Positions 1 through 64,000 are shown, numbered from the stretch's first letter. The stretch: DNA of 64,000 bases from Desulfarculaceae bacterium (GCA_037443445.1 JBBIOJ010000003.1:11816-75815); one strand, 5' to 3'. Numbers and translations are program-made. Notes: a model not told the origin generated them from the letters alone.

Positions 1-990
1 ACCACAGAGGCCGCATACGTGAAGGCTGATATGGCTTCCGTGGCGCCCGAGCTGGGAGGTAGGATCCTGGAGGTGCTTGTGCGAGAGGGCCAAGAGGTCA
101 AAGCCGGACAACCGCTTCTGAGACTGGAGGACGAGGACTGGCGTCACAAGCAAGAGCAGGCCGAGGCCAAGGTGGCCGAGATGGAAACACAGCTTCTCAG
201 ACGTCGTGCGGTCCTGGAGCGCACCAGAGCTTCTGTGAAGGCGGCCATAGAGGTAGCCGAGGCAGCTCTGGCCGCAGCCAGAAAGCAGCTTGCCAGAGCA
301 CAGGCCAACTTAGAGTATCTCGAAGCCCAGGAGCGCAGGATGCACGCCTTGGTCCAGAGGGATGTCGTTGCACGCTCCCAATGGGACCAGGTCCATGCCG
401 GCGCCGAGGCGGCAAGGGCAGAGGTGGCAGCCGGCAAGGACCAAGTGGCCTTGGCAGAGGCCAGGCTAGTGGAAGCCAAGGCAGCCAGACACACCATAGA
501 TGAAGCCGAGGCAGCCCTTCAGGAGACACAGGCTGGCTTGGAGCAGGCAAGGGCAGCCCTGGCCCAGATCCGCTGGGCAAGAGGTAGAGCCGAGCTCAAG
601 GCTCCCATTACGGGGGTCATAGCCAGACTCTTCGTGCGTGAGGGAGATTTCGCGGTTCCGGGAAGACCGCTCTTGGCCCTGTACGACCCGGCCACCAGGT
701 ACGTGGAGGCGAGGTTCGAGGAGAACAAGGTTGCCAGCCTCAAACTGCAGCAAGAGGCTGAGCTGAGGGTTGATGCCCTGCCTGGTCTGGTGCTAAAGGG
801 CAGAATCCGCCGCATCTTTCCGGCTGCGGCCCAAGAATTTGCCCTCATACCCAGGGACGTCACAGCAGGGGAGTTCACAAAGGTGATGCAGAGGGTCCCG
901 GTGGAGCTGGAGATCCTGGATCTGGATGGACATCCGCAGGTTGTGCCAGGGCTCTCGGTGGAGGTGGCCGTGAAAAAGGAGGGGGCCTAG
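1..990 (+). CDS. emrA: HlyD-family membrane fusion protein (EmrA-like efflux pump periplasmic adaptor), 5'-partial at window edge
   Basis: Reading frame is open to nt 1 (no upstream stop). Contains a biotin-lipoyl-like motif (GRILEVLVREGQEVKAGQPLLRLED), a long coiled-coil and a C-terminal beta-barrel segment typical of HlyD/EmrA. Its stop TAG overlaps the GTG start of the downstream MFS pump (TAGTG). Confidence 0.8.
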   Translation, partial: TTEAAYVKADMASVAPELGGRILEVLVREGQEVKAGQPLLRLEDEDWRHKQEQAEAKVAEMETQLLRRRAVLERTRASVKAAIEVAEAALAAARKQLARAQANLEYLEAQERRMHALVQRDVVARSQWDQVHAGAEAARAEVAAGKDQVALAEARLVEAKAARHTIDEAEAALQETQAGLEQARAALAQIRWARGRAELKAPITGVIARLFVREGDFAVPGRPLLALYDPATRYVEARFEENKVASLKLQQEAELRVDALPGLVLKGRIRRIFPAAAQEFALIPRDVTAGEFTKVMQRVPVELEILDLDGHPQVVPGLSVEVAVKKEGA

Positions 991-2528
991 TGCAAGGGTC
1001 CAACAAGTGGGTAGTGGCCTGCCTGGTAACAGCGGGGATGTTCGTGGCCTTCCTGGACACCACCATAGTGGACATAACCCTTCCCAAGATGATGTCCACC
1101 CTAGAGGCGGACATGTACGATGCCCAATGGATAATAATCGCCTATTTCATGGGCGCAGCCGTGGCCATGACCTTGGTGGGCTGGATCGCCGAGAGCCTGG
1201 GCCACAGAGACACCTATCTTGCGGGGCTCTTGCTATTCGTGGCCATGAGTGCCACCTGTGGGGCAGCCTCCTCCTTGGAAGCCATGCTCCTATCACGTTT
1301 CCTCCAAGGAGTGGGGGAGGGTCTGTTGATCCCTGTTGGCTGGCTGCTTCTCAGCGACTCCTTCCCTCCACAAGAGAGAGGACTGGCCATGGGCATCTAC
1401 GGCCTCGGGGCAGCCTTCGCTCCGGCCATAGGCCCCTCCATGGGAGGCCTCATCACAGAGCATCTCTCCTGGCGATGGATATTCTATGTGAACGTGCCCA
1501 TAGGGCTCCTGGACGCCATACTGGTAATCTGGCTTCTCCAAAACACCAGGAGGTCCCCTCGTGTGCCCCTGGACGGGATAGGAGTCCTGATGCTCTCCGT
1601 TGCCCTGAGCTCCCTTGTGATCTTCGTCTCCAAGGGACAGGAGAAGGGGTGGCTTCAGTCGGACTTCATTTTGCTGATGGTGATGGTCTTCGCGGTGAGC
1701 TTCTCCGGATTCCTCCTCTGGGAGATCCTATCCCCAGGACCCCTGATACCGAGAGCGGTCTTTCTGAACAAAGAGGTGCCCCTGGCCCTAGTAGCCCTGG
1801 GGCTCAACTCAATGGTGGCCTACGGGGTCTACCTTCTCCTCCCCGTGTACCTCCAGAGGCTCAAGGGCTACACCACCTTGGACTCGGGTTTGATCATGTT
1901 GCCTGGCTCCGTCGCCTCGGCCTTGGCCACTCTTCTCGGGGGGGCCATGGCCGACCGCTTCAGGCCCAAGATAGTGGCCATGGCATTTCTGCTCGGCGGA
2001 GCCTGGGCTACTTGGGCCTTTAGGATGGGTTACTTCGATCCCCGTTCAGCCATAGTATGGGACAACCTTGTTTGGGGATTCGCCATCTCAGGGGCATTCG
2101 CTCCCTTGAGCTACCTGGTGTTCGCCTCCCTGAGGGAGGATGAGTTTTCCCATGGCTCAATGATCATAAACGTGACCAGACTCGTGGCAGGCTCCATAGG
2201 AACGGCAGTCTCAACCAACCTGTTGACCGCGAGACAAAACGCTTTTTACGATGCCATAGCAAGCAGGATGGACTGGGGTTCCCGTGCGGGAGGTGAGTTC
2301 CTCGCCTCTCTGGGATCCTGGCTGGGAGGAATGGAAAGGGGGGCCTGGTTCGACCCCGATACCACCCATATGGGATTGGAGACGGCCAAAAGGCTCATAC
2401 AGGCCGTGGCAGGCGGCGAGGCCTTCATGGCCACTTATAGGCACCTAGCCCTCCTCATGCTTCTGGCTGCTGGAGCGGTGATCCTGGCCAAGAATCTAAA
2501 GGCCCAGGGGAGAGGGCCGGCTCACTAG
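990..2528 (+). CDS. emrB: MFS transporter, DHA2 (EmrB/QacA) family multidrug efflux permease
   Basis: 512 aa with 14-TM architecture and a DHA2 N-terminal motif (FLDTTIVDITLPKM). Translationally coupled to the upstream HlyD gene. Confidence 0.85.
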   Translation: MQGSNKWVVACLVTAGMFVAFLDTTIVDITLPKMMSTLEADMYDAQWIIIAYFMGAAVAMTLVGWIAESLGHRDTYLAGLLLFVAMSATCGAASSLEAMLLSRFLQGVGEGLLIPVGWLLLSDSFPPQERGLAMGIYGLGAAFAPAIGPSMGGLITEHLSWRWIFYVNVPIGLLDAILVIWLLQNTRRSPRVPLDGIGVLMLSVALSSLVIFVSKGQEKGWLQSDFILLMVMVFAVSFSGFLLWEILSPGPLIPRAVFLNKEVPLALVALGLNSMVAYGVYLLLPVYLQRLKGYTTLDSGLIMLPGSVASALATLLGGAMADRFRPKIVAMAFLLGGAWATWAFRMGYFDPRSAIVWDNLVWGFAISGAFAPLSYLVFASLREDEFSHGSMIINVTRLVAGSIGTAVSTNLLTARQNAFYDAIASRMDWGSRAGGEFLASLGSWLGGMERGAWFDPDTTHMGLETAKRLIQAVAGGEAFMATYRHLALLMLLAAGAVILAKNLKAQGRGPAH

Positions 2529-2554
2529 AAGCGCCTCAGGGTGGGGGAGTAGAC

Positions 2555-3340
2555 ATGGTGGGTTCCATAGCCGGGGACATAGTGGGCTCTGTTTACGAAG
2601 CCAATCCCATAAAAACAAAGCAATTTCCGCTTTTTCACCCCCTGTGCAGGTTTACGGACGACACTGTTCTCACCTTGGCCATTGCCAAGGCCTTGATGGA
2701 GGACCGAGACTATGCCCGCTGCCTGAGGGACCTGGGCCGCCGCTATCCCCGCGCAGGCTACGGGGGAACTTTTTCCAGGTGGCTCCTTTGGGAAGAACCG
2801 AGACCCTATGGGAGCTGGGGAAACGGCTCTGCCATGAGGGTGAGCCCGGTTGGCTTGGCCCTGGAAACCCAGGAGGAAGTGCTCCGGGAGGCATCTCGCA
2901 GTGCCTCGGTCACCCACGACCACCCAGAGGGTGTGAAAGGGGCCCAGGCCACCGCGCTAGCCATATGGCTGGCCAGGAAATTCCATGACAGGGAACTGAT
3001 CAGGCGAGAGATTTCAAGTAGATTCGGCTACGACCTGTCCCGCACCCTGGAAGGCATCCGACCCGGTTACTCCTTTGAGATCTCCTGCCAGAGAACTGTT
3101 CCGGAAGCCCTCATTTGCTTCCTGGAGTCGGACTCCTGGGAGGGGGCGGTCAGAAACGCTGTTTCCCTTGGAGGAGACAGCGACACGCTGGCCTGCATAG
3201 CAGGTGGGGTGGCAGAGGCTTTTCACGGCCCCCTTCCAGGGGAGGTGATCGGACAGGTTAAAAGGAGACTCCCACCCGAATTGTGGGACATCTTGGCTGA
3301 CTTTTACTCCAGATTCTCGCCTTGGCCCCTGATCCCCTGA
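2555..3340 (+). CDS. ADP-ribosylglycohydrolase family protein (DraG/ARH-like)
   Basis: 261 aa with motifs typical of ADP-ribosyl hydrolases (GDIVGS, DDTVLTLAIAKAL, GNGSAMRVSPVGLA, GGDSDTLACIAGGVAEA). ATG at 2555 is preceded by a GGGGGAG Shine-Dalgarno sequence. Confidence 0.75.
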   Translation: MVGSIAGDIVGSVYEANPIKTKQFPLFHPLCRFTDDTVLTLAIAKALMEDRDYARCLRDLGRRYPRAGYGGTFSRWLLWEEPRPYGSWGNGSAMRVSPVGLALETQEEVLREASRSASVTHDHPEGVKGAQATALAIWLARKFHDRELIRREISSRFGYDLSRTLEGIRPGYSFEISCQRTVPEALICFLESDSWEGAVRNAVSLGGDSDTLACIAGGVAEAFHGPLPGEVIGQVKRRLPPELWDILADFYSRFSPWPLIP

Positions 3341-3383
3341 GGGCTGGAGTCACAGGGTATCCAGGCGGGCTCCTCCAGGGAAT

Positions 3384-3689
3384 TCAGCCCCCGGAGTAGA
3401 CCGGCAACACCCTGACCTGGTCCCCGTCTGCCAGGGCTTCCTCCAGGAGCCTTGAGGGGGAATCCAGCCTGTTGTTCTTGATGAACAAGAGCTGGTTTTT
3501 CAAGCAGCCTCCCTGGGCTTCAAAGAGCAGCTCCTTGAGCCCGGGATTCCTGCTGCCCATGGCCTCCAGGAGTTCCCTCAAGGTAGTGCCCTCTGGAATC
3601 TCCACCTTTGTCTTGGAGCGAAGGGGTGAGAGGATCTGGAAGTCCTCACCCAGTTCCTGGCCTGAGCCAAGCCAAAGCTCTAGCTCCAC
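3384..3689 (-). CDS. MoaD/ThiS-family small sulfur-carrier-like protein (AorD-like) downstream of the AOR gene
   Basis: C-terminal ~100 aa of the 3384..3830 ORF resembles MoaD (EGTTLRELLEAMGSRNPGLKELL ... DGDQVRVLPVYSGG, with terminal Gly-Gly). Likely GTG start just after or overlapping the AOR stop at 3695; the upstream part of the ORF overlaps the AOR gene and is not coding. Start is approximate. Confidence 0.6.
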   Translation of the reverse strand: MELELWLGSGQELGEDFQILSPLRSKTKVEIPEGTTLRELLEAMGSRNPGLKELLFEAQGGCLKNQLLFIKNNRLDSPSRLLEEALADGDQVRVLPVYSGG

Positions 3690-3694
3690 ATGTA

Positions 3695-5557
3695 TCACAG
3701 CTTCCTGGTCCCTGAGAGACCCTCCCACCAGGCCCTTATGCCCAGCCTCTCCAGGGTGGAGGAAAGTGGCCACCCGGTGGAAGGCTCCCATCCCATCTCC
3801 TCGTGGTACACCTTCAGCATCTCCTCCCAACGGGCCATTATGTCCCTGCCCGCTGCAGGACCGTCTTTAGGCACAGAGCCGTAACGCTGGGAAGGACGAA
3901 TTTGTTCCATTCTGAGGCCATGAGAGAGGTTGAAGAGCCTAAGTACATTCACCGCCCTGAGGCCCACCCGGAAGGCGTCTTCCAGGTTGAAGTTCCACCC
4001 TGTCACCGCATTGAAGGCCTTGAGTATGTGAAGGGGGTTCATGCTGGCCAACCTGCAGATGCCCACGCAGTCGTCGAACTGCCTGATGCCGTTGAACCTG
4101 GCGCAGATTCTGGCCACCTCCAGGTGGTCAAAGGGATCCTCCAGTTCCCTCATGCCCAGGAAAGAGGCCTGGATGCCACCGAAGGAGCTCTCTATGGTGG
4201 AGGTGTTGCTCACACAGGTGTCGAAGAGCTCTGTCCAACGCCCCCTGTGGTCGTGCCCCCTGGGGCTGGCTCCTCGCATGGTGTGGATGGCCCACTGGCT
4301 GGTCTCTCCCCCCAGCCTGGTGGCAGCCCTCATGACCCCTTCGGCAAGGAGCTCTCCCAGGAAGCCCTGTCTCCTGGAGATGCGCCCCAGGAGTTCTCTG
4401 ACAGCCTCCACATTCCCCCAGCTCAACTCCAGCCCTTCTGTCTGGGAGGGCTTCAAGACTCCCCTTTCACAGCATTCCATGGCCCATCCCACGCACCAGG
4501 AGGCCTCGTTGCAATCCATGCCCAGCCTGTCCACCTCGTGAGCCAGGACCACTGCCCCGCCGAGATCCGTGTTGCCGATCTGAGGCCCCCAGGCCGCAAG
4601 CTGCTCATATTCCGGCTCCTCTGCTGTAAACCCACTGTAAGGCCCCTCTGTGACAGTGACCTCTTTCACATGGGCCATACGGCACCTGAAGCAGGGCCGG
4701 GACTTGATACGGAAGTGGGTACGCAGGTACTGCCCGTTCATCTTCTCGTGTTCCTGGAAGATGTTGGTGGTGTAGTTGCGAACCGGAAGGGCTCCCTGCC
4801 CGTAGATGGTGGAAAAACCACCTCCTGTGCCCCACCTGTAAAACGGTCCGAATTCCTTCATGAATCCGAAACATTCCAGATCTGCTTTCTTCACCCCTTC
4901 TGGATCAGCCACAGAGAAGCCCCTGGGTGCCCTGTGTGCCACCAAGGCCTTGAGGTTCTTGGCCCCCATCACAGCACCCAGCCCGTTGTGGGCAGCCACG
5001 TGGCCCCCGTCTCCAACTATTGCCGCATAGCGCACCAAGTTCTCCCCAGCCGGGCCTATTGCAAAGACGCTTACCTGAAGTCTCTTGGCTCCGAGCTCTC
5101 TGTGCAGTTCCGCCTCGGTCTCATCCACGGGCAGGCCCCAGAGTCCCGAGGCGTCCTTGAGGGAGGCCCTTCCTTCCTTGATTTCCAGGTATACTGGTCT
5201 GGAAGAGCGTCCCTGCAGGATCACCCCGTCGAATCCCGAGAACTTCATATAGGCCCCCATGAATCCGTTGGCCTGGGAGGAGCCTGCCATCTCGGTCATG
5301 GGGCCCTTGGAAACCACGTTGAAGGTGGCAGCTCCACCAAAGCCAGACCCTCCCAGAGGTCCACAGGTAAATATCAAGCGATTTTCCGGATGGTCCCATG
5401 AGACGGTTGGTCCCACCTCTTCCATCAAGTACTTGGCGCCCAGGGCGACCCCCCCCACCCAAGTCCTGAGATCCTTCTCCAGCAACTCCTCGCTCCAGAT
5501 CTCTCCTCGGCTGAGATCCACCCTGAGCAGCCTGCCTAGATATCCTGGGGGAGCCAT
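3695..5557 (-). CDS. aor: Aldehyde:ferredoxin oxidoreductase (tungsten-containing AOR family)
   Basis: 620 aa. N-terminal GRLLRVDLSRGEIWSEEL matches the AOR N-terminal domain, and there is full-length similarity to tungstopterin AORs. Followed by a MoaD-like gene, as in characterised bacterial aor operons. Confidence 0.85.
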   Translation of the reverse strand: MAPPGYLGRLLRVDLSRGEIWSEELLEKDLRTWVGGVALGAKYLMEEVGPTVSWDHPENRLIFTCGPLGGSGFGGAATFNVVSKGPMTEMAGSSQANGFMGAYMKFSGFDGVILQGRSSRPVYLEIKEGRASLKDASGLWGLPVDETEAELHRELGAKRLQVSVFAIGPAGENLVRYAAIVGDGGHVAAHNGLGAVMGAKNLKALVAHRAPRGFSVADPEGVKKADLECFGFMKEFGPFYRWGTGGGFSTIYGQGALPVRNYTTNIFQEHEKMNGQYLRTHFRIKSRPCFRCRMAHVKEVTVTEGPYSGFTAEEPEYEQLAAWGPQIGNTDLGGAVVLAHEVDRLGMDCNEASWCVGWAMECCERGVLKPSQTEGLELSWGNVEAVRELLGRISRRQGFLGELLAEGVMRAATRLGGETSQWAIHTMRGASPRGHDHRGRWTELFDTCVSNTSTIESSFGGIQASFLGMRELEDPFDHLEVARICARFNGIRQFDDCVGICRLASMNPLHILKAFNAVTGWNFNLEDAFRVGLRAVNVLRLFNLSHGLRMEQIRPSQRYGSVPKDGPAAGRDIMARWEEMLKVYHEEMGWEPSTGWPLSSTLERLGIRAWWEGLSGTRKL

Positions 5558-5719
5558 AGGGAACCTCCTATTGTGGGGTCAGACTCGGATCGGATAGAAG
5601 GTATGAGCCTGGTTGGATGGCATGGAATCCAATGCCGAGAGGGAAAACACCGTGCAACCCAAAGGGCGGGACCGGCCTGATTCCGTCCAAGGAAAGACCT
5701 GGATCCCATGGAAAACTTG

Positions 5720-6946
5720 TCAGGAAAGCGCTGCCTTTTCCTTCCTGTATACGTAGACTGGCTCTTCGTTGCCTGCTATGACCCCCGGGGTGATGACGCA
5801 CTCGGCAAGACCCTGTTGGTCCGGCAGGTTGTACATTATATCCAACATGGCCTTTTCCAAAATGGTCCTAAGCCCTCTTGCCCCGCTTTTTCTCTTGATG
5901 GCCTCCCTGGCCACTGTGAGCAGCGTCTCCTCCAAGAACTCCAGGTGCACACCCTCCAGGTCGAAGAGGGCCTGATACTGTTTCACCAAGGCGTTCTTGG
6001 GCTCCTTGAGGATCCTGACGAGGTGCTCCTCTGAGAGCTCATCCAAGACAGCCACTATGGGCAGGCGGCCCACGAACTCGGGAATCATCCCAAACTCTAT
6101 CAGGTCCTCAGCCCGCACCTCGTGGAGTGGGTAAAGACCCTTGGGGGTTCTATCCTTTTCCGCTCTGAAGCCCAGTGCCCGTTGCTGGATCCGGCTTTGC
6201 ACTATTTTTTCCAAACCCACGAATGTCCCACCGCAAATGAAGAGGATTTGTGTTGTGTCCACCTTGTGGTACTGGCCTTTCATGCCCTTGGGATGGAGGT
6301 GCACAACAGTGCCTTCCAGCATCTTGAGAAGGGCCTGCTGAACGCCCTCCCCGGAGATGTCCCTTCCGTTGGCCGAGTTCACCGTGCGCTTGGCTATCTT
6401 GTCCGCTTCGTCTATGTAAACTATTCCCTGCTGGGCCCGCTCCTCGTCGAAGTCGGCGTTCTCCAGCAAGCGCATGATTATGTCCTCCACGTTCTCTCCC
6501 ACATAGCCCGCTTCGGTGATGGCAGTGGCGTCTGCTATGGCAAAGGGAACCTGAAGGATCTTGGCAAGGGTTTGGGCCAGGAAGGTCTTTCCAGATCCGG
6601 TGGGTCCTATGAGCAGGATGTTGCTCTTTTCCAGTTCCACGCCCTTGAGGGTTTTTCTTGCCTGCAGCCTCTTGTAATGATTGTGCACGGCCACGGCCAG
6701 GGTCTTCTTGGCCTCTTCCTGGCTTATGACGTACTCATCCAGAGCCTTCTTTATGCGAGAGGGCTTTGGAAAACCACCTGTCCGCTCGGCCCTGAACTCC
6801 TCTGCCAATATCTCGTTGCAAATCTGAACGCATTCGTCACAAATAAAGGCCTCTGTTCCCGAGATGAGCTTTCGAACCTCACTCTCGCTCTTGCGACAGA
6901 AGGAACAGTGGAGGCCGAGATCCTCGTCGAACGGTGTCCTCGCCAT
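5720..6946 (-). CDS. clpX: ATP-dependent Clp protease ATP-binding subunit ClpX
   Basis: N-terminal C4 zinc-finger ([27 protein letters not shown]), Walker A (GPTGSGKT) and full-length ClpX similarity. Start taken at MARTPFDE, the second Met of the ORF. No clpP is adjacent. Confidence 0.9.
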
Positions 6947-7063
6947 TAATTGCCCCCCGGCTCCCATGAATATCCGGCTTTGTTCTTGTTATAACACAGC
7001 AGCCCTCCCAAGCAAACCCCTGCTGATTTCTCATCGACCAGTGCAGTGCAGGACTTTAGCTGC

Positions 7064-8986
7064 TCAGAGCAGAACCTTTCCCGACTCGGAAGGGTCGTAC
7101 CCCCCCAGCGCCCGTACCCTTTCCCTGAACTCTTGGCTCCTTATCACCTCCAGGAGCAGTTCTATCCCCTGGGTCTGGAAGAACACCTCCGGGATCACCA
7201 GGTCATATCTCTCTGATTTTACCGGGATGAATTCGAGGCCGAGGGCCTTGGCTGCCGCAAGGATTCCCATTCCAGCATCGGCAGCACCGCTGGCCACTGC
7301 CACTGCCACTGCCATGTGGGTATACTCTTGCTGGTCGTAGCCCTGGATGCTTTTGGGTTCAATGCCCAGCTCCCTCAAATGGAAATCCAGTAGAACCCTT
7401 GTCCCCGAACCTGCCTGCCGATTCATGAAGCGGACTCCCGGGCGTGCCAGGTCTTTGAGTCCTTGAATGCCCAAGGGATTTCCGGGGGCCACCATCAGGC
7501 CCTGCTCTCGGTACACCAGATGAACCATCCTGACCTTCATTCCTTCGAGGTACCGGGCCACATAACTGAAGTTGTAATCCCCTGTTTCCGGATCCAGCAA
7601 ATGGGTTCCGGCCAGATGGGCCTGGCCCTTCCTGACAGCCATCAGCCCGCCCAGGCTACCCACGTTGCTGGATGCCAGCCCGTATCCTGACCCGAGGGCC
7701 CGGAGTCTATCATGTATCAAGTCCAGGGTGAGGTCGTGGCTCCCTATGGCCACAAGGGTTCGACCCAGCTCTTCGGGCCTCCTGAGAAGTTCCACCTCCA
7801 CCTCCTCCCCCTCGGCCACCCCTTCCAGATCCTCTGGAACCCTCAGGATTCCGTCTGCCCTGGTAAGACTGGTTATGGAGCCGGCTGCACGGGGAAGAGC
7901 CGTGGCTGCCATTTGATCCCCTACCTTCCCCAACCTCACCCTCACGAACTCCTCCATGCCTATTCGGGAAGTTATCTTCCTGGAAACCCGGGCTCGAACC
8001 CGGGGCCTGGAGGTGGGATCCACTCCCAGAAGCCTGGCCAGCAAGGGGCCCACTATTTGCTCGCAGGAGACCACGGCCGAGACCGGGTAGCCCGGATTTC
8101 CTATGACCGGCCTTTCCTTCACCACCCCTAGCACCGTAGGCTTCCCAGGCATCATGGAGATGCCGTGAACGAGCACCTCGCCCAGCTCTTCTATCACCTG
8201 GGCTGTCATGTCCTCGGAGCCCGCAGAGGAGCCGGCATTCACCACAACCACATCGAAATCCCCAAGGGCACTTTCCAGGGTGTTCTTGAGTTGCTCCGGG
8301 TCGTCCTTGACAATGGGAAAGCGCACGGCTTCCCCTCCCCACTGCTCCACCAAGGCCCCCAGCACCACGGTGTTGAACTCTATTATCTTTCCCGGGGGCA
8401 GAGCGCCTTGTCTTTCCCAGGCCTCCCATTCCAGGAGCTCCCTGCCTGTGGGGATCAGAGCTACCCTTGGCCTGGGATGCACCCAGAGCCTGGTTACTCC
8501 TGCTGCCAGGAGAGCACCCAGGTCGTAGGGAGTGAGCCTGTGGTTCTGGGGGAGCAGCAGCTCGGTGGCCACTATGTCCTCTCCCACTCGCCTCACGTTT
8601 TGCCATGGATAGGCTGGTCGCTCTATCTGGATCCTGTCCTGATCCAGCTCCACCACATCCTCGATCATGACCACCGCGTTGGTGCCCTGGGGAAGTGGAT
8701 TGCCAGTGTTGACCGGGTGGGCGTTCTGCCCCAGCTTGAGAACCAAAGGTCGGTCTGGGTGGGCTGAATAGGTTTCTTCTGCCCTGAGAGCAAATCCATC
8801 CATGGCTGCCCCGTGGTAAGAGGGAGCCGAAAGCCTGGCAAAGACCCCTTTTGCAGTAACCCTTCCCAGGGCCTGCACAGCCGTCACCTCCTCGGGTTGC
8901 CTCCACCCCCCTACAGGAAACCTCTCCAGGAATATTCTCCTGGCCTCCTCCAGGGAGCGCATCCTGAGATACACGCGACGTCTCAT
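7064..8986 (-). CDS. moeA: Molybdopterin molybdo/tungsto-transferase MoeA fused to a C-terminal periplasmic-binding-protein-like (PBP-like) oxyanion-binding domain
   Basis: N-terminal ~400 aa is MoeA (MDGFALRAEE..., GGVSMG-type region). C-terminal ~230 aa (GLASSNVGSLGGLMAVRKGQAHLAGTHLLDPETGDYN ... ) resembles the PBP-like domain found fused to MoeA. Start taken at MRRRVYL, overlapping the upstream moeA stop (ATGA). Confidence 0.75.
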   Translation of the reverse strand: MRRRVYLRMRSLEEARRIFLERFPVGGWRQPEEVTAVQALGRVTAKGVFARLSAPSYHGAAMDGFALRAEETYSAHPDRPLVLKLGQNAHPVNTGNPLPQGTNAVVMIEDVVELDQDRIQIERPAYPWQNVRRVGEDIVATELLLPQNHRLTPYDLGALLAAGVTRLWVHPRPRVALIPTGRELLEWEAWERQGALPPGKIIEFNTVVLGALVEQWGGEAVRFPIVKDDPEQLKNTLESALGDFDVVVVNAGSSAGSEDMTAQVIEELGEVLVHGISMMPGKPTVLGVVKERPVIGNPGYPVSAVVSCEQIVGPLLARLLGVDPTSRPRVRARVSRKITSRIGMEEFVRVRLGKVGDQMAATALPRAAGSITSLTRADGILRVPEDLEGVAEGEEVEVELLRRPEELGRTLVAIGSHDLTLDLIHDRLRALGSGYGLASSNVGSLGGLMAVRKGQAHLAGTHLLDPETGDYNFSYVARYLEGMKVRMVHLVYREQGLMVAPGNPLGIQGLKDLARPGVRFMNRQAGSGTRVLLDFHLRELGIEPKSIQGYDQQEYTHMAVAVAVASGAADAGMGILAAAKALGLEFIPVKSERYDLVIPEVFFQTQGIELLLEVIRSQEFRERVRALGGYDPSESGKVLL

Positions 8987-10212
8987 GGAAAGCTCTCCAC
9001 CTCCACCCAATCTCCGCTATAGAGCCCTTCGCAAAGAGGATCGATCCGGATCAATCCATCCGCCCTGGAAAGATTCCCTATGAGACCCGAGGAGCCCAGC
9101 AAGGGACGGGCCCAGAGTTCCCCTTGCCTTTGTTCCAGGGCCACCCTCACATAATCCTCTCTGCCCTGGGCTGAGGCCAGGTTTCTGGTGAGCCTTGCCC
9201 GAAAAGGTCTGGGTCTGTTGATGTAGCTTCTTCCGCAAATTCTGTCCAACAAGGGCCTTCCCAAGAGATGGAGGATCACCAGAGCTGAGACCGGATGTCC
9301 AGGGAGTCCCAAGAAGGGTTTCCCACCCACCTCTGCCACCAAAGTGGGTTTGCCCGGCCTCACTGCAAGACCATGGGCCAGCACCTCAGCACCCGGCAAT
9401 GCCTGGAGGGCCTCCATGAGAAAATCCCTGGTACCGACTGAGCTTCCCCCCGAGACTATTACCGCATCGGCCGTCTCCAGGGCTTCCCTGAGGGCTTTGG
9501 AGAGCTGCTCCAGCCGGTCCGGAATTATTCCCATGGGGAGGGCTATTGCGCCCTCCAGGTTCACCCAGGAACAAACGGAGACCCCATTTACATCCCTTAC
9601 CTGGCCCGGAGCAGGCTCCGTGTGGACAGGCACCACTTCGTCCCCAGTGGAAAACACGGCCACCGATGGCTTTCGGTAAACCCAAAGCCTGGTTGTCCCC
9701 AGAGCCCCCAGGATCCCCAGATCCTGGGGCCTCAAGCTCCATCCCGAGGGCAGCACCTCCTGGCCTGCAGAGACGTCCTCCCCGGGTCTCACCACGTTCT
9801 CCCATGGAGCCACGCTCCTGTACACCTCCAGGGTTTCCGAGTCCAGTTGCTCTGCATGCTCTATCATGACAACAGAGTCCGCGCCTTCCGGCAGCATGGC
9901 GCCGGTGGCCACCCGCACGGCCTCCGAACCCCTCAGGGTCATCTGGGCGGGCTCCCCCATGCGCACTTCGCCCACTAGGCGAAGCAGGGCAGGCAGCCCC
10001 TCGCTGGCTCCAAAAGTGTCTTGGGCCTTTACAGCAAAGCCGTCCATGGTAGCACGCGGGAAACCCGGCAGGTCTTCCTTCGCCACCACCGTCCTGGAAA
10101 GCACTCTGCCCAGGGCATTCCAAAGCTCCACTTCCTCTTCCCCCGCCGGGGAAAATCTTTGGAATTCGGCCACCACCTCCTGGCGGCTTCTCACCCTGAA
10201 GAAGCGGATCAC
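8983..10212 (-). CDS. moeA: Molybdopterin molybdo/tungsto-transferase MoeA (second paralog)
   Basis: 409 aa with full-length MoeA similarity (ATMDGFAVKAQD, GAMLPEGADSVVMIE, GGSSVGTRD). In tandem with the MoeA-PBP fusion gene. Confidence 0.85.
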   Translation of the reverse strand: MIRFFRVRSRQEVVAEFQRFSPAGEEEVELWNALGRVLSRTVVAKEDLPGFPRATMDGFAVKAQDTFGASEGLPALLRLVGEVRMGEPAQMTLRGSEAVRVATGAMLPEGADSVVMIEHAEQLDSETLEVYRSVAPWENVVRPGEDVSAGQEVLPSGWSLRPQDLGILGALGTTRLWVYRKPSVAVFSTGDEVVPVHTEPAPGQVRDVNGVSVCSWVNLEGAIALPMGIIPDRLEQLSKALREALETADAVIVSGGSSVGTRDFLMEALQALPGAEVLAHGLAVRPGKPTLVAEVGGKPFLGLPGHPVSALVILHLLGRPLLDRICGRSYINRPRPFRARLTRNLASAQGREDYVRVALEQRQGELWARPLLGSSGLIGNLSRADGLIRIDPLCEGLYSGDWVEVESFP

Positions 10213-10829
10213 CCTCTGCCTCCTTGTCCCATCAGATCCAGGGGAAGCCCCTTGGCCTCCATGGAATCCCAGTACTCCTTGGCCACCACCTCCACTCCGG
10301 GAAGCGGACCGGAGCCCAGGATTTCCCTCGTGATCTGGTGCACCAGGGCTTCTTCCCTGGCCCTATCCAAAGGATAGGCCTCGAAGCTTTGCAGGAAAAG
10401 GCTGAATCTAACTATGTGCACCAGCTCGTGGGTGACCACATAGACCAGCAGAGGGAAAAGTGAGAGCTCTCTATCCCTGTCCAGGGCCCTTAGTATCACG
10501 TGATCCTGGAGGCATATCTTGTAGAAATCGAAATGAGAACTGCGAAGGCCGCTTTCGGCGGGTTGCCCCAGGTATCGGATTATCTGGGCAAAAGCCTCAT
10601 CGGTCAGCTCACCTTCCTTGAGCTTGGCCGCTGTTTGGATGTCGTAACGGCATCTTCTCCATTGGCTGGTGGAGTACTTGAAATGCTCGCTGGTCAGCTC
10701 TTCGGCCACGGCAACGGCCTCGTCCACCACTGCCAGGTGCTCCTGGTCGAAGCTCCGCCGCAGGATGCCTACAGATCCCAACCCCCAGCTCCATGGGTCC
10801 ACTTGCGAAGAGCGGATCACACAATTCAA
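10209..10829 (-). CDS. Hypothetical protein with HExxH motif (possible zinc-dependent hydrolase), co-operonic with moeA
   Basis: 206-aa ORF overlapping the moeA start by 4 nt. Contains VVTHELVHIV (HExxH). No confident family assignment. Confidence 0.5.
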   Translation of the reverse strand: MNCVIRSSQVDPWSWGLGSVGILRRSFDQEHLAVVDEAVAVAEELTSEHFKYSTSQWRRCRYDIQTAAKLKEGELTDEAFAQIIRYLGQPAESGLRSSHFDFYKICLQDHVILRALDRDRELSLFPLLVYVVTHELVHIVRFSLFLQSFEAYPLDRAREEALVHQITREILGSGPLPGVEVVAKEYWDSMEAKGLPLDLMGQGGRG

Positions 10830-10859
10830 ACCGGCTCTTGTGCCGGAAACCCTGCTTGG

Positions 10860-10954
10860 TGGCGGAGAGACCGGGATTCGAACCCGGGGTAGAGCTTTTT
10901 GGCCCTACACTCGCTTAGCAGGCGAGCCCCTTCAGCCGTCTCGGGCATCTCTCC
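10860..10954 (-). tRNA. tRNA-Ser (anticodon GCU), class II with long variable arm
   Basis: Hand fold of the reverse complement: acceptor GGAGAGA/TCTCTCC, anticodon stem CTCGC/GCGAG with loop CTGCTAA (anticodon GCT), long variable arm, T-arm CCGGG-TTCGAAT-CCCGG, discriminator G and encoded CCA. 95 nt. Confidence 0.85.
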
Positions 10955-11057
10955 TCGATCGGGTAAAACGGGTGAGCTCGGCCACCCAATGCCTTCCACT
11001 ATAGACCAGCGGCCCGTTCACAGTCAATGTGGCCGCTTGGGTCGGATTCGGCTTTCC

Positions 11058-11744
11058 CTAATCAGGACTTCGAAGCAGCATCCTCACTGGTCGTAGGTCT
11101 TTCAACAGGCTGGCCAGGCTGAGCCCTCTTGGATCCTGGACCAGGTGAACCCATCCCCCCACATGCACCAATACGCGGTATCTGCCTGCCATGTTCCTGA
11201 TCCTGCAGGCCATAAACATCTCCCGCAAGAGCCCCCTCTTGTACACCCAGGGGGGAGTTATTCCGACTTCTTTCAGGAGACCTCCTGAATCCAGACAGCG
11301 GCGGGCCCTGGCATAGGCTGCCAGAATCCTCTCTCCCAGGTCGGCTTGTTCCCTGGAGAGAAGAAGGGCCAAGTTTTCCCTGGTCAGGATTTCCTTTTCG
11401 TACCCTGGGAGCTCCTCTCTGGAGACCCAGTTGAGGTCTGTGAGGTGCAAAGGAATCCCATGGCTGGAAGCATAATCCCGACAGGCCAGATACTCGAAGG
11501 GGAGCCCCAGGGCCTGGACCATGAGCCTTACCTCGGGGTGAGCCTTGGCTGCGGGGGGGAACTCCTCCAGAAGTGAGTCCAGCTTGCCCAGGAGCTTGGG
11601 GCCCATCTGCTCTCTCCAGAGCAGCCCCAGGGGGCTCAGCTCCACGCCCAAGGCCTGGGGCCGGAGCTTCTCAAGGCTCTTGCAGAGGTAAATGGCCCCC
11701 TGAGGGTCCCTGTGGACAACCCCCAGCAGTACAAGAAGCCCCAT
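11058..11744 (-). CDS. TraB/GumN-family protein (Tiki/TraB/GumN superfamily)
   Basis: N-terminal LLGVVHRD...ALGVELSP and C-terminal VLVHVGGWVHLV resemble TraB-family signature regions (GTAH...VELC / GxxH). 228 aa. Confidence 0.55.
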   Translation of the reverse strand: MGLLVLLGVVHRDPQGAIYLCKSLEKLRPQALGVELSPLGLLWREQMGPKLLGKLDSLLEEFPPAAKAHPEVRLMVQALGLPFEYLACRDYASSHGIPLHLTDLNWVSREELPGYEKEILTRENLALLLSREQADLGERILAAYARARRCLDSGGLLKEVGITPPWVYKRGLLREMFMACRIRNMAGRYRVLVHVGGWVHLVQDPRGLSLASLLKDLRPVRMLLRSPD

Positions 11745-11823
11745 GGAAAGGGATCCTCCCCCATGGTTGCCTTCGGAGTTTCTTGATGGAAATCCGAGCC
11801 CCAGCCCCCAGGATCCACAATTT

Positions 11824-12591
11824 CTACTTGGGAGGCATGCGAAGGGCTCCGTCGAGCCTTATGGTCTCCCCGTTGAGAACCGGATTCTGGATTATGTGCT
11901 GAACCAGCATGGCGAACTCGTGAGGCCTTCCTAGCCTTGGGGGAAAAGGTATCTGCTGGCCCAGGGAGGTGCGGATCTGCTCAGGGAGGCCTGCCAAGAG
12001 GGGAGTGTCGAAGGTGCCAGGAGCTATGGTCACCACCCGGATACCGAAACGGGCCAACTCCCGGGCTGCAGGAAGGGTAAGTCCCACGATGCCGGCCTTG
12101 GAGGCTGCGTAGGCCACCTGCCCGATTTGGCCCTCGAAGGCAGCTATGGAGGCGGTGTTGACGATCACGCCCCTTTCTCCCTCCGAGTCGGGCTGGTTGC
12201 GAGTCATGTAGAAAGCAGCCCACCTCAACACATCAAAGGTGCCCACGAGGTTTATGTTCAGAACTCTGACAAAATGATCAAGCTCATGGGGCCCCTCCTT
12301 ACCCACCACCTTTGCTGGAGTGCCAACCCCAGCGCAGTTGACAGTTATGTGCACGGCTCCGAACCTCTCCACGGCCGAATTCATGGCAGCTTGGACCTGG
12401 GAGGTGTCTGTCACGTCGGTGCAGAAGAAAGCAGCCCTCTGCCCCAGCTCCGTGCAAAGGGCCAGGCCCCTGTCCTGGCTCACATCCAGTAGAACCACGT
12501 TGGCCTCCAAACTGTGAAGAAGCCTGGCTGTGGCCTCTCCGAGCCCGCTCACCCCTCCTGTGATCACAGCGGTCTTGCCTTTGATATCCAT
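11824..12591 (-). CDS. SDR-family oxidoreductase (3-hydroxyacyl-CoA dehydrogenase-like short-chain dehydrogenase)
   Basis: [15 protein letters not shown] Rossmann motif, catalytic [12 protein letters not shown] (YxxxK) and NAG motif. 255 aa. Confidence 0.8.
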
Positions 12592-12860
12592 CTTTTCTCA
12601 TCCCCCTTCTCAGGCTCAATACCGAAGCAGATACTCTCGGCCAAAGATAAGACCTTTAAGGAATGCCCAATCCTACTGGTGAGGGACAGCAGGTGTCAAG
12701 AAGACCTGCCTTCTGGGAAGGGTCCCTGCCCCTGATACTCCCAAGGCAGGAGGCTTCTTTTCCTGATTAGTCCGGAAAAGCTTTGGGGGACACAGATCCC
12801 AAGGGGGAAACCCCGGAGGGATCTGACACGTCAAAAAACTGGGGGCAGGGAGGTGAAAAA

Positions 12861-13427
12861 ATGAGGGCAAAGATACCCGGCATAGGCGGGGTGCTCCTGG
12901 GTTTTTCCCTGGCCGTGCTTTCTGGTTGTTCCCATGTGATCTCTCAAGAGATGAGAGCCAAGGCCAGGGAGGATCTGGAGTTCACCATGGTCTTGGCAGA
13001 CCCTGAGCGTTATCATGGAGAGACGGTCATCTGGGGGGGTGTGATCCTGGAGACCGAGAACAAGGCAGAGGGCACTACACTGGTGATTCTGGAGACCCCT
13101 TTGGATTGGGAAGGGGCTCCCAGGCACGCGGAGTTCTCCAGGGGCAGATTCTTGGCCCGTACCGGCAGTTTCTTGGACCAGGCAGTATACAGCCAGGGTC
13201 GCAAGGTAACCGTGGCCGGTGAGGTGGCTGGGAGGGAAGTGCGAAGGGTTGGGGACCTGTCTTACGGGTACCCGGTGGTGTGGATCCGCGAGATACATCT
13301 TTGGCGGGAAACCCCAGGAGCATGGGTTCCAGCCCATCCCTGGGGGCCGTACTGGTATTGGGGAGGTCCGTATTGGTACTGGGATTGGTGGTGGCCCGGG
13401 TGGAGGCCACATTGGCGCAGGCGTTGA
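12861..13427 (+). CDS. slp: Slp-family outer-membrane lipoprotein with Trp/Tyr-rich C-terminal repeat tail
   Basis: ATG at 12861 preceded by GGAGGTG. Lipoprotein signal with lipobox LSGC. Slp-like core (PERYHGETVIWGGVILETENKAEGTTLVILETPLD...). C-terminus GPYWYWGGPYWYWDWWWPGWRPHWRRR is encoded by a near-perfect tandem DNA repeat. Confidence 0.7.
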   Translation: MRAKIPGIGGVLLGFSLAVLSGCSHVISQEMRAKAREDLEFTMVLADPERYHGETVIWGGVILETENKAEGTTLVILETPLDWEGAPRHAEFSRGRFLARTGSFLDQAVYSQGRKVTVAGEVAGREVRRVGDLSYGYPVVWIREIHLWRETPGAWVPAHPWGPYWYWGGPYWYWDWWWPGWRPHWRRR

Positions 13428-13432
13428 GAAGG

Positions 13433-14293
13433 ATGGGGATCCTGTGCAGGGCGGGCCTCATCTTCTGGTTTTGCCTTTTTGGAGTGGCCCGGGAGACTTG
13501 GGCTGACTGGCCCGAGCAGCCTTTGATAGAGAGGCTCACAGACGGCTCCAGGATGGGCCTCAGCAGGCTCACCTCGGAACTCAGGGGAAGTCCATTTGTG
13601 CTGGTGGGGGAGCTTCATGAGGAGCCCGAGCACCACAGGGCTCAGTTGATGCTCATCAGGGCGCTTTGGGAGGCCAAGGTGCCCTTGGCCATAGGCATGG
13701 AGATGTTTCGACAGGATGCACAGGAAGCCCTGGACAGCTGGACCAGGGGGGGGCTCTCCGAGGAGGAAATGGAGCAGATCTTTGGGCAGAACTGGGCCGA
13801 GACCTCCTGGCTCCTGTACCGGGACATACTGCTCTTTGCCAGGGAGAAATCCATTCCTGTCTTGGGGTTGAACCTGCCCAGGGAGATCACCCAGAAGGTG
13901 GCCTCCGGGGGTTATGCGAGCCTGCCTGAGGAGATGAAAAAGCACTGGGGGGAGGTGTCCTGCGACCTCCAGGAGCCCTACAGGAGCTTTGTGCACTGGG
14001 CCTTTGAGGCCCACGGGGACAGCAAGGAGGAGAGTTGGGAGAATTTCTGCCAGGCCCAGATCCTCTGGGATACGGCCATGGCCGTAAGACTTCTGGATTA
14101 TCGGGAAGCAAATCCCCAGACCACCATCGTGGTCCTGACAGGGGTGGGACATGCCTGGATGCACGGGATCCCGCAAAGGATAACCCAGCGCTCATACTTG
14201 CTCTGCAGGGTGATCCTCCCGGATCTGCAAGGAAGACTAAAGCAGGGTAAACTGGGGACCGAGGACGCCGACTATCTTTGGCTTAGGTATTGA
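13433..14293 (+). CDS. ChaN-family (Cofac_haem_bdg/DUF399) protein, Tiki/TraB/GumN superfamily, secreted
   Basis: ATG at 13433, 5 nt after the slp stop. Signal-peptide-like N-terminus. Motifs LVGELHEEPEHHRAQL, LAIGMEMF, NWAETSWLLYRDILLFARE, PVLGLNLPREI and GVGHAW match ChaN-family conserved blocks. Confidence 0.7.
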   Translation: MGILCRAGLIFWFCLFGVARETWADWPEQPLIERLTDGSRMGLSRLTSELRGSPFVLVGELHEEPEHHRAQLMLIRALWEAKVPLAIGMEMFRQDAQEALDSWTRGGLSEEEMEQIFGQNWAETSWLLYRDILLFAREKSIPVLGLNLPREITQKVASGGYASLPEEMKKHWGEVSCDLQEPYRSFVHWAFEAHGDSKEESWENFCQAQILWDTAMAVRLLDYREANPQTTIVVLTGVGHAWMHGIPQRITQRSYLLCRVILPDLQGRLKQGKLGTEDADYLWLRY

Positions 14294-15009
14294 TTGTCCG
14301 GCCGGCTCACCAAAGGGAGCCTGGGACCGAGGGAAATTCCCTCGGGGCTGACCAATGCCGTGTAAGCCCAGATTTCCACCCCCATCTCCAGGGCCTTCCA
14401 GAAAAGTTCCGCGTACCTCGGATCCACGAAGTCGGCTGGGGCAAAGCAGCGGGCGTCCTGGCGCTGTACCAGGTAAAAACACGCTGCCCTCTCCCCTTCG
14501 GCTGCAAGGGCCATGAGTTTTTGAAGGTGGCGTTGACCCCTTTGAGTCACGGCGTCAGGGAAGTAGGCCACATCATATTCCACCAGGGTGACATTCTTGG
14601 CCTCGATCCAAAGACGCTTCCCAGGAGAACTCAGAAGTGCGTCTATCCTGTTTTCACCCACCTGCACCTCGGGGTAGAATTTGCCGTACCCGTGTGCTTC
14701 TGGCAGAAGCCCTCGCTCCCAGGCTCTCCTGAGGACTCGGTTGGGGGTGAGGGTATTGATTCCGACCCAGGTGCTGTTGGAGCGCACCAGCTCCAGGGTG
14801 TAAGGAAACTTCCTCCCGGGCCTCTGGGCAGGCGAAGCAATCACCCGGTTTCCAGGCCTCAGCAGGCCCATCATGCTCCCGGAATTGTTGCAGTGGACCC
14901 AGAAGCTTCCTGCTCTTGCCTCCACCTCCACAAGAAACCTCTTCTCCCTCCTTATGAACTTGCCCCTTAGTACACCCTGGGGGAAAACAACCAGATGCTC
15001 CTGGCTCAC
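14272..15009 (-). CDS. sfsA: Sugar fermentation stimulation protein A (SfsA) family
   Basis: Similarity to SfsA along the ORF (KFIRREKRFLVEVE, VHCNNSGSMMGLL, YFPDAVTQRGQRHLQKLMALAAEG). The ORF as tracked (to 15135) would overlap the upstream thioredoxin-like gene; a GTG at about 15009 aligns with the SfsA N-terminus. Start uncertain. Confidence 0.7.
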   Translation of the reverse strand: MSQEHLVVFPQGVLRGKFIRREKRFLVEVEARAGSFWVHCNNSGSMMGLLRPGNRVIASPAQRPGRKFPYTLELVRSNSTWVGINTLTPNRVLRRAWERGLLPEAHGYGKFYPEVQVGENRIDALLSSPGKRLWIEAKNVTLVEYDVAYFPDAVTQRGQRHLQKLMALAAEGERAACFYLVQRQDARCFAPADFVDPRYAELFWKALEMGVEIWAYTALVSPEGISLGPRLPLVSRPDNQYLSQR

Positions 15010-15080
15010 AGGCTCCAATCCCTTCCCTTTGAAATAATAATCCGCCCCCCAATGCTCACGGGCAAGGGGGGCGGGCGCTC

Positions 15081-15656
15081 TTAGTTTATCAGCCTGTACG
15101 GCTGGGCTCTCTTGGCCCATTCGCTGCTCGGCCACTTCCTCTGGAGCTCCTCATAGGCCTCCCTGAGATGTTTTGGCTCGTGGGTATGCTTGTAAAGGGC
15201 CACCCCCTTCAGGAACATGGCCTCAGCAGCCGCGTCACTGCCGGGATGATGCTCCAGGATGCCCTCAAGGGCCGAGACGGCCTCCTGGAAGCGTCCGGCA
15301 TCAAAATGCACCTTGGCTATGCCCAGCCAGCCCGAGGGCACAAACTCCTCCGGGGGTAGAAAGCCTACTGTCCTGTGGTGCTCCTTCCCATCGGTGTCCA
15401 GGGTAACCAGGGTAGGAGTCCACTGCAGATTGAAGTCCCTGGCAAGGGGTTGGGTGTCGAAGCTAACCCTCAGCCCCACGAAATTCTGGTTTACGAAATC
15501 TCTGACAGTTTCCTTGGGATACGTGACCGCATCCATCTGCTGACAGCCAATTCAACCGGGGTTGAAAAAATCCAGGAGCACGGGCTTTTTCTCCTGCCTG
15601 GCCCTCTGAAGGGCCCTTTCCCAACTGGTTTCCCAGAGGATGCTCTCGCTGGCCAT
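15081..15656 (-). CDS. Thioredoxin-fold protein with UxxC redox motif, putative selenoprotein (in-frame TGA Sec codon at 15552-15554), with C-terminal TPR-like region
   Basis: Two same-frame ORFs (15552..15827 and 15081..15536) are separated only by a TGA. Read-through gives ...KPVLLDFFNPG-U-IGCQQMDAVTYP..., i.e. the stop sits exactly where the first Cys of a thioredoxin CxxC would be. Strong SD (AAGGAGGG) 5 nt upstream of ATG at 15656 (MASESILWETSW...). A 7-bp stem/GUCA-loop hairpin begins 17 nt downstream of the UGA. Confidence 0.75.
15517..15534 (-). promoter_or_regulatory. Putative bacterial SECIS-like hairpin (GGAUGCG-GUCA-CGUAUCC) downstream of in-frame UGA
   Basis: Perfect 7-bp stem (one G-U pair) with a GUCA apical loop. 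Starts 17 nt 3' of the UGA, which places the apical loop about 24 nt from the UGA. Consistent with the spacing and loop G/U features of bacterial SECIS elements. Confidence 0.5.
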
Positions 15657-16061
15657 GGTTTCCCTCCTTACAAGAAAGCTCCTGTCCGACTCCTCCATTG
15701 AGGCCCAGAACACCCGGGACTCAAGCCCCTCATACTCTTTAAGGATACTTTCAATATAACCCTGCCCCAACCCTCGCAAAGCAAAAAAACGTGTTCTGCT
15801 TTGACACCCTTGTGCTGCTTTGGGCATATGAGGCTCTCAGCCTGAACCATTAAGCCCTCAAGAGAAAGCCGGCCCAAATAGAACTACCTCAGTATGGAGT
15901 CCCTGCTCCTATCATTCAATACAAAACCTCGAAATCAGGCTTATCCATCCAAGAAAGGCACAAGCAGGCCCAGGCTCCCCCTTCTTGGGGGTCCCCAGGG
16001 GTCCTGGCTCCAATTCTTTGCCACCTTTCCCATTGCTCCAGAACAATACGGGGCAGAGGGC

Positions 16062-17549
16062 TCAGGAGCCGAATTCTCTGGCCCGCACAGGTCCACTGGT
16101 GACAACGTACAGCAACCGGGAAGACTCGTTGAGGCCAAGCAAGGAGGCTGCCTCTTGATCATAGAAGGCCCCCACTGCACAAGCCCCCAACCCAAGGGCC
16201 GTGGATGCGAGGTAGATCCTCTGGCCCATGCGGCCCGAAAGTATCAAGGCATGTCTGTACGCCCTGGCCCCCAGCCGGGATTCAAGGAGTTCCAGATTGC
16301 TAAGGAAGATAACCTGCAAGGCAGCCTGGCCCATCCAGTCTTGGTTCAGGCAGGCATAGGCCATCTTTCGGGAGAAATCCCCACGGGCCACCTCCCTTAG
16401 GGTCCGCTCTTGCATGTCTAGGAGATAGAACCCCCCGGGCATCTGCTCCACTTCCCTCAAGAGAAATCCAACAGCCAGAAGTTGATCCCATTCCTGGGAG
16501 GGGAAGTCCTGCTGTGGCTTCAGGCACTCCAACAGGCAGTGAAAGCTGTGTCTGTCCATGGGCCTAGGCAGGTAGGCCCGTCTGGACCTTCGCTGAAAAA
16601 GGGAGTCCACATATCCCATCTCATGTTGCCCAGGCGTGGGTGCTCCCCCAGGATGAGCAGGGCCCAATTCAAGCCCCAGCTCCTCCAGCATCCTCAACAC
16701 TGGGCCTTCCCCCCAGCGCATGGGACGGCAACCGGCTATGTGGGCTTCCAGAATGGTGGGGTAAATGGTCTCCTTGGGGGCCGGAGGCTCAGGTTTGGGA
16801 ATAGGGTAGGGGGATCCAAAGAGAGCCTCGGCAAGGGGAGAAGCCCCACTCCCCAAATCACCTGCTTCCACTATTGCCAAACAGGCCTCCTGTGTTGAGC
16901 CCAAACCCAAAAAAGAGTTCACTTTTTCATCTTGGAAATCCAGCAGAGTCCTGTGTGGGGTGCAGGTGGCCCTAAGGGCCAGGAGCAGGTTTTCCAGGAC
17001 ATAGCCTGAGTCCAAAAGCAGGTAGCGGTAGGCCCTCTCCCGATATTTCCAGGAGCTTCTAAAGAAGATGACGCTTACAAAGAAAGTCAAACTGCATGCG
17101 TCGGCAGCTCCCCAGGGCTCAAGGGGCCTTAACCTTACCAGGGAGTGCTCCTCCAGGTTGTAATGATACAGAGCCGCCGGGAGCCCGTTTATCCCCGAGG
17201 CTGCCAAATAAATCTCGCAAGGGTAAAGAGCGCCTGCCGAGGGTGTGCTTCTATAGAAGAAATCCCCTCCAGGATGTGAGCTTTTGGCAGTTATGGCACA
17301 GGTGAGCCTCAAAATTCCGGAGAGCTTCTTGAGGTCCCAGGCCTGAGAGCATTTAAAAGCGCAAGGGTCTCTCATGAGCTCCAGCATGCCCACGGAGGGA
17401 AATTCCAGCTCAATGGGAAGGGGCACCCTGGGCGCATTGAGATAGCGCTTGTACACTGTTGGCTGGTTGGACCACTCCAGGTACCCTCCTGACATGGCAT
17501 CCCGTTGGTAGGAGGTGATTTCATGATAGCGCTTCAGGGACTGGAGCAT
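16062..17549 (-). CDS. SagB/ThcOx-family dehydrogenase (tandem nitroreductase-like domains)
   Basis: 495 aa with two nitroreductase-fold halves and the glycine-rich C-terminal region typical of SagB-type dehydrogenase-domain proteins. No YcaO/cyclodehydratase gene nearby. Confidence 0.6.
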   Translation of the reverse strand: MLQSLKRYHEITSYQRDAMSGGYLEWSNQPTVYKRYLNAPRVPLPIELEFPSVGMLELMRDPCAFKCSQAWDLKKLSGILRLTCAITAKSSHPGGDFFYRSTPSAGALYPCEIYLAASGINGLPAALYHYNLEEHSLVRLRPLEPWGAADACSLTFFVSVIFFRSSWKYRERAYRYLLLDSGYVLENLLLALRATCTPHRTLLDFQDEKVNSFLGLGSTQEACLAIVEAGDLGSGASPLAEALFGSPYPIPKPEPPAPKETIYPTILEAHIAGCRPMRWGEGPVLRMLEELGLELGPAHPGGAPTPGQHEMGYVDSLFQRRSRRAYLPRPMDRHSFHCLLECLKPQQDFPSQEWDQLLAVGFLLREVEQMPGGFYLLDMQERTLREVARGDFSRKMAYACLNQDWMGQAALQVIFLSNLELLESRLGARAYRHALILSGRMGQRIYLASTALGLGACAVGAFYDQEAASLLGLNESSRLLYVVTSGPVRAREFGS

Positions 17550-17817
17550 GTTTAGGCTCTCCTTGACAAAAGCCGACCTGCGCCCTTTGATTCATCATGA
17601 CCGGTTTTGAAAGGAGTCGCAAGCCAGCCCTTGTTTCAAAAAAAGACTGGCCCTGATTTTTCTCCAAAGCCCGCAACTTTGGGGACTAGGGCCCCCAAGC
17701 TTTCCATAGGCTTAGACATATTCCGACTCGAAGCAGGCCCAAATCTGGAATCGAAAATCAGGATACATTTAAGTGTGGAGCGGCTTGCCCAAACATGTCA
17801 TTAAGATAGCCGGCATT

Positions 17818-17878
17818 ATTGTCCCACTCGGGGAATGGGAGAAAAACCATCGCCTTCAGGCAAAGACTTTGGTCCCCG
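17818..17878 (+). repeat. Copy A of a conserved ~60-nt element (ATTGTCCCACTCGGGgaATGGGAGAAaAACC...CTTTGG) in the carB 5' leader
   Basis: About 80% identical to copy B at 21152-21210. Contains the inverted repeat TCCCA-N9-TGGGA and an ATGGGAGAA(A/G)AACC mini-ORF start. Confidence 0.6.
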
Positions 17879-17914
17879 CTCAGGGAGTCAGCAATTCATG
17901 TGGGGGGCTTTGCC

Positions 17915-20900
17915 ATGCCGAAGCGCACCGATATCAGCAACGTCATGATCATAGGTTCCGGGCCCATAGTGATAGGCCAGGCATGCGAGTTCGACTATTC
18001 CGGAACACAGGCTTGTAAAGCCTTGAGGAGACTGGGATATAGGATAGTACTTGTGAATTCCAATCCTGCCACGATCATGACGGATCCGGGAATGGCCGAC
18101 ATTACTTACGTGGAACCTCTCACCCCGGAAGCCTTAGAACAAATCATTCAAAAAGAGAAACCCGATGCCATACTGCCCAATTTGGGAGGGCAGACAGGAT
18201 TGAACCTGACATCCGAGCTTCACAGAAGAGGGGTTTTGGAAAAGTACGGGGTCAAGGTCATAGGCGTTGCCGTGGATGCAATAGAAAGAGGGGAGGACAG
18301 GATAGCATTCAAACAGACAATGGCGCGTCTCAATATAGATGTACCCAGGAGCGAGCCTGCCTACACGATTGAAGAAGCGCTTCGAATAGCGGAAAAGTTG
18401 GGCTATCCGGTGGTTGTTCGCCCGGCTTACTGTTTGGGTGGAACAGGGGGGGGGCTTGGTTTACAACGTAGAGGAACTGAAGGTCGTGGCAGCCAGAGGT
18501 CTAAGTGCCAGCATGGTAGGGCAGATTCTGGTAGAGGAGTCCGTTGAGGGCTGGGAGGAGCTGGAGCTGGAAGTTGTGAGAGACGCCAAGAATCAGATGA
18601 TCACCGTCTGCTTCATAGAGAACGTGGATGCCATGGGAGTGCATACTGGCGACTCCTTTTGCGTGGCACCCATGCTAACCATAGATCCTGAGCTGCAACA
18701 AAGACTCCAGAAGCACTCCTACAATATCGTGGAGGCCATCAAGGTCATTGGGGGAACAAATATCCAGTTCGCCCACGACCCCAAGACAGGACGGCTGGTG
18801 GTAATAGAGATAAACCCCAGAACCTCAAGGTCTTCCGCCTTGGCCTCCAAGGCCACGGGTTTTCCCATCGCTTTCGTATCTTCCCTATTGGCGGCTGGAC
18901 TCACCCTTGACGAAATTCCCTATTGGAGAGAAGGCACCCTGGATAAGTACACCCCCTGCGGGGATTACGTGGTGGTGAAATTCGCCAGATGGGCTTTCGA
19001 GAAGTTCAAGGATGCTCATGACAGGCTTGGGACTCAGATGCGGGCGGTAGGGGAGGTCATGAGCATAGGGAAGAATTACAAAGAGGCCCTTCAAAAGGCC
19101 ATCCGCTCCCTGGAGATAGGCCGGCACGGGCTTGGCTTTGCAAAGGATTTCCACCTCCGAGGTCTGGAAGAACTAATGGACATGCTCTCTGAGCCAACCA
19201 GTGAGAGGCAGTTCCTGATGTACGAGGCCCTCAGAAAAGGTGCCTCGGTAGAAGCGCTTTACAGAAAAACTTACATCAAGCCTTGGTTTATAGAGCAGAT
19301 GAAGGAACTGGTGGAGTTGGAGGAAATGCTCCTTAAGTTCAAAGGGAAGGAGGTTCCTGATGAACTCCTGAGACGGGCCAAGAAAGATGGTTTTTCTGAC
19401 AAGTACCTATCTAAGTTGCTAGGGACTCCCGAGTTGGAGATACGCGAAAAAAGGAAGGCCGTTGGGGTTGTTCAAGGTTACGAAGCAGTGCCTGTAAGCG
19501 GGGTGGAGAAGGGAGCTTACTATTTTCCCACCTATAACGCCCCCGATGCGGTCCCGGTCAGCTCCAGACCCAAGGTGATGGTCTTGGGCGGAGGCCCCAA
19601 CCGAATAGGTCAGGGGATAGAGTTCGACTATTGTTGCGTGCACGCAGCCTTCGCCCTTAAAGACGAGGGGTACGAAGCCATCATGGTGAACTGTAATCCC
19701 GAGACCGTCTCCACCGACTACGACACCTCGGACCGCCTGTACTTTGAGCCTCTTACAGGAGAGGACGTTCTAGGTGTTTACGAAAAGGAGAAACCTCAAG
19801 GGGTCATAGTACAGTTCGGGGGGCAGACTCCCCTTAACATTGCAAGAGAGCTAGCCGAGCAGGGAGTCCGAATATTGGGCACTTCCTACGAGTCCATAGA
19901 TTTGGCTGAGGACAGGGACCGGTTCAGGCAAATGATGAGCAGACTGGGCATACCACAGCCCGCCTCGGGCATGGCCAGTTCTATGAGTGAAGCCCTGGAA
20001 GTGGCAAACAAAATAGGTTACCCCCTCATGGTCCGCCCATCCTATGTTTTGGGAGGCCGGGGCATGGAAGTTGTCCATGACCGCGCAATGTTGGAAACAT
20101 ACGTTGCAGAGACTGTGGGTGTCACACCCGAACGTCCCATTCTGATAGACAGGTTCTTGGAGGATGCCATCGAGGCGGAGGCCGATGCCATATCAGACGG
20201 AAAGGAGGCCTTCGTGCCTGCTGTGATGGAGCATATAGAGTTGGCCGGGATTCATTCCGGGGACTCTGCCTGCGTTATACCCCCGGTGAGCATTCCTCCA
20301 AAGCACATGGAGACGATCCAAGAATATACCCGCCGCATAGCCGTAGAACTAAATGTGGTGGGCCTCATGAACATACAGTACGCCATATACCGAGACACGG
20401 TTTTCGTGCTGGAGGCCAATCCCCGAGCTTCCAGAACAGTGCCTCTGGTGTCAAAGGTTTGCGGCATCCCCATGGCAAGACTAGCCACCAACGTGATGAT
20501 GGGGAAACGTATCTCGGAGTTCCCCCTCCAGCTCCCCAGAATAGCTCACTACGGGGTTAAGGAATCGGTTTTCCCTTTCAACATGTTTCCGGAGGTGGAT
20601 CCGGTGCTGGGCCCGGAGATGCGCTCCACGGGAGAAGTGTTGGGCTTGGCCGAGTCTTTTGGCCTAGCCTTTTACAAGTCCCAGGAGGCGGCCCAGCAAC
20701 GGTTGCCTCTCAAAGGCACAGTGCTCATCACCGTGTCGCCTCAGGACAGGCCCGCAGTGCTGGAGGTGGCCAGGCGTTTCCAGGACCTGAACTTTCGCAT
20801 CCTGGCCACCCAGGGCACTCAGAGTTTCTTGGCCGAGCACTCCATCAAAGCCGAGCGAATCCTGAAGATGCACGAGGGAAGGCCTAACATAATAGATGGG

Positions 20901-21119
20901 ATAAAGAATGGAGATATTCAACTGGTCATAAACACCCCTAGTGGGAAGCTGAGCTCCTATGACGACTCCTACATTCGAAAGGCAGCTATCCGCTATAGAG
21001 TGCCCTACATTACGACTCTGGCGGCTGCCATGGCGGCGGCAAAAGGAATCGAGGCCTGTCTGGAGAAGAATTGGTCTGTGAGATCTCTCCAAAGCTTTCA
21101 TCGTGGGGAAGAGGCTTAG
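17915..21119 (+). CDS. carB: Carbamoyl-phosphate synthase large subunit CarB, reading frame interrupted by a +1 frameshift in a G9 homopolymer (18446-18454)
   Basis: N-terminal part ([30 protein letters not shown]...[15 protein letters not shown]) is in the 17819 frame. The remainder ([11 protein letters not shown]... to ...FHRGEEA) is in the 18414 frame. The two join cleanly if one G of the G9 run is removed. Combined length is about 1068 aa, typical for CarB. Confidence 0.85.
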
Positions 21120-21151
21120 TCCCTAGGGCACATAAGAGACTAGCCTACTTC

Positions 21152-21210
21152 ATTGTCCCACTCGGGCCATGGGAGAAGAACCTTTGCCTTGAAAAGAAGG
21201 CTTTGGCCCG
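21152..21210 (+). repeat. Copy B of the same conserved element immediately downstream of carB
   Basis: ATTGTCCCACTCGGGccATGGGAGAAgAACCtttGCCTTgaaaagaaggCTTTGGcccg aligns with copy A. Confidence 0.6.
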
Positions 21211-21374
21211 CATTATCCATTGAGCGTCAATGATTCAGCCTGGCTTTGGAGTCTGGGCAGGTTGTGAGCTTTCCAACATGAAGGGGCTTGCCGAATTCTC
21301 AGGGCCAGCATATTGTGAAGTCATATTCAATGACTCACCTTTTGTGAGTAGTTCTGGCCAAGAGGAGACAGATA

Positions 21375-21722
21375 TTGGACGGGTCATCCCGTTTCCCGGC
21401 TCGCGGATCGGCATATCAGGGGGATGATTGGGTTTCTCCTGAGTTCTTGAAAAGGGAAAGACAGCGCGCCAGAGAGCTTCGCCAGAGTGCATGGTGGAAA
21501 CGAAAGCTGGCCAAAGGTGATTGTTATTACTGCCGCAGAAGATTCCCACCCGGGGAGCTCACCATGGATCATCTGGTGCCGCTGGTCAGGGGGGGAAGGA
21601 GCACCAAGAGCAATTGCGTGCCTTGTTGCAAGGAGTGCAATACAAAGAAGAACACCCTTCTCCCGCTGGAGTGGGAGGAATATCTGCACCGGCTTCAAGA
21701 GGAAGGGGAAAGGGTCCTATGA
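21375..21722 (+). CDS. HNH endonuclease-family small protein
   Basis: Motif CYYCRRRF...MDHLVPLVRGGRSTKSNCVPCCKECNTKK (Cys4 plus His-Asn-His). The tracked ORF starts at TTG; the true start is uncertain and may be the downstream TTG at EFLKRER. Confidence 0.65.
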   Translation: MDGSSRFPARGSAYQGDDWVSPEFLKRERQRARELRQSAWWKRKLAKGDCYYCRRRFPPGELTMDHLVPLVRGGRSTKSNCVPCCKECNTKKNTLLPLEWEEYLHRLQEEGERVL

Positions 21723-21743
21723 CACCTTCCCCCCAGGCCCCCA

Positions 21744-22817
21744 TCAGGTGACAGGTTCCACCCAGCCGTGGGGATCCGGGCGGGTCCCATACTGGATGGC
21801 CTGTAGTTCCTCATAGAGCTTCAGAGAAAGCTCCCCCACCTTCCCTTGGTTGATCTTGTACACCTCCCCCCGGTAACAGATCTCTCCCACAGGGGAGATC
21901 ACCGCTGCAGTGCCCGTGGCAAACATTTCCTGGAGGCGGCCTAGTCGGATGCCGTCTATAAGCTCTTGCACGGGCACTGGGCGTTCCCTCACAGGGATCC
22001 ACCAGTCCCTGGCCAACTGAATAACAGAATCCCTTGTTATGCCTGGCAGGATGCTACCCCCCAGAGGAGGAGTCAGGAGTTCGTCTTCCATGAGGAAGAA
22101 GATGTTGCTCGTGCCAACCTCCTCCACATACTTCTGGTTCACCGCATCCAGCCACAACACCTGGGTGTATCCGTTCTTGTGGGCCTCCTCCATGGCCAGG
22201 AGGCTGGCTGCGTAATTCCCGCAGGTCTTGGCTTCCCCCACCCCCCCGCGCACAGCCCTCACGTACCTGTCTTCCACCAGAATCTTGGTGGGATTGAACC
22301 CTTGGGGATAATAAGCCCCTACGGGTCCAGTCATTATGTAGAAAAGGTAGTCTGGGGAGACCTTCACCCCCAGTGCCGCCTCGGTGGCTATCATGGTGGG
22401 TCTGATGTAGAGGGATGCCCCTGGGGTGCGCGGGACCCATTCCTGATCCAGCACCAGGAGTTTCTTGAGCGCCTCCAGTGCAAACTCCACATCCAGCTCG
22501 GGCATGCACAGCCTGCGGGCCGAGCGGTTCAACCTCCTGAAGTTGTCCCTTGGCCTGAAAAGCTGAATCCCTCCGTCTGGCCGCCTGTAAGCTTTGAGGC
22601 CCTCGAAGACCTGCTGGCCATAATGGAGCACCAAGGCAGCCGGGTCCAAAGAGAGGGGCGCGTAAGGTTCTATGCGGGGATTCTGCCATCCGCCTCCTGC
22701 CCTGTAATCCATGAGAAAGATGTGGTCCGAGAAGTGCACACCAAATCCCAGCTTGGTTTCATCCTGGGGTTTAGGCTTGCACTGGGAAGGCTCTGCCTGT
22801 CTGATTTTTATCTCCAT
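21744..22817 (-). CDS. ilvE: Branched-chain amino acid aminotransferase (class IV, IlvE)
   Basis: 357 aa with full-length IlvE similarity (GLKAYR..., LYIRP, EAKTCGNYAASLLA, VEEVGTSNIFF). Confidence 0.9.
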   Translation of the reverse strand: MEIKIRQAEPSQCKPKPQDETKLGFGVHFSDHIFLMDYRAGGGWQNPRIEPYAPLSLDPAALVLHYGQQVFEGLKAYRRPDGGIQLFRPRDNFRRLNRSARRLCMPELDVEFALEALKKLLVLDQEWVPRTPGASLYIRPTMIATEAALGVKVSPDYLFYIMTGPVGAYYPQGFNPTKILVEDRYVRAVRGGVGEAKTCGNYAASLLAMEEAHKNGYTQVLWLDAVNQKYVEEVGTSNIFFLMEDELLTPPLGGSILPGITRDSVIQLARDWWIPVRERPVPVQELIDGIRLGRLQEMFATGTAAVISPVGEICYRGEVYKINQGKVGELSLKLYEELQAIQYGTRPDPHGWVEPVT

Positions 22818-22900
22818 AGTACTGAACGCTCCTTAAGCTTGAGATTTAGTCCATGACCCTCCAGTCTCAACAGAAGCTGAAATCAAAGGCTGCTTCCCTT

Positions 22901-23854
22901 TCAGTCGTATGCGGTCCCCCTCAGTTCCTCCACATACCTGGCTGCAGCCCGGGCGGCCGTGGCTCCGTCCCCACAGGCAGTGACAACCTGCCGCAGCAGC
23001 TTGCGCCGGGCGTCCCCGCAGGCAAAGACCCCTGGCAAAGATGTGCGCATGTCCTCGTCGGTGAGGATGTAGCCTCTCTGGTCCATTTCCACCAGGCCTT
23101 TGAGAAAAGCCGTGTTGGGGACCATTCCCACGAAAATGAAAACCCCGGAGCAGGGTTTTTCCCACCTGCGGCCCGAGGGCAACTCCCTGATCCTGACGCC
23201 TTGCACTCCCTGGGCCCCGCCCTCTATGGCTTCCACCACGGAGTTCCACACGAATTCCATCTTGGGATTTGAAAGGGCCCTTTGCTGTACAACAGGTGAT
23301 GCCCTGAGCCTGTCCCTGCGGTGGATGAGTGTGACCCTGGAGGCCATCTTGGTCAGGTAAGTGCCTTCCTCCACGGCGGTGTCCCCTCCTCCCACCACTA
23401 CCACCTCCTGGTCTCTGAAAAAAGGGCCGTCGCACGTTGCGCAGTAAGAAACCCCTCTGCCCCTGAATTCCTCCTCCCCAGGCACTCCCAGACGGTTCCA
23501 GTCAGCCCCCATGGCCAGTATCACGGCTCTTGCATGCTGAATTCCCTCGCTGCTCACCAGCTGGAAAGACTTGGGCTCACCTTCCATGACCCGTAGGGCC
23601 TGAACATCACCCTGGAGCACCTGTAGCCCGAACTTCCTGGCCTGTTGCTCCATGCGCTGCGAGAGCTCGATGCCCGAGACCCCATCCGGAAATCCAGGGT
23701 AGTTCTCCACCCACTCGGTGGTGGCCACCTGCCCGCCTGAAACCATGCGCTCCAAGAGAAGCGTTTTCATGGCGTCGCGCACAGCGTACAGACCCGCAGT
23801 CAGCCCTGCCGGGCCACCCCCCACTATGACTATGTCCCACAGGATTTCAGACAC
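22901..23854 (-). CDS. trxB: Thioredoxin-disulfide reductase TrxB
   Basis: DIVIVGGGPAGLTAG FAD motif, redox-active CATCDG, and a second (NADPH) Rossmann motif. 317 aa. Confidence 0.9.
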   Translation of the reverse strand: MSEILWDIVIVGGGPAGLTAGLYAVRDAMKTLLLERMVSGGQVATTEWVENYPGFPDGVSGIELSQRMEQQARKFGLQVLQGDVQALRVMEGEPKSFQLVSSEGIQHARAVILAMGADWNRLGVPGEEEFRGRGVSYCATCDGPFFRDQEVVVVGGGDTAVEEGTYLTKMASRVTLIHRRDRLRASPVVQQRALSNPKMEFVWNSVVEAIEGGAQGVQGVRIRELPSGRRWEKPCSGVFIFVGMVPNTAFLKGLVEMDQRGYILTDEDMRTSLPGVFACGDARRKLLRQVVTACGDGATAARAAARYVEELRGTAYD

Positions 23855-23899
23855 CTCCCGGTTCTCCTCCCACCTGGGAAACCTTCAACGGGTGTCCCC

Positions 23900-24229
23900 T
23901 TACAGGGCCTTCTGGAGCATGGCCTCTATCTGGCCCTTTGGCACAGCTCCCACTATCTGGTCCACAGCCTCTCCGTTCTTGAACAAAATAAGAGTTGGAA
24001 TTCCGCGTATTCCGTACTTGCCTGGGGTCACGGGATTGTTGTCAACGTTCATCTTGGCCACCTTGATGCGGCCTTGATACTGCTGTGCCAGTTCCTCCAC
24101 AATGGGGCCCACAACCCGACAAGGCCCACACCAGGGAGCCCAGAAATCCACCAACACGGGGGTAGAGGACTGTAAGATCTCCGCCTCAAAACTGGCGTCA
24201 CTCAGCTCTGTCAAATTTTCGGCTGCCAT
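23900..24229 (-). CDS. trxA: Thioredoxin TrxA
   Basis: WAPWCGPC active site and typical thioredoxin fold. 109 aa. Confidence 0.9.
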   Translation of the reverse strand: MAAENLTELSDASFEAEILQSSTPVLVDFWAPWCGPCRVVGPIVEELAQQYQGRIKVAKMNVDNNPVTPGKYGIRGIPTLILFKNGEAVDQIVGAVPKGQIEAMLQKAL

Positions 24230-24328
24230 CTTGTCTCTTCTCCTTCAGTAGGGTTGAAGTGATGAAGGATCCTCGCCTTCTTGGGGCTCGGATCCTTGTT
24301 AGCTGGTAACACACGGGCCCAGGGATTG

Positions 24329-25696
24329 TCAATACCCTTCGGCCACTTCCATCCTGCTTGTGTAGTCTTCAAAAGTGGCGAACTGGGGCAGGAAAGTCAA
24401 AGTCACCTTTCCGGTGGGACCGTTTCTGTGTTTTCCCACTATGATGTCCGCTGTGCCCTTCTTGGGGTTGTCGGGGCTCTTGTTGTACACCTCGTCCCTG
24501 TATATGAAAAGGATCAGATCCGCATCCTGCTCTATTGCCCCTGACTCCCTCAGATCGGAGAGCTGGGGGATCTTGTCTCCTCTCTCCTCAACTCTTCGAT
24601 TCAACTGGGAGAGTGCCATGACAGGAACGCCGAGTTCCTTGGCCAAGGCTTTCAAGGACCTTGAGATCTCAGAGATTTCCTGCTCCCTGCTTCTTTCAGG
24701 GCCCTGTCGGCCCCTCATGAGCTGCAAGTAATCCACTATGATCAGGCCAACGTTGCGCTCTGCCTTGAGCCTCCTGGCCTTTGCCCTCATCTCCAGGGCG
24801 GAGATGCCTGGGGTGTCATCCACGAAGATGGGGCTTTCACTCAGAACTCCGGCCGCAGTTGTAAGACGCGGGAAATCCGAGTCTCTCAGCATGCCTTTTC
24901 GCAACAGGGATCCGTCCACCTGGGCCTCGGCGCAAAGAAGTCTCAAGGCTATTTGCTCCTTGGACATCTCCAAGGAAAACAAGGCCACCGGTATGTTCTC
25001 CACCACCGCAGCATGCCTTGCCACATCCAGGCAAAAGGCTGTCTTGCCCATGCTGGGTCTTGCTGCCACCACTATGAGATCCGAGGGTTGGAACCCAGAG
25101 GTGATGGTGTCCAAATCCACCCATCCGGAAGGGACCCCTGTTATCATAGACTTGCGTTCATAGAGCTTTTCAATTGTCTCGAAGCTGGAGCGGATGATCT
25201 CCTGAATGCTGAAAAATGCCTTGCGGGTCCTGTCCTCGGCCACCTCGAAAATTGAACGCTCTACCTCGTCCAAGAACTGCTCCAGGTCTGTTGGATCCTC
25301 GTAGCACTGCTTGAGGATGTCCGAGGCCTTGCGCATGAGACGGCGCAGCACAGCCTTCTCGCGCACTATCTTGGCATAATAGGAGGCGTTTGCTGCTGTG
25401 GGGACCTGTTCCACCAGGAGGGTCAGGTAGTCTGTGCCTCCGGCTGCCTCCAGCTGGCCTTTGGAGCGGAGCAAATTGGAGAGGGTCACCAGGTCCGCAG
25501 GCTCGCTTCTCTCGAAGCACTCCAGCATCCTCTCATAGATCAGCCGGTGCGCGTCCCTGTAAAAATCCTCAGGATCCAGCACCTCCATGACCTTCAGGAG
25601 GGTCTCATTGTCAAGAAGTATGGCTCCCAATACCGAGCGCTCTGCCTCCAAGTGGTGGGGGGGTACCTTCAAGCTGGAAGGTTCTCGTGCGCCCAT
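24329..25696 (-). CDS. dnaB: Replicative DNA helicase DnaB
   Basis: N-terminal LEAERSVLGAILLD, Walker A ARPSMGKTAF, and RecA-like C-terminal domain. 455 aa. Confidence 0.9.
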   Translation of the reverse strand: MGAREPSSLKVPPHHLEAERSVLGAILLDNETLLKVMEVLDPEDFYRDAHRLIYERMLECFERSEPADLVTLSNLLRSKGQLEAAGGTDYLTLLVEQVPTAANASYYAKIVREKAVLRRLMRKASDILKQCYEDPTDLEQFLDEVERSIFEVAEDRTRKAFFSIQEIIRSSFETIEKLYERKSMITGVPSGWVDLDTITSGFQPSDLIVVAARPSMGKTAFCLDVARHAAVVENIPVALFSLEMSKEQIALRLLCAEAQVDGSLLRKGMLRDSDFPRLTTAAGVLSESPIFVDDTPGISALEMRAKARRLKAERNVGLIIVDYLQLMRGRQGPERSREQEISEISRSLKALAKELGVPVMALSQLNRRVEERGDKIPQLSDLRESGAIEQDADLILFIYRDEVYNKSPDNPKKGTADIIVGKHRNGPTGKVTLTFLPQFATFEDYTSRMEVAEGY

Positions 25697-25985
25697 GAGA
25701 ATGCCTCTTGCCCTGATGATTCAACGTGGGCCGGGTCATTGGGCCCAGGCCCGGGGTGCTCCTAGATGTTCGGAACCAAACCTTTTCTAAGGTAGTGCCG
25801 CACGCGCAGAGTGTTTTCAGTTACAGCCGCCTAAGTATGAGCGGATTTAATGGCTAGCCTGAATTAGCCAAGGTTTCTGAACGGTGCAGGCCAGGGAAAT
25901 CCCGCTTTTTTTGGGCAGGGCACACAGCAAGTCCAGAGACCTGCACCTGCCTTCCTGCATCATTCAATTCCTTGGCCAATGTGCC

Positions 25986-26429
25986 TCAGGCACGAATCAC
26001 CTTCACCTTCAGTTGCGCCGTGATCTCGGGGTGCAGCTTCACAGGGATCTGGAACTCACCCAGGCTTTTTATGGGTTCTGGAAGTTGGATACGTCTTCGA
26101 TCCACCTCAAGCCCCTGTTCTCTCAGGGCTCTTTCCAGATCCATGGAGGTGACCGAACCGAACAGCTTGTCCGCCTCCCCGGCCTGTCTGGACAGAGCCA
26201 GCTCGAGATGCTGGATCCGGTCGGCCAAGGCCTGGGCCGCTGCCTTGGCCTTGTCCCTCGCGGCCTCTATCTGTTTTCGCATTTGTTCGAACCTCTGGAG
26301 GTTCTGAGGGGTTGCCGGAAGAGCCTTTTTCCTGGGTATCAAGTAGTTACGGGCAAAGCCGTCTTTGACCTGGAGAACCTGACCCGCCGAACCCAAGCCC
26401 GGATCGTCTGCAATCAGTATGACCTTCAT
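25986..26429 (-). CDS. rplI: 50S ribosomal protein L9
   Basis: MKVILIADDPGLG...YLIPRKKA N-terminal domain plus L9 C-terminal domain. 147 aa. Confidence 0.9.
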   Translation of the reverse strand: MKVILIADDPGLGSAGQVLQVKDGFARNYLIPRKKALPATPQNLQRFEQMRKQIEAARDKAKAAAQALADRIQHLELALSRQAGEADKLFGSVTSMDLERALREQGLEVDRRRIQLPEPIKSLGEFQIPVKLHPEITAQLKVKVIRA

Positions 26430-26442
26430 GAACTCCTCTCCC

Positions 26443-27306
26443 TCATGCTTGGAGGGTGGGCCTGGCCCACCTCTTCCTGAAATCGAACCACAGGTCGAAA
26501 AGCCCTAAGGCTGCAACTGCCAAGAGCAATACCTGCTGGAAAAAAACAAAGGCGTAAACCACGCCCCTCAGAAAAGGGGGCACTCCCCTCTGTCTGAACA
26601 GATTGGAAAGCACTGCCACGCCCTGCAATAGATGCACAGAACCCATGAACAGCACAAGATTCATCCCCACGGCCCCGGAGATCTCCACGGGCACCAGAAG
26701 CAGCAGCCCACCCAGGATGGTAACCCAGACCCAGTGGTAAGGAATCCCCCATTCATCCAGCCTCTCGGGCCCGGGCCTGTCTGCAGCCCAAATCAGTGAA
26801 AACCTCCTGCAAACCAGCAAAGTCCACCATTGAAGAAGCAAGTTCGTGGAAGCGAAGATTCCAGGCAACAGGACCACCAGCAACCTGGAGATGCGGGAAA
26901 TCCCCTCCTGCATCCTGCCCATTTCTTCCCTGCCCACGGCTCCCTGAGCATACAGCTCGAATACCTGTCTGAAGGCTGTCTCCACGCTCTGAGTCAAGAG
27001 GCTCCAAGGGGTTTCTGCCCGCTGCAGGGACCAGATCCCCAGGAGGGAGATCTGCAAGACTAGAGAAACCAACACAGCGCTCCCCATGGCCCTGTTGAGG
27101 GTCCAGGAACGCCTCATGACCTCTCCCAAGACAAGCCCTTGGGCTGCCCACTGGCCTGACCACAGGGCGCCCCCAACACCTGCCTGGGACATTGTGTTGG
27201 TCAAGACCAATCCCAGGCCCAAGACCCCAAGCCCTCGGAGCCGTCCCAGGTGGGTGTACAGGAAGGCTCCCAAGACCGGGAGAAAAGGGAACATCAACAT
27301 TCGCAA
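26443..27306 (-). CDS. DUF2232-family integral membrane protein (YybS-like)
   Basis: Polytopic membrane protein located between rpsR and rplI, the conserved position of DUF2232 genes. Confidence 0.6.
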   Translation of the reverse strand: MRMLMFPFLPVLGAFLYTHLGRLRGLGVLGLGLVLTNTMSQAGVGGALWSGQWAAQGLVLGEVMRRSWTLNRAMGSAVLVSLVLQISLLGIWSLQRAETPWSLLTQSVETAFRQVFELYAQGAVGREEMGRMQEGISRISRLLVVLLPGIFASTNLLLQWWTLLVCRRFSLIWAADRPGPERLDEWGIPYHWVWVTILGGLLLLVPVEISGAVGMNLVLFMGSVHLLQGVAVLSNLFRQRGVPPFLRGVVYAFVFFQQVLLLAVAALGLFDLWFDFRKRWARPTLQA

Positions 27307-27444
27307 AGGCAGAGGAGCCCAGCCAAAGGCAAAAAAAAACCTGTGCTGATCCCCAGGGCAAGACCCAACATACCCCCTCCGGGGGAAACCGGCCAGGCCT
27401 CTGGCTTGTTCTCCTGCTCTGCCATGAAACCTTCCCCCCAGCGC

Positions 27445-27687
27445 TCAAAGCACAAGAGTTGTGTAAGGCATCAGGGCCAGGTGCCTGGCTCTCTTTATGG
27501 CCTGGGTTAGAGCCCGCTGATGTTTTGCGCAGTTCCCGCTTATGCGGCGCGGCACTATCTTGCCCCTCTCTGTGGTGAAGAACCTTAGCGTCTTGATGTC
27601 CTTGTAATCGATCAACAGGGACTTGTCCGCACAGAAACGGCATACCTTCCTGCGACCGAACCCCCTCCTTCCTTTAGGAGCTGGCAT
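27445..27687 (-). CDS. rpsR: 30S ribosomal protein S18
   Basis: [60 protein letters not shown]. Start placed at MPAPKGRR. Confidence 0.9.
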
Positions 27688-27951
27688 GGCGAAACGAACC
27701 TCCTTGACTACAAACAATTTGACTTCTCAGTCCCCTAGGTGCAACCCTGGAGGCTCAGCCCAGTTGCCCGGCCAAAGCCGGCCACCTGGGGAGTTCATGC
27801 CTCCGATCCCGCGGGATACTTCAAGACTTGCTGGGCCAAAGTTCCCCTTAAGGCTCTCGCGCACACCCAGGCGGTTTTCAAGCAGAGTCACTTTGGCTCA
27901 ATCAACTCGAATAGTTTGCCTTCGTTTTCCACTGGCCCTGAACAGTGAAGG

Positions 27952-28383
27952 CTAGGACTCTGTAACCTGCGGCTGGGGGGATGCCTCCGGCTCTTGTGGC
28001 TGCTGCGCCAGGGCCGCCTCAGCAACCGGCTCTTCCTCTGGAGAACCCTGGCCGGGCCCGGCCTGGGTCAGGCTAGCCTTCACAGCATCCACGTCCACCT
28101 CTTCGTCCACCATGACGGTCAGGAACCGAAGCACATTGTCCTCCAACCGCAGGAGCCTTTCCACCTCTGTCACGGCCGAAGGGGTGGCAGCATAATCCAA
28201 GAAGGTGTAATGACCTCTGCTTTGCTTGCGGATGTCGTAAGCCAGCCTTTTCTTGCCCCAGTCCTGAACTTGGAAGAGCTCCCCCTGATTCTGTATGGGC
28301 CCAAGAGCCTTGTGGAGAACCCTTAGCTGTTCTTCCTCTGATAGGTCGGGATTTGTGATGAAGATGGTCTCGTAGCGTCTCAC
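27952..28383 (-). CDS. rpsF: 30S ribosomal protein S6 with acidic C-terminal extension
   Basis: MRRYETIFITNPDLSEEE...HYTFLDY. Confidence 0.9.
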   Translation of the reverse strand: MRRYETIFITNPDLSEEEQLRVLHKALGPIQNQGELFQVQDWGKKRLAYDIRKQSRGHYTFLDYAATPSAVTEVERLLRLEDNVLRFLTVMVDEEVDVDAVKASLTQAGPGQGSPEEEPVAEAALAQQPQEPEASPQPQVTES

Positions 28384-28717
28384 TGGTGCGCCTCCCCGTG
28401 GTCTTAGGCCCCGGCTGCCACCGGAGCGAGGAGAGAGAGCCTGTGGAGCAGGCTTTTCCTCTCGTGTGAGTGGCTATTCTTACACGAATTCGCGGCGCTT
28501 TCAAGCCTTCTGGGCCCGGACCCATTCCTTAAGTCCTTTCAAGGCCCAAACCTGGAGGCACATTCCTTGTCCTGGGGCCCCGAGCTCTTAAACCCGCCTG
28601 CCCTGGTTCCATGAGCTCAAGAAGGTGGAAGAAGATTCATTAGTCAGACCGCATTATCCACTGCCTGGAGTGAAGCAGGCCTGGAACTCTTTGGATATCC
28701 AAGCTCCAAGTCCCTTT

Positions 28718-30118
28718 TCAGCCTAGCTCCTCCTGTGCCATCAGTAGCCTTTCCACATAAGGCACAGCCCCTCTCTTGGCAAAAATGACCACCCGATCTC
28801 CCTCTCGTAACACAGTCTCCCCATGAGGTATCAGGATGGCACTTTCCCTGATAACAGCCCCTATGATTGCCTCCCTGGGAAACCTTATCTCCCTGAGGGG
28901 TTTATGCAACAGCTCTGAGCGATGCCCCACAAAAGCCTCCAGGGCTTCCGCAGTTTCCCCGCCCAGGGTGGCCACTCGAAGCACCTCTCCTTTTCTTACA
29001 TGGCGCAGAATCTTGTCCACTGCCGCCATCTGAGGGTTCAGCACCACGTCAACCCCTATGCTGGAAACAAGAGAGATGTAAGAGAGTCTGGAGACCAGGG
29101 CCATGGTGCGTTTGGCTCCGAGTCTCTTTGCCAAGAGAGCTACCAGGATGTTTTCCTCCTCGTCCTCCGAGGCTGAAATGAAGTAGTCTGCATCCTGCAC
29201 ATTGAACTCCAGGAGCAGGTCCTGGTCTGTACCCTCCCCGCACAAGACAGCCACCCGCTTGAACTGGGCCAACAACCTGTTGCAAAGAGCTTGGTCCGAG
29301 CAGATGAACTTCACAGAGAAGGGTTTTTCCTCAAGGATGGAGGCCAGATACTGGGCGATCTTGCTGGCCCCGTAAAGGATCACCCTTTGGGGAGTCTGTA
29401 TGCCTTTTCCCAGGGACTTGAGAGCCTCGAGCACCCTTTCTCTCTCGGCCACCAGGAACACCTGGTCTCCCTCCAGCACCAGATCCTCGCCATGAGGTAT
29501 TATCAGGGAATCTCCCCTTCTCAAGGCTGCTATGAGTATCTTTCCCCCTGGGGCCACCCCGGCCTGCACATCCCGAAGCCGGCGGTTCAGAAAGGGGCTG
29601 GTGCTGTCCATGCCGGTGCTTACCAGCAGTACTTTGCCTTCGGCAAATTCTGCCACCTCTCGACCCGATGGGATCTCCATGAGCTGGAGAGCCATGTGCG
29701 CTGCCTCCCTCTCGGGATGGAGGCAGAGATCTATCCGGTAGGGCTCGCCCCTGAGCTGATCCAGTGCAGCCTCATACGCCTGGTCGCGCACTCGGGCCAC
29801 TTTGACGGGCAGGCGGGTCAGTGAGGAGGCCATCAAACAGGACAGGATGTTGACCTCGTCGCTTCCTGTCACTGCCAGGAGCATGTCTGCCTGGGCGATT
29901 CCGGCTTCCTCAAGTACTCGGGGATCGGCTCCGTTGCCAGCCCTGACCTGCACGTCCAGGGCCATTCCCACACGCCTTGCCACTTCCTCACTGGTTTCGA
30001 TCAAGGTCACCTCATGATGCTCCCTGGAAAGCACTTGGGCAACATGAAGGCCCACCTCTCCAGCTCCCACTATGATAACCCTCAAGCCCTTCTCCTCCTT
30101 GCCCTGTTCATTTGCCAA
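28718..30118 (-). CDS. trkA: Trk potassium uptake system protein TrkA (tandem RCK/NAD-binding domains)
   Basis: Two Rossmann motifs (IIVGAGEVG and ILYGASKIA) and RCK_C domains. 466 aa. Confidence 0.85.
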   Translation of the reverse strand: MANEQGKEEKGLRVIIVGAGEVGLHVAQVLSREHHEVTLIETSEEVARRVGMALDVQVRAGNGADPRVLEEAGIAQADMLLAVTGSDEVNILSCLMASSLTRLPVKVARVRDQAYEAALDQLRGEPYRIDLCLHPEREAAHMALQLMEIPSGREVAEFAEGKVLLVSTGMDSTSPFLNRRLRDVQAGVAPGGKILIAALRRGDSLIIPHGEDLVLEGDQVFLVAERERVLEALKSLGKGIQTPQRVILYGASKIAQYLASILEEKPFSVKFICSDQALCNRLLAQFKRVAVLCGEGTDQDLLLEFNVQDADYFISASEDEEENILVALLAKRLGAKRTMALVSRLSYISLVSSIGVDVVLNPQMAAVDKILRHVRKGEVLRVATLGGETAEALEAFVGHRSELLHKPLREIRFPREAIIGAVIRESAILIPHGETVLREGDRVVIFAKRGAVPYVERLLMAQEELG

Positions 30119-30822
30119 AATTAAGAAAGATCAGAGTCAAGAAGCCCGCACGCTTGTAAGGACCAAGGCCCGATTATCCATGAAGGCCCGCGACCTTGGG
30201 GACCTCAGATCGCAGGCTCCCCGCACTTTTCCATTCCAGAGAGATCTCAACCCCTAATGTGTGGCGAACCATGACCGCAGGCAGCCTATCTTCCCTGTGC
30301 TGGCCTGGGGTTTCAGCCAAATTCGAGCATGTGGAGGCTTGAGCCCCTAGGCCCCCCGGGATGCCCCAAGTCGTCCAGGCCCAAGAGCTTTTTCTCGGGT
30401 AGTCTAGCACAGGCAGACTGTTTTGAAAAAAGCCTCCCAAGTATAAGCAGATCAAGAAGTTAAGTCACATCATTCAGCCCCGGGGAATAATCCGGGCCAC
30501 TCATCCCCTGGTTTCATGTTCTTGCTCCGGATCATCAGGGGATTGTTAGCATTAGGGGTTGCACCTCCCTCAGAGGGTAGCGGTAGCTTCTGCTTTTCCT
30601 GACAAGGGGTTTGCGCTCTTGGAATAACAGGATTTCCCGAGAAATTGGGGATCCCAAAGCCGGGGGTCCTGGGCTTTGGACATGATGGAGCCTTGCTCTT
30701 CAAGACATGCTCCGGCCGAGGGAATCAATTTTTTTAGTTAGACCGATTTCCCCCCGGGAGGGTTCACGGCACCTGGTCCCAAGGCTCTGACCTGCCTGCC
30801 CGGACCAAGCACAGAATCCCAA

Positions 30823-31305
30823 TCAGAAGGTTCCTGGCGGTGAGCCAGGCCTGCAATCCTTCAGGTTGAGGACCTTGTCCAGAATTCCGTTAATGAAGGC
30901 CGGCGAGTCCGCAGAGCCAAATCTCTTGCCCAACTCAATGGCCTCGTTGATGCTTACTCGCACAGGGATTTCAGGGCAGAAGAGAAGCTCATAGATGGCC
31001 AGTCTGAGGATGTTTCTGTCCACCGTGGTCATCCTGTCCACCCTCCAGTTCTGGGCCATTTTCATGAGCACTTGATCTATTTCATCTAGGTGTTTCCTGA
31101 CCCCTTGGACCAGCTCCGAGGCGAACTTTCTTGACTCCTGGGAGGGGGCTCCCCCCTCGGGATCTGAGACGGCCTCCTGTCCCGGTTCCCCCAGGCTCAG
31201 CAGCTTTAAGACCGAGCATAGACTGCTGTCCGTTTCCTCATGGGTCAGGTCTGCCCTGTACAGGACCTTCAACGCCAGTTCCCTCGCTCTTCTCCTGGAT
31301 CCCAT
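30823..31305 (-). CDS. nusB: Transcription antitermination factor NusB
   Basis: ARELALKVLYRADL...RMTTVDRNILRLAIYELLF...INGILDKV. Confidence 0.85.
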   Translation of the reverse strand: MGSRRRARELALKVLYRADLTHEETDSSLCSVLKLLSLGEPGQEAVSDPEGGAPSQESRKFASELVQGVRKHLDEIDQVLMKMAQNWRVDRMTTVDRNILRLAIYELLFCPEIPVRVSINEAIELGKRFGSADSPAFINGILDKVLNLKDCRPGSPPGTF

Positions 31306-31479
31306 GAGTTATCTCCACCCCTCGCCCGCCTCCCCAAGGCTTGAAGAACCTATGCGCTTTTCAAGAACTCTTTTTCCATCAAGACAATCAGTACGGCCAG
31401 AGGGCATGCCCAGCTCATGGGAAGGAGATCCCCTTAACATGCTGCCCAATTCACTGCCCGAGACATAGAGCCCTCAGGC

Positions 31480-31956
31480 TCAAGAGCTTTCAGCCAGAGC
31501 CCGGCGAAGCTGAACCAGTTCCATGGCAGCCATGGCCGCGTCCCAGCCCTTGTTCCCGGCTTTTGAGCCGGCCCTCTCTATGGCCTGCTCGAGGGTGTCG
31601 GTGGTGAGAACTCCAAACACCACCGGCACCGGGGCCTCCATGGAGACCTGTGCCACACCTTTAGAGACCTCTGCGGCTATGTACTCGAAATGAGGCGTGC
31701 TGCCCCTTATAACCGCCCCCAAGCATATGACCGCGTCGAAGTGACCGCTGTGGGCTGCCCAGCGGGCCACTGCAGGGATCTCGAAAGCTCCGGGCACCCT
31801 GATGACGTGCACATCCTGATCCAGGGCTCCGTGCCGGACCAGAGCGTCCACAGCCCCCTCCAGCAGCCTCCCACAGACAAATTCGTTGAAACGGCTTGCG
31901 ACTATGGCTATCCTGAGGCCCTCCGCACTTATCTTTCCTTCATGAACTATCGGCAT
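31480..31956 (-). CDS. ribH: 6,7-dimethyl-8-ribityllumazine synthase
   Basis: [22 protein letters not shown]...[11 protein letters not shown]. Confidence 0.9.
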
Positions 31957-32097
31957 TTGCGGCCCTCCAAAGCTCCCAATGAAACCGGTTTTCTCCTCTG
32001 GGAAGTTTTCTGGTCATGGGTTGCTTGACTCGAGCGGCTTCTCACACCAGCCCATGCGCCCAGCCCTTGAACCATCCCCCATTCTCAAGACCTTGCC

Positions 32098-33303
32098 TCA
32101 CTTGAGCTTCAACATATGACCCATCTTGTCCCGCTTTGTCATCAGGTACTTGAGGTTCCTCTGGTTGGGTTTCACCTCCAGAGGAACCCTTTCAACTATC
32201 TCCAGCCCGTAGCCCGCCAAGGCCACATACTTGGTGGGGTTGTTGGTCATGAGGCGCATGCGCCTTATGCCCAGATCCATCAGTATCTGGGCGCCAACCC
32301 CATAGTCCCTCTGGTCCACCGGAAGTCCCAATTCCAAATTGGCCTCCACCGTATCCTTGCCTTGGTCTTGAAGCACGTAAGCCCTAAGCTTGTTGCAAAG
32401 CCCTATTCCCCTGCCTTCCTGCCTCATGTACACCAAAGCTCCCCTGCCTTCCTGCTGGATCATTCGCATGGCAGTGTGAAGTTGCTCTCCGCAGTCACAC
32501 CTCTGGGAGTGCAGCACGTCCCCGGTAATACACTCGGAATGCACCCTTACCAGGACAGGCTCCTGAGGCTCCCAGTTCCCAAGGACCAGGGCCAAGTGTT
32601 CATTGGGATCCACATCGTTCTCGTACGCTATTGCCTTGAACTCGCCGGCGATAGCCGTGGGCAGCACTGTCTCGGCAACTCGCCGCACCAACCTCTCGTG
32701 TTGGAGTCTGTAATTTATCAAATCTGCTATGGTGACTATCTTGAGTCCGTGCTCTTGGGCGAAGATCTCCAGATCTGGCCTGCGGGCCATGGTGCCGTCC
32801 TCGTTCATAATCTCGCATATGACACCCATGGGTTTCAAACCGGCCAGCCTGGCCAGATCCACCGACCCCTCTGTCTGGCCCGTGCGAGCCAGGACACCTC
32901 CAGGCTTGGCAATGAGGGGAAAGACGTGCCCTGGCCTCGCTATGTCCTGGGGAGTGGTTCGATCATCCGCGAGGGTTTGGACGGTAATTGCCCTGTCATA
33001 GGCGGATATGCCCGTGGTGATCCCCTTTTTTGCATCCACCGAGACAGTAAAAGCTGTTCTGAAAGGGCTGGTGTTGTCCTGGACCATGGGAGGAAGGTTC
33101 AGCTTGGCTGCCCTTTCCTCAGTCATGGACACGCAGATGAGCCCTCTTCCGAACTTTGCCATGAAATTGACATGCTCGGGGGTGACCTTCTCGGCCGCCA
33201 TGGTCAAATCCCCTTCGTTCTCCCTGTCCTCGTCGTCCACCAGGATCACCATGCGCCCTTCCCGGATCTCCTTGATGGCCTCCTCGATAGTGGCAAACGA
33301 CAT
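32098..33303 (-). CDS. ribBA: Bifunctional 3,4-dihydroxy-2-butanone-4-phosphate synthase / GTP cyclohydrolase II
   Basis: N-terminal DHBP synthase ([12 protein letters not shown]) and C-terminal GTP cyclohydrolase II ([19 protein letters not shown]). 401 aa. Confidence 0.9.
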
Positions 33304-33389
33304 GAAAACCTCCTTAAATCAAAGCCCTAGTCACTTAACGCCTGGGTTCTCTACACCCCGGATCCCACCTCAGGGATCTGAAGCAGGCC

Positions 33390-34052
33390 TCAGGGAAGGT
33401 AGCCGTGTTCTTTCAAGAGTTCTTCGGTCACTTTGCCACGGCCTGCCTGGGGAAGGCTGCGGGTGCGGCTCTCCAGAAGCTTCTCCACGTACTTCCCCAG
33501 GATGTCGCATTCTATGTTTAGCCTTGCCCCAACACCCTTCATGGCCAGGGCTGTTCGGCTGATGGTGTGGGCAATGAGAGCCAGGCCGAACCAGTCTGAT
33601 CCGCAGCGGTTTATGGTCAGACTGATACCATCCACAGCCACCGAGCCCTTCTCAACCAGATAGCGGCCCAGTCCACCAGGCACTCCTATCTCCAACTCCA
33701 GATACCTGGTGGCAGTCTGTCTTCTCTTGAGTATTCCCACCCCGTCCACGTGCCCCGTGACCAGATGACCTCCCAAGCGGTCCGAGACCCTCAGCGCACG
33801 CTCCAAGTTCACGGGCCGTCCCGGTTCCGCTTCCCCCAGAGTGGTTCGCTCCAGGGTTTCTGGAGAAACTTCCACCTGGAATTCTTCTGGGCCAAAGGAA
33901 ACCACGGTGAGGCAGACTCCGTCCACAGCCACACTCTCCCCCAGTTGGGGATTCTCCTCCAGAAGCCGACTTTGGATGGTGAGTCGCAGGAGCTCCCCGC
34001 GGCGCTCCAGCCTTCTTACAAGTCCAACGTCCTGGATCAAGCCGGTGAACAC
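33390..34052 (-). CDS. ribE: Riboflavin synthase alpha subunit
   Basis: MFTGLIQDVG...VAVDGVCLTVV with two lumazine-binding repeats. 220 aa. Confidence 0.85.
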   Translation of the reverse strand: MFTGLIQDVGLVRRLERRGELLRLTIQSRLLEENPQLGESVAVDGVCLTVVSFGPEEFQVEVSPETLERTTLGEAEPGRPVNLERALRVSDRLGGHLVTGHVDGVGILKRRQTATRYLELEIGVPGGLGRYLVEKGSVAVDGISLTINRCGSDWFGLALIAHTISRTALAMKGVGARLNIECDILGKYVEKLLESRTRSLPQAGRGKVTEELLKEHGYLP

Positions 34053-34075
34053 TTCAGCCTCCCAGGGAAAAGAGC

Positions 34076-34558
34076 TCAGGATGGTTTTCTCTCCTTGTCC
34101 TGGCTCTGGCTGGCGGCCAGCAATTCCCTAACTTCCTCTATGAACTGGGTGATATCCTTGAACTGTCTGTACACAGAGGCGAACCGGACATAGGCCACGT
34201 CATCCAAGCGATAAAGGGCCCTCATGACCATCTCCCCGATGGCTGAACTGTGGATCTCCTTTTCCCCCATCTCCTGGAAATGACGCTCTATCCCAGAGGT
34301 CACCTCCTCGAGAACCTCCACGCTTATGGGTCTCTTCTCACAGGCTTTCTTGAGCCCTGCCATGATCTTGTTTCGATCAAAGACCTCCCTGGAACCGTCT
34401 TTTTTTATGACCAGGGGCAGAATCTCCTCCACCCTCTCGTATGTGGTAAAACGACGCTGGCAACTCAAACACTCCCTTCTTCTTCGAATCACGTCCCCTT
34501 CCCTGGACAAACGGGAATCTATGACCCTGTTGTCTAGGCTCTTGCAGAAGGGACACTT
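34076..34558 (-). CDS. nrdR: Transcriptional repressor NrdR
   Basis: MKCPFC...C...C zinc ribbon plus ATP-cone. Start placed at MKCPFCKS. Confidence 0.85.
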
Positions 34559-34562
34559 CATG

Positions 34563-35006
34563 CTATCCTCCCAGTCTCTCCACAGAGATACCGCTGCAGG
34601 AAAGCATTTCAGCCGAAAGCTGATCTGCATATCCTTCTTGGTAAACTATTCTCAAGATCCCCGCATTGATTATCATCTTAGTGCAAATTACACAGGGGTG
34701 GGTGGTGGAATAGATGGTGGCCCCCTTGATTCCAACCCCATGGTTGGCGGCCTGGATTATGGCGTTCTGTTCCGCATGCAGCCCCCTGCACAACTCGTGA
34801 CGTTCCCCCGAGGGGATTCCCCTAAGCTCCCTGAGACAACCCACCTCCTCGCAGTGGGGCAGGCCACTGGGAGGGCCATTGTAACCCGTTGCGAGAATCT
34901 GCCTGTCCCTCACGAGCACGGCTCCCACTTGCCGTCTGAGGCAGGTAGACCTCCTGGAGACCAGCCGGGTGATCTCCATGAAGTACTCGTCCCAGCTAAG
35001 CCTCAT
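34563..35006 (-). CDS. dCMP deaminase / cytidine-deoxycytidylate deaminase family (ComEB-like)
   Basis: HAEQNAI and PCVICTKMI zinc-binding motifs. Start at MRLSWDEYF overlapping the glyA stop (ATGA). No ribD reductase domain is present. Confidence 0.75.
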
Positions 35007-36292
35007 GGCGCGGCCTTGGCCTGCCCTGAACCCCGGGTTCTGTACTGCCCGAGCCTGGCCGGATACACCGGGAATCGGCTGCACAGCTCCCTCACTTGAG
35101 TGCGGACTTCGGCTATGGTCTTCTCGTCCTGCGGGGTCTGAAGCACCCTGTGGATAAGTTTGGCTATGAGTCGCATCTGGGCCAGCCCCATTCCTCTGGT
35201 GGTTACCGCAGGGGTGCCTATCCTTATGCCGCTTGTTACCTGCACGCTCAGTGGATCAAAAGGGATTGCATTCTTATTTACTGTTATGCCGGCCCTGTCC
35301 AGGGCCTCCTCAGCCTCTGCCCCCGTGATCTTTTGCCCTGTAAGGTCCACGCAGAAAAGATGGTTGTCCGTCCCGCCCGAAACTATGGAATAGCCCATTT
35401 CCATGAGGCTTTGGGCAAGGCACCTGGAGTTGGAGACCACCTTTTGCTGATAGATCCTAAACTCCTCCTGGAGTGCTTCCTTAAAGGCCACGGCCTTGGC
35501 CGCGATCACGTGCATGAGTGGTCCTCCCTGAATACCAGGGAAGACTGCTGAGTCTATGGCTTGAGCATACCGGGACTTGCATAGTATCAACCCACCCCTG
35601 GGGCCCCTGAGGGTCTTGTGGGTCGTGGCCGTGACAAAATCAGCGTGGGGTACCGGGCTTGGGTGAAGTCCAGAGGCCACCAGTCCGGCTATGTGGGCCA
35701 TGTCCACCATGAGGTACGCTCCCACTTCCCCCGCTATGTCTGCAAAGGCCTCGAAATCTATGATGCGGCTATAGGAGCTTGCGCCGGCCACTATCATTCG
35801 GGGCCTGGTGGCCAGGGCTATCTGGCGGATCTCCCCATAGTCCAGCATCTGATTGTCAGGTCTTACCCCGTAAGATACCGCATGGTAGAGCCTTCCCGAG
35901 AAACTGGCTTGAGCCCCGTGGGTCAGATGCCCTCCATGGGCCAAGCGCATTCCCAAAATCCTGTCGCCAGGCTTCAGGGTAGCCAAGTAAACGGCCATGT
36001 TGGCAGCGGAGCCCGTCACAGGCTGCACATTGGCGTGCTCAGCCCCGAAGAGCTCCATTGCCCTGTGCACCGCCAGCCTTTCCACCCTGTCCACGTGCTG
36101 ACAGCCCCCGTAGTACCTCTTGCCAGGGTAGCCCTCGGCATACTTGTTGGTCATCACCCCGCCCTGGGCCTCCAGGACCGCCTCGCTGGCATAATTCTCC
36201 GAGGCTATGAGCACCAAGCGATTCTCCTGGCGTTCCAGCTCGTCTTGAAGAGCCTGGGCTACTTCAGGATCCACTTCCATAAGCCTGGACAA
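35003..36292 (-). CDS. glyA: Serine hydroxymethyltransferase
   Basis: [36 protein letters not shown] and the [15 protein letters not shown] site. 429 aa. Confidence 0.9.
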
Positions 36293-36295
36293 TAC

Positions 36296-36766
36296 TCAAA
36301 CCCCTCCCCCTTGATCAGGGATCTTCTTTTCAAGTTCCTTTATCTGGGCCAGACGGAGCTCGTGCCTCCCTCCTTCAAAAGGAGTCTCCAGCCAGAGCTT
36401 CACTATCTCTTTGGCCAGGCCCTTTCCCAAGACCCTTCCTCCCAGGGCCAAGCAGTTGGCATCATTGTGCTTTCTGCTCATTATCGCAGTGTAGAGGTCA
36501 TGGCAAAGGGCTGCCCTTACCCCAGGAAAGCGGTTTGCCACTATGGACATACCTATGCCGGTCCCGCAGATCAAGATTCCCCGGTCTGCCTGCCCGCCCA
36601 GAAGTTGGCGGGCTACCAGAGCGGCAAAACTCGGATAGTGTACAGACTCTTCCCCTTGGGTTCCCAGGTCCTGTACCTGATGGCCCATTTCCTCCAGAAA
36701 CCTCTTGAGCTCCTCCTTGAGCTCAAAGCCCCCGTGGTCGGCCCCTATGGCTATTCGGTATCTCAT
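36296..36766 (-). CDS. rpiB: Ribose-5-phosphate isomerase B
   Basis: [20 protein letters not shown]...[14 protein letters not shown]. Confidence 0.85.
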
Positions 36767-36883
36767 CCCATTCTTATTCTAACAGGTCGGCGCAAGAGAT
36801 GGATCCCTCTTTCAGACGGCTGTAACAATACCGCTGCCGCCCTCAATCCCAAGGGAAAAGGCAGGTGGGATGGCGAGTCAGCG

Positions 36884-36911
36884 GCGGCCGCCCTGACCTA
36901 GTGCGGCCGCC
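36884..36911 (-). terminator. Perfect 9-bp GC hairpin (GGCGGCCGC-N10-GCGGCCGCC) just downstream of acpP; terminator-like but no U-tract
   Basis: Palindrome seen directly in sequence 10-40 nt after the acpP stop. Lacks a poly-U tail, so intrinsic-terminator status is uncertain. Confidence 0.25.
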
Positions 36912-36920
36912 CACTGCCCC

Positions 36921-37163
36921 CTACACTCTTTCTGCGATGTAATTTATGGCATCCTGGACGGTCTGGATTTTCTCGGCGTCCTCGTCCGAGATTTCCATGT
37001 CGAATTCCTCCTCCAGGGCCATGATGAGCTCCACCAGATCCAGAGAGTCGGCTCCCAGGTCGTCCACGAAGGAAGCCTCGGGCACGATTTCCTCCTCGCT
37101 AATACCCAGCTGCTCCGCGATGATCTCCTTGAGTCGTCGCGTTATTTGCTCCAGATCTGCCAT
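36921..37163 (-). CDS. acpP: Acyl carrier protein
   Basis: [19 protein letters not shown] phosphopantetheine attachment motif. 80 aa. Confidence 0.95.
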
Positions 37164-37272
37164 TCCACATCACCTCCTTGAGCAATTTCTGAGTTTCCCA
37201 ACTTTCATCCTCGTTGGTCTTCAAAGAGTTCCTGGGGCACACAAAGCTCTGCGTCCTGCTGCGGGGGCCCCA

Positions 37273-38037
37273 TCAGATGTAAAGCCCGCCGCTTACGTTG
37301 ATGACCTCCCCGGTTATGTAATGGGATGCGGGGGAAACCAAGAAAAACACGGCCCAGGCCACATCCTCTGGAGTCCCGAATCTGGCCAGGGGGATGCTCC
37401 CCAATACCTCTTCTCTCACCTTCCCGGGCAATCTGTCTGTCATGTCCGTGGTTATGAAACCAGGACACACGGCATTCACCCTGATGTTCCAAGGGGCCAG
37501 CTCCTTTGCCAAAGCCTTGGTGAGCCCTATGAGGCCGGCTTTGGAAGCAGAATAGTTGGCCTGTCCCGCATTGCCCGCAAGCCCGGCCACTGATGCCATG
37601 TTCACGATGCAACCCCTTCGCTTCTTCATCATGGCGCGGGCCACTGCCCTGCTGCAGTTGAAGGCCCCGTCCAGGTTCACCTGCATCACCTGACGCCACT
37701 CCTCTGGCTTCATTCGCACGAAGAGCTGGTCCCTTGTGATTCCGGCGTTGTTTACCAGCACATCTATGGAACCATGCCTCTGCTGGATCTCCTGACATGC
37801 CAGCTGCACCTGCTCAGGGTCTGCTACGTCAAAGGGCTTGAGTTCGCAGGTGCCCCCCTGGGCGATTATCTGTTCTTCCAGCTCCTGGGCCGCACTCTGA
37901 GAGCTCTGATAATTGATCACCACGCGCGCTCCGGCTCGGGCCAGAAGCTGGCTTATGGCCCTTCCTATCCCCCTGGAGCCTCCAGTTACCAGGGCCACCT
38001 GCCCGGAAAGATTCAAGACCCTATCTTCCATATCCAT
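37273..38037 (-). CDS. fabG: 3-oxoacyl-[ACP] reductase
   Basis: TGGSRGIGRAI, NNAG, YSASKAGLIGLTK. 254 aa. Confidence 0.9.
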   Translation of the reverse strand: MDMEDRVLNLSGQVALVTGGSRGIGRAISQLLARAGARVVINYQSSQSAAQELEEQIIAQGGTCELKPFDVADPEQVQLACQEIQQRHGSIDVLVNNAGITRDQLFVRMKPEEWRQVMQVNLDGAFNCSRAVARAMMKKRRGCIVNMASVAGLAGNAGQANYSASKAGLIGLTKALAKELAPWNIRVNAVCPGFITTDMTDRLPGKVREEVLGSIPLARFGTPEDVAWAVFFLVSPASHYITGEVINVSGGLYI

Positions 38038-38041
38038 TACC

Positions 38042-38980
38042 TCATCCCAGGGCCTTGGCCAGCTCCTGGAGACCTGCCGGGTCCTCCACCTGGAGCCCGA
38101 CTATACCCGGAGAGATGCGCTTCAAGAGCCCCACCAGCACCTTCTTGGGTCCCAGCTCCACCGCCATCTGGATTCCCCAGGAAGCCATCAGTTGCATGCT
38201 CTCCTCCCAGCGCACAGGAAGGCTAACCTGTCTGGCCAGTATGTCCACCGCCGCATTCCCCGAAGGGTATGGACTGGCATCCACGTTGGAGATGACAGGG
38301 AAGATAGGATCGCGGAAACTTATGTCCTTCAGCACTCCTTTGAGCCTTTCCCCGGCAGGGGCAAGAAGCGGGGAGTGAAAAGGGGCGCTCACTGGCAGCT
38401 CCACAACCTTCTTGGCCCCCCCCTGTCTGGCCGCTTTCCCAACCCTTTGCACCGCAGAGGCATGTCCAGAGACCACCACCTGACCCGGGCCGTTGTAATT
38501 GGCTGCCACTACCACCTCTGAGCCAGCCGCCTCTTTGCAAATGCGATCCACTTCCGCGGCATCCATGCCCAGAATGGCCGCCATGGCCCCTTGGCCCTCT
38601 GGGACCGCCTCCTGCATGAACTGGCCCCTTTTTCTAACAGCTTGGACCGCCTCGGGAAAACTCAGGGCCCCTGCTGCCACCAGGGCCGAGTATTCGCCCA
38701 AGGAATGTCCTGCAGCGCATGCAGGTTGAATCCCCAGCTCCTCCACCGCCACTCTGTAGACCGCAACGCTCAAGCTCAGGATGGCGGGTTGGGCATTGGC
38801 GGTCAATCTAAGGCGATCTTCAGGCCCCTCCAGACAGAGCCGGAGAATATCTTCCCCCAGCACATCACTGGCCTCCTGAAAAATTCTCCTGGCCACAGGG
38901 AACTGTTCAAGAAGCTCCTTGCCCATGCCTACGTACTGGGAACCCTGCCCTGGGAAAAGCAACCCCAATTTTCTTGCCAT
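38042..38980 (-). CDS. fabD: Malonyl CoA-ACP transacylase
   Basis: LFPGQGSQYVGMG, GHSLGEYSAL. 312 aa. Confidence 0.9.
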   Translation of the reverse strand: MARKLGLLFPGQGSQYVGMGKELLEQFPVARRIFQEASDVLGEDILRLCLEGPEDRLRLTANAQPAILSLSVAVYRVAVEELGIQPACAAGHSLGEYSALVAAGALSFPEAVQAVRKRGQFMQEAVPEGQGAMAAILGMDAAEVDRICKEAAGSEVVVAANYNGPGQVVVSGHASAVQRVGKAARQGGAKKVVELPVSAPFHSPLLAPAGERLKGVLKDISFRDPIFPVISNVDASPYPSGNAAVDILARQVSLPVRWEESMQLMASWGIQMAVELGPKKVLVGLLKRISPGIVGLQVEDPAGLQELAKALG

Positions 38981-39020
38981 TTATGTCGAACCTCCCCCTG
39001 AGAAGGCCTTGCAGCTTTCC

Positions 39021-40049
39021 CTAAAACCTGAACAACCCCGCCCCCCAGGTGAAGCCAGCCCCGAAAGAGTCCACCAGGATGAGGTCGCCCCGGCGTATTT
39101 TCCCGCTTCTTACCCCCTCGTCAAGTGCCGTGGGAATAGAGGCCGCCGAGGTATTCCCGTACTTGTGCACTGTGACTATTACCTTCTCCGGCGGGATCTC
39201 CAACCTCTTGGCCACCACCTCCATTATCCTCAAATTGGCCTGGTGAGGGATGAACCAATCCAGATCCTCAGGAGTCACCCCGTTGCTTTGCATGACCTCC
39301 TGGCCGGCCTCCACCATGCTTCGAACAGCGTGCTTGAAAACCTCGTTGCCCTGCATTCGCAGGTACTGAAGGCCCTGATCCACCATTTGGTGGGTGGGGG
39401 GATTGCGGGAGCCGCCCCCGGGAAGGTGAAGCAATTCCCAGAGGCTCCCGTCCGAGTAAAGATGGGTGGAGAGGATTTCACCGTCTCCGTTTCCGTTGGA
39501 GGTGCCCAGAACCACTGCACCAGCTCCGTCTCCGAAAAGAACGCAGGTGCTCCTGTCTGCATAGTCCACCCGGTTGGAAATCACCTCCCCTCCCACCACC
39601 AGAGCGTTTCGGAAAGTGCTGTCCTGGATGAACCGATGCGCCACCGAGAGGGAGTAAATGAAGCCCGGACAGGCTGCATTCAGATCAAAGGCAACGGCCT
39701 TTCTGGCACCCAGCCGATGCTGCAGGATGCAAGCCGCCGAGGGAGTCACCATATCGGCGGAGACGGTTCCCACCACTATCAACTCCAGTTCCTCTGCCTG
39801 TAGCCCCGCCATTTCCAGGGCTCTCTCGGCAGCCGGGACAGCCATGTCTGTGAGGGCTTGTCCTGGCTTGACCATGCGCCTTTCCTGGATCCCCGTTCTT
39901 GTTCGAATCCACTCGTCGCTTGTCTCCACGAGGCTTTCGAAGAAGGAATTGGGGACCACCCTCTCGGGTACATACGACCCTGTTCCCTTTATGCAGACTT
40001 TGTTCACGAAGTCACCTTGTCCGTAGGATTTGCCCCAGAGCATGGGCAC
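39021..40049 (-). CDS. fabH: 3-oxoacyl-[ACP] synthase III
   Basis: GTGSYVPERVVPN, active-site Cys (AACPGF), His/Asn region. True start is probably the GTG at about 40007 (VNKVCIKGTG). Confidence 0.85.
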   Translation of the reverse strand: MPMLWGKSYGQGDFVNKVCIKGTGSYVPERVVPNSFFESLVETSDEWIRTRTGIQERRMVKPGQALTDMAVPAAERALEMAGLQAEELELIVVGTVSADMVTPSAACILQHRLGARKAVAFDLNAACPGFIYSLSVAHRFIQDSTFRNALVVGGEVISNRVDYADRSTCVLFGDGAGAVVLGTSNGNGDGEILSTHLYSDGSLWELLHLPGGGSRNPPTHQMVDQGLQYLRMQGNEVFKHAVRSMVEAGQEVMQSNGVTPEDLDWFIPHQANLRIMEVVAKRLEIPPEKVIVTVHKYGNTSAASIPTALDEGVRSGKIRRGDLILVDSFGAGFTWGAGLFRF

Positions 40050-40058
40050 GGGTCAGTC

Positions 40059-40235
40059 TCATTCTGGCTTTAGGACCTCTCTACCCTTGTAAAAACCGCA
40101 CTTTGGGCAAGCACGGTGAGGGGCCTTGGGTTCGTTGCACTGTGGACAGGTGGACACGGCGGGTGAAACAAGATGATCGTGGGATCTCCTCTTGTCCCGG
40201 CGGGTTCTGGATTGTCTTCTCTTGGGTACGGCCAT
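40059..40235 (-). CDS. rpmF: 50S ribosomal protein L32 (below the ORF-track size cutoff)
   Basis: Manual translation of the minus strand gives MAVPKRRQSRTRRDKRRSHDHLVSPAVSTCPQCNEPKAPHRACPKCGFYKGREVLKPE (58 aa): MAVPKRR N-terminus and C4 zinc ribbon typical of L32, in the conserved yceD-rpmF-fabH position. Confidence 0.85.
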   Translation of the reverse strand: MAVPKRRQSRTRRDKRRSHDHLVSPAVSTCPQCNEPKAPHRACPKCGFYKGREVLKPE

Positions 40236-40272
40236 CAGTCTTCCTTCCTCACATTTCGGTGCACACGAGGGC

Positions 40273-40818
40273 TCAAGTTCTGAGCTTCAGCAAAGGTTCC
40301 CATCGGGGATCACCTCTGGACTCCCCGCACTGGCAGGCCTCTACATTGCGGTCTGCCCCGCATTCAGGGCAAAGACCCCGACATTCCTCGCAGCACAACG
40401 GTTTCATTGGAAAAGAAAGGACTATTTGCTCATGAATCAGTCCCGAAAGGTCTATCTCTTCCCCTTCGAAATACCCTGTATCCAAGTCCTCCAGGCTCAA
40501 CTCCAATTCCTCTTTGGCGGGCGCTTCAGGGGAAATCCGGCAAAGCGTGAATCTGCCTTTGGCGAGAACCCGAAACAGAAATGGTTTCAAGCAGCGGGAG
40601 CAGCTCAGAACAGCCACAGTGCTCACGCCCAAATCCACCCGAACGTCCCTCCCGAAGGGGCTCAGAACAAAATCCACCTCCACGGGTTCTGCCAGGACTA
40701 TGGGTCTGACCGGATCGTCAGCACCAGGAGGCAATGAAAACCACGAGGCAGCCAAGGATCTGTGTCCTGAAATCCCCTCGGCTCTGATTTTCTTGACGGA
40801 GAATACCAGGCCTTCCAT
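40273..40818 (-). CDS. yceD: YceD/DUF177-family protein (23S rRNA accumulation protein)
   Basis: Conserved position upstream of rpmF and a C-terminal Cys cluster (CCEECRGLCPECGADRN). 181 aa. Confidence 0.7.
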   Translation of the reverse strand: MEGLVFSVKKIRAEGISGHRSLAASWFSLPPGADDPVRPIVLAEPVEVDFVLSPFGRDVRVDLGVSTVAVLSCSRCLKPFLFRVLAKGRFTLCRISPEAPAKEELELSLEDLDTGYFEGEEIDLSGLIHEQIVLSFPMKPLCCEECRGLCPECGADRNVEACQCGESRGDPRWEPLLKLRT

Positions 40819-40921
40819 GATGGTGTGGCCGAAGCCCAGCCTTCCTTATTTGCAAAACACTAAAGATTCAACTATAAAGAAATTCTGAGCCATGTCAAGT
40901 TGAAATGGGAGAATTCTCCCC

Positions 40922-43273
40922 ATGCCAGGCCCTGTCCCTTGTTGCCCAAAGCCCCCCCCCGGTGCTTCCCTGGGGCCTCTCCTCCAGTTAAGACAACCAG
41001 CCTTGCTTCTCCTGGACCCCACCTTCAAGGTGATGGCTGCCAACGCGGGAGCTTCGCTGCTAAGCGGCTTCCAGCCAGCTGAGCTCATGGGCCTGGATTT
41101 CCTGTGCTTGTTCGAACCCTCTGAAAGGGAAAAAATACAAGAATGCATTGGCTCCGCTCCCCATGAAAAACAACTAGAGGTGCAGCTCCTGGCAGCCCAC
41201 GGCAGGTGTATTCCTGTGGGGATTTCCTGTGCAGCCGATGCAGGACAGGTCTGGGTGGCCCTTTGGGATCTTCAGCCCATGTTGGATTTGAGGAAGCTAG
41301 CCGATGAAGCCCGAGACAGAGCAGAGCGGATTTCCAACATGGGGGATATTGGGATCATAGTTTACGACCAGGATTTCCACATAGAGTTCGCCAACCAAAT
41401 GGCAGGGGAGATTCTGGGATGTCCGGCCCGGGAGCTGCTGGGAAAGGAAATAACGAGCTTCTTGGGCAAAGTGCAAAGCCTTCAACTGAGAAACTACCAC
41501 TCGGCTTTCCTCATGGAGCAGCAAACAAAGCTCAGGGCAGAGCTGCCTGTGGAGAGGCCTGACGGCACGCGCAAGCTGGTGGAAATATGCCTGTCCATGA
41601 CCAAAAACGAGCGCCGTGCCTCGCGCACCTATGCGTACATGAGGGACCTCACAGAGCGTGTAGAGATGGAAAACGAGCTCCGAAAGGCGAATCAGTTCTT
41701 GCAGAACGTGATCAGGAGCTCGGTGGATGGCATAATCGCTGCCGATATGAAAGGAAACATAATCATTTTCAACGAGGGGGCAGAGAGACTCCTGGGTTAC
41801 AGGGCAGAAGAGGTCATAGGAAAGATCCACATCACTCAGCTCTACCCGCCGGGTGTGGCCAAGAAGATCATGCGGCGGCTTCGTAGCGAGACTTACGGGC
41901 CCAAGGGGAAGCTGCCCACCACCCCCACCACCATCGTGGCCAAATCAGGGGAGCACATACCCGTGAGGATCTCCGCAGCCATCGTATACGAAGGCGAACG
42001 GGAGATAGCTTCAGTGGGCATCTTCAGGGACTTGAGGGAGCGCATCAAGATGCAGCAGCAGCTGGAGGAGACATACCGGCAGTTGCTGCACTCAGAGAAG
42101 CTGGCTTCCCTGGGAAAGCTGGCGGCTGGGGTGGCCCACGAGCTGAACAATCCCCTGGGAGGCATTCTCATGTACGCCAACATCCTGCTGGAACAGTCCG
42201 GCCAAGGACCCATGACCCATGACCTCAGGGAGATAGTGGAACAGGCCCTGAGATGCAAGGAGATAGTGCGGGGATTGCTGGATTTTGCCCGAAGGCGAGG
42301 GGAGGAGCTGGCCAGGGTTCAGCTCAACGAGGTGTTGGAGAAGTGCGTGGGGTTGATGAGCAAACAGGGCACCTTCCTGAACATCCAATGGGAAAAGCAG
42401 CTCCAATCAGATCTCCCCCAGGTGGCGGGGGAGCCGGACCAGTTGAGTCAGGTTTTCACCAATCTCATAGTGAATGCTGCGGATGCCATGGAAGGGAAAG
42501 GAACCCTGGGGATCAGAACCTGGGCCGAGGGGGAGCCCCCGCAGGTCCACGTGGAAATATCAGATACTGGGAGCGGCATTCCAGAGGAACACCTGCAGAG
42601 GGTCTTCGACCCTTTTTTCACCACAAAGGAGGTGGGCAAGGGCACGGGCTTGGGGTTGAGCATCGCATACGGGATTGTGCGGAGAATGGGCGGGGACATC
42701 CAGGTCAAGAGCAAGCTGGGCCAAGGCACAACTTTTCACCTGCGCTTTCCTCTGGAGCCTCCGGCTCAGCTTCCAGGGGAGGCCCAGGAGGGCTTGGCAG
42801 GTATTCGGGACAAGGAAGGAAGAGCGGTACAGGTGGTTCTGGCAGGGGAAAAGGGGCTCATGAGGCTCTTGTCTTTTTACGACTCCTTCGAACCCAAGGG
42901 GGCCTTCGAGGGACTCCCTCCCCCTCTCAAGAGGGAGAGGCGCAAATGGGTCATCGGGCTGATGGGCGGGTGGCGCAACTTCCTCCTACTGGACGGCGAG
43001 AGGGTGATAGGCCACGTGGGGGTGACCCTGGGGGAGTCGGATCTGGAGGAGGTAATCATCTTTCTGCACCAAAATTACAGGGGAAAAGGAATCGGTACCC
43101 TGGCTCTCAAGCACATAGGAGAACTCATGGCCCGGGAGGGCTGTACCAGGCTCTGGCTCACAGTGGAGTCCACCAACACGTCTGCCATCCGCTGTTTCCA
43201 AAAAGCGGGATTTCATTTCACATCCAGGGAGCTTGAGCCCCAAATGGAGATGGTGATGGATCTGGAAGGCTGA
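40922..43273 (+). CDS. PAS-domain sensor histidine kinase with C-terminal GNAT N-acetyltransferase domain (HK-GNAT fusion)
   Basis: Multiple PAS regions, HisKA (HELNNPLGGI), HATPase_c (GTGLGLSIAYGIVRRMGG), then ~150 aa with GNAT motif A/B (NYRGKGIGTLALKHIGELMAREGCTRLWLTVESTNTSAIRCFQKAGF). No receiver domain or adjacent response regulator. Start uncertain. Confidence 0.75.
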   Translation: MPGPVPCCPKPPPGASLGPLLQLRQPALLLLDPTFKVMAANAGASLLSGFQPAELMGLDFLCLFEPSEREKIQECIGSAPHEKQLEVQLLAAHGRCIPVGISCAADAGQVWVALWDLQPMLDLRKLADEARDRAERISNMGDIGIIVYDQDFHIEFANQMAGEILGCPARELLGKEITSFLGKVQSLQLRNYHSAFLMEQQTKLRAELPVERPDGTRKLVEICLSMTKNERRASRTYAYMRDLTERVEMENELRKANQFLQNVIRSSVDGIIAADMKGNIIIFNEGAERLLGYRAEEVIGKIHITQLYPPGVAKKIMRRLRSETYGPKGKLPTTPTTIVAKSGEHIPVRISAAIVYEGEREIASVGIFRDLRERIKMQQQLEETYRQLLHSEKLASLGKLAAGVAHELNNPLGGILMYANILLEQSGQGPMTHDLREIVEQALRCKEIVRGLLDFARRRGEELARVQLNEVLEKCVGLMSKQGTFLNIQWEKQLQSDLPQVAGEPDQLSQVFTNLIVNAADAMEGKGTLGIRTWAEGEPPQVHVEISDTGSGIPEEHLQRVFDPFFTTKEVGKGTGLGLSIAYGIVRRMGGDIQVKSKLGQGTTFHLRFPLEPPAQLPGEAQEGLAGIRDKEGRAVQVVLAGEKGLMRLLSFYDSFEPKGAFEGLPPPLKRERRKWVIGLMGGWRNFLLLDGERVIGHVGVTLGESDLEEVIIFLHQNYRGKGIGTLALKHIGELMAREGCTRLWLTVESTNTSAIRCFQKAGFHFTSRELEPQMEMVMDLEG

Positions 43274-43443
43274 GATGGTCTGGTTGCGGAGCGCCAATAG
43301 AGAGACGCCTTGCAAGAAAGATCAGCTCTGAGTCACAGCAGAGTTCTGGGGGTGGGAATATTGATCAGCTCAAGAGCCAGTAGATCCGGGGGTGGGCAGA
43401 AGTTCACCCTCGCAATGCAATCAGGCCTATCTCGACTTAGGCT

Positions 43444-44571
43444 GTGCAACAGCAAGCGGTTCGTGTTGTGAAAACCTATAGCATAGTCGTCCTGCCTGGG
43501 GATGGAATAGGACCTGAAATCGTAGAGGCTGCCTTGGAGGTCCTGGACACTCTTCAAGAAGTTCTAGGGGAATTTAGGCTTTCCTATCAGATTCATAGAG
43601 CCGGGGCCAGCCTTTATCAGGAGACGGGGGTGCCCATCGGAAAAGAGGCCATTGAGGCCTTTCGGGACTGCCGCGTTGCTCTCAAAGGCCCGGTCGGGCT
43701 CCCCACGGTTCGTAAGCCTGATGGTACCGAGGCGGGGCTTCTGGGGGGAATCCTGAGATGCGGATTCGATCTCTACGCCAATGTGAGACCCATCTGCCTT
43801 CTTCCCAAGGTGCCCGGCCCATTGGCCGGTATCACCCCCGAAGGGCTGGATTACGTGATCGTAAGGGAGAACACAGAAGGTCTGTACCTCTCCCGGGGGC
43901 TGGGATTGGTGACACCGCAGGCAGCAACGGACACCATGCTTATGACCGCCGTGGGGTGTGAAAGAATAGCCCGATTCGCCTTCCGTACGGCCTTGATGAA
44001 GAGGCGGGGGGCTCCAGAGGACGGCAAGAAAAGAGTCACACTCGTTGACAAGAGCAATGTTCTTAGATCTTTCGCCTTTTTCAGGAAGATCTACTTGAAA
44101 ATAGCCGAGGAGTTCCCAGAGGTGGAAGCGGAGTGCATGTACGTGGATGCGGCCTGCGCAGCACTGGTTAGTCGCCCGGGCCATTTCCAGGTGATCGTGA
44201 CCGAGAATCTCTTCGGAGATATACTTAGCGACCTCGGGGGGGCAACGGTGGGAGGGCTTGGCTTTTGTCCCTCTGGGAATATAGGGGAGACCCACGCATA
44301 CTTCGAACCAATCCATGGCTCGGCCCCGGACATAGCGGGCCGCGGGCTCGCAAACCCAACGGCCCAGATTCTTTCGGCCGCCATGATGCTGGATTACTTG
44401 GGAGAGCAGCGTGCGGCCGAGATGTTGCGCAATGCAGTTAGGAGGGTCTGGGCCGAAGCTCCACTGAGGCTGGAGGCAGGAGGGTGGGTCATAGGAGGAG
44501 CGCAGAGCGTGACCAGGGCAATAAGAGAGATGCTCCTTGCGGCCGAAGAGGGCGCCCATGAGATCCGCTGA
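43444..44571 (+). CDS. Isocitrate/isopropylmalate dehydrogenase-family protein (tartrate/D-malate or NAD-isocitrate dehydrogenase-like)
   Basis: SIVVLPGDGIGPEIVEAALEVLD N-terminus and conserved family blocks. 375 aa. Substrate not assignable from sequence. Confidence 0.7.
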   Translation: MQQQAVRVVKTYSIVVLPGDGIGPEIVEAALEVLDTLQEVLGEFRLSYQIHRAGASLYQETGVPIGKEAIEAFRDCRVALKGPVGLPTVRKPDGTEAGLLGGILRCGFDLYANVRPICLLPKVPGPLAGITPEGLDYVIVRENTEGLYLSRGLGLVTPQAATDTMLMTAVGCERIARFAFRTALMKRRGAPEDGKKRVTLVDKSNVLRSFAFFRKIYLKIAEEFPEVEAECMYVDAACAALVSRPGHFQVIVTENLFGDILSDLGGATVGGLGFCPSGNIGETHAYFEPIHGSAPDIAGRGLANPTAQILSAAMMLDYLGEQRAAEMLRNAVRRVWAEAPLRLEAGGWVIGGAQSVTRAIREMLLAAEEGAHEIR

Positions 44572-45976
44572 AGACCAACTCGTAGACCTGGAAAAGGAGT
44601 ATGGGGTTGTGGTGGTAGGAGGGGGCAACGCGGCTCTCTGTGCGGCCATGACGGCCCGGGAAACAGGAACCAGCGTACTGCTTCTGGAGTGCTCCCCCAA
44701 GGAGTTCAGGGGGGGCAACAGCCGCCACACCCGTAACTTGAGATTTCTTCACGAAGGCCCCACCTCCTACCTCACAGATGCGTACCTCGAGGATGAGTTT
44801 TGGGAAGACCTTATGTTGGTAACAGAGGGACAGACAACAGAACACTTGGCAAGACTCACCATTCGGGAGTCCAGGAATCTGGGGGAATGGATGGAGGCCC
44901 ACGGCTGTGTGTTCCAGCCCCCTTTGCGGGGAACCCTTCATCTATCCAGAACCAACGCCCATTTCCTGGGAGGGGGAAAGGCTCTCGTGAACGCTTACTA
45001 TGCCAGGGCCCTGAAAATAGGGGTGCGGGTTCTCTACGGGGCGGAGGCCAGGAGCATAGAACTTCTCGAAGGGAAGTTCTCCTCCCTGGTCGTGCGGCAC
45101 AACGGCTCTGAGCACCGCATCAAAGCAAAGGCCGCGGTCATGGCCTCAGGGGGTTTCCAGGCAGATCTCGGCTGGTTGAGGCAGTACTGGGGGGATGCGG
45201 CCGAGAATTTCCTCATCCGAGGCACGCCTTTCAACAGAGGCCATATGCTCAGAGCGCTTCTAGCTCTCGGCGCCAAGCCTGTCGGGGATCCCCGCCAGTG
45301 CCATGCCGTGGCCATAGACGCAAGAGCCCCCAAATTCGACGGAGGCATTGTGACAAGGCTGGATTGCGTGCCATTTGGCATCGTGGTGAACCGGGATTGC
45401 CGCCGCTTTTACAACGAAGGGGAGAACTTCTGGCCCAAGCGTTACGCCATATGGGGGAGACTGGTGGCCCAGCAACCCGGACAGATAGCGTACTGTCTCA
45501 TTGATTCCAAATCATTGAACCTGTTCATGCCGTCTGTGTTTCCACCCCTTGAAGCCAATTCCATAGGGGAACTGGCCCGAAACCTGGGGCTGGACCCCCG
45601 AGCTCTGGAAAATACTGTCAGAACTTACAACGCAGCTGTCCGCCCGGGCAGGTTCGATCCCACTGCCTTGGATGATTGCCACACCGAGGGCTTGGAGCCT
45701 GAGAAGACTCACTGGGCTCGCCCCTTGGATTCACCTCCCTTTTACGGCTATCCTTTGAGGCCCGGGATCACCTTCACATATCTCGGAGTCACGGTAGACG
45801 ATCGGGCCCGGGTGATCCTCCAGGACAATCAGCCGCTGCCCGGCATCATGGCTGCAGGGGAGATAATGTCAGGGAACATCCTGGGGAAAGGATACCTGGC
45901 TGGGTTCGGGATGACAATCGGAACAGTTTTCGGTCGGATAGCGGGAAGGGAGGCTGCACTTTATGCCCGCGGATGA
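44558..45976 (+). CDS. tcuA: FAD-dependent tricarballylate dehydrogenase TcuA
   Basis: VVVVGGGNAALCAAMTARE FAD motif and full-length TcuA-like organisation. Overlaps the downstream tcuB. Confidence 0.75.
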   Translation: MRSAEDQLVDLEKEYGVVVVGGGNAALCAAMTARETGTSVLLLECSPKEFRGGNSRHTRNLRFLHEGPTSYLTDAYLEDEFWEDLMLVTEGQTTEHLARLTIRESRNLGEWMEAHGCVFQPPLRGTLHLSRTNAHFLGGGKALVNAYYARALKIGVRVLYGAEARSIELLEGKFSSLVVRHNGSEHRIKAKAAVMASGGFQADLGWLRQYWGDAAENFLIRGTPFNRGHMLRALLALGAKPVGDPRQCHAVAIDARAPKFDGGIVTRLDCVPFGIVVNRDCRRFYNEGENFWPKRYAIWGRLVAQQPGQIAYCLIDSKSLNLFMPSVFPPLEANSIGELARNLGLDPRALENTVRTYNAAVRPGRFDPTALDDCHTEGLEPEKTHWARPLDSPPFYGYPLRPGITFTYLGVTVDDRARVILQDNQPLPGIMAAGEIMSGNILGKGYLAGFGMTIGTVFGRIAGREAALYARG

Positions 45977-47066
45977 CCTGCTCAGGGAAGCTCAGCGAGT
46001 GATGACCATCTGCAATGCCTGCAGATACTGCGAGGGATTCTGCGCGGTATTCCCGGCCATGGAGCTCAGGAGGGTCTTTGCGCCCCGGGACCTGAAGTAC
46101 CTTGCCAACCTATGCCACAACTGCCGGGGCTGCTATTACGCATGCCAGTACGCTCCTCCGCACGAGTTCATGCTAAACGTTCCCAAGACCCTAGCTCAAC
46201 TGCGGCGGGAGACTTACAAGGAGTTCGTGAGGCCTTCGGCCCTGGGCCGGTTGTTCGAGAAAAACGGCAGAGTTTTGGCATTGCTCACAGCAGGGTGTCT
46301 GCTTCTGGCCCTGGGTCTCACCTTGGGGTTTCAGCCCAGGGAACTGGTTCTGGGCGTACATCAAAGGGAAAGGGCGTTTTACAAGGTGATACCCTACGAA
46401 TTTATGGTGTGGCCCTTCTTGGCTGTGGGTTGTGCAGTTTCGGTTTTCCTGATAAACGGGATCATCTCCTTTTGGAGAGGCATTGGGGGGCGACCGAGAG
46501 AGTTGTGGGATTGGGCCGCGAACCTGAGGGCTTTGGGAGATGCGCTAAAGCTGACCTATCTGGGTGGAGGGGGGCAGGGGTGTAATTATCCTGACGAGAG
46601 TTTCAGCAACGCTCGCAGGTGGCTCCACCAGACTGTGTTTTACGGGTTTTTCCTGACGGGGGTCTCAACGGCTTTGGCGGCCTTCTACGACCACTTCCTG
46701 GGGAGAATGGCTCCTTATCCCTTCTGGAGCTGGCCAGTGGTGCTTGGCGGCCTGGGAGGATTGGGAATCATGGCCGGGGGCCTTGGGCTGCTATATCTGA
46801 AAGCCAAGGTGGACCGGGCTCCAGCCGATGAGGGAGCCTTAAGCATGGACATCGGTTTCACGGTCTTGCTGCTCTTGACTGCCTTAAGCGGAATCCTGCT
46901 CTTGCTTTTCAGGGACACCCGGGCCATGGGGCTTCTGCTGGCAGTACACTTGGGCTTTGTAGGGGCTTTTTTCCTGAGTTTACCCTGCGGCAAGTTTGTG
47001 CATTCAGTATATCGTTACGCGGCCTTGGTGCGAAACGCCCAGGAGAGAATACGGGAAGGGAAATAG
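45963..47066 (+). CDS. tcuB: Tricarballylate utilization protein TcuB (membrane Fe-S electron-transfer protein)
   Basis: N-terminal Cys clusters (CNACRYCEGFCAVFP; CHNCRGCYYACQYAPPH) followed by TM helices, as in TcuB/CitB. Confidence 0.75.
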   Translation: MPADDLLREAQRVMTICNACRYCEGFCAVFPAMELRRVFAPRDLKYLANLCHNCRGCYYACQYAPPHEFMLNVPKTLAQLRRETYKEFVRPSALGRLFEKNGRVLALLTAGCLLLALGLTLGFQPRELVLGVHQRERAFYKVIPYEFMVWPFLAVGCAVSVFLINGIISFWRGIGGRPRELWDWAANLRALGDALKLTYLGGGGQGCNYPDESFSNARRWLHQTVFYGFFLTGVSTALAAFYDHFLGRMAPYPFWSWPVVLGGLGGLGIMAGGLGLLYLKAKVDRAPADEGALSMDIGFTVLLLLTALSGILLLLFRDTRAMGLLLAVHLGFVGAFFLSLPCGKFVHSVYRYAALVRNAQERIREGK

Positions 47067-47222
47067 CTGCTGGGATTTCAGCAGCAAGGCAAAGGGTACC
47101 GTACGGTACCAAGGCTTTTGAGATCCACTGAGGGTTGCTTTGAAACGGACAGCTTGGGTGGGTCTGATCCGACTCAAGGGAACAATAAACAGACCTGATC
47201 ACGCTTAGGATGGGATGGAAAC

Positions 47223-49157
47223 ATGGGACAGAACTTGGTCGAGAAAATACTGGGTTCGCATCTGGTTGCAGGCAAATACATTCCGGGTGAGGAGATCCGA
47301 ATAAGGATTGACCAGGCCTTGGTGCACGACGCCACAGGAACCATGGCATTTCTGGAGTTCGAGGCAATGGGTCTAAAGGGGGTCAAAACGGATCTCTCGG
47401 TGGTCTATGTGGACCACAATACCCAGCAAATCGGCTTCGAGAACAACGACGATCACCTTTATCTCCAAAGCGTGGCAGCCCGCTTCGGTGCGGTTTACTC
47501 CAGGGCCGGCAACGGTATCTGTCACCAGGTTCATCTGGAACGCTTTGGGAAGCCGGGCACCACGCTTTTGGGCGCGGACAGCCACACCCCCACAGGCGGC
47601 GGCATAGGGCAGTTGGCAATGGGGGCCGGGGGATTGGACGTAGCCGTGGCCATGGGCACAGGCCAATACACCTTGATGTGTCCCAGGGTTTATCTGGTCA
47701 AGCTTCATGGCAGGCTTCCAGAGTGGGTAACGGCCAAGGATCTGGTCTTGAAGATGCTTTCCATATTGAGCACCAAGGGGAATGTGGGAGTGGTCCTGGA
47801 ATACGGCGGGGAAGGCGTGAGGAGCTTGAGCGTGCCTGAGAGGGCCACCATCGCCAACATGGGCGCCGAGATGGGGGTGACAACCTCTCTTTTCCCCTCT
47901 GACCAGCAGACGCGCCGCTTCCTAAGAGCCCAGGGCCGCGAGCAGGATTGGGTTGAGCTCAAGGCCGACCCTGAGGCCTCTTACGACCGGATAATAGAGC
48001 TTAATCTGGAGGAGATCGAGCCTTTGGTGGCCGTGCCGCATAGCCCGGGAAACGTCAAGAGACTCTCGCAGCTGGAGGAAATCATTGTGGATCAGGTCTG
48101 CATAGGTTCCTGCACCAATTCTTCTTACAGGGACTTGATGGCGGCCTCGGCAATCCTGAAGGGGAAAAGGATCCACCCTCGAGTCAGCCTGGGCGTGGCC
48201 CCGGGCTCGCGGCAGGTGATGCTTGCCCTGGCCCAGGAGGGAGCGCTCACGGAGCTGCTCAAGGCAGGCGCGAGGATAAAGGAATGCGCCTGCACTTTCT
48301 GCATCGGCAACGAGTTTTCCCCCAGGAGTGGGGGCGTCTCGGTCAGGACCTCTAACAGGAATTTTGAAGGCCGGTCGGGCACCAAGGATGCGCGGGTGTT
48401 TCTCACCAGCGTTGAAGCGGCAGCCGTGGCCGCCCTGACCGGGCGGTTGGTGGATCCGCGAAGCCTGGGGATGGCTTACCCCAAAGTGAGGGAGCCCGAG
48501 GCCTATGTGGTGGACGAAAACATGTTCATATTCCCTGAGCCAGAGATGAGAGACACCCCTATCTTTAGAGGCCCCAACATAGGCAACCCCCCGCAAAACG
48601 AGGAAATGCCAGAATCGTTAAAGGGAGAGGTGATGGTGAAGTTGGGCGACAAGGTGACAACCGACCACATCACACCTGCAGGCCCGAGGCTCAAGTATAG
48701 ATCCAACATAGCCAAGTACTCGCAGTTCGTGTTCGAGAACCTGGATCCCACGTTTCCAACCAGATGCCTGGAGAACAAGGCAAGAGGAATCCACAACCTA
48801 ATAGTGGCCGGGGAGTCCTACGGTCAGGGATCCAGTAGGGAACACGCGGCAATATGTCCCATGTTTCTGGGCGTGAAGGCCGTAATAGCGAAATCCTTCG
48901 AGAGAATACACTTGGCAAACCTGGTCAATTTCGGCATCCTGCCTCTTCTTTTCAAAGAAGTCTCCCGATACGAGAGTATTGAGCAGGGGGACAGGCTTTC
49001 CTCTGAGAACTGGAAAGAGGCCCTCAAGAAAGGCCAGTCAATCCATATCCTGAACCACAGGACAGGAGAGTCTTTCGAGTGCGTTTACAATCTTTCCCAG
49101 ACGCAGCGGGAGCTGGTCTTGGCAGGGGGACTGCTGAACAGGATTGGATCCAGATAA
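47223..49157 (+). CDS. acn: Aconitate hydratase (short ~640-aa aconitase-family form)
   Basis: Aconitase catalytic-domain motifs (VHDATGTMAFLEF, GICHQVHLERF, DSHTPTGGGIGQLAMGAGG, CIGSCTNSSY, SNRNFEGR) plus the swivel domain. Confidence 0.85.
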   Translation: MGQNLVEKILGSHLVAGKYIPGEEIRIRIDQALVHDATGTMAFLEFEAMGLKGVKTDLSVVYVDHNTQQIGFENNDDHLYLQSVAARFGAVYSRAGNGICHQVHLERFGKPGTTLLGADSHTPTGGGIGQLAMGAGGLDVAVAMGTGQYTLMCPRVYLVKLHGRLPEWVTAKDLVLKMLSILSTKGNVGVVLEYGGEGVRSLSVPERATIANMGAEMGVTTSLFPSDQQTRRFLRAQGREQDWVELKADPEASYDRIIELNLEEIEPLVAVPHSPGNVKRLSQLEEIIVDQVCIGSCTNSSYRDLMAASAILKGKRIHPRVSLGVAPGSRQVMLALAQEGALTELLKAGARIKECACTFCIGNEFSPRSGGVSVRTSNRNFEGRSGTKDARVFLTSVEAAAVAALTGRLVDPRSLGMAYPKVREPEAYVVDENMFIFPEPEMRDTPIFRGPNIGNPPQNEEMPESLKGEVMVKLGDKVTTDHITPAGPRLKYRSNIAKYSQFVFENLDPTFPTRCLENKARGIHNLIVAGESYGQGSSREHAAICPMFLGVKAVIAKSFERIHLANLVNFGILPLLFKEVSRYESIEQGDRLSSENWKEALKKGQSIHILNHRTGESFECVYNLSQTQRELVLAGGLLNRIGSR

Positions 49158-49187
49158 GAAAAGGGGAGAACCCCCATTGGAGAAACC

Positions 49188-50402
49188 TTGGACATGGAAA
49201 AAATAAACGTGAAGAGCCCCATAGTTGAGATTGACGGCGACGAGATGACCCGCATCATCTGGGGGATGATCAAGGAGAAACTGATATTCCCTTTTCTGGA
49301 TGTAAAGCTGGAATACTACGATCTGGGAATAAGAAACAGAGACCAGACCGAGGACAGAGTCACCAGAGAAGCCGCAGAGGCCATAATACGCCACGGGGTG
49401 GGCGTTAAGTGCGCCACCATAACTCCGGACCAAGAAAGAGTAGCCGAGTATGGTCTCAAGAAGGCTTGGCCCTCTCCCAATGCCACCATCCGTTCGGTGC
49501 TGGACGGCACAGTCTTTAGAAAGCCCATCCTGGTGAAGAACATCCGCCCTGCGGTCAGGAGCTGGAACAAGCCCATCGTCATAGGGCGCCATGCTTACGG
49601 AGACATTTATAAGGCGGTGGAGTTGGTGGTGGAAGGCCCTGGGAAAGTGGAGCTGGTTTACACGGGAGAGGACGGCGAGGAGACTCGTCTCCTGGTGCAC
49701 AGGTTCCAGGGCCCGGGGGTGGTAATGGGTCTTCACAATCTGGAGAAATCCATAAGATCCTTTGCCAAGGCTTGCATAAATTATGCACTCGGGGAGAGGA
49801 TGGAGATCTGGTTCTCCATGAAGGACACCATAAGCAAGAAGTACCATGCTTACTTCAGGGAAATCTTTTCCCAGGAGGTGGGGGCAAGGGAAGAGGAGTT
49901 TGCCAGGGCCGGCACAACTTACCGGTACCTGCTCATAGACGATGCGGCAGCCCAGATCATGAAAAGGGAGGGAGGGATCCTCTGGGCTTTGAGCAATTAC
50001 GATGGGGATGTGTTCTCGGATGTGGTTGCGGCCGGATTCGGAAGCCTCGGCATGATGACCTCGGTGCTGGTCTCCCCGGACGGGAAGTATGAGTTCGAGG
50101 CCGCTCACGGAACCGTGCGTCGTCATTATTACGAACACCTCAAGGGGAATCCCACAAGCACCAATTCGGTAGCCTCCATCTTTGCCTGGAGCGGGGGCAT
50201 CAAGAAAAGGGGGGAATTGGACGGCACACCTGAGGTGATAGGCTTCGCCGAGCGACTGGAGAGAGCCGTGATCGAGTGCATAGAGGAAGGAATTGTGACC
50301 AAGGACCTGGTCCCGCTGATGGAGCCCCGCCCTATTGGTTTCCAGACGACCGAAGGGTTCTTGGAGGCCGTGGCAGGAAGATTGGGGAAGTCTCGGGAGT
50401 GA
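49188..50402 (+). CDS. icd: NADP-dependent isocitrate dehydrogenase (eukaryote-like ~400-aa type)
   Basis: Full-length similarity to type-I NADP-IDH ([25 protein letters not shown]..., NYDGDVFSD). 404 aa. Confidence 0.85.
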
Positions 50403-50555
50403 AAGGGGTGGGTCAGCTCAACCTGCGGGGCCACAGAGGGTTGACATGGGCACTGGGTTTTTCCCATACTCCCCGGCGGGGAATCCCGGGGCTGCAAGGG
50501 CAAAAAGGAAAGTCTTTGAGGGCGGCCGGAGCCTGGTTAGGCCTGGCCACACCGA

Positions 50556-51539
50556 TTGAGGAAGGAGGGCGGAGAAATGAGGAGGGCTTTGTGCTTCATG
50601 GCTTTTCTATCCCTGCTTCTTGGTTTGGGAGGGATTGCTGGGGCGGATTACCCAGAGCGGGCCATCGAGATCCTGGTACCCTTTGGTGCCGGGGGGGGCA
50701 GCGACACTGCCGCAAGGGCACTCGTAGAAGGGATCAAGCCCCAACTGAAGTACGGGGTCGTGGTGACCAACATGCCTGGAGGGGGCGCCACAAAGGGCAT
50801 GCTCCACGTTTCCCAGCAGCCTCCCGACGGATACACGGTCCTTGCAGTCACCACTTCCCACCTCATAGACGCGGCCAACCCCAAGACCCGCGCCCACATC
50901 CTAAGGGACTTTGATCCCTTGTGCCGAATCCAGTGGGACACCTCTTCGGTGACCATAGCCGGGAATTCCAAGTTCAAGAGCTTTGCGGATCTGGTGGAAT
51001 TCGGCAGGAAGAACCCCAAGGCCTTGAAGTTCGCGGGCACTTCCCCTGGGGGCTGGTCCGAGATACAGACGGTGGCCTTCTTCAAGAAGGCCGGGGTGGA
51101 GGTCACTTTCGTACCTTTTGACTCAGGCGCCGAGATCAAGGCGGCCATACTGGGAGGGCACATAACCGGGGCCGTGGAAGAGCTGGCCGAGACCCTCCCC
51201 CTGATACAGGCCGGAAAGCTCAAGTCACTGTGCGTGATAATGGAGAAGCGCCACCCAGCTCTTCCGGATGTGCCCTGCTCCAAGGAGCTGGGGATAGATT
51301 ACACCCACGGCCTGATGCGTGCCTGGGCAGTCAAGAAGGGGACCCCGCCGGAGCGTCAGGCCTTTCTCCTGGATGTAATAAAGAAGGCCCTGGAACATCC
51401 CATGTACCTCAAGTTTGTGAAGGATAACCACCTGGATGCGAGGCCCGGGTTTCTGGGTCCCGAAGAGACGAGGAAGTACTGGGAGGAGCAGGTGGCCTTT
51501 TTTACGGGAGTTCTAAAAGAACTGGGATACATCAAGTAG
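50556..51539 (+). CDS. tctC: Tripartite tricarboxylate transporter substrate-binding protein TctC (Bug family)
   Basis: Signal peptide, YPERAIEILVPFGAGGGSD, and Bug/TctC fold blocks. 327 aa. Confidence 0.85.
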   Translation: MRKEGGEMRRALCFMAFLSLLLGLGGIAGADYPERAIEILVPFGAGGGSDTAARALVEGIKPQLKYGVVVTNMPGGGATKGMLHVSQQPPDGYTVLAVTTSHLIDAANPKTRAHILRDFDPLCRIQWDTSSVTIAGNSKFKSFADLVEFGRKNPKALKFAGTSPGGWSEIQTVAFFKKAGVEVTFVPFDSGAEIKAAILGGHITGAVEELAETLPLIQAGKLKSLCVIMEKRHPALPDVPCSKELGIDYTHGLMRAWAVKKGTPPERQAFLLDVIKKALEHPMYLKFVKDNHLDARPGFLGPEETRKYWEEQVAFFTGVLKELGYIK

Positions 51540-51580
51540 GCTCGCACAAGAGCTGTCTCGGGCCCCAAGCGTTTCTCAGA

Positions 51581-52087
51581 ATGAAAAGAAAAGAAACCGT
51601 TTTCTTCGGGGTCTGTCTGGCCTTTTTCGGCTTCATGTTGTATGAGGCCTTGGGGCAGATAGGCCGTGGCCGGGCAGGCGAAGTGGGAAGCGGATTCTGG
51701 CCGCTTCTGACCCTAAGTGGTTGTGCCCTGCTAAGCGGGGTGCGCTTCATCTACTGCCTCAGGCGGGAGGGCCGCGAAAGCTCGAGCCTCCCAAGGGAGG
51801 AAGAGCAAGCCTCAGAAAGGCCTCAGGTGAGGCAAAATGCGGTCCTTTTCACCATGGCCTCCTTCCTGGCCTATCTTATCGCCATCCCATGGATCGGCTT
51901 CATATTGGCCACCCTTCTGTTCGTCCCTGCTGTGAGCGTTTCCCTAGGCGAGAGGCGCTGGGGGGTGCTGGCAGTCTCACCTTTTGTGCTGACCGCCGTC
52001 ATAGTGGCGGTGTTCGCCAAGTTCATCACCATACCTTTCCCCAGGGGGGCGGGGCTGTTTGCCGACTTCAGCAGGCTTTTCTATTGA
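51581..52087 (+). CDS. tctB: Tripartite tricarboxylate transporter small membrane subunit TctB
   Basis: 4-TM small protein between tctC and tctA. 168 aa. Confidence 0.7.
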   Translation: MKRKETVFFGVCLAFFGFMLYEALGQIGRGRAGEVGSGFWPLLTLSGCALLSGVRFIYCLRREGRESSSLPREEEQASERPQVRQNAVLFTMASFLAYLIAIPWIGFILATLLFVPAVSVSLGERRWGVLAVSPFVLTAVIVAVFAKFITIPFPRGAGLFADFSRLFY

Positions 52088-52102
52088 GGGGAACTTTGAC
52101 CC

Positions 52103-53593
52103 ATGGAGCATTATCTGCAAGCTTTGGCAACGGTCTTGCAGCCCCAGAATCTAACGGCCATGGTGCTTGGCTCTCTTTGGGGACTCCTGGCCGGGGCACT
52201 TCCCGGGATAAGCACCTCCATGGGAGTGGTACTCCTTCTCTCCTTTACTTACACCTTGGCGCCCATGACTGCCTTCGTACTTCTGGTAGGGGCATACCTG
52301 GGGGGCATCACAGGCGGGTCCATCACCTCCATACTGTTCGGAATTCCGGGAGAGCCCTCCTCTGTGCCCACGGTGATAGAGGGCCATGCCCTGGCCAAGC
52401 AGGGCAAAGCCACCTACGCCATGTGGGTATACCTTCTTTGCTCTATTTTCGGGGGGCTCTTCAGCGTGGTGGTCATGATTCTGGCTACACCCCTCATAGC
52501 CGATTTCGCCCTTCGCTTCGGGCCCTCTGAATACTTCGCCCTGACCGTCTTGGGGCTAAGCGTGGTATCGGGTCTCTCTGGGGGTTCCATGCTCAAGGGC
52601 TTCATATCCTGTTTTTTCGGGCTTTTTCTGGCAACAGTGGGCACGGACGGTATCACCGGCGAGGAGCGCTTCACCTTCAACACAGTAACGCTTCTTGGAG
52701 GCATCAACTTCGTGGTGGCCATGGTGGGGCTGCTGGCGGTCTCGGAGATATTCATTGAGGCAGGAGAACTGTTCCAGGAATACAAGGGCAGCGTTGAATA
52801 CCGGGGCCTGCTCAAGGAGCTTCCTCCGCTATCTCTTTTTAGGCAGTATCTCTTGACCATGATCCGCTCCCCCATCATAGGCACCATCGTGGGGGCATTG
52901 CCCGGGGCCGGAGCCACCATCGCGGCATTTCTTTCATACGGGGAGGCCGCCCGCACAGCCAAGAGAGAGCCCGAGAAGTTCGGAAAGGGCGCGGTGGAGG
53001 GTCTCATGGCCGCCGAGTGCGCCAATAACGCCTCTACGGGCGGTTCCATGACCATCCTGCTTTCCCTGGGAATCCCCGGGAGCAACACCACGGCCATGCT
53101 TGTGGCCGCATTTATGATCCACGGCATGCAGCCGGGGCCCCTTCTGCTTTCCACCAGGCCAGAGGTGGTATATGGGATCTTCGTGAGTATGCTGCTCACC
53201 AACCTGCTTCTCTTGGTGCTGGTAGGGGTGAGTATAAGGCTTTTCCTGGAGTTGAACAGACTGCCTTACTCCGTCTTCTCGGCGGCTATACTGATTCTGT
53301 GTGTGATCGGGGCCTACGGACTGAATAACAGCGTGGACGATGTCTTCTTGATGTTTCTATTCTCCATGGTCGGCTATTTCATGCGCAAGTTCGGGGTGCC
53401 TGTGGCACCCTGCATCCTGGGGCTCGTGCTGGGGGATCTGGCGGAACTCTCCTTTCGAAGGGCGCTTCTTATAGCCGACGGAAGCCCTTTGGGTCTGGTG
53501 AGCAGTCCCATAAGCAGCCTGCTGCTGGCAGGAGCTCTGTTTTCCATCCTTTATCCCTTCTTCAAGAGACCGAAGATGATCAGCGGGGCCTGA
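52103..53593 (+). CDS. tctA: Tripartite tricarboxylate transporter permease TctA
   Basis: ~500-aa polytopic permease with TctA-family conserved GxPGxxS motifs (GIPGEPSS; GIPGSNTT). Confidence 0.85.
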   Translation: MEHYLQALATVLQPQNLTAMVLGSLWGLLAGALPGISTSMGVVLLLSFTYTLAPMTAFVLLVGAYLGGITGGSITSILFGIPGEPSSVPTVIEGHALAKQGKATYAMWVYLLCSIFGGLFSVVVMILATPLIADFALRFGPSEYFALTVLGLSVVSGLSGGSMLKGFISCFFGLFLATVGTDGITGEERFTFNTVTLLGGINFVVAMVGLLAVSEIFIEAGELFQEYKGSVEYRGLLKELPPLSLFRQYLLTMIRSPIIGTIVGALPGAGATIAAFLSYGEAARTAKREPEKFGKGAVEGLMAAECANNASTGGSMTILLSLGIPGSNTTAMLVAAFMIHGMQPGPLLLSTRPEVVYGIFVSMLLTNLLLLVLVGVSIRLFLELNRLPYSVFSAAILILCVIGAYGLNNSVDDVFLMFLFSMVGYFMRKFGVPVAPCILGLVLGDLAELSFRRALLIADGSPLGLVSSPISSLLLAGALFSILYPFFKRPKMISGA

Positions 53594-54749
53594 CACCGGG
53601 GATCCTTGTCTCGGGCACAAGCACCCAACCTTCCATTAAGCGACGTGCAGTCCTTCCCAAACGGGCTTCAAGGTAGTCGCGGCGGCCTTCTTTTTCTTTC
53701 ATCAGAGCTTCTATTTCCATCCTCCCGGAGGGATGTCCTAATATTATCTTGCCTGCCGTCTCCCTCCTTTTCCCAAGCACCTGGTGGACCACACTGCCCT
53801 CAGTCATAGCCGCCGCGGCCGTGCATATTGCCCCTGTGACGGCATATGCGCGGTGAAGATTTCCCATGGACATCATCCTCGCCAGAAGGTGGATGGATTG
53901 TCTCCTGACTGTGCTCCCGAGAAGGGTCCTGTATGTCTTAGGAGCTGCAATCAAGGCTATCTTGGGCACTGCTTGGCTTCTATGGCTGGCCTCACTTCGG
54001 CCCTTTGCAAAGCCAAGCCTCACGGCGGCCTCAGCTCGTATGGCTTCAAGCTTGCCCTTGAGTTCTTCATTGCCATCAATCTCTTCTATCTCGGTCCCCT
54101 GCAGTCCTAGATCCACAGCCCTCACAAAGACCACAGGATTGCCCGCATCCAGGATGGACAGATCCAGCTTGCCAACGCCGTCCACCTTCCAGGTGTCCAG
54201 CGCGTTTCCCGTAGGAAGCAGCTTGCCCGTCACAGAGCCCCCAGGATCAAGAAATCTAAGGTTTATTTTTGAGCCGGTGCCAGGCACACCATCGATTGAG
54301 TAGTTTCCTATGGGATTGTACTTTCCTCCCTGCACAGGAACCTCTGCCAGGATGGTTTTTCCGGTGTTCAGCTGAAGGATGCGCACCGTTGTGACTGGCT
54401 CACGCACCTCCAGGATTCCCTCGTCTATGGCGAAGGGCCCCACGGCCGAAGAGAGGTTCCCGCAGTTTCCTTTGAAGCTTACAAGCGGCCTGTCGATGGA
54501 AACCTGGCCAAAGAGGTATTCCACGTCGTGGTCGGGGCTCTTAGCGGTCCTGATTATGGCCACCTTGCTTGTGACAGAAGTGCCTCCTCCCATTCCATCC
54601 AACTGCCTGCCGCTTGGATCTGGGCTGCCGTATGCTGCCAGAATCAACGCGTCCCGGCTGGCCGCATCCTGGGGGAGATCCTTTTCGTGGAAAAACAGCC
54701 CCTTGCTGGTTCCCCCTCTCATTAACACTGCTGGTATTCTCATCTGCAT
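53580..54749 (-). CDS. prpF: PrpF/AcnD-accessory family isomerase (2-methylaconitate / aconitate cis-trans isomerase-like)
   Basis: MRIPAVLMRGGTSKG N-terminal signature and family-wide similarity. Start taken at MQMRIP. Confidence 0.8.
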   Translation of the reverse strand: MQMRIPAVLMRGGTSKGLFFHEKDLPQDAASRDALILAAYGSPDPSGRQLDGMGGGTSVTSKVAIIRTAKSPDHDVEYLFGQVSIDRPLVSFKGNCGNLSSAVGPFAIDEGILEVREPVTTVRILQLNTGKTILAEVPVQGGKYNPIGNYSIDGVPGTGSKINLRFLDPGGSVTGKLLPTGNALDTWKVDGVGKLDLSILDAGNPVVFVRAVDLGLQGTEIEEIDGNEELKGKLEAIRAEAAVRLGFAKGRSEASHRSQAVPKIALIAAPKTYRTLLGSTVRRQSIHLLARMMSMGNLHRAYAVTGAICTAAAAMTEGSVVHQVLGKRRETAGKIILGHPSGRMEIEALMKEKEGRRDYLEARLGRTARRLMEGWVLVPETRIPGVRPR

Positions 54750-54903
54750 GGATCCAGACCTCCCTTTCCCTGGGAGCTTGCCAGATGGCATCCCCTTCCC
54801 GGAGTCTGCCCCGGCCACCCGGCTCTTCAGGGCCCGGAGGGTTCGCCAAGGCTGTGCGATCCTGTCCGCTGGAAGGGCCGGGCCAGTATCTTATTGCAAT
54901 TTT

Positions 54904-55515
54904 TCAGCGCCGGGCAGGGGCAGGAGGCTTGGTGATGAAGGTGAGGCAACCTGACAGGAGCAGGAGCGCTCCAGCCATGGCAAAGGCCAGATCAAACCTT
55001 CCTGTGGCATCGAAGACCCTGCCCGACACATAGGGCAGAATCAATCCCCCCGCTCCCCAGGCGGTGAAAACCAGCCCGTAGTTCACACCGAAGTTCCTCA
55101 AACCGAACCAGTCCTTGGTCACCGATGGGAATACAGATAGATTGGCCCCGTAGTTGAACCCCAGGAGCATGGAGATGAGGATGAAAAGCCCCCAGTTGCT
55201 GATGAACTTGAGCAAAAACATGAGCACAGCTTGGAACAGGAACACAAGGAGCATGGTTCTTGTTCGACCTATTTTGTCCGAGAGAAAGCCTGCCACTATC
55301 CTGCCCGAGGCGTTCCCCACGGCCAGCAAGGCAACCAGCACGAATCCAGCCTTTATCTCTGCCTGCACCTGGCAGATCTTGGCCAGTTTCCCTATGATCA
55401 TGAGCCCGGCCCCGGCCAGAACCACGCTCCAACCAGATCCCCCCAGGCCCATGCCCATGACACCTCCCCAGGGCCAACCGGACCCAGCCCTTTTCTGGGG
55501 CGCCAAGCCCCACAC
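54904..55515 (-). pseudogene. C-terminal half (6 TM) of an MFS transporter (OFA-like); probable gene remnant
   Basis: 203-aa ORF with six predicted TM helices resembling the second half of MFS permeases. Begins 46 nt after the acs stop, leaving no room for an N-terminal half. Confidence 0.45.
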
Positions 55516-55561
55516 GCTGAGAAACTCAGCTCTCTCTCAATGGAATCGGGCCCTTTCTGGC

Positions 55562-57538
55562 TCACAGCCTCCCTGTCACCAGCCTCTCCACCACTGTGGG
55601 GTCTGCCAGGGTGCTCGTGTCCCCCAGCTCTGATATGGCCCCCTCGGCGATCTTCCTTAAGATCCTCCTCATGATCTTGCCGCTCCTGGTCTTGGGAAGG
55701 GCATCTGCGAAGTGGAGCTTGTCAGGGGTGGCTATGGGGCCTATCTCCTTCCTCACGTGCTGGACCAGCTCCTTTCTCAGCTCCTCCGTGGGCTCCACCC
55801 CCTGCTTGAGGGTCACGAAGGCGTAAATCCCCTGCCCCTTTATCTCGTGGGGGTAGCCCACCACCGCAGCCTCGGCCACCTTGGGATGCGCCACCAGGGC
55901 GCTCTCTATTTCAGCCGTGCCCAGCCTGTGGCCGGAGACATTCAGCACGTCATCCACCCTTCCCATGAGCCAGAAATACCCGTCCTCGTCCCTCCTGGCC
56001 CCGTCCCCTGTGAAGTACATGCCTGGATACTGGACGAAATAGGTCTGTTTGAACCTATCTGGATCCCCGTACACTCCCCTCATGAGCCCTGGCCAGGGCC
56101 TTCGGATCATCAGGTAACCACCCTCGTTCACCTCGGCCTGGCTTCCATCTTGTCTTATGACCACAGGATCCACTCCGAAAAAGGGAAGGGTGGCGGAACC
56201 GGGTTTTTGGGGTACAGCTCCTGGCAGGGGCGTGATGAGGATGCCCCCGGTCTCGGTCTGCCACCAAGTGTCCACTATGGGGCAGCGCTCCTTGCCTATG
56301 ACCCTGTAATACCAGAGCCAGGCCTCTGGGTTTATGGGCTCGCCCACTGTGCCCAGGAGCCTCAAGGAGCTAAGGTCACGCCTTTGGGGCCATTTTTCTC
56401 CATCCCTCATCATGGCCCTTATGGCGGTGGGAGCTGTGTAAAGAGTGTTGACCCTATATCTTTCCACTATTTCCCAGAATCGGTCCGGCTCCGGGTAGTT
56501 GGGCACTCCCTCGAACATCAGGCTCGTGGCGCCGGAGGCCAGGGGTCCGTACACTATGTAGCTGTGTCCGGTGACCCAGCCTATATCAGCTGTACACCAG
56601 AAGACGTCTTCGTCCCTATGGTCGAAGACGTACTGGAAGGTGAGAGCTGCGTAAAGGAGATATCCCGCCGTGCTGTGGAGCACTCCTTTGGGTTTGCCCG
56701 TGCTGCCGCTGGTATAAAGGATGAAAAGAGGATCTTCGGCTTCCATGGACTCCGGCTCAGCACTCCCCGAGCTCTCGGAGACCAGCTCCTCCCACCAGAA
56801 ATCTCTTCCCTCCCGCATGGGAGTTTCCCTATCAACCCTGCGCACCACCACGCAATGCTTGACCCCCGAACACTCCTCCAGGGCCTGATCCGCTGTGCGC
56901 TTGCTCTCCAGGAGCCGGCCCGCCCTAAAACCGTAGTTGCTTGTGATCAGGGTCTCGGCACCTGCATCCAGTATCCTGTCCCTGAGGGATTCAGCGCTAA
57001 AGCCCCCGAAGACCACGCTGTGGATGGCACCTATGCGGGCGCAAGCCAGCATTGCAATGGGAAGCTCCGGGAGCATGGGCAGGTAGATCGAGACCCTGTC
57101 GCCTTTCTTGACCCCGAGCTTCTTGAGCACATTGGCGAAGCGGCACACCTCGTGGTGGAGCTGCTGATATGTGAGTGTCCTGGACTCCTCCAGGGGCTCC
57201 CCTTGCCAAATTATGGCTGCCTTGTTCCTGCGCCAGGTCTTCAGATGCCGGTCCAAGCAATTGTAAGAGGCATTGAGCCTGCCTCCCTGGAAATACCTCA
57301 CGAAAACAGGATCTTTGAAGCTGTAGCACTCCACTTCATCCCACTTGCGGAACCACTCCAAGTGCTTCTGGGCCATCTCCCCCCAGAACCCGGCCGGGTC
57401 CTCTATGGAGCGGCTGTACAGGCAGCGGTATTCTTCCAGACTCCTGACTCTGGCCTTTTCGGAAAACTCCGCTGGGGGCTCAAACACCCTTCTTTCCAGA
57501 TACACGGACTCGACAGCTCCTCTGGATTCCTTTGCCAT
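55562..57538 (-). CDS. acs: Acetyl-CoA synthetase (AMP-forming)
   Basis: 658 aa with AMP-binding motif ([12 protein letters not shown]), the acs-typical N-terminus, and the C-terminal Lys-containing motif (SGKIMRR). Confidence 0.9.
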
Positions 57539-58178
57539 GGGTCTTACCTCCTTGGCCGGGATTGAGTAATGAGTCCATGCTTATCACAGGGGCTTGGAAA
57601 TGGCCAGCTCTGCCCAAGAAGGAACAAGATGCCCCGTGGTCGGTTTGGTGATGGGTTCTGGATGCTATTGTCCGTTGGGTAGGCTTCATGATAAGGGGTC
57701 GGAGGGTCGAGGTCAGGCTTAGTTGGCCACGGAGCATCCGCCCCAAGACTTCCTTGCAATCCCCTTGCCATGATCTGCCAGATGAGCCGGGTGATTCAGA
57801 AAGCCCGGCCAGAGGAGAGTCTCGAGCCCAAGCTGATGGATACCCTGAGATCTCACAGCCGGAACTCCCCCTGGGCTGCAGACCCTTGATCCCTGACTCA
57901 TGGCAAGCCCCTGGAGCATGGGGAGTCGGCTGGAAGCCCAGGGGGTTGGTGCCAGGTTTCTTTACATGATGTCAGTTCTTTTGGCTCTTCAGGCTTTGCA
58001 GGACTGAAAGCTCCAGGGGCTTCCCATCCCGGTGAGCAGACCCCCCTTGTCTGGCCTCTGTGAGTTGCAAGGACCTGCCCTGATTCCCCCACAAGAAAAG
58101 AGCAGGAGGGGGGCTGGGCAATCCACTGCCGGCGGCCTGCAAGCTGGTCTCTCCTTGCAGAGACTCTGCTCTGGCTGT

Positions 58179-58207
58179 TTGGATCTCCCCCAGGCTTGCC
58201 GTATAAT
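58179..58207 (+). promoter_or_regulatory. Putative sigma-70 promoter (TTGGAT -17 nt- TATAAT) for the Pta-N-like gene
   Basis: Perfect -10 hexamer TATAAT at 58202-58207 and a -35-like TTGGAT at 58179-58184 with 17-nt spacing, about 40 nt upstream of the GTG start and GGGGAGAGG Shine-Dalgarno sequence. Confidence 0.4.
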
Positions 58208-58246
58208 GGCGGCCGAGAGGTAAGGAAATCCTTGAGGGGAGAGGTC

Positions 58247-59317
58247 GTGAGGCTCTTGTTCATAGGTTCCACAGGGGACCATGCAGGCCAAAGCCTTGTG
58301 GCTTGGGCCATTGCCCGGAGCCTAGGAGAAAAGGGGCTGAGATTGGGTTTCCTAAAGCCCCTTTTCCCCACAGAGGATTCGGAAGGGGGTTTCCCTCTGG
58401 ATGAGGACTGCGAATTGTTCAGGCAGGTCCTGGCCTGCCAAGAACCCTTGGAAATCACCTGTCCTGTTTTCCGGGGAAAAGAGGGCTCAGGGAGGCTTTC
58501 AGCCGAGGAGGTGGCTTGCGGGATTCTCCCCGTCCTGGAGAAAAGTTGCCAGGAGAAAGATCTCGTCCTGATCATGGGCAGGAAGGAGATCTTCCTGGAC
58601 GACCCGGCTTTCCCGGTATCTGACGTGTCCCTGGCGCAGGCCCTGGAGGCCCGGTTCCTGCTTGTGACCCGTTACCTGGACATGCCGCGCACTCTTTACA
58701 GCCTGCTTTCTGTTTTCTCGCTTCTGGGCTCGAGGCTCAAGGCAGTGATAGTGAACCGAATCCCACCCCAGCAGGTGGAGCAAGTCTGCCATGGGATCCG
58801 CTCCAGGCTCCCTGGCCAGGGGGTGCCCCTGGTCATTGCCGTCCCGGAGGACCCTTTTCTTTCGGCCAGAACCCTGGCCGAGGTGGTGGAAGCCACAAGA
58901 AGCGAGTTGCTCCTGGGTCAGGAGAAGGCAGGGGAGCTGGTGGCAAGCTGGAGCATGGGGGCAAGCCACCTATTGAGGGGAGACATGGCTCTCTTCAAAA
59001 GGTTCTACAACCGAATCCTGCTGTTGGGTCCTCAGGAGCCGGATGCAGAAGAGCCTGCCCGACCTGTGGGGGTGATTCTCACTGCCGGGCGAAGGCCCCC
59101 CCCGGTTCTTCTCGAACAGGCCAGTAAAATGGAGCTCCCTTTGCTGTTGTGCTCCTTGGATACCTTTGCCACGCTGGAGCGACTGGAAAGGACACCCCCA
59201 AGACTCTCCTTGCAAAGTGAGCCAAAGGCCGAGAGGATGAGCACTTGGCTGGCTGCCGGGGGGCAGCTAAAAGAACTTTGGCCCTCCCTGGGGCTTGATC
59301 TGCCCAGGAGGGGATAA
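58247..59317 (+). CDS. Stand-alone phosphotransacetylase N-terminal-domain protein (AAA_26/BioD-like plus DRTGG domains; no Pta catalytic domain)
   Basis: VRLLFIGSTGDHAGQSLVAWAIARSL (BioD-like P-loop) and C-terminal DRTGG-like block (VGVILTAGRRPPPVLLEQASKMELPLLLCSLDTFAT). GTG start at 58247 with Shine-Dalgarno sequence; the tracked TTG start at 58196 lies inside the -10 box. Confidence 0.6.
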   Translation: MRLLFIGSTGDHAGQSLVAWAIARSLGEKGLRLGFLKPLFPTEDSEGGFPLDEDCELFRQVLACQEPLEITCPVFRGKEGSGRLSAEEVACGILPVLEKSCQEKDLVLIMGRKEIFLDDPAFPVSDVSLAQALEARFLLVTRYLDMPRTLYSLLSVFSLLGSRLKAVIVNRIPPQQVEQVCHGIRSRLPGQGVPLVIAVPEDPFLSARTLAEVVEATRSELLLGQEKAGELVASWSMGASHLLRGDMALFKRFYNRILLLGPQEPDAEEPARPVGVILTAGRRPPPVLLEQASKMELPLLLCSLDTFATLERLERTPPRLSLQSEPKAERMSTWLAAGGQLKELWPSLGLDLPRRG

Positions 59318-59484
59318 TGCTGGCCAAGATATGGATCTGACTGGATAAAAGGGAGTGGAGCTAAAAACTCTCTGCCCTTGCCAGAACACCGAAGAAGGGT
59401 TCTGAGTCTTCAAATCTTGAAGCGCCCATGGTTCTAGGGGGCAGAAGCCCCCGATGTGCCCGAACTTGGGGTGAATGGCCCTGG

Positions 59485-59850
59485 TCAGCCCAAGGCCTGG
59501 GATATGAGTGCCAGGAGGCGGTCTGGGGAGATGGGTTTTGAAAGAAAAAGATTGGCCCCTGCCTCCAGACCCCTTTCCCTGTCTTCATCCCTGCTCTTTG
59601 CCGTCAAGAAGATTATGGGAGTCTCTTTTTGGATCTCCTTTTCCCTTATCCTGCGGCAAAGCTCAAAACCGTCCATCTCGGGCATTATCACGTCCAGGAC
59701 AAGCAGGTCGAACCTTTCCTTTTCCAGCCTCTCCAGGGCCTGTGCGGGCCTGGCGCTGGTGTGGACCTCGTAGCCCTGGGGACGCAGGAGTTCCCCCAGG
59801 GCTATCAGGATCAGCTCGTCGTCGTCCACGATCAGGATTTTCTTGCTCAT
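59485..59850 (-). CDS. Single-domain response regulator (CheY-like receiver)
   Basis: [15 protein letters not shown]...DLLVLDVIMPEMDGFEL...FLTAK. Its start overlaps the HK stop (ATGA). Confidence 0.85.
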   Translation of the reverse strand: MSKKILIVDDDELILIALGELLRPQGYEVHTSARPAQALERLEKERFDLLVLDVIMPEMDGFELCRRIREKEIQKETPIIFLTAKSRDEDRERGLEAGANLFLSKPISPDRLLALISQALG

Positions 59851-62657
59851 GAGGGCTCCTCCTTGGGGGGATCGGCATTTGCCGGCAAGAGCACTCTGAC
59901 CTCTGTGCCAATCCCCACCTGGCTTCTGATCTCCAGTACCCCTCGGTGATCCTCTACTATCTTGAAACAAAGGGACAATCCCAACCCTGTACCTCTTCCC
60001 ACTGGTTTGGTGGTAAAGAACGGCTCCATGACCTTCTCCAGGATCTGGGGCGGGATCCCAGGTCCTGTGTCCTTGACGGTAACCACCACCCAGGAGCTTC
60101 CCCCGCGTTCCTCCTGGGTTGTCTGGATGAGAAGCTCCTTGTAACCCTCTGTTTCGTCCAAAGCGTCCCTGGCATTGGAAATCAGGTTCAAGAGGACCTG
60201 CTCCATCTGGTTGGGATCAGCCATCACGGGGGGAAGACCCCTGGCCAATCGTTTTTCCAAGTGAATCTGATGATCCAGAAGTTGCTGCCCTGTGATGAGA
60301 AGGGCGTTTTCCACAGGCAGGTTGATGTCCAGGGGCCTCAGCTCCGGCCTGGCCTGCCTTGAGAATTCCCTCAGGTGATCCACTATTCTGGCTATCCTTT
60401 CATTGCAACGTCTGATCACCTCCAGCCTGTCTTTGTTGGGGCAATCCTGGTGGAGTTCTTTTTCCATGACGTGGAGGATGGTCTGAGAGGCCATGAGGGG
60501 ATTGTTTAGCTCGTGGGCCACCCCGGCCACCAGCTCCCCCAGGGCCCTCAGCTTGGAGGCCTCCACAAGGTGGGCCTGGGTTTCCTTGAGCTTGGCCTCC
60601 AACCTCTTCTGCTGGGTGAGATCCTTGAAGACCCCCACCGTACCTATTATGTTGCCCTCTCCGTCCCTGAGAAGAGATGCGGAGTTGATGATGGAAAGTA
60701 CCTCTTGATCCTTGCGAAGTATCTGCATCTCATAGTTTTCCACTCTCTGCCTGGACCTGAGGGCGTCCATGATCTCCCTGGCTTCCTGGATGCCCCTCAC
60801 ATACAACTTGGAGATGTGAGTTCCCAGAAGCTCCTCCCTGGAATATCCCAGCATCTCTTCCATTCCCCGGTTCAAGAAGGTGATGTGCCCCTTGAGATCC
60901 GTGGTCACGATCCCGTCCACAGAGCTGGCCATCACATTCTCCAGGAACTCCTTGGTCTCCCTGAGTTGTCTTTCCAGAAGCCTCCTTCGGGTCAGGTCCC
61001 TCACTATCTCCACGAAACCCGAGACCCGGCCCTCAGGGTCCAGCATGGCCGTCACCACCGAGTGAGCCGGGAAGCGGCTTCCGTCCTTTCGGATCCGCTC
61101 CATCTCCAGCTCGCAGAGCCCCTCGGCGCGGGTGCGGGAAGCGATCTGTTTCTGGATCCCTTTTTCCCTCTGTTCGGCCGGGATGGTCATGCCGATATTC
61201 TCTTTGCCCAGCACCTCCTGCTTGCTCCAGCCAAAGAGCCTTTCCGCACCCCTGTTGAACTCCATGATTTGGCCCTTGAAATCCAAAGCCATGATGGCGT
61301 ACTGGGTGGCGCTTTCCAAAATGCTGTTCAGAAAGGTGGAAAGCTCCCTGAACCTCTCCCTGGAATCCGCCAGTTCCCTGGTCCTCTCCTCCACCATGCG
61401 CTGGAGACCTGTGGTGTACTCCTGGATCTGGCTGGCCATCCTGTTGAAGGAGAGTCCCAGAATCCCTACCTCGTCCCTTCCGTGCACCTCTACACGCTGG
61501 GAGAGGTCCCCGTCCAGCATGCGGGCAGTGGCCTGGGTCAGCTCCCCGATCCTGCGGGTCAGAACCCTGGAAACCCCCACCGTGAACATGAAAACAAGAG
61601 GCAGGCTCACAAGGATTACCGCCACTGTGAATCTCTCTGTCTCGTACAGGGCCTGGTAAATCTCCTCCTCGTATGTGCCTGCGGCAATTATCCAGTCCCA
61701 GGGCCTGAAGTAGGTGTACTTGGTTATCTTCTGCCGTGGAGTTTTCTCCCCCAGCTCGGGGTTCATCCAGGGATAACGTATAGTCTCCACCTTACCCTCT
61801 GGTGCCCGGGTGGCCGCCTCCACCATTGCCCTTATGTATTGGAATCCCTCGGTGTCCCTGGCGTCGATTATGTTCTCGCCCTCTTTGGCAGGATGCACCT
61901 TCAGGACCCCTTGACTGTCCATTATGTATACATAGCCGGTCTGCCCAACCCGGATGTGCTTCACCTGGGTCTTGAGGGAGACCGCTGGCTCCCTGACCCC
62001 TACGCTCAAGGCTCCCAGAACCCTTCCCTTCTCATCCAGGACGGGTTCATACACGGTTATGTACCACTCCTCCAGAACCATGGTTCTGCCTGTGAAAGGC
62101 TGCCCCTTCAGGATCCTGCGGGAAACAAGATTTTCCCCGGGGATCAGTGTGCCCACCGCACGAATCCCCTGCCTGTCCCTGAGGTTCGTTGCAATTCGCA
62201 AGAGCTCCCCGTTTTCCAAGGCATGGAAGATGGTGCAGATTCCTCCTGTCAACTCTCCCACCCTGTCTATAAAATCCGGATCCAGGTTCACCCAGGTCCC
62301 GTCCAGTTTCCAAGAGGGCACCTCCAGGTACCTCCTGGTATGGCCATCAGCATCCTGTATGGGGAGCTTGAGGGGCCTGTCGGGATCCTCTTGGATCCTG
62401 GGAGAATCTCCCAGAAGCAGCATCCGGGCCAAAGCCATTTTTCTGCCCAGCTCCATCTGGACAGTCTCTTCCTGAAGGCTGCACATGGCGTATATGTTTG
62501 TTACCAGGTGCTCCAGGTCCTGCTCGGCGGCTTTCCTAAGGGCGCTGTCGAACCTGTTGAGGGAAAGGAAAGAGACTGCCAGAAGTGGAACCAGGACGAG
62601 CAGCAGGGTCAGGCTCACAAGCTTGGTTCTTATGCTCAGATCCCGGATTCTCACCAT
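59847..62657 (-). CDS. Sensor histidine kinase with double-Cache periplasmic domain, HAMP, three PAS domains, HisKA and HATPase_c
   Basis: N-terminal TM, Cache-like region, second TM plus HAMP, PAS repeats, HELNNPL H-box, [17 protein letters not shown]-box. 936 aa. Confidence 0.85.
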
Positions 62658-62794
62658 GTGATGCCGCTCCCCATAAGTCCAGCCCCTTCTTGGGCCGGGA
62701 GGCGACTTGGGCCATTAGAGCACAGGCCCCCCAACCTGTAAAGGAAAGGGTAAGGGCTCTCCGGAAGCCTACATTTGCAAGGAACGTGCTCTTT

Positions 62795-63610
62795 TCAATA
62801 GACCGGGTCCGGGAAGGTGGTCATTGCTCTCGGCCTTCCCACCATGCGGTACATGACAGGCGAACTCCAACCCTCGCAAAGCAGCTCGTCCTCCACCTCC
62901 AGGAGGATCCCGTCGTGAATGGCCCAGCTTCTGCCTCGAACCGTGTGGGCCATCTCAGGGCGTCTGAAGGGTGTGCTTCCGTTCATCAGTGCATAGAGCT
63001 TTCCGCCCGGAAGGAATTCCCGGTGGATGCTCTTCATAAGGGGATAGCCGCTGAAGTACGAGAAGCCGTGCCGTTCGTAGGTAATGGCATTGTGATAAAA
63101 GAGGGCCTCCAGACGGATGGTCCTGATGTCCAGTATTCTGCAGAAGAACTCAAGACATTCAAGGGCTTGGCCCGTGAGGCCCAAGCCTTTCCTGCTTTGG
63201 CCCGGGCAAAGCCCTGCCTCCATGGCCTTTATTTCCTCCTGGATGTTCCTGGAGGCCCATCCAAAAAGGGTGTCCCTTCCGCGGGAGTCCACCTGGGTGA
63301 GGAATCTGGGGCTGTGGGGATCGTTCACGATCAGGAATTCCCACTCCAGCTGAGTGAAGTCCTGGGTGTCCGATACCTGGATGGAGTAAAGAGGCTCCTC
63401 CATCCCCCCCAGCTTTATCTCCACCAGGGCTGTGCTGTCTCCTGGGGGTGCCCAAATCCGCACGGCCCTGGCTCCCTCATCTGATGTAAAGCGCAGGGGA
63501 TGTATTCCGAACCTGGAGTACAGGGAGGGGGGGATCAGGATTCTGTAAAGCCCTTCTTTCTCCGGGACGGACAGCTGGTTGATGCGACGGATCCAGGACA
63601 TGCCTGCCAC
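62795..63610 (-). CDS. GNAT-fold acetyltransferase-like protein with ~120-aa N-terminal extension, first gene of GNAT-HK-RR operon
   Basis: Motif block RKGLGLTGQALECLEFFCRILDIRTIRLEALFYHNAITYERHGF matches GNAT motifs A/B. 137 nt upstream of the HK on the same strand. Confidence 0.5.
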   Translation of the reverse strand: MAGMSWIRRINQLSVPEKEGLYRILIPPSLYSRFGIHPLRFTSDEGARAVRIWAPPGDSTALVEIKLGGMEEPLYSIQVSDTQDFTQLEWEFLIVNDPHSPRFLTQVDSRGRDTLFGWASRNIQEEIKAMEAGLCPGQSRKGLGLTGQALECLEFFCRILDIRTIRLEALFYHNAITYERHGFSYFSGYPLMKSIHREFLPGGKLYALMNGSTPFRRPEMAHTVRGRSWAIHDGILLEVEDELLCEGWSSPVMYRMVGRPRAMTTFPDPVY

Positions 63611-64000
63611 TCTCCCTTGTTGGAGTGTTTAGCCCATTCAAGGCAGGATGTCAAAGCCAGCAAAGAGACCCCCAATTTCTGACTTGACACCTAGGGAGTC
63701 CGTGTGCTCTCATCTGATCCAGGCGTAGGGTTTGTTCCCATTGAGCTGGATTCTTGTCTCAGGAAAATTCTTGGGAGCGAAGCCATGGTCCAAGCTCCCA
63801 GCCGGCTTTCAATCCCGCGCTTCCTCCTCGAGCCGCTAAACTTGCCCTGCAGCCTTGTCGCGCGCCATGTCCGGGATAGACCTGGGAGGTGGGTCTTTAC
63901 CGGTTTGAAGTATTGGTGCTTGAAGCCCGGGTCTGGGTGTCCCTAGCTTTCTCAAGTATTTCCTGCAGATTCCTCAGAGAGGAACGAGCCTTGGAGACGG

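Follow-up and report, generated by a model that had tools for sequence, protein, structure and literature searches.

How might an apparently anaerobic bacterium gain access to C6 tricarboxylic acids, where would the electrons go, and why should its genes for doing so include a dehydrogenase that the pathway does not seem to need? These questions are raised by a gene cluster in a 64-kb stretch of Desulfarculaceae DNA, the whole of which is called the window here. An earlier note on this sequence had proposed a complete route from imported tricarballylate or trans-aconitate to 2-oxoglutarate, and had asked about the electron sink and about the substrate of the first dehydrogenase, which we call DH1. 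Judged from gene content and its conservation, the operon is reasonably likely to serve the catabolism of C6 tricarboxylates (tricarballylate, trans-/cis-aconitate) in an uncultured, sulfate-reducer-type Thermodesulfobacteriota lineage. The pathway itself is known, its arrangement is new, and it is joined by one conserved extra dehydrogenase.

Results

All ten genes that the note had claimed were confirmed at the positions given by open reading frame (ORF) calls and by profile scores, read against Pfam thresholds and the curated NCBI equivalog (NCBIfam) cut-offs (Table 1). TcuA, TcuB, the short aconitase and the NADP-isocitrate dehydrogenase (NADP-IDH) score above curated equivalog cut-offs, and TctC, TctB, TctA and the PrpF-family protein pass the Pfam thresholds. 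An alternative start for DH1 is GTG 43468, and the likely start of TcuA, ATG 44558, agrees with the gene call in a related locus (L081), its longest ORF beginning at TTG 44537. Start codons are preceded by GGAGAA for the NADP-IDH (ATG 49194; longer ORF bound 49188), by AAGGAGG for TctC (ATG 50577; longer ORF bound 50556) and by GGGAGG for the PrpF-family gene (ATG 54749; longer ORF bound 54818), and a sigma-70-like site lies upstream of tctC (50441-50470). The DH1/TcuA and TcuA/TcuB junctions overlap by 14 nt each and the remaining intergenic gaps measure 15-156 nt, a spacing compatible with an operon, while TctA and the PrpF-family gene converge with a 14-nt overlap of their 3' ends. In other loci DH1 overlaps PrpF by 4 nt; together with the stop/start overlaps of DH1, TcuA and TcuB this suggests co-translation, and the genes of the cluster would be expected to be co-expressed.

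Table 1. Position and assignment of the genes of the cluster and of the gene upstream.
Feature	Position	Strand	Basis
PAS-PAS-HisKA-HATPase histidine kinase-GNAT fusion (HK-GNAT), cytoplasmic	40922..43273	+	Pfam domains
DH1, NAD-type beta-decarboxylating dehydrogenase	43444..44571	+	Pfam Iso_dh (PF00180), 308 bits
TcuA, FAD-dependent tricarballylate dehydrogenase	44558..45976	+	NF006130, TIGR02485
TcuB, membrane Fe-S protein	45963..47066	+	TIGR02484, Cys motifs
Short aconitate hydratase, 644 aa	47223..49157	+	NF005558, TIGR01342
Eukaryote-type homodimeric NADP-isocitrate dehydrogenase	49194..50402	+	NF006156, TIGR00127
TctC, periplasmic binding protein of TTT	50577..51539	+	Pfam TctC (PF03401), 121 bits
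TctB, small membrane subunit	51581..52087	+	Pfam TctB (PF07331), 73 bits
TctA, large membrane subunit	52103..53593	+	Pfam TctA (PF01970), 473 bits
PrpF-family isomerase	53580..54749	-	Pfam PrpF, 443 bits

The assignment of TcuA to the FAD tricarballylate dehydrogenase family, already made in the note, is borne out by two curated models (NF006130, 694 vs. a cut-off of 369; TIGR02485, 597 vs. 373 bits) and by 60-65% identity to the annotated proteobacterial TcuA of Rhizobium and Shinella; its nearest solved structures are soluble fumarate reductases and urocanate reductase. TcuB, read before as the membrane Fe-S electron acceptor, belongs to that family by TIGR02484 (398 vs. a cut-off of 247) and keeps both CxxCxxCxxxC (4Fe-4S) motifs, which are invariant in 14 orthologues together with His52/67/222/329/347 and are found with these histidines in Rhizobium TcuB as well. 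It falls under the cut-off of the stricter NF011607 subfamily (397 vs. 524), contains hydrophobic segments, resembles QmoC at 85 bits and probably also binds haem. A grouping of the two proteins with unrelated flavoprotein or CitB families was looked for and not seen, both exceeding the curated TcuA/TcuB cut-offs. In the literature TcuA figures as a tricarballylate dehydrogenase, and TcuB is given the function of an FADH2:quinone oxidoreductase (PMC10468695); the predicted chemistry of the present TcuA would be the oxidation of tricarballylate to cis-aconitate.

The short aconitase (NF005558, 890 vs. 612; TIGR01342, 842 vs. 719) and the eukaryote-type NADP-IDH (NF006156, 626 vs. 335; TIGR00127, 518 vs. 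397) were likewise recognised correctly, and so were the three subunits of the tripartite tricarboxylate importer (TTT), encoded by the consecutive genes tctCBA. The PrpF-family protein shows ~45% identity to annotated PrpF genes and ~33-34% to PrpF-domain proteins of B. thuringiensis plasmids, which we take to be the aconitate isomerase TbrA. The claim of a convergent PrpF-family aconitate isomerase stands as to family, strand and catalytic residues, but the protein is nearer to PrpF and Mii (PDB matches 2pvz, SoPrpF, 322 bits; 3g7k, Mii, 325 bits) than to the presumed TbrA, and reaches neither the PrpF equivalog cut-off (TIGR02334, 371 vs. 440.55) nor that of the OMA tautomerase model (346 vs. 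440). Equivalents of Lys73 and Cys107, reported as essential in PrpF (PMC5690661), are conserved in the alignment to 2pvz. Interconversion of cis- and trans-aconitate has been reported for SoPrpF and for TarA/TbrA, which also belong to the PrpF family (PMC5690661, PMC11495376), and the same reaction is the most likely one for this protein.

As to regulation, the note had found no cognate tctDE-type regulator, and indeed none occurs in the 64-kb window, nor does a PrpR-like regulator, and the neighbourhood contains no LysR gene; related clusters carry a PrpR_N-type sigma-54 activator, unlike this window. The HK-GNAT gene upstream is real (PAS-HisKA-HATPase-GNAT by Pfam). It occupies the same position in two related loci (L081, 83%; L085, 75%), is absent from another (L090), and possibly regulates the operon; no receiver or response regulator was found near it.

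Of 20 related Thermodesulfobacteriota loci, 13-15 contain this gene set too, arranged in at least five orders, and the adjacency is therefore not due to chance. The linkage that recurs joins TcuAB to PrpF, DH1 and either a TTT or a DASS tricarboxylate transporter; IDH and aconitase may be present or missing. IDH adjoins TctA in three different arrangements, and the aconitase type varies (the short form or AcnA, at 1366 bits) but an aconitase remains in the cluster; loci of types D and E lack both enzymes, and a minimal cluster (L087) has DH1 and no IDH. The term island, used in the note, does not hold in the sense of horizontal transfer: GC and GC3 of the cluster equal those of the flanking core genes, and three related lineages share the gene order of the whole fab–yceD–operon region, where identities within the cluster are similar to those beyond it, which argues against recent acquisition. 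By composition and synteny, the cluster is chromosomal and vertically inherited.

In DH1 the catalytic residues (three Arg, Tyr, Lys and three Asp) align with those of the IPMDH, IDH and HICDH structures, and profile and alignment make it a member of the beta-decarboxylating dehydrogenase (isocitrate/isopropylmalate) superfamily. Every NCBIfam equivalog score for it lies under the respective cut-off, with IPMDH-type models relatively nearest. The cofactor motif, SAPDIAG, is NAD-type, and the pocket loop, TEAGLLGGILR, combines an IPMDH-like Glu and Leu-Leu with a two-glycine insertion; loop comparison found neither the isocitrate determinant Ser-x-Asn nor the homoisocitrate determinant Arg. The DH1 family has a signature of its own (DGTEAG..GG..LR, Ser150-Arg151, Ala240) and family-specific Arg90 and Arg151, and Ala239 is confined to the TcuAB-linked clade. 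DH1 shares with the IPMDH/tartrate/D-malate dehydrogenase branch the fold, the Arg/Tyr/Lys/Asp catalytic set, the NAD motif and the loop Glu and Leu-Leu, whereas it differs in scoring below all curated cut-offs, in its insertion and signature, and in its genomic partners, TcuAB and PrpF instead of LeuCD. By profile score and pocket loop, DH1 does not fit the known specificities: isocitrate dehydrogenase (best IDH model 271 vs. 510; TEAGLLGGILR replaces S-x-N), 3-isopropylmalate dehydrogenase (leuB 260 vs. 353; PRK03437 281 vs. 393; the two-residue loop insertion; no leuCD nearby) and tartrate/D-malate dehydrogenase (TIGR02089 266 vs. 470; TDH-type SLWGLLL loop absent).

DH1 falls in a monophyletic clade linked specifically to TcuAB and PrpF, and a neighbour-joining tree without bootstrap places its family with tartrate-dehydrogenase-like, not IDH-like, sequences. 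Two loci of the clade (L091, L100) show no TcuAB/PrpF on the one side visible, a relative with 49% identity adjoins a branched-chain 2-oxoacid dehydrogenase complex, and in type-E loci the gene ahead of DH1 encodes a malate-racemase-like LarA. DH1 is the most tightly linked gene although superfluous to the textbook route, so that the substrate range of the pathway may be wider than, or different from, the one proposed.

Discussion

The route proposed in the note is supported by conserved synteny in its import, TcuAB, PrpF isomerase, aconitase and IDH parts. We hypothesize that the acid would be imported by TctCBA and that TcuA, with its FAD, would oxidise tricarballylate to aconitate; TcuB, which combines two 4Fe-4S clusters and a membrane domain containing conserved His, would re-oxidise TcuA and deliver the electrons to a membrane quinone, presumably menaquinone, and then to an anaerobic respiratory chain, of whose type nothing within the 64-kb window is revealing. 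Menaquinone is the likely electron sink, reached via TcuB with its two invariant 4Fe-4S motifs and conserved membrane His. By analogy with the succinate/menaquinone couple, menaquinone should be an energetically unfavourable acceptor for the oxidation of tricarballylate, and the transfer would probably be aided by the proton-motive force, as in succinate oxidation by menaquinone organisms. The PrpF-family isomerase would equilibrate trans- and cis-aconitate, and the aconitase and NADP-IDH of the cluster would convert cis-aconitate via isocitrate to 2-oxoglutarate, probably also offsetting substrate inhibition of the housekeeping enzymes. DH1 would be an obligatory, clade-specific NAD-dependent beta-decarboxylating dehydrogenase acting on a (2R)-3-substituted malate, with a recognition unlike that of isocitrate by IDH. 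The substrates, the direction in which electrons flow, the quinone as their acceptor and the role of DH1 within the pathway are given here as we infer them.

A simpler role for DH1, in which no further chemistry is needed, would be that of a further isocitrate dehydrogenase, one that depends on NAD and may be insensitive to tricarballylate; we consider it unlikely. In Salmonella, isocitrate dehydrogenase is inhibited when tricarballylate builds up (review PMC8593673), and DH1 with its full catalytic set and NAD motif is retained without IDH in the minimal cluster, while Arg90 and Arg151 would in principle be capable of carboxylate binding. Against this role stand the missing Ser-x-Asn, a Glu at the counterpart of IDH Ser113, IDH equivalog scores that all reach about half of the cut-offs, and the position of the family near tartrate-dehydrogenase-like sequences, in a tree without bootstrap.

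It is also rather improbable that the neighbourhood is partly coincidental, with aconitase and IDH as housekeeping TCA genes beside a tcu/tct operon. The cluster sits among core genes, type D and E loci do without both enzymes, and further aconitase or IDH copies are not countable in a 64-kb view; however, the three arrangements that place IDH next to TctA, the recruitment of two unrelated aconitase types in different lineages and the same-strand gaps of 30-156 nt, which fit a single operon, argue otherwise.

The electrons might also flow in the opposite direction, TcuAB acting like fumarate reductase as a menaquinol:aconitate reductase with tricarballylate as end product, and PrpF, aconitase, IDH and DH1 forming an oxidative branch that yields NAD(P)H from a second aconitate, with electrons from the NAD-type DH1 entering the respiratory chain. 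Such an aconitate respiration or fermentation would suit an organism that looks anaerobic (an AFOR gene, Thermodesulfobacteriota relatives). The solved relatives nearest to TcuA are physiologically reductases, with menaquinone as partner, reduction is the thermodynamically easier direction, DH1 carries an NAD-type motif vs. the NADP-type IDH, and a literature search yielded no account of tricarballylate oxidation by sulfate reducers. Nevertheless, TcuA and TcuB are close orthologues of oxidative proteobacterial enzymes, the binding-protein-dependent transporter is an importer, no exporter is evident, and the DH1 pocket is not IDH-like, so that we regard this direction as quite improbable, and a TcuAB menaquinol:aconitate reductase joined to DH1 as a new IPMDH-family specificity tied to the PrpF isomerase as no more probable. 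If true, the TcuAB reductase would be the enzyme type behind the microbial reduction of trans-aconitate to tricarballylate.

Of similarly low probability is a general pathway for substituted succinates and branched dicarboxylates, in which TcuAB would act on 2-substituted succinates (tricarballylate, also methylsuccinate and alkylsuccinates), PrpF would serve as isomerase for the substituted maleate, fumarate or itaconate, the 3-substituted malate would come from an aconitase-family hydratase, and the carboxymethyl case would fall to IDH, the non-carboxylate cases to DH1, for instance 3-methylmalate to 2-oxobutyrate. It would account for the coexistence of two Iso_dh-family genes and agrees with the DH1 loop (IPMDH Glu and Leu-Leu, no carboxylate-binding residues of IDH or HICDH), the nearness of its scores to IPMDH-type cut-offs, the match of the PrpF-like protein to 3-methylitaconate isomerase as well as to PrpF, and the neighbouring branched-chain complex and LarA genes of DH1 relatives. 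TcuA orthology, in contrast, favours tricarballylate, bona fide aconitases and NADP-IDH were selected into the clusters, and neither an IPMI-type hydratase nor a sign of import of such substrates was found.

Tricarboxylate catabolism, the reading that we prefer, can be set beside known systems. With tcuRABC of Salmonella enterica (also Acinetobacter baylyi; Rhizobium tcuAB) the cluster shares orthologous, adjacent and overlapping TcuA and TcuB genes and the same predicted chemistry, tricarballylate to cis-aconitate and then TCA enzymes. It differs in the absence from the neighbourhood of the LysR-type TcuR and the TcuC permease, TctCBA importing instead, in the added PrpF-family isomerase, aconitase, NADP-IDH and DH1, and in its host, an apparent strict anaerobe whose electrons probably go to menaquinone and not into an aerobic chain. 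Bacillus velezensis tarRAB and B. thuringiensis tbrAB also pair a PrpF-superfamily isomerase gene with a tricarboxylate transporter and channel trans-aconitate through cis-aconitate into the TCA cycle (PMC11495376), a route predicted for the window too; there the transporter is MFS and not TTT, whereas the window has no LysR TarR, couples the isomerase to TcuAB and DH1, and encodes a PrpF-like protein of low identity to the B. thuringiensis plasmid proteins (see above). The prpR-prpBC-acnD-prpF cluster of the 2-methylcitrate cycle in Shewanella and Ralstonia has in common with the window the PrpF-like protein (~45% identity, catalytic Lys and Cys kept), and with related clusters, though not the window, the PrpR_N-type activator. 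By contrast, prpB, prpC and acnD are absent from the window and the related loci, whose aconitases are AcnA or short type and not AcnD, and the PrpF-like protein is under the equivalog cut-off. Unlike the TctCBA/TctDE citrate transporter of Salmonella, the window has no adjacent TctDE two-component system and its transporter has a predicted ligand, but the three components and their order, tctC-tctB-tctA, are the same. An MFS transporter gene also lies nearby, as a truncated remnant only.

Gene Content and Conservation of the Cluster

In the region from 43.4 to 54.8 kb, nine ORFs share one direction and a tenth is convergent with them, a layout that an earlier note had read from the DNA, and family scans agreed with all the family assignments made there. 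Together with the conserved context described below, these scans indicate that the cluster is real and that the interpretation given in the earlier note was essentially right. The gene of DH1, an Iso_dh-family dehydrogenase, overlaps that of TcuA, the FAD tricarballylate dehydrogenase, by 14 nt, TcuA overlaps its membrane Fe-S partner TcuB by 14 nt, tctA and the PrpF-like gene converge with a 14-nt overlap, and the other gaps within the cluster measure 15-156 nt. Rfam and tRNA scans gave no match inside the cluster. Core genes (ribE, SHMT, fabG/D/H, and yceD) lie upstream; downstream are acetyl-CoA synthetase and, between it and PrpF, an MFS ORF covering about half a transporter (positions 26-179 of 347 of the Pfam MFS_1 profile), which is likely a truncated remnant. 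The known PrpF-type aconitate isomerases TarA and TbrA are partnered with MFS transporters.

Features discussed in the text, with positions in the window or in related loci (L numbers)
Feature	Locus	Position (strand)	Remarks
DH1	window	43444-44571 (+)	Iso_dh 308 bits; below every curated equivalog cut-off
TcuA	window	start refined to ATG 44558 (+)	NF006130, 694 bits (curated cut-off 369)
TcuB	window	(+)	TIGR02484, 398 (cut-off 247)
Aconitase	window	(+)	644 aa; NF005558, 890 (cut-off 612)
NADP-IDH, eukaryote-type	window	start refined to ATG 49194 (+)	NF006156, 626 (cut-off 335)
TctC, TctB, TctA	window	TctC start refined to ATG 50577 (+)	each above Pfam threshold
PrpF-family protein	window	start refined to ATG 54749 (-)	Pfam 443 bits
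MFS ORF	window	54904-55515 (-)	203 aa
PAS-PAS-HisKA-HATPase with C-terminal GNAT	window; L081; L085	40922-43273 (+); 7724-9823; 7114-9468	
Sigma-70-like site	window	50441-50470 (+)	TTGACA-18-CATACT
LarA homologue before DH1	L001; L092; L093; L089	1-576; 216-1490; 1-1122; 1811-3076	
Ldh_2-family gene region	L084; L086; L172	14264-16210; 14499-16123; 11260-12321	
4HBT-type thioesterase	L014; L019; L022; L107; L109	9540-9998; 9529-9984; 9547-9999; 3710-4162; 2359-2811	
AbrB-family protein (PF05145)	L084; L086; L088; L089; L172	11131-11628; 11131-11628; 5165-5659; 8226-8723; 16473-16970	165 aa
Toxin-antitoxin pairs and DDE transposase	L082 (also L083)	8118-17162	downstream of DH1
ORF	window	57898-58575 (-)	225 aa; no Pfam match
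ORF	window	58196-59317	opposite strand to the preceding ORF; AAA_26/DRTGG
ORF	window	62795-63610 (-)	271 aa; no Pfam match
Aldehyde:ferredoxin oxidoreductase	window	3695-5557 (-)	
MoeA fused to periplasmic-binding-protein-like domain	window	7064-9010 (-)	

DH1 was used as query against genomes and metagenomes, the encoding contigs were inspected, and all cluster proteins were placed on the related loci by tblastn; ORF calls in the high-GC loci are mechanical. MAGs of the Thermodesulfobacteriota/Desulfobacterales carry this gene set again, arranged in at least five ways. Within the 20 DH1-clade loci, many of them on short contigs, PrpF was found in 15 and TcuAB in 13, with L091 and L100 as exceptions to this linkage on the visible side. 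PrpF and DH1 overlap by 4 nt in the type B loci. The aconitase is the short form in some arrangements and a bona fide AcnA (1366 bits) in others; the two types are unrelated, which argues that the aconitase function was selected into the cluster. This is not a chance neighborhood. In contrast to the window cluster, tcuAB of Rhizobium lacks both PrpF and DH1 in its vicinity.

Arrangements of the gene set in the window and related loci
Type	Loci	Gene order
A	window, L081, L085, L090	identical in all
B	L171, L173, L082	IDH-TctABC, divergent from PrpR(sigma-54)-PrpF-DH1, then TcuBA convergent
C	L084, L086, L172	AcnA-IDH-TctBA-SBP / PrpR-PrpF-DH1-AbrB / Ldh_2-RraA-TcuAB
D	L087	minimal: TctABC-TcuBA / PrpR-PrpF-DH1
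E	L001, L092, L093, L094, L089	LarA-like-DH1 / TcuBA / DASS transporter-PrpF

A half-size membrane protein of the AbrB family repeatedly adjoins DH1 or PrpF and may be a transporter. The toxin-antitoxin series that follows DH1 in the relative represented by L082 and L083 includes RHH/PIN, BrnA-like, PhdYeFM/ParE, and MazEF pairs.

The cluster had also been called an island, which in the sense of horizontal transfer was contradicted by the GC/GC3 comparison and by synteny with relatives. The cluster does not differ from the flanking core genes in GC (0.55-0.59) or GC3 (0.62-0.73), and the region from ribE and SHMT through fab and yceD to the operon is syntenic in L081, L085 and, partly, L090. 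Protein identities between the window and L081 are 93-98% inside the cluster and 84-92% outside, and those with L085 are 58-93% and 71-85%, respectively. As composition matches the flanks, the region is syntenic, and the cluster proteins are conserved to a degree comparable with or above that of the flanking core proteins, horizontal acquisition was rejected; the cluster is inherited vertically.

DH1 and Its Possible Substrate

DH1 orthologues at least 61% identical form one clade in a neighbor-joining tree without bootstrap, and it is this clade that shows the linkage with TcuAB and PrpF. Its sister clade (53-60% identity; Dehalococcoidia, Burkholderiales, and Micromonospora) had no TcuAB or PrpF beside the DH1 relative, and neither had the 49% plasmid relatives. 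Both clades share the signature DGTEAG(L/M/V)LGGxLR, with a two-glycine insertion unique among the aligned family members, and the family-specific Arg90, Ser150-Arg151, and Ala240; they differ at position 239, where the TcuAB-linked clade has Ala and the sister clade Gln. When DH1 was aligned with solved structures of IPMDH, IDH, and HICDH, the catalytic residues (Arg, Tyr, Lys, and Asp) and the NAD-type SAPDIAG motif proved to be present; the loop that recognizes the gamma substituent retains the IPMDH Glu and Leu-Leu but has neither Ser-x-Asn, as in IDH, nor Arg85, as in HICDH. Based on these residues, DH1 very probably catalyzes the NAD-dependent oxidative decarboxylation of a (2R)-3-substituted malate and is not a conventional IDH. 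The best curated scores (cut-offs in parentheses) were 297 (410) for LEU3_arch, 281 (393) for IPMDH, 260 (353) for leuB, 271 (510) for IDH, and 266 (470) for tartrate DH; canonical IDH, HICDH, TDH, and LeuB were each excluded by motif and curated score.

The neighboring genes provide hints on the substrate. In type E loci a LarA homologue, nearest to the Ni-dependent malate racemase LarAH6 (445 bits, cut-off 500), lies directly upstream of DH1, which suggests a C2 epimerization feeding this enzyme. In type C loci TcuAB shares its operon with a 2-hydroxyacid dehydrogenase of the Ldh_2 family, in two gene orders, and in L084 and L086 also with an RraA-like protein. The Paracoccus 49% relative adjoins a branched-chain 2-oxoacid dehydrogenase complex (BCKDH). 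Taken together, these neighbors hint at a substrate resembling malate, of which the C2 epimer would occur as well. Neighborhoods of the sister clade and of the 49% relatives are mixed (IspH/AIRS, 4HBT thioesterase, and BCKDH), and their hints are weak. In the Burkholderiales (53-58% identity) the 4HBT-type thioesterase gene immediately precedes the DH1 relative, and a gene resembling an acyl-CoA dehydrogenase (L014 and three related loci) or an AMP ligase (L016, L019, and others) lies nearby. There the enzyme family seems to serve another pathway, one linked to CoA.

Catabolic Route and Electron Flow

Tricarballylate and trans-aconitate are abundant acids from plants, and to our knowledge their catabolism has been characterized in aerobes and facultative bacteria only. 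All cluster functions were inferred from sequence and context. The proposed route from tricarboxylates to 2-oxoglutarate, which would run from import through TcuAB, (PrpF), and aconitase to IDH, is well supported as far as homology and conserved context go, by the family matches, the motifs, and the published descriptions of PrpF-family proteins and TcuB. TcuA is 60-65% identical to annotated Rhizobium and Shinella TcuA. The PrpF-like protein keeps the equivalents of the catalytic Lys73 and Cys107, scores below the PrpF equivalog (371, cut-off 440) and oxalomesaconate-tautomerase (346, cut-off 440) models, and matches 3-methylitaconate isomerase (3g7k, 325 bits) and Shewanella PrpF (2pvz, 322 bits) alike; it shares approximately 45% identity with genes annotated as PrpF and approximately 33-34% with PrpF-domain proteins encoded on B. 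thuringiensis plasmids. Aconitase is inhibited by tricarballylate and trans-aconitate. Tricarballylate accumulation inhibits IDH in Salmonella (reviewed in PMC8593673). Such inhibition would be a plausible rationale for the dedicated aconitase and IDH of the cluster. Interconversion of cis- and trans-aconitate has been described for SoPrpF (PMC5690661) and for the PrpF-family TarA and TbrA (PMC11495376).

The cluster chemistry is mostly textbook. Compared with the known tcu pathway, it uses tripartite tricarboxylate (TTT) import in place of TcuC, has no TcuR, and adds a PrpF-type isomerase, aconitase, IDH, and the conserved IPMDH-family DH1, in an anaerobic host lineage. A literature search found no paper tying TcuAB to an IPMDH-family enzyme, PrpF, or sulfate reducers.

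TcuB has been described as an Fe-S/haem FADH2:quinone oxidoreductase (PMC10468695; title of Lewis and Escalante-Semerena, 2007, cited in PMC8593673). Its two CxxCxxCxxxC motifs and five histidines, invariant in 14 orthologues including Rhizobium TcuB, and its hydrophobic segments agree with this role, and similarity to QmoC was also found. No gene within the 64-kb window identifies the respiratory chain. From the architecture and published role of TcuB, the most economical reading is that electrons would pass to the membrane quinone, which would be menaquinone in this phylum. In menaquinone organisms, succinate oxidation is uphill and needs proton-motive force; by analogy, tricarballylate oxidation with menaquinone would be uphill and would need it too. 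This keeps the reverse reaction, TcuAB reducing aconitate, a live alternative, and the nearest solved relatives of TcuA are soluble fumarate and urocanate reductases. However, TcuAB is orthologous to oxidative enzymes and the cluster encodes a binding-protein-dependent importer, so we regard reduction as rather improbable. The conserved cluster in an anaerobic sulfate-reducer lineage poses a bioenergetic question, namely how a succinate-like oxidation would be coupled to a low-potential quinone, or whether the enzyme is reversed. The DH1 clade is directly testable, and so is the way TcuAB works in an anaerobe, in both direction and energetics; the tightly linked DH1 clade and a PrpF partner stand out for biochemical assignment. 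Public records, which name these genes "3-isopropylmalate dehydrogenase" or "family protein," can be corrected.

Regulation

In related clusters a PrpR_N/PAS/sigma-54 activator adjoins PrpF-DH1. The window has no PrpR homologue and no -24/-12 (sigma-54) promoter upstream of DH1, where pattern matches were at chance level. Alignment of the four type A loci and an inverted-repeat search revealed no operator upstream of DH1 conserved beyond the closest relative, and terminator and promoter scans gave counts equal to those of shuffles. The sole noteworthy scan match, a sigma-70-like site in the 153-nt gap preceding tctC, could serve the transporter genes as an internal promoter. The histidine kinase-GNAT gene noted upstream of the cluster is indeed a PAS-histidine kinase-GNAT fusion, an unusual domain combination; just two type A relatives, the closest ones, keep it at this position. 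No response regulator lies near it. The protein is a putative regulator of the cluster.

Genomic Surroundings

Two further ORFs of the window have no Pfam match; the 225-aa one may not be a real gene, since it overlaps a domain-bearing ORF on the opposite strand. The closest named relatives are Thermodesulfobacteriota MAGs. The aldehyde:ferredoxin oxidoreductase encoded in the window fits an anaerobic host and, together with the MoeA fusion, is a marker of anaerobic tungsten/molybdenum metabolism.
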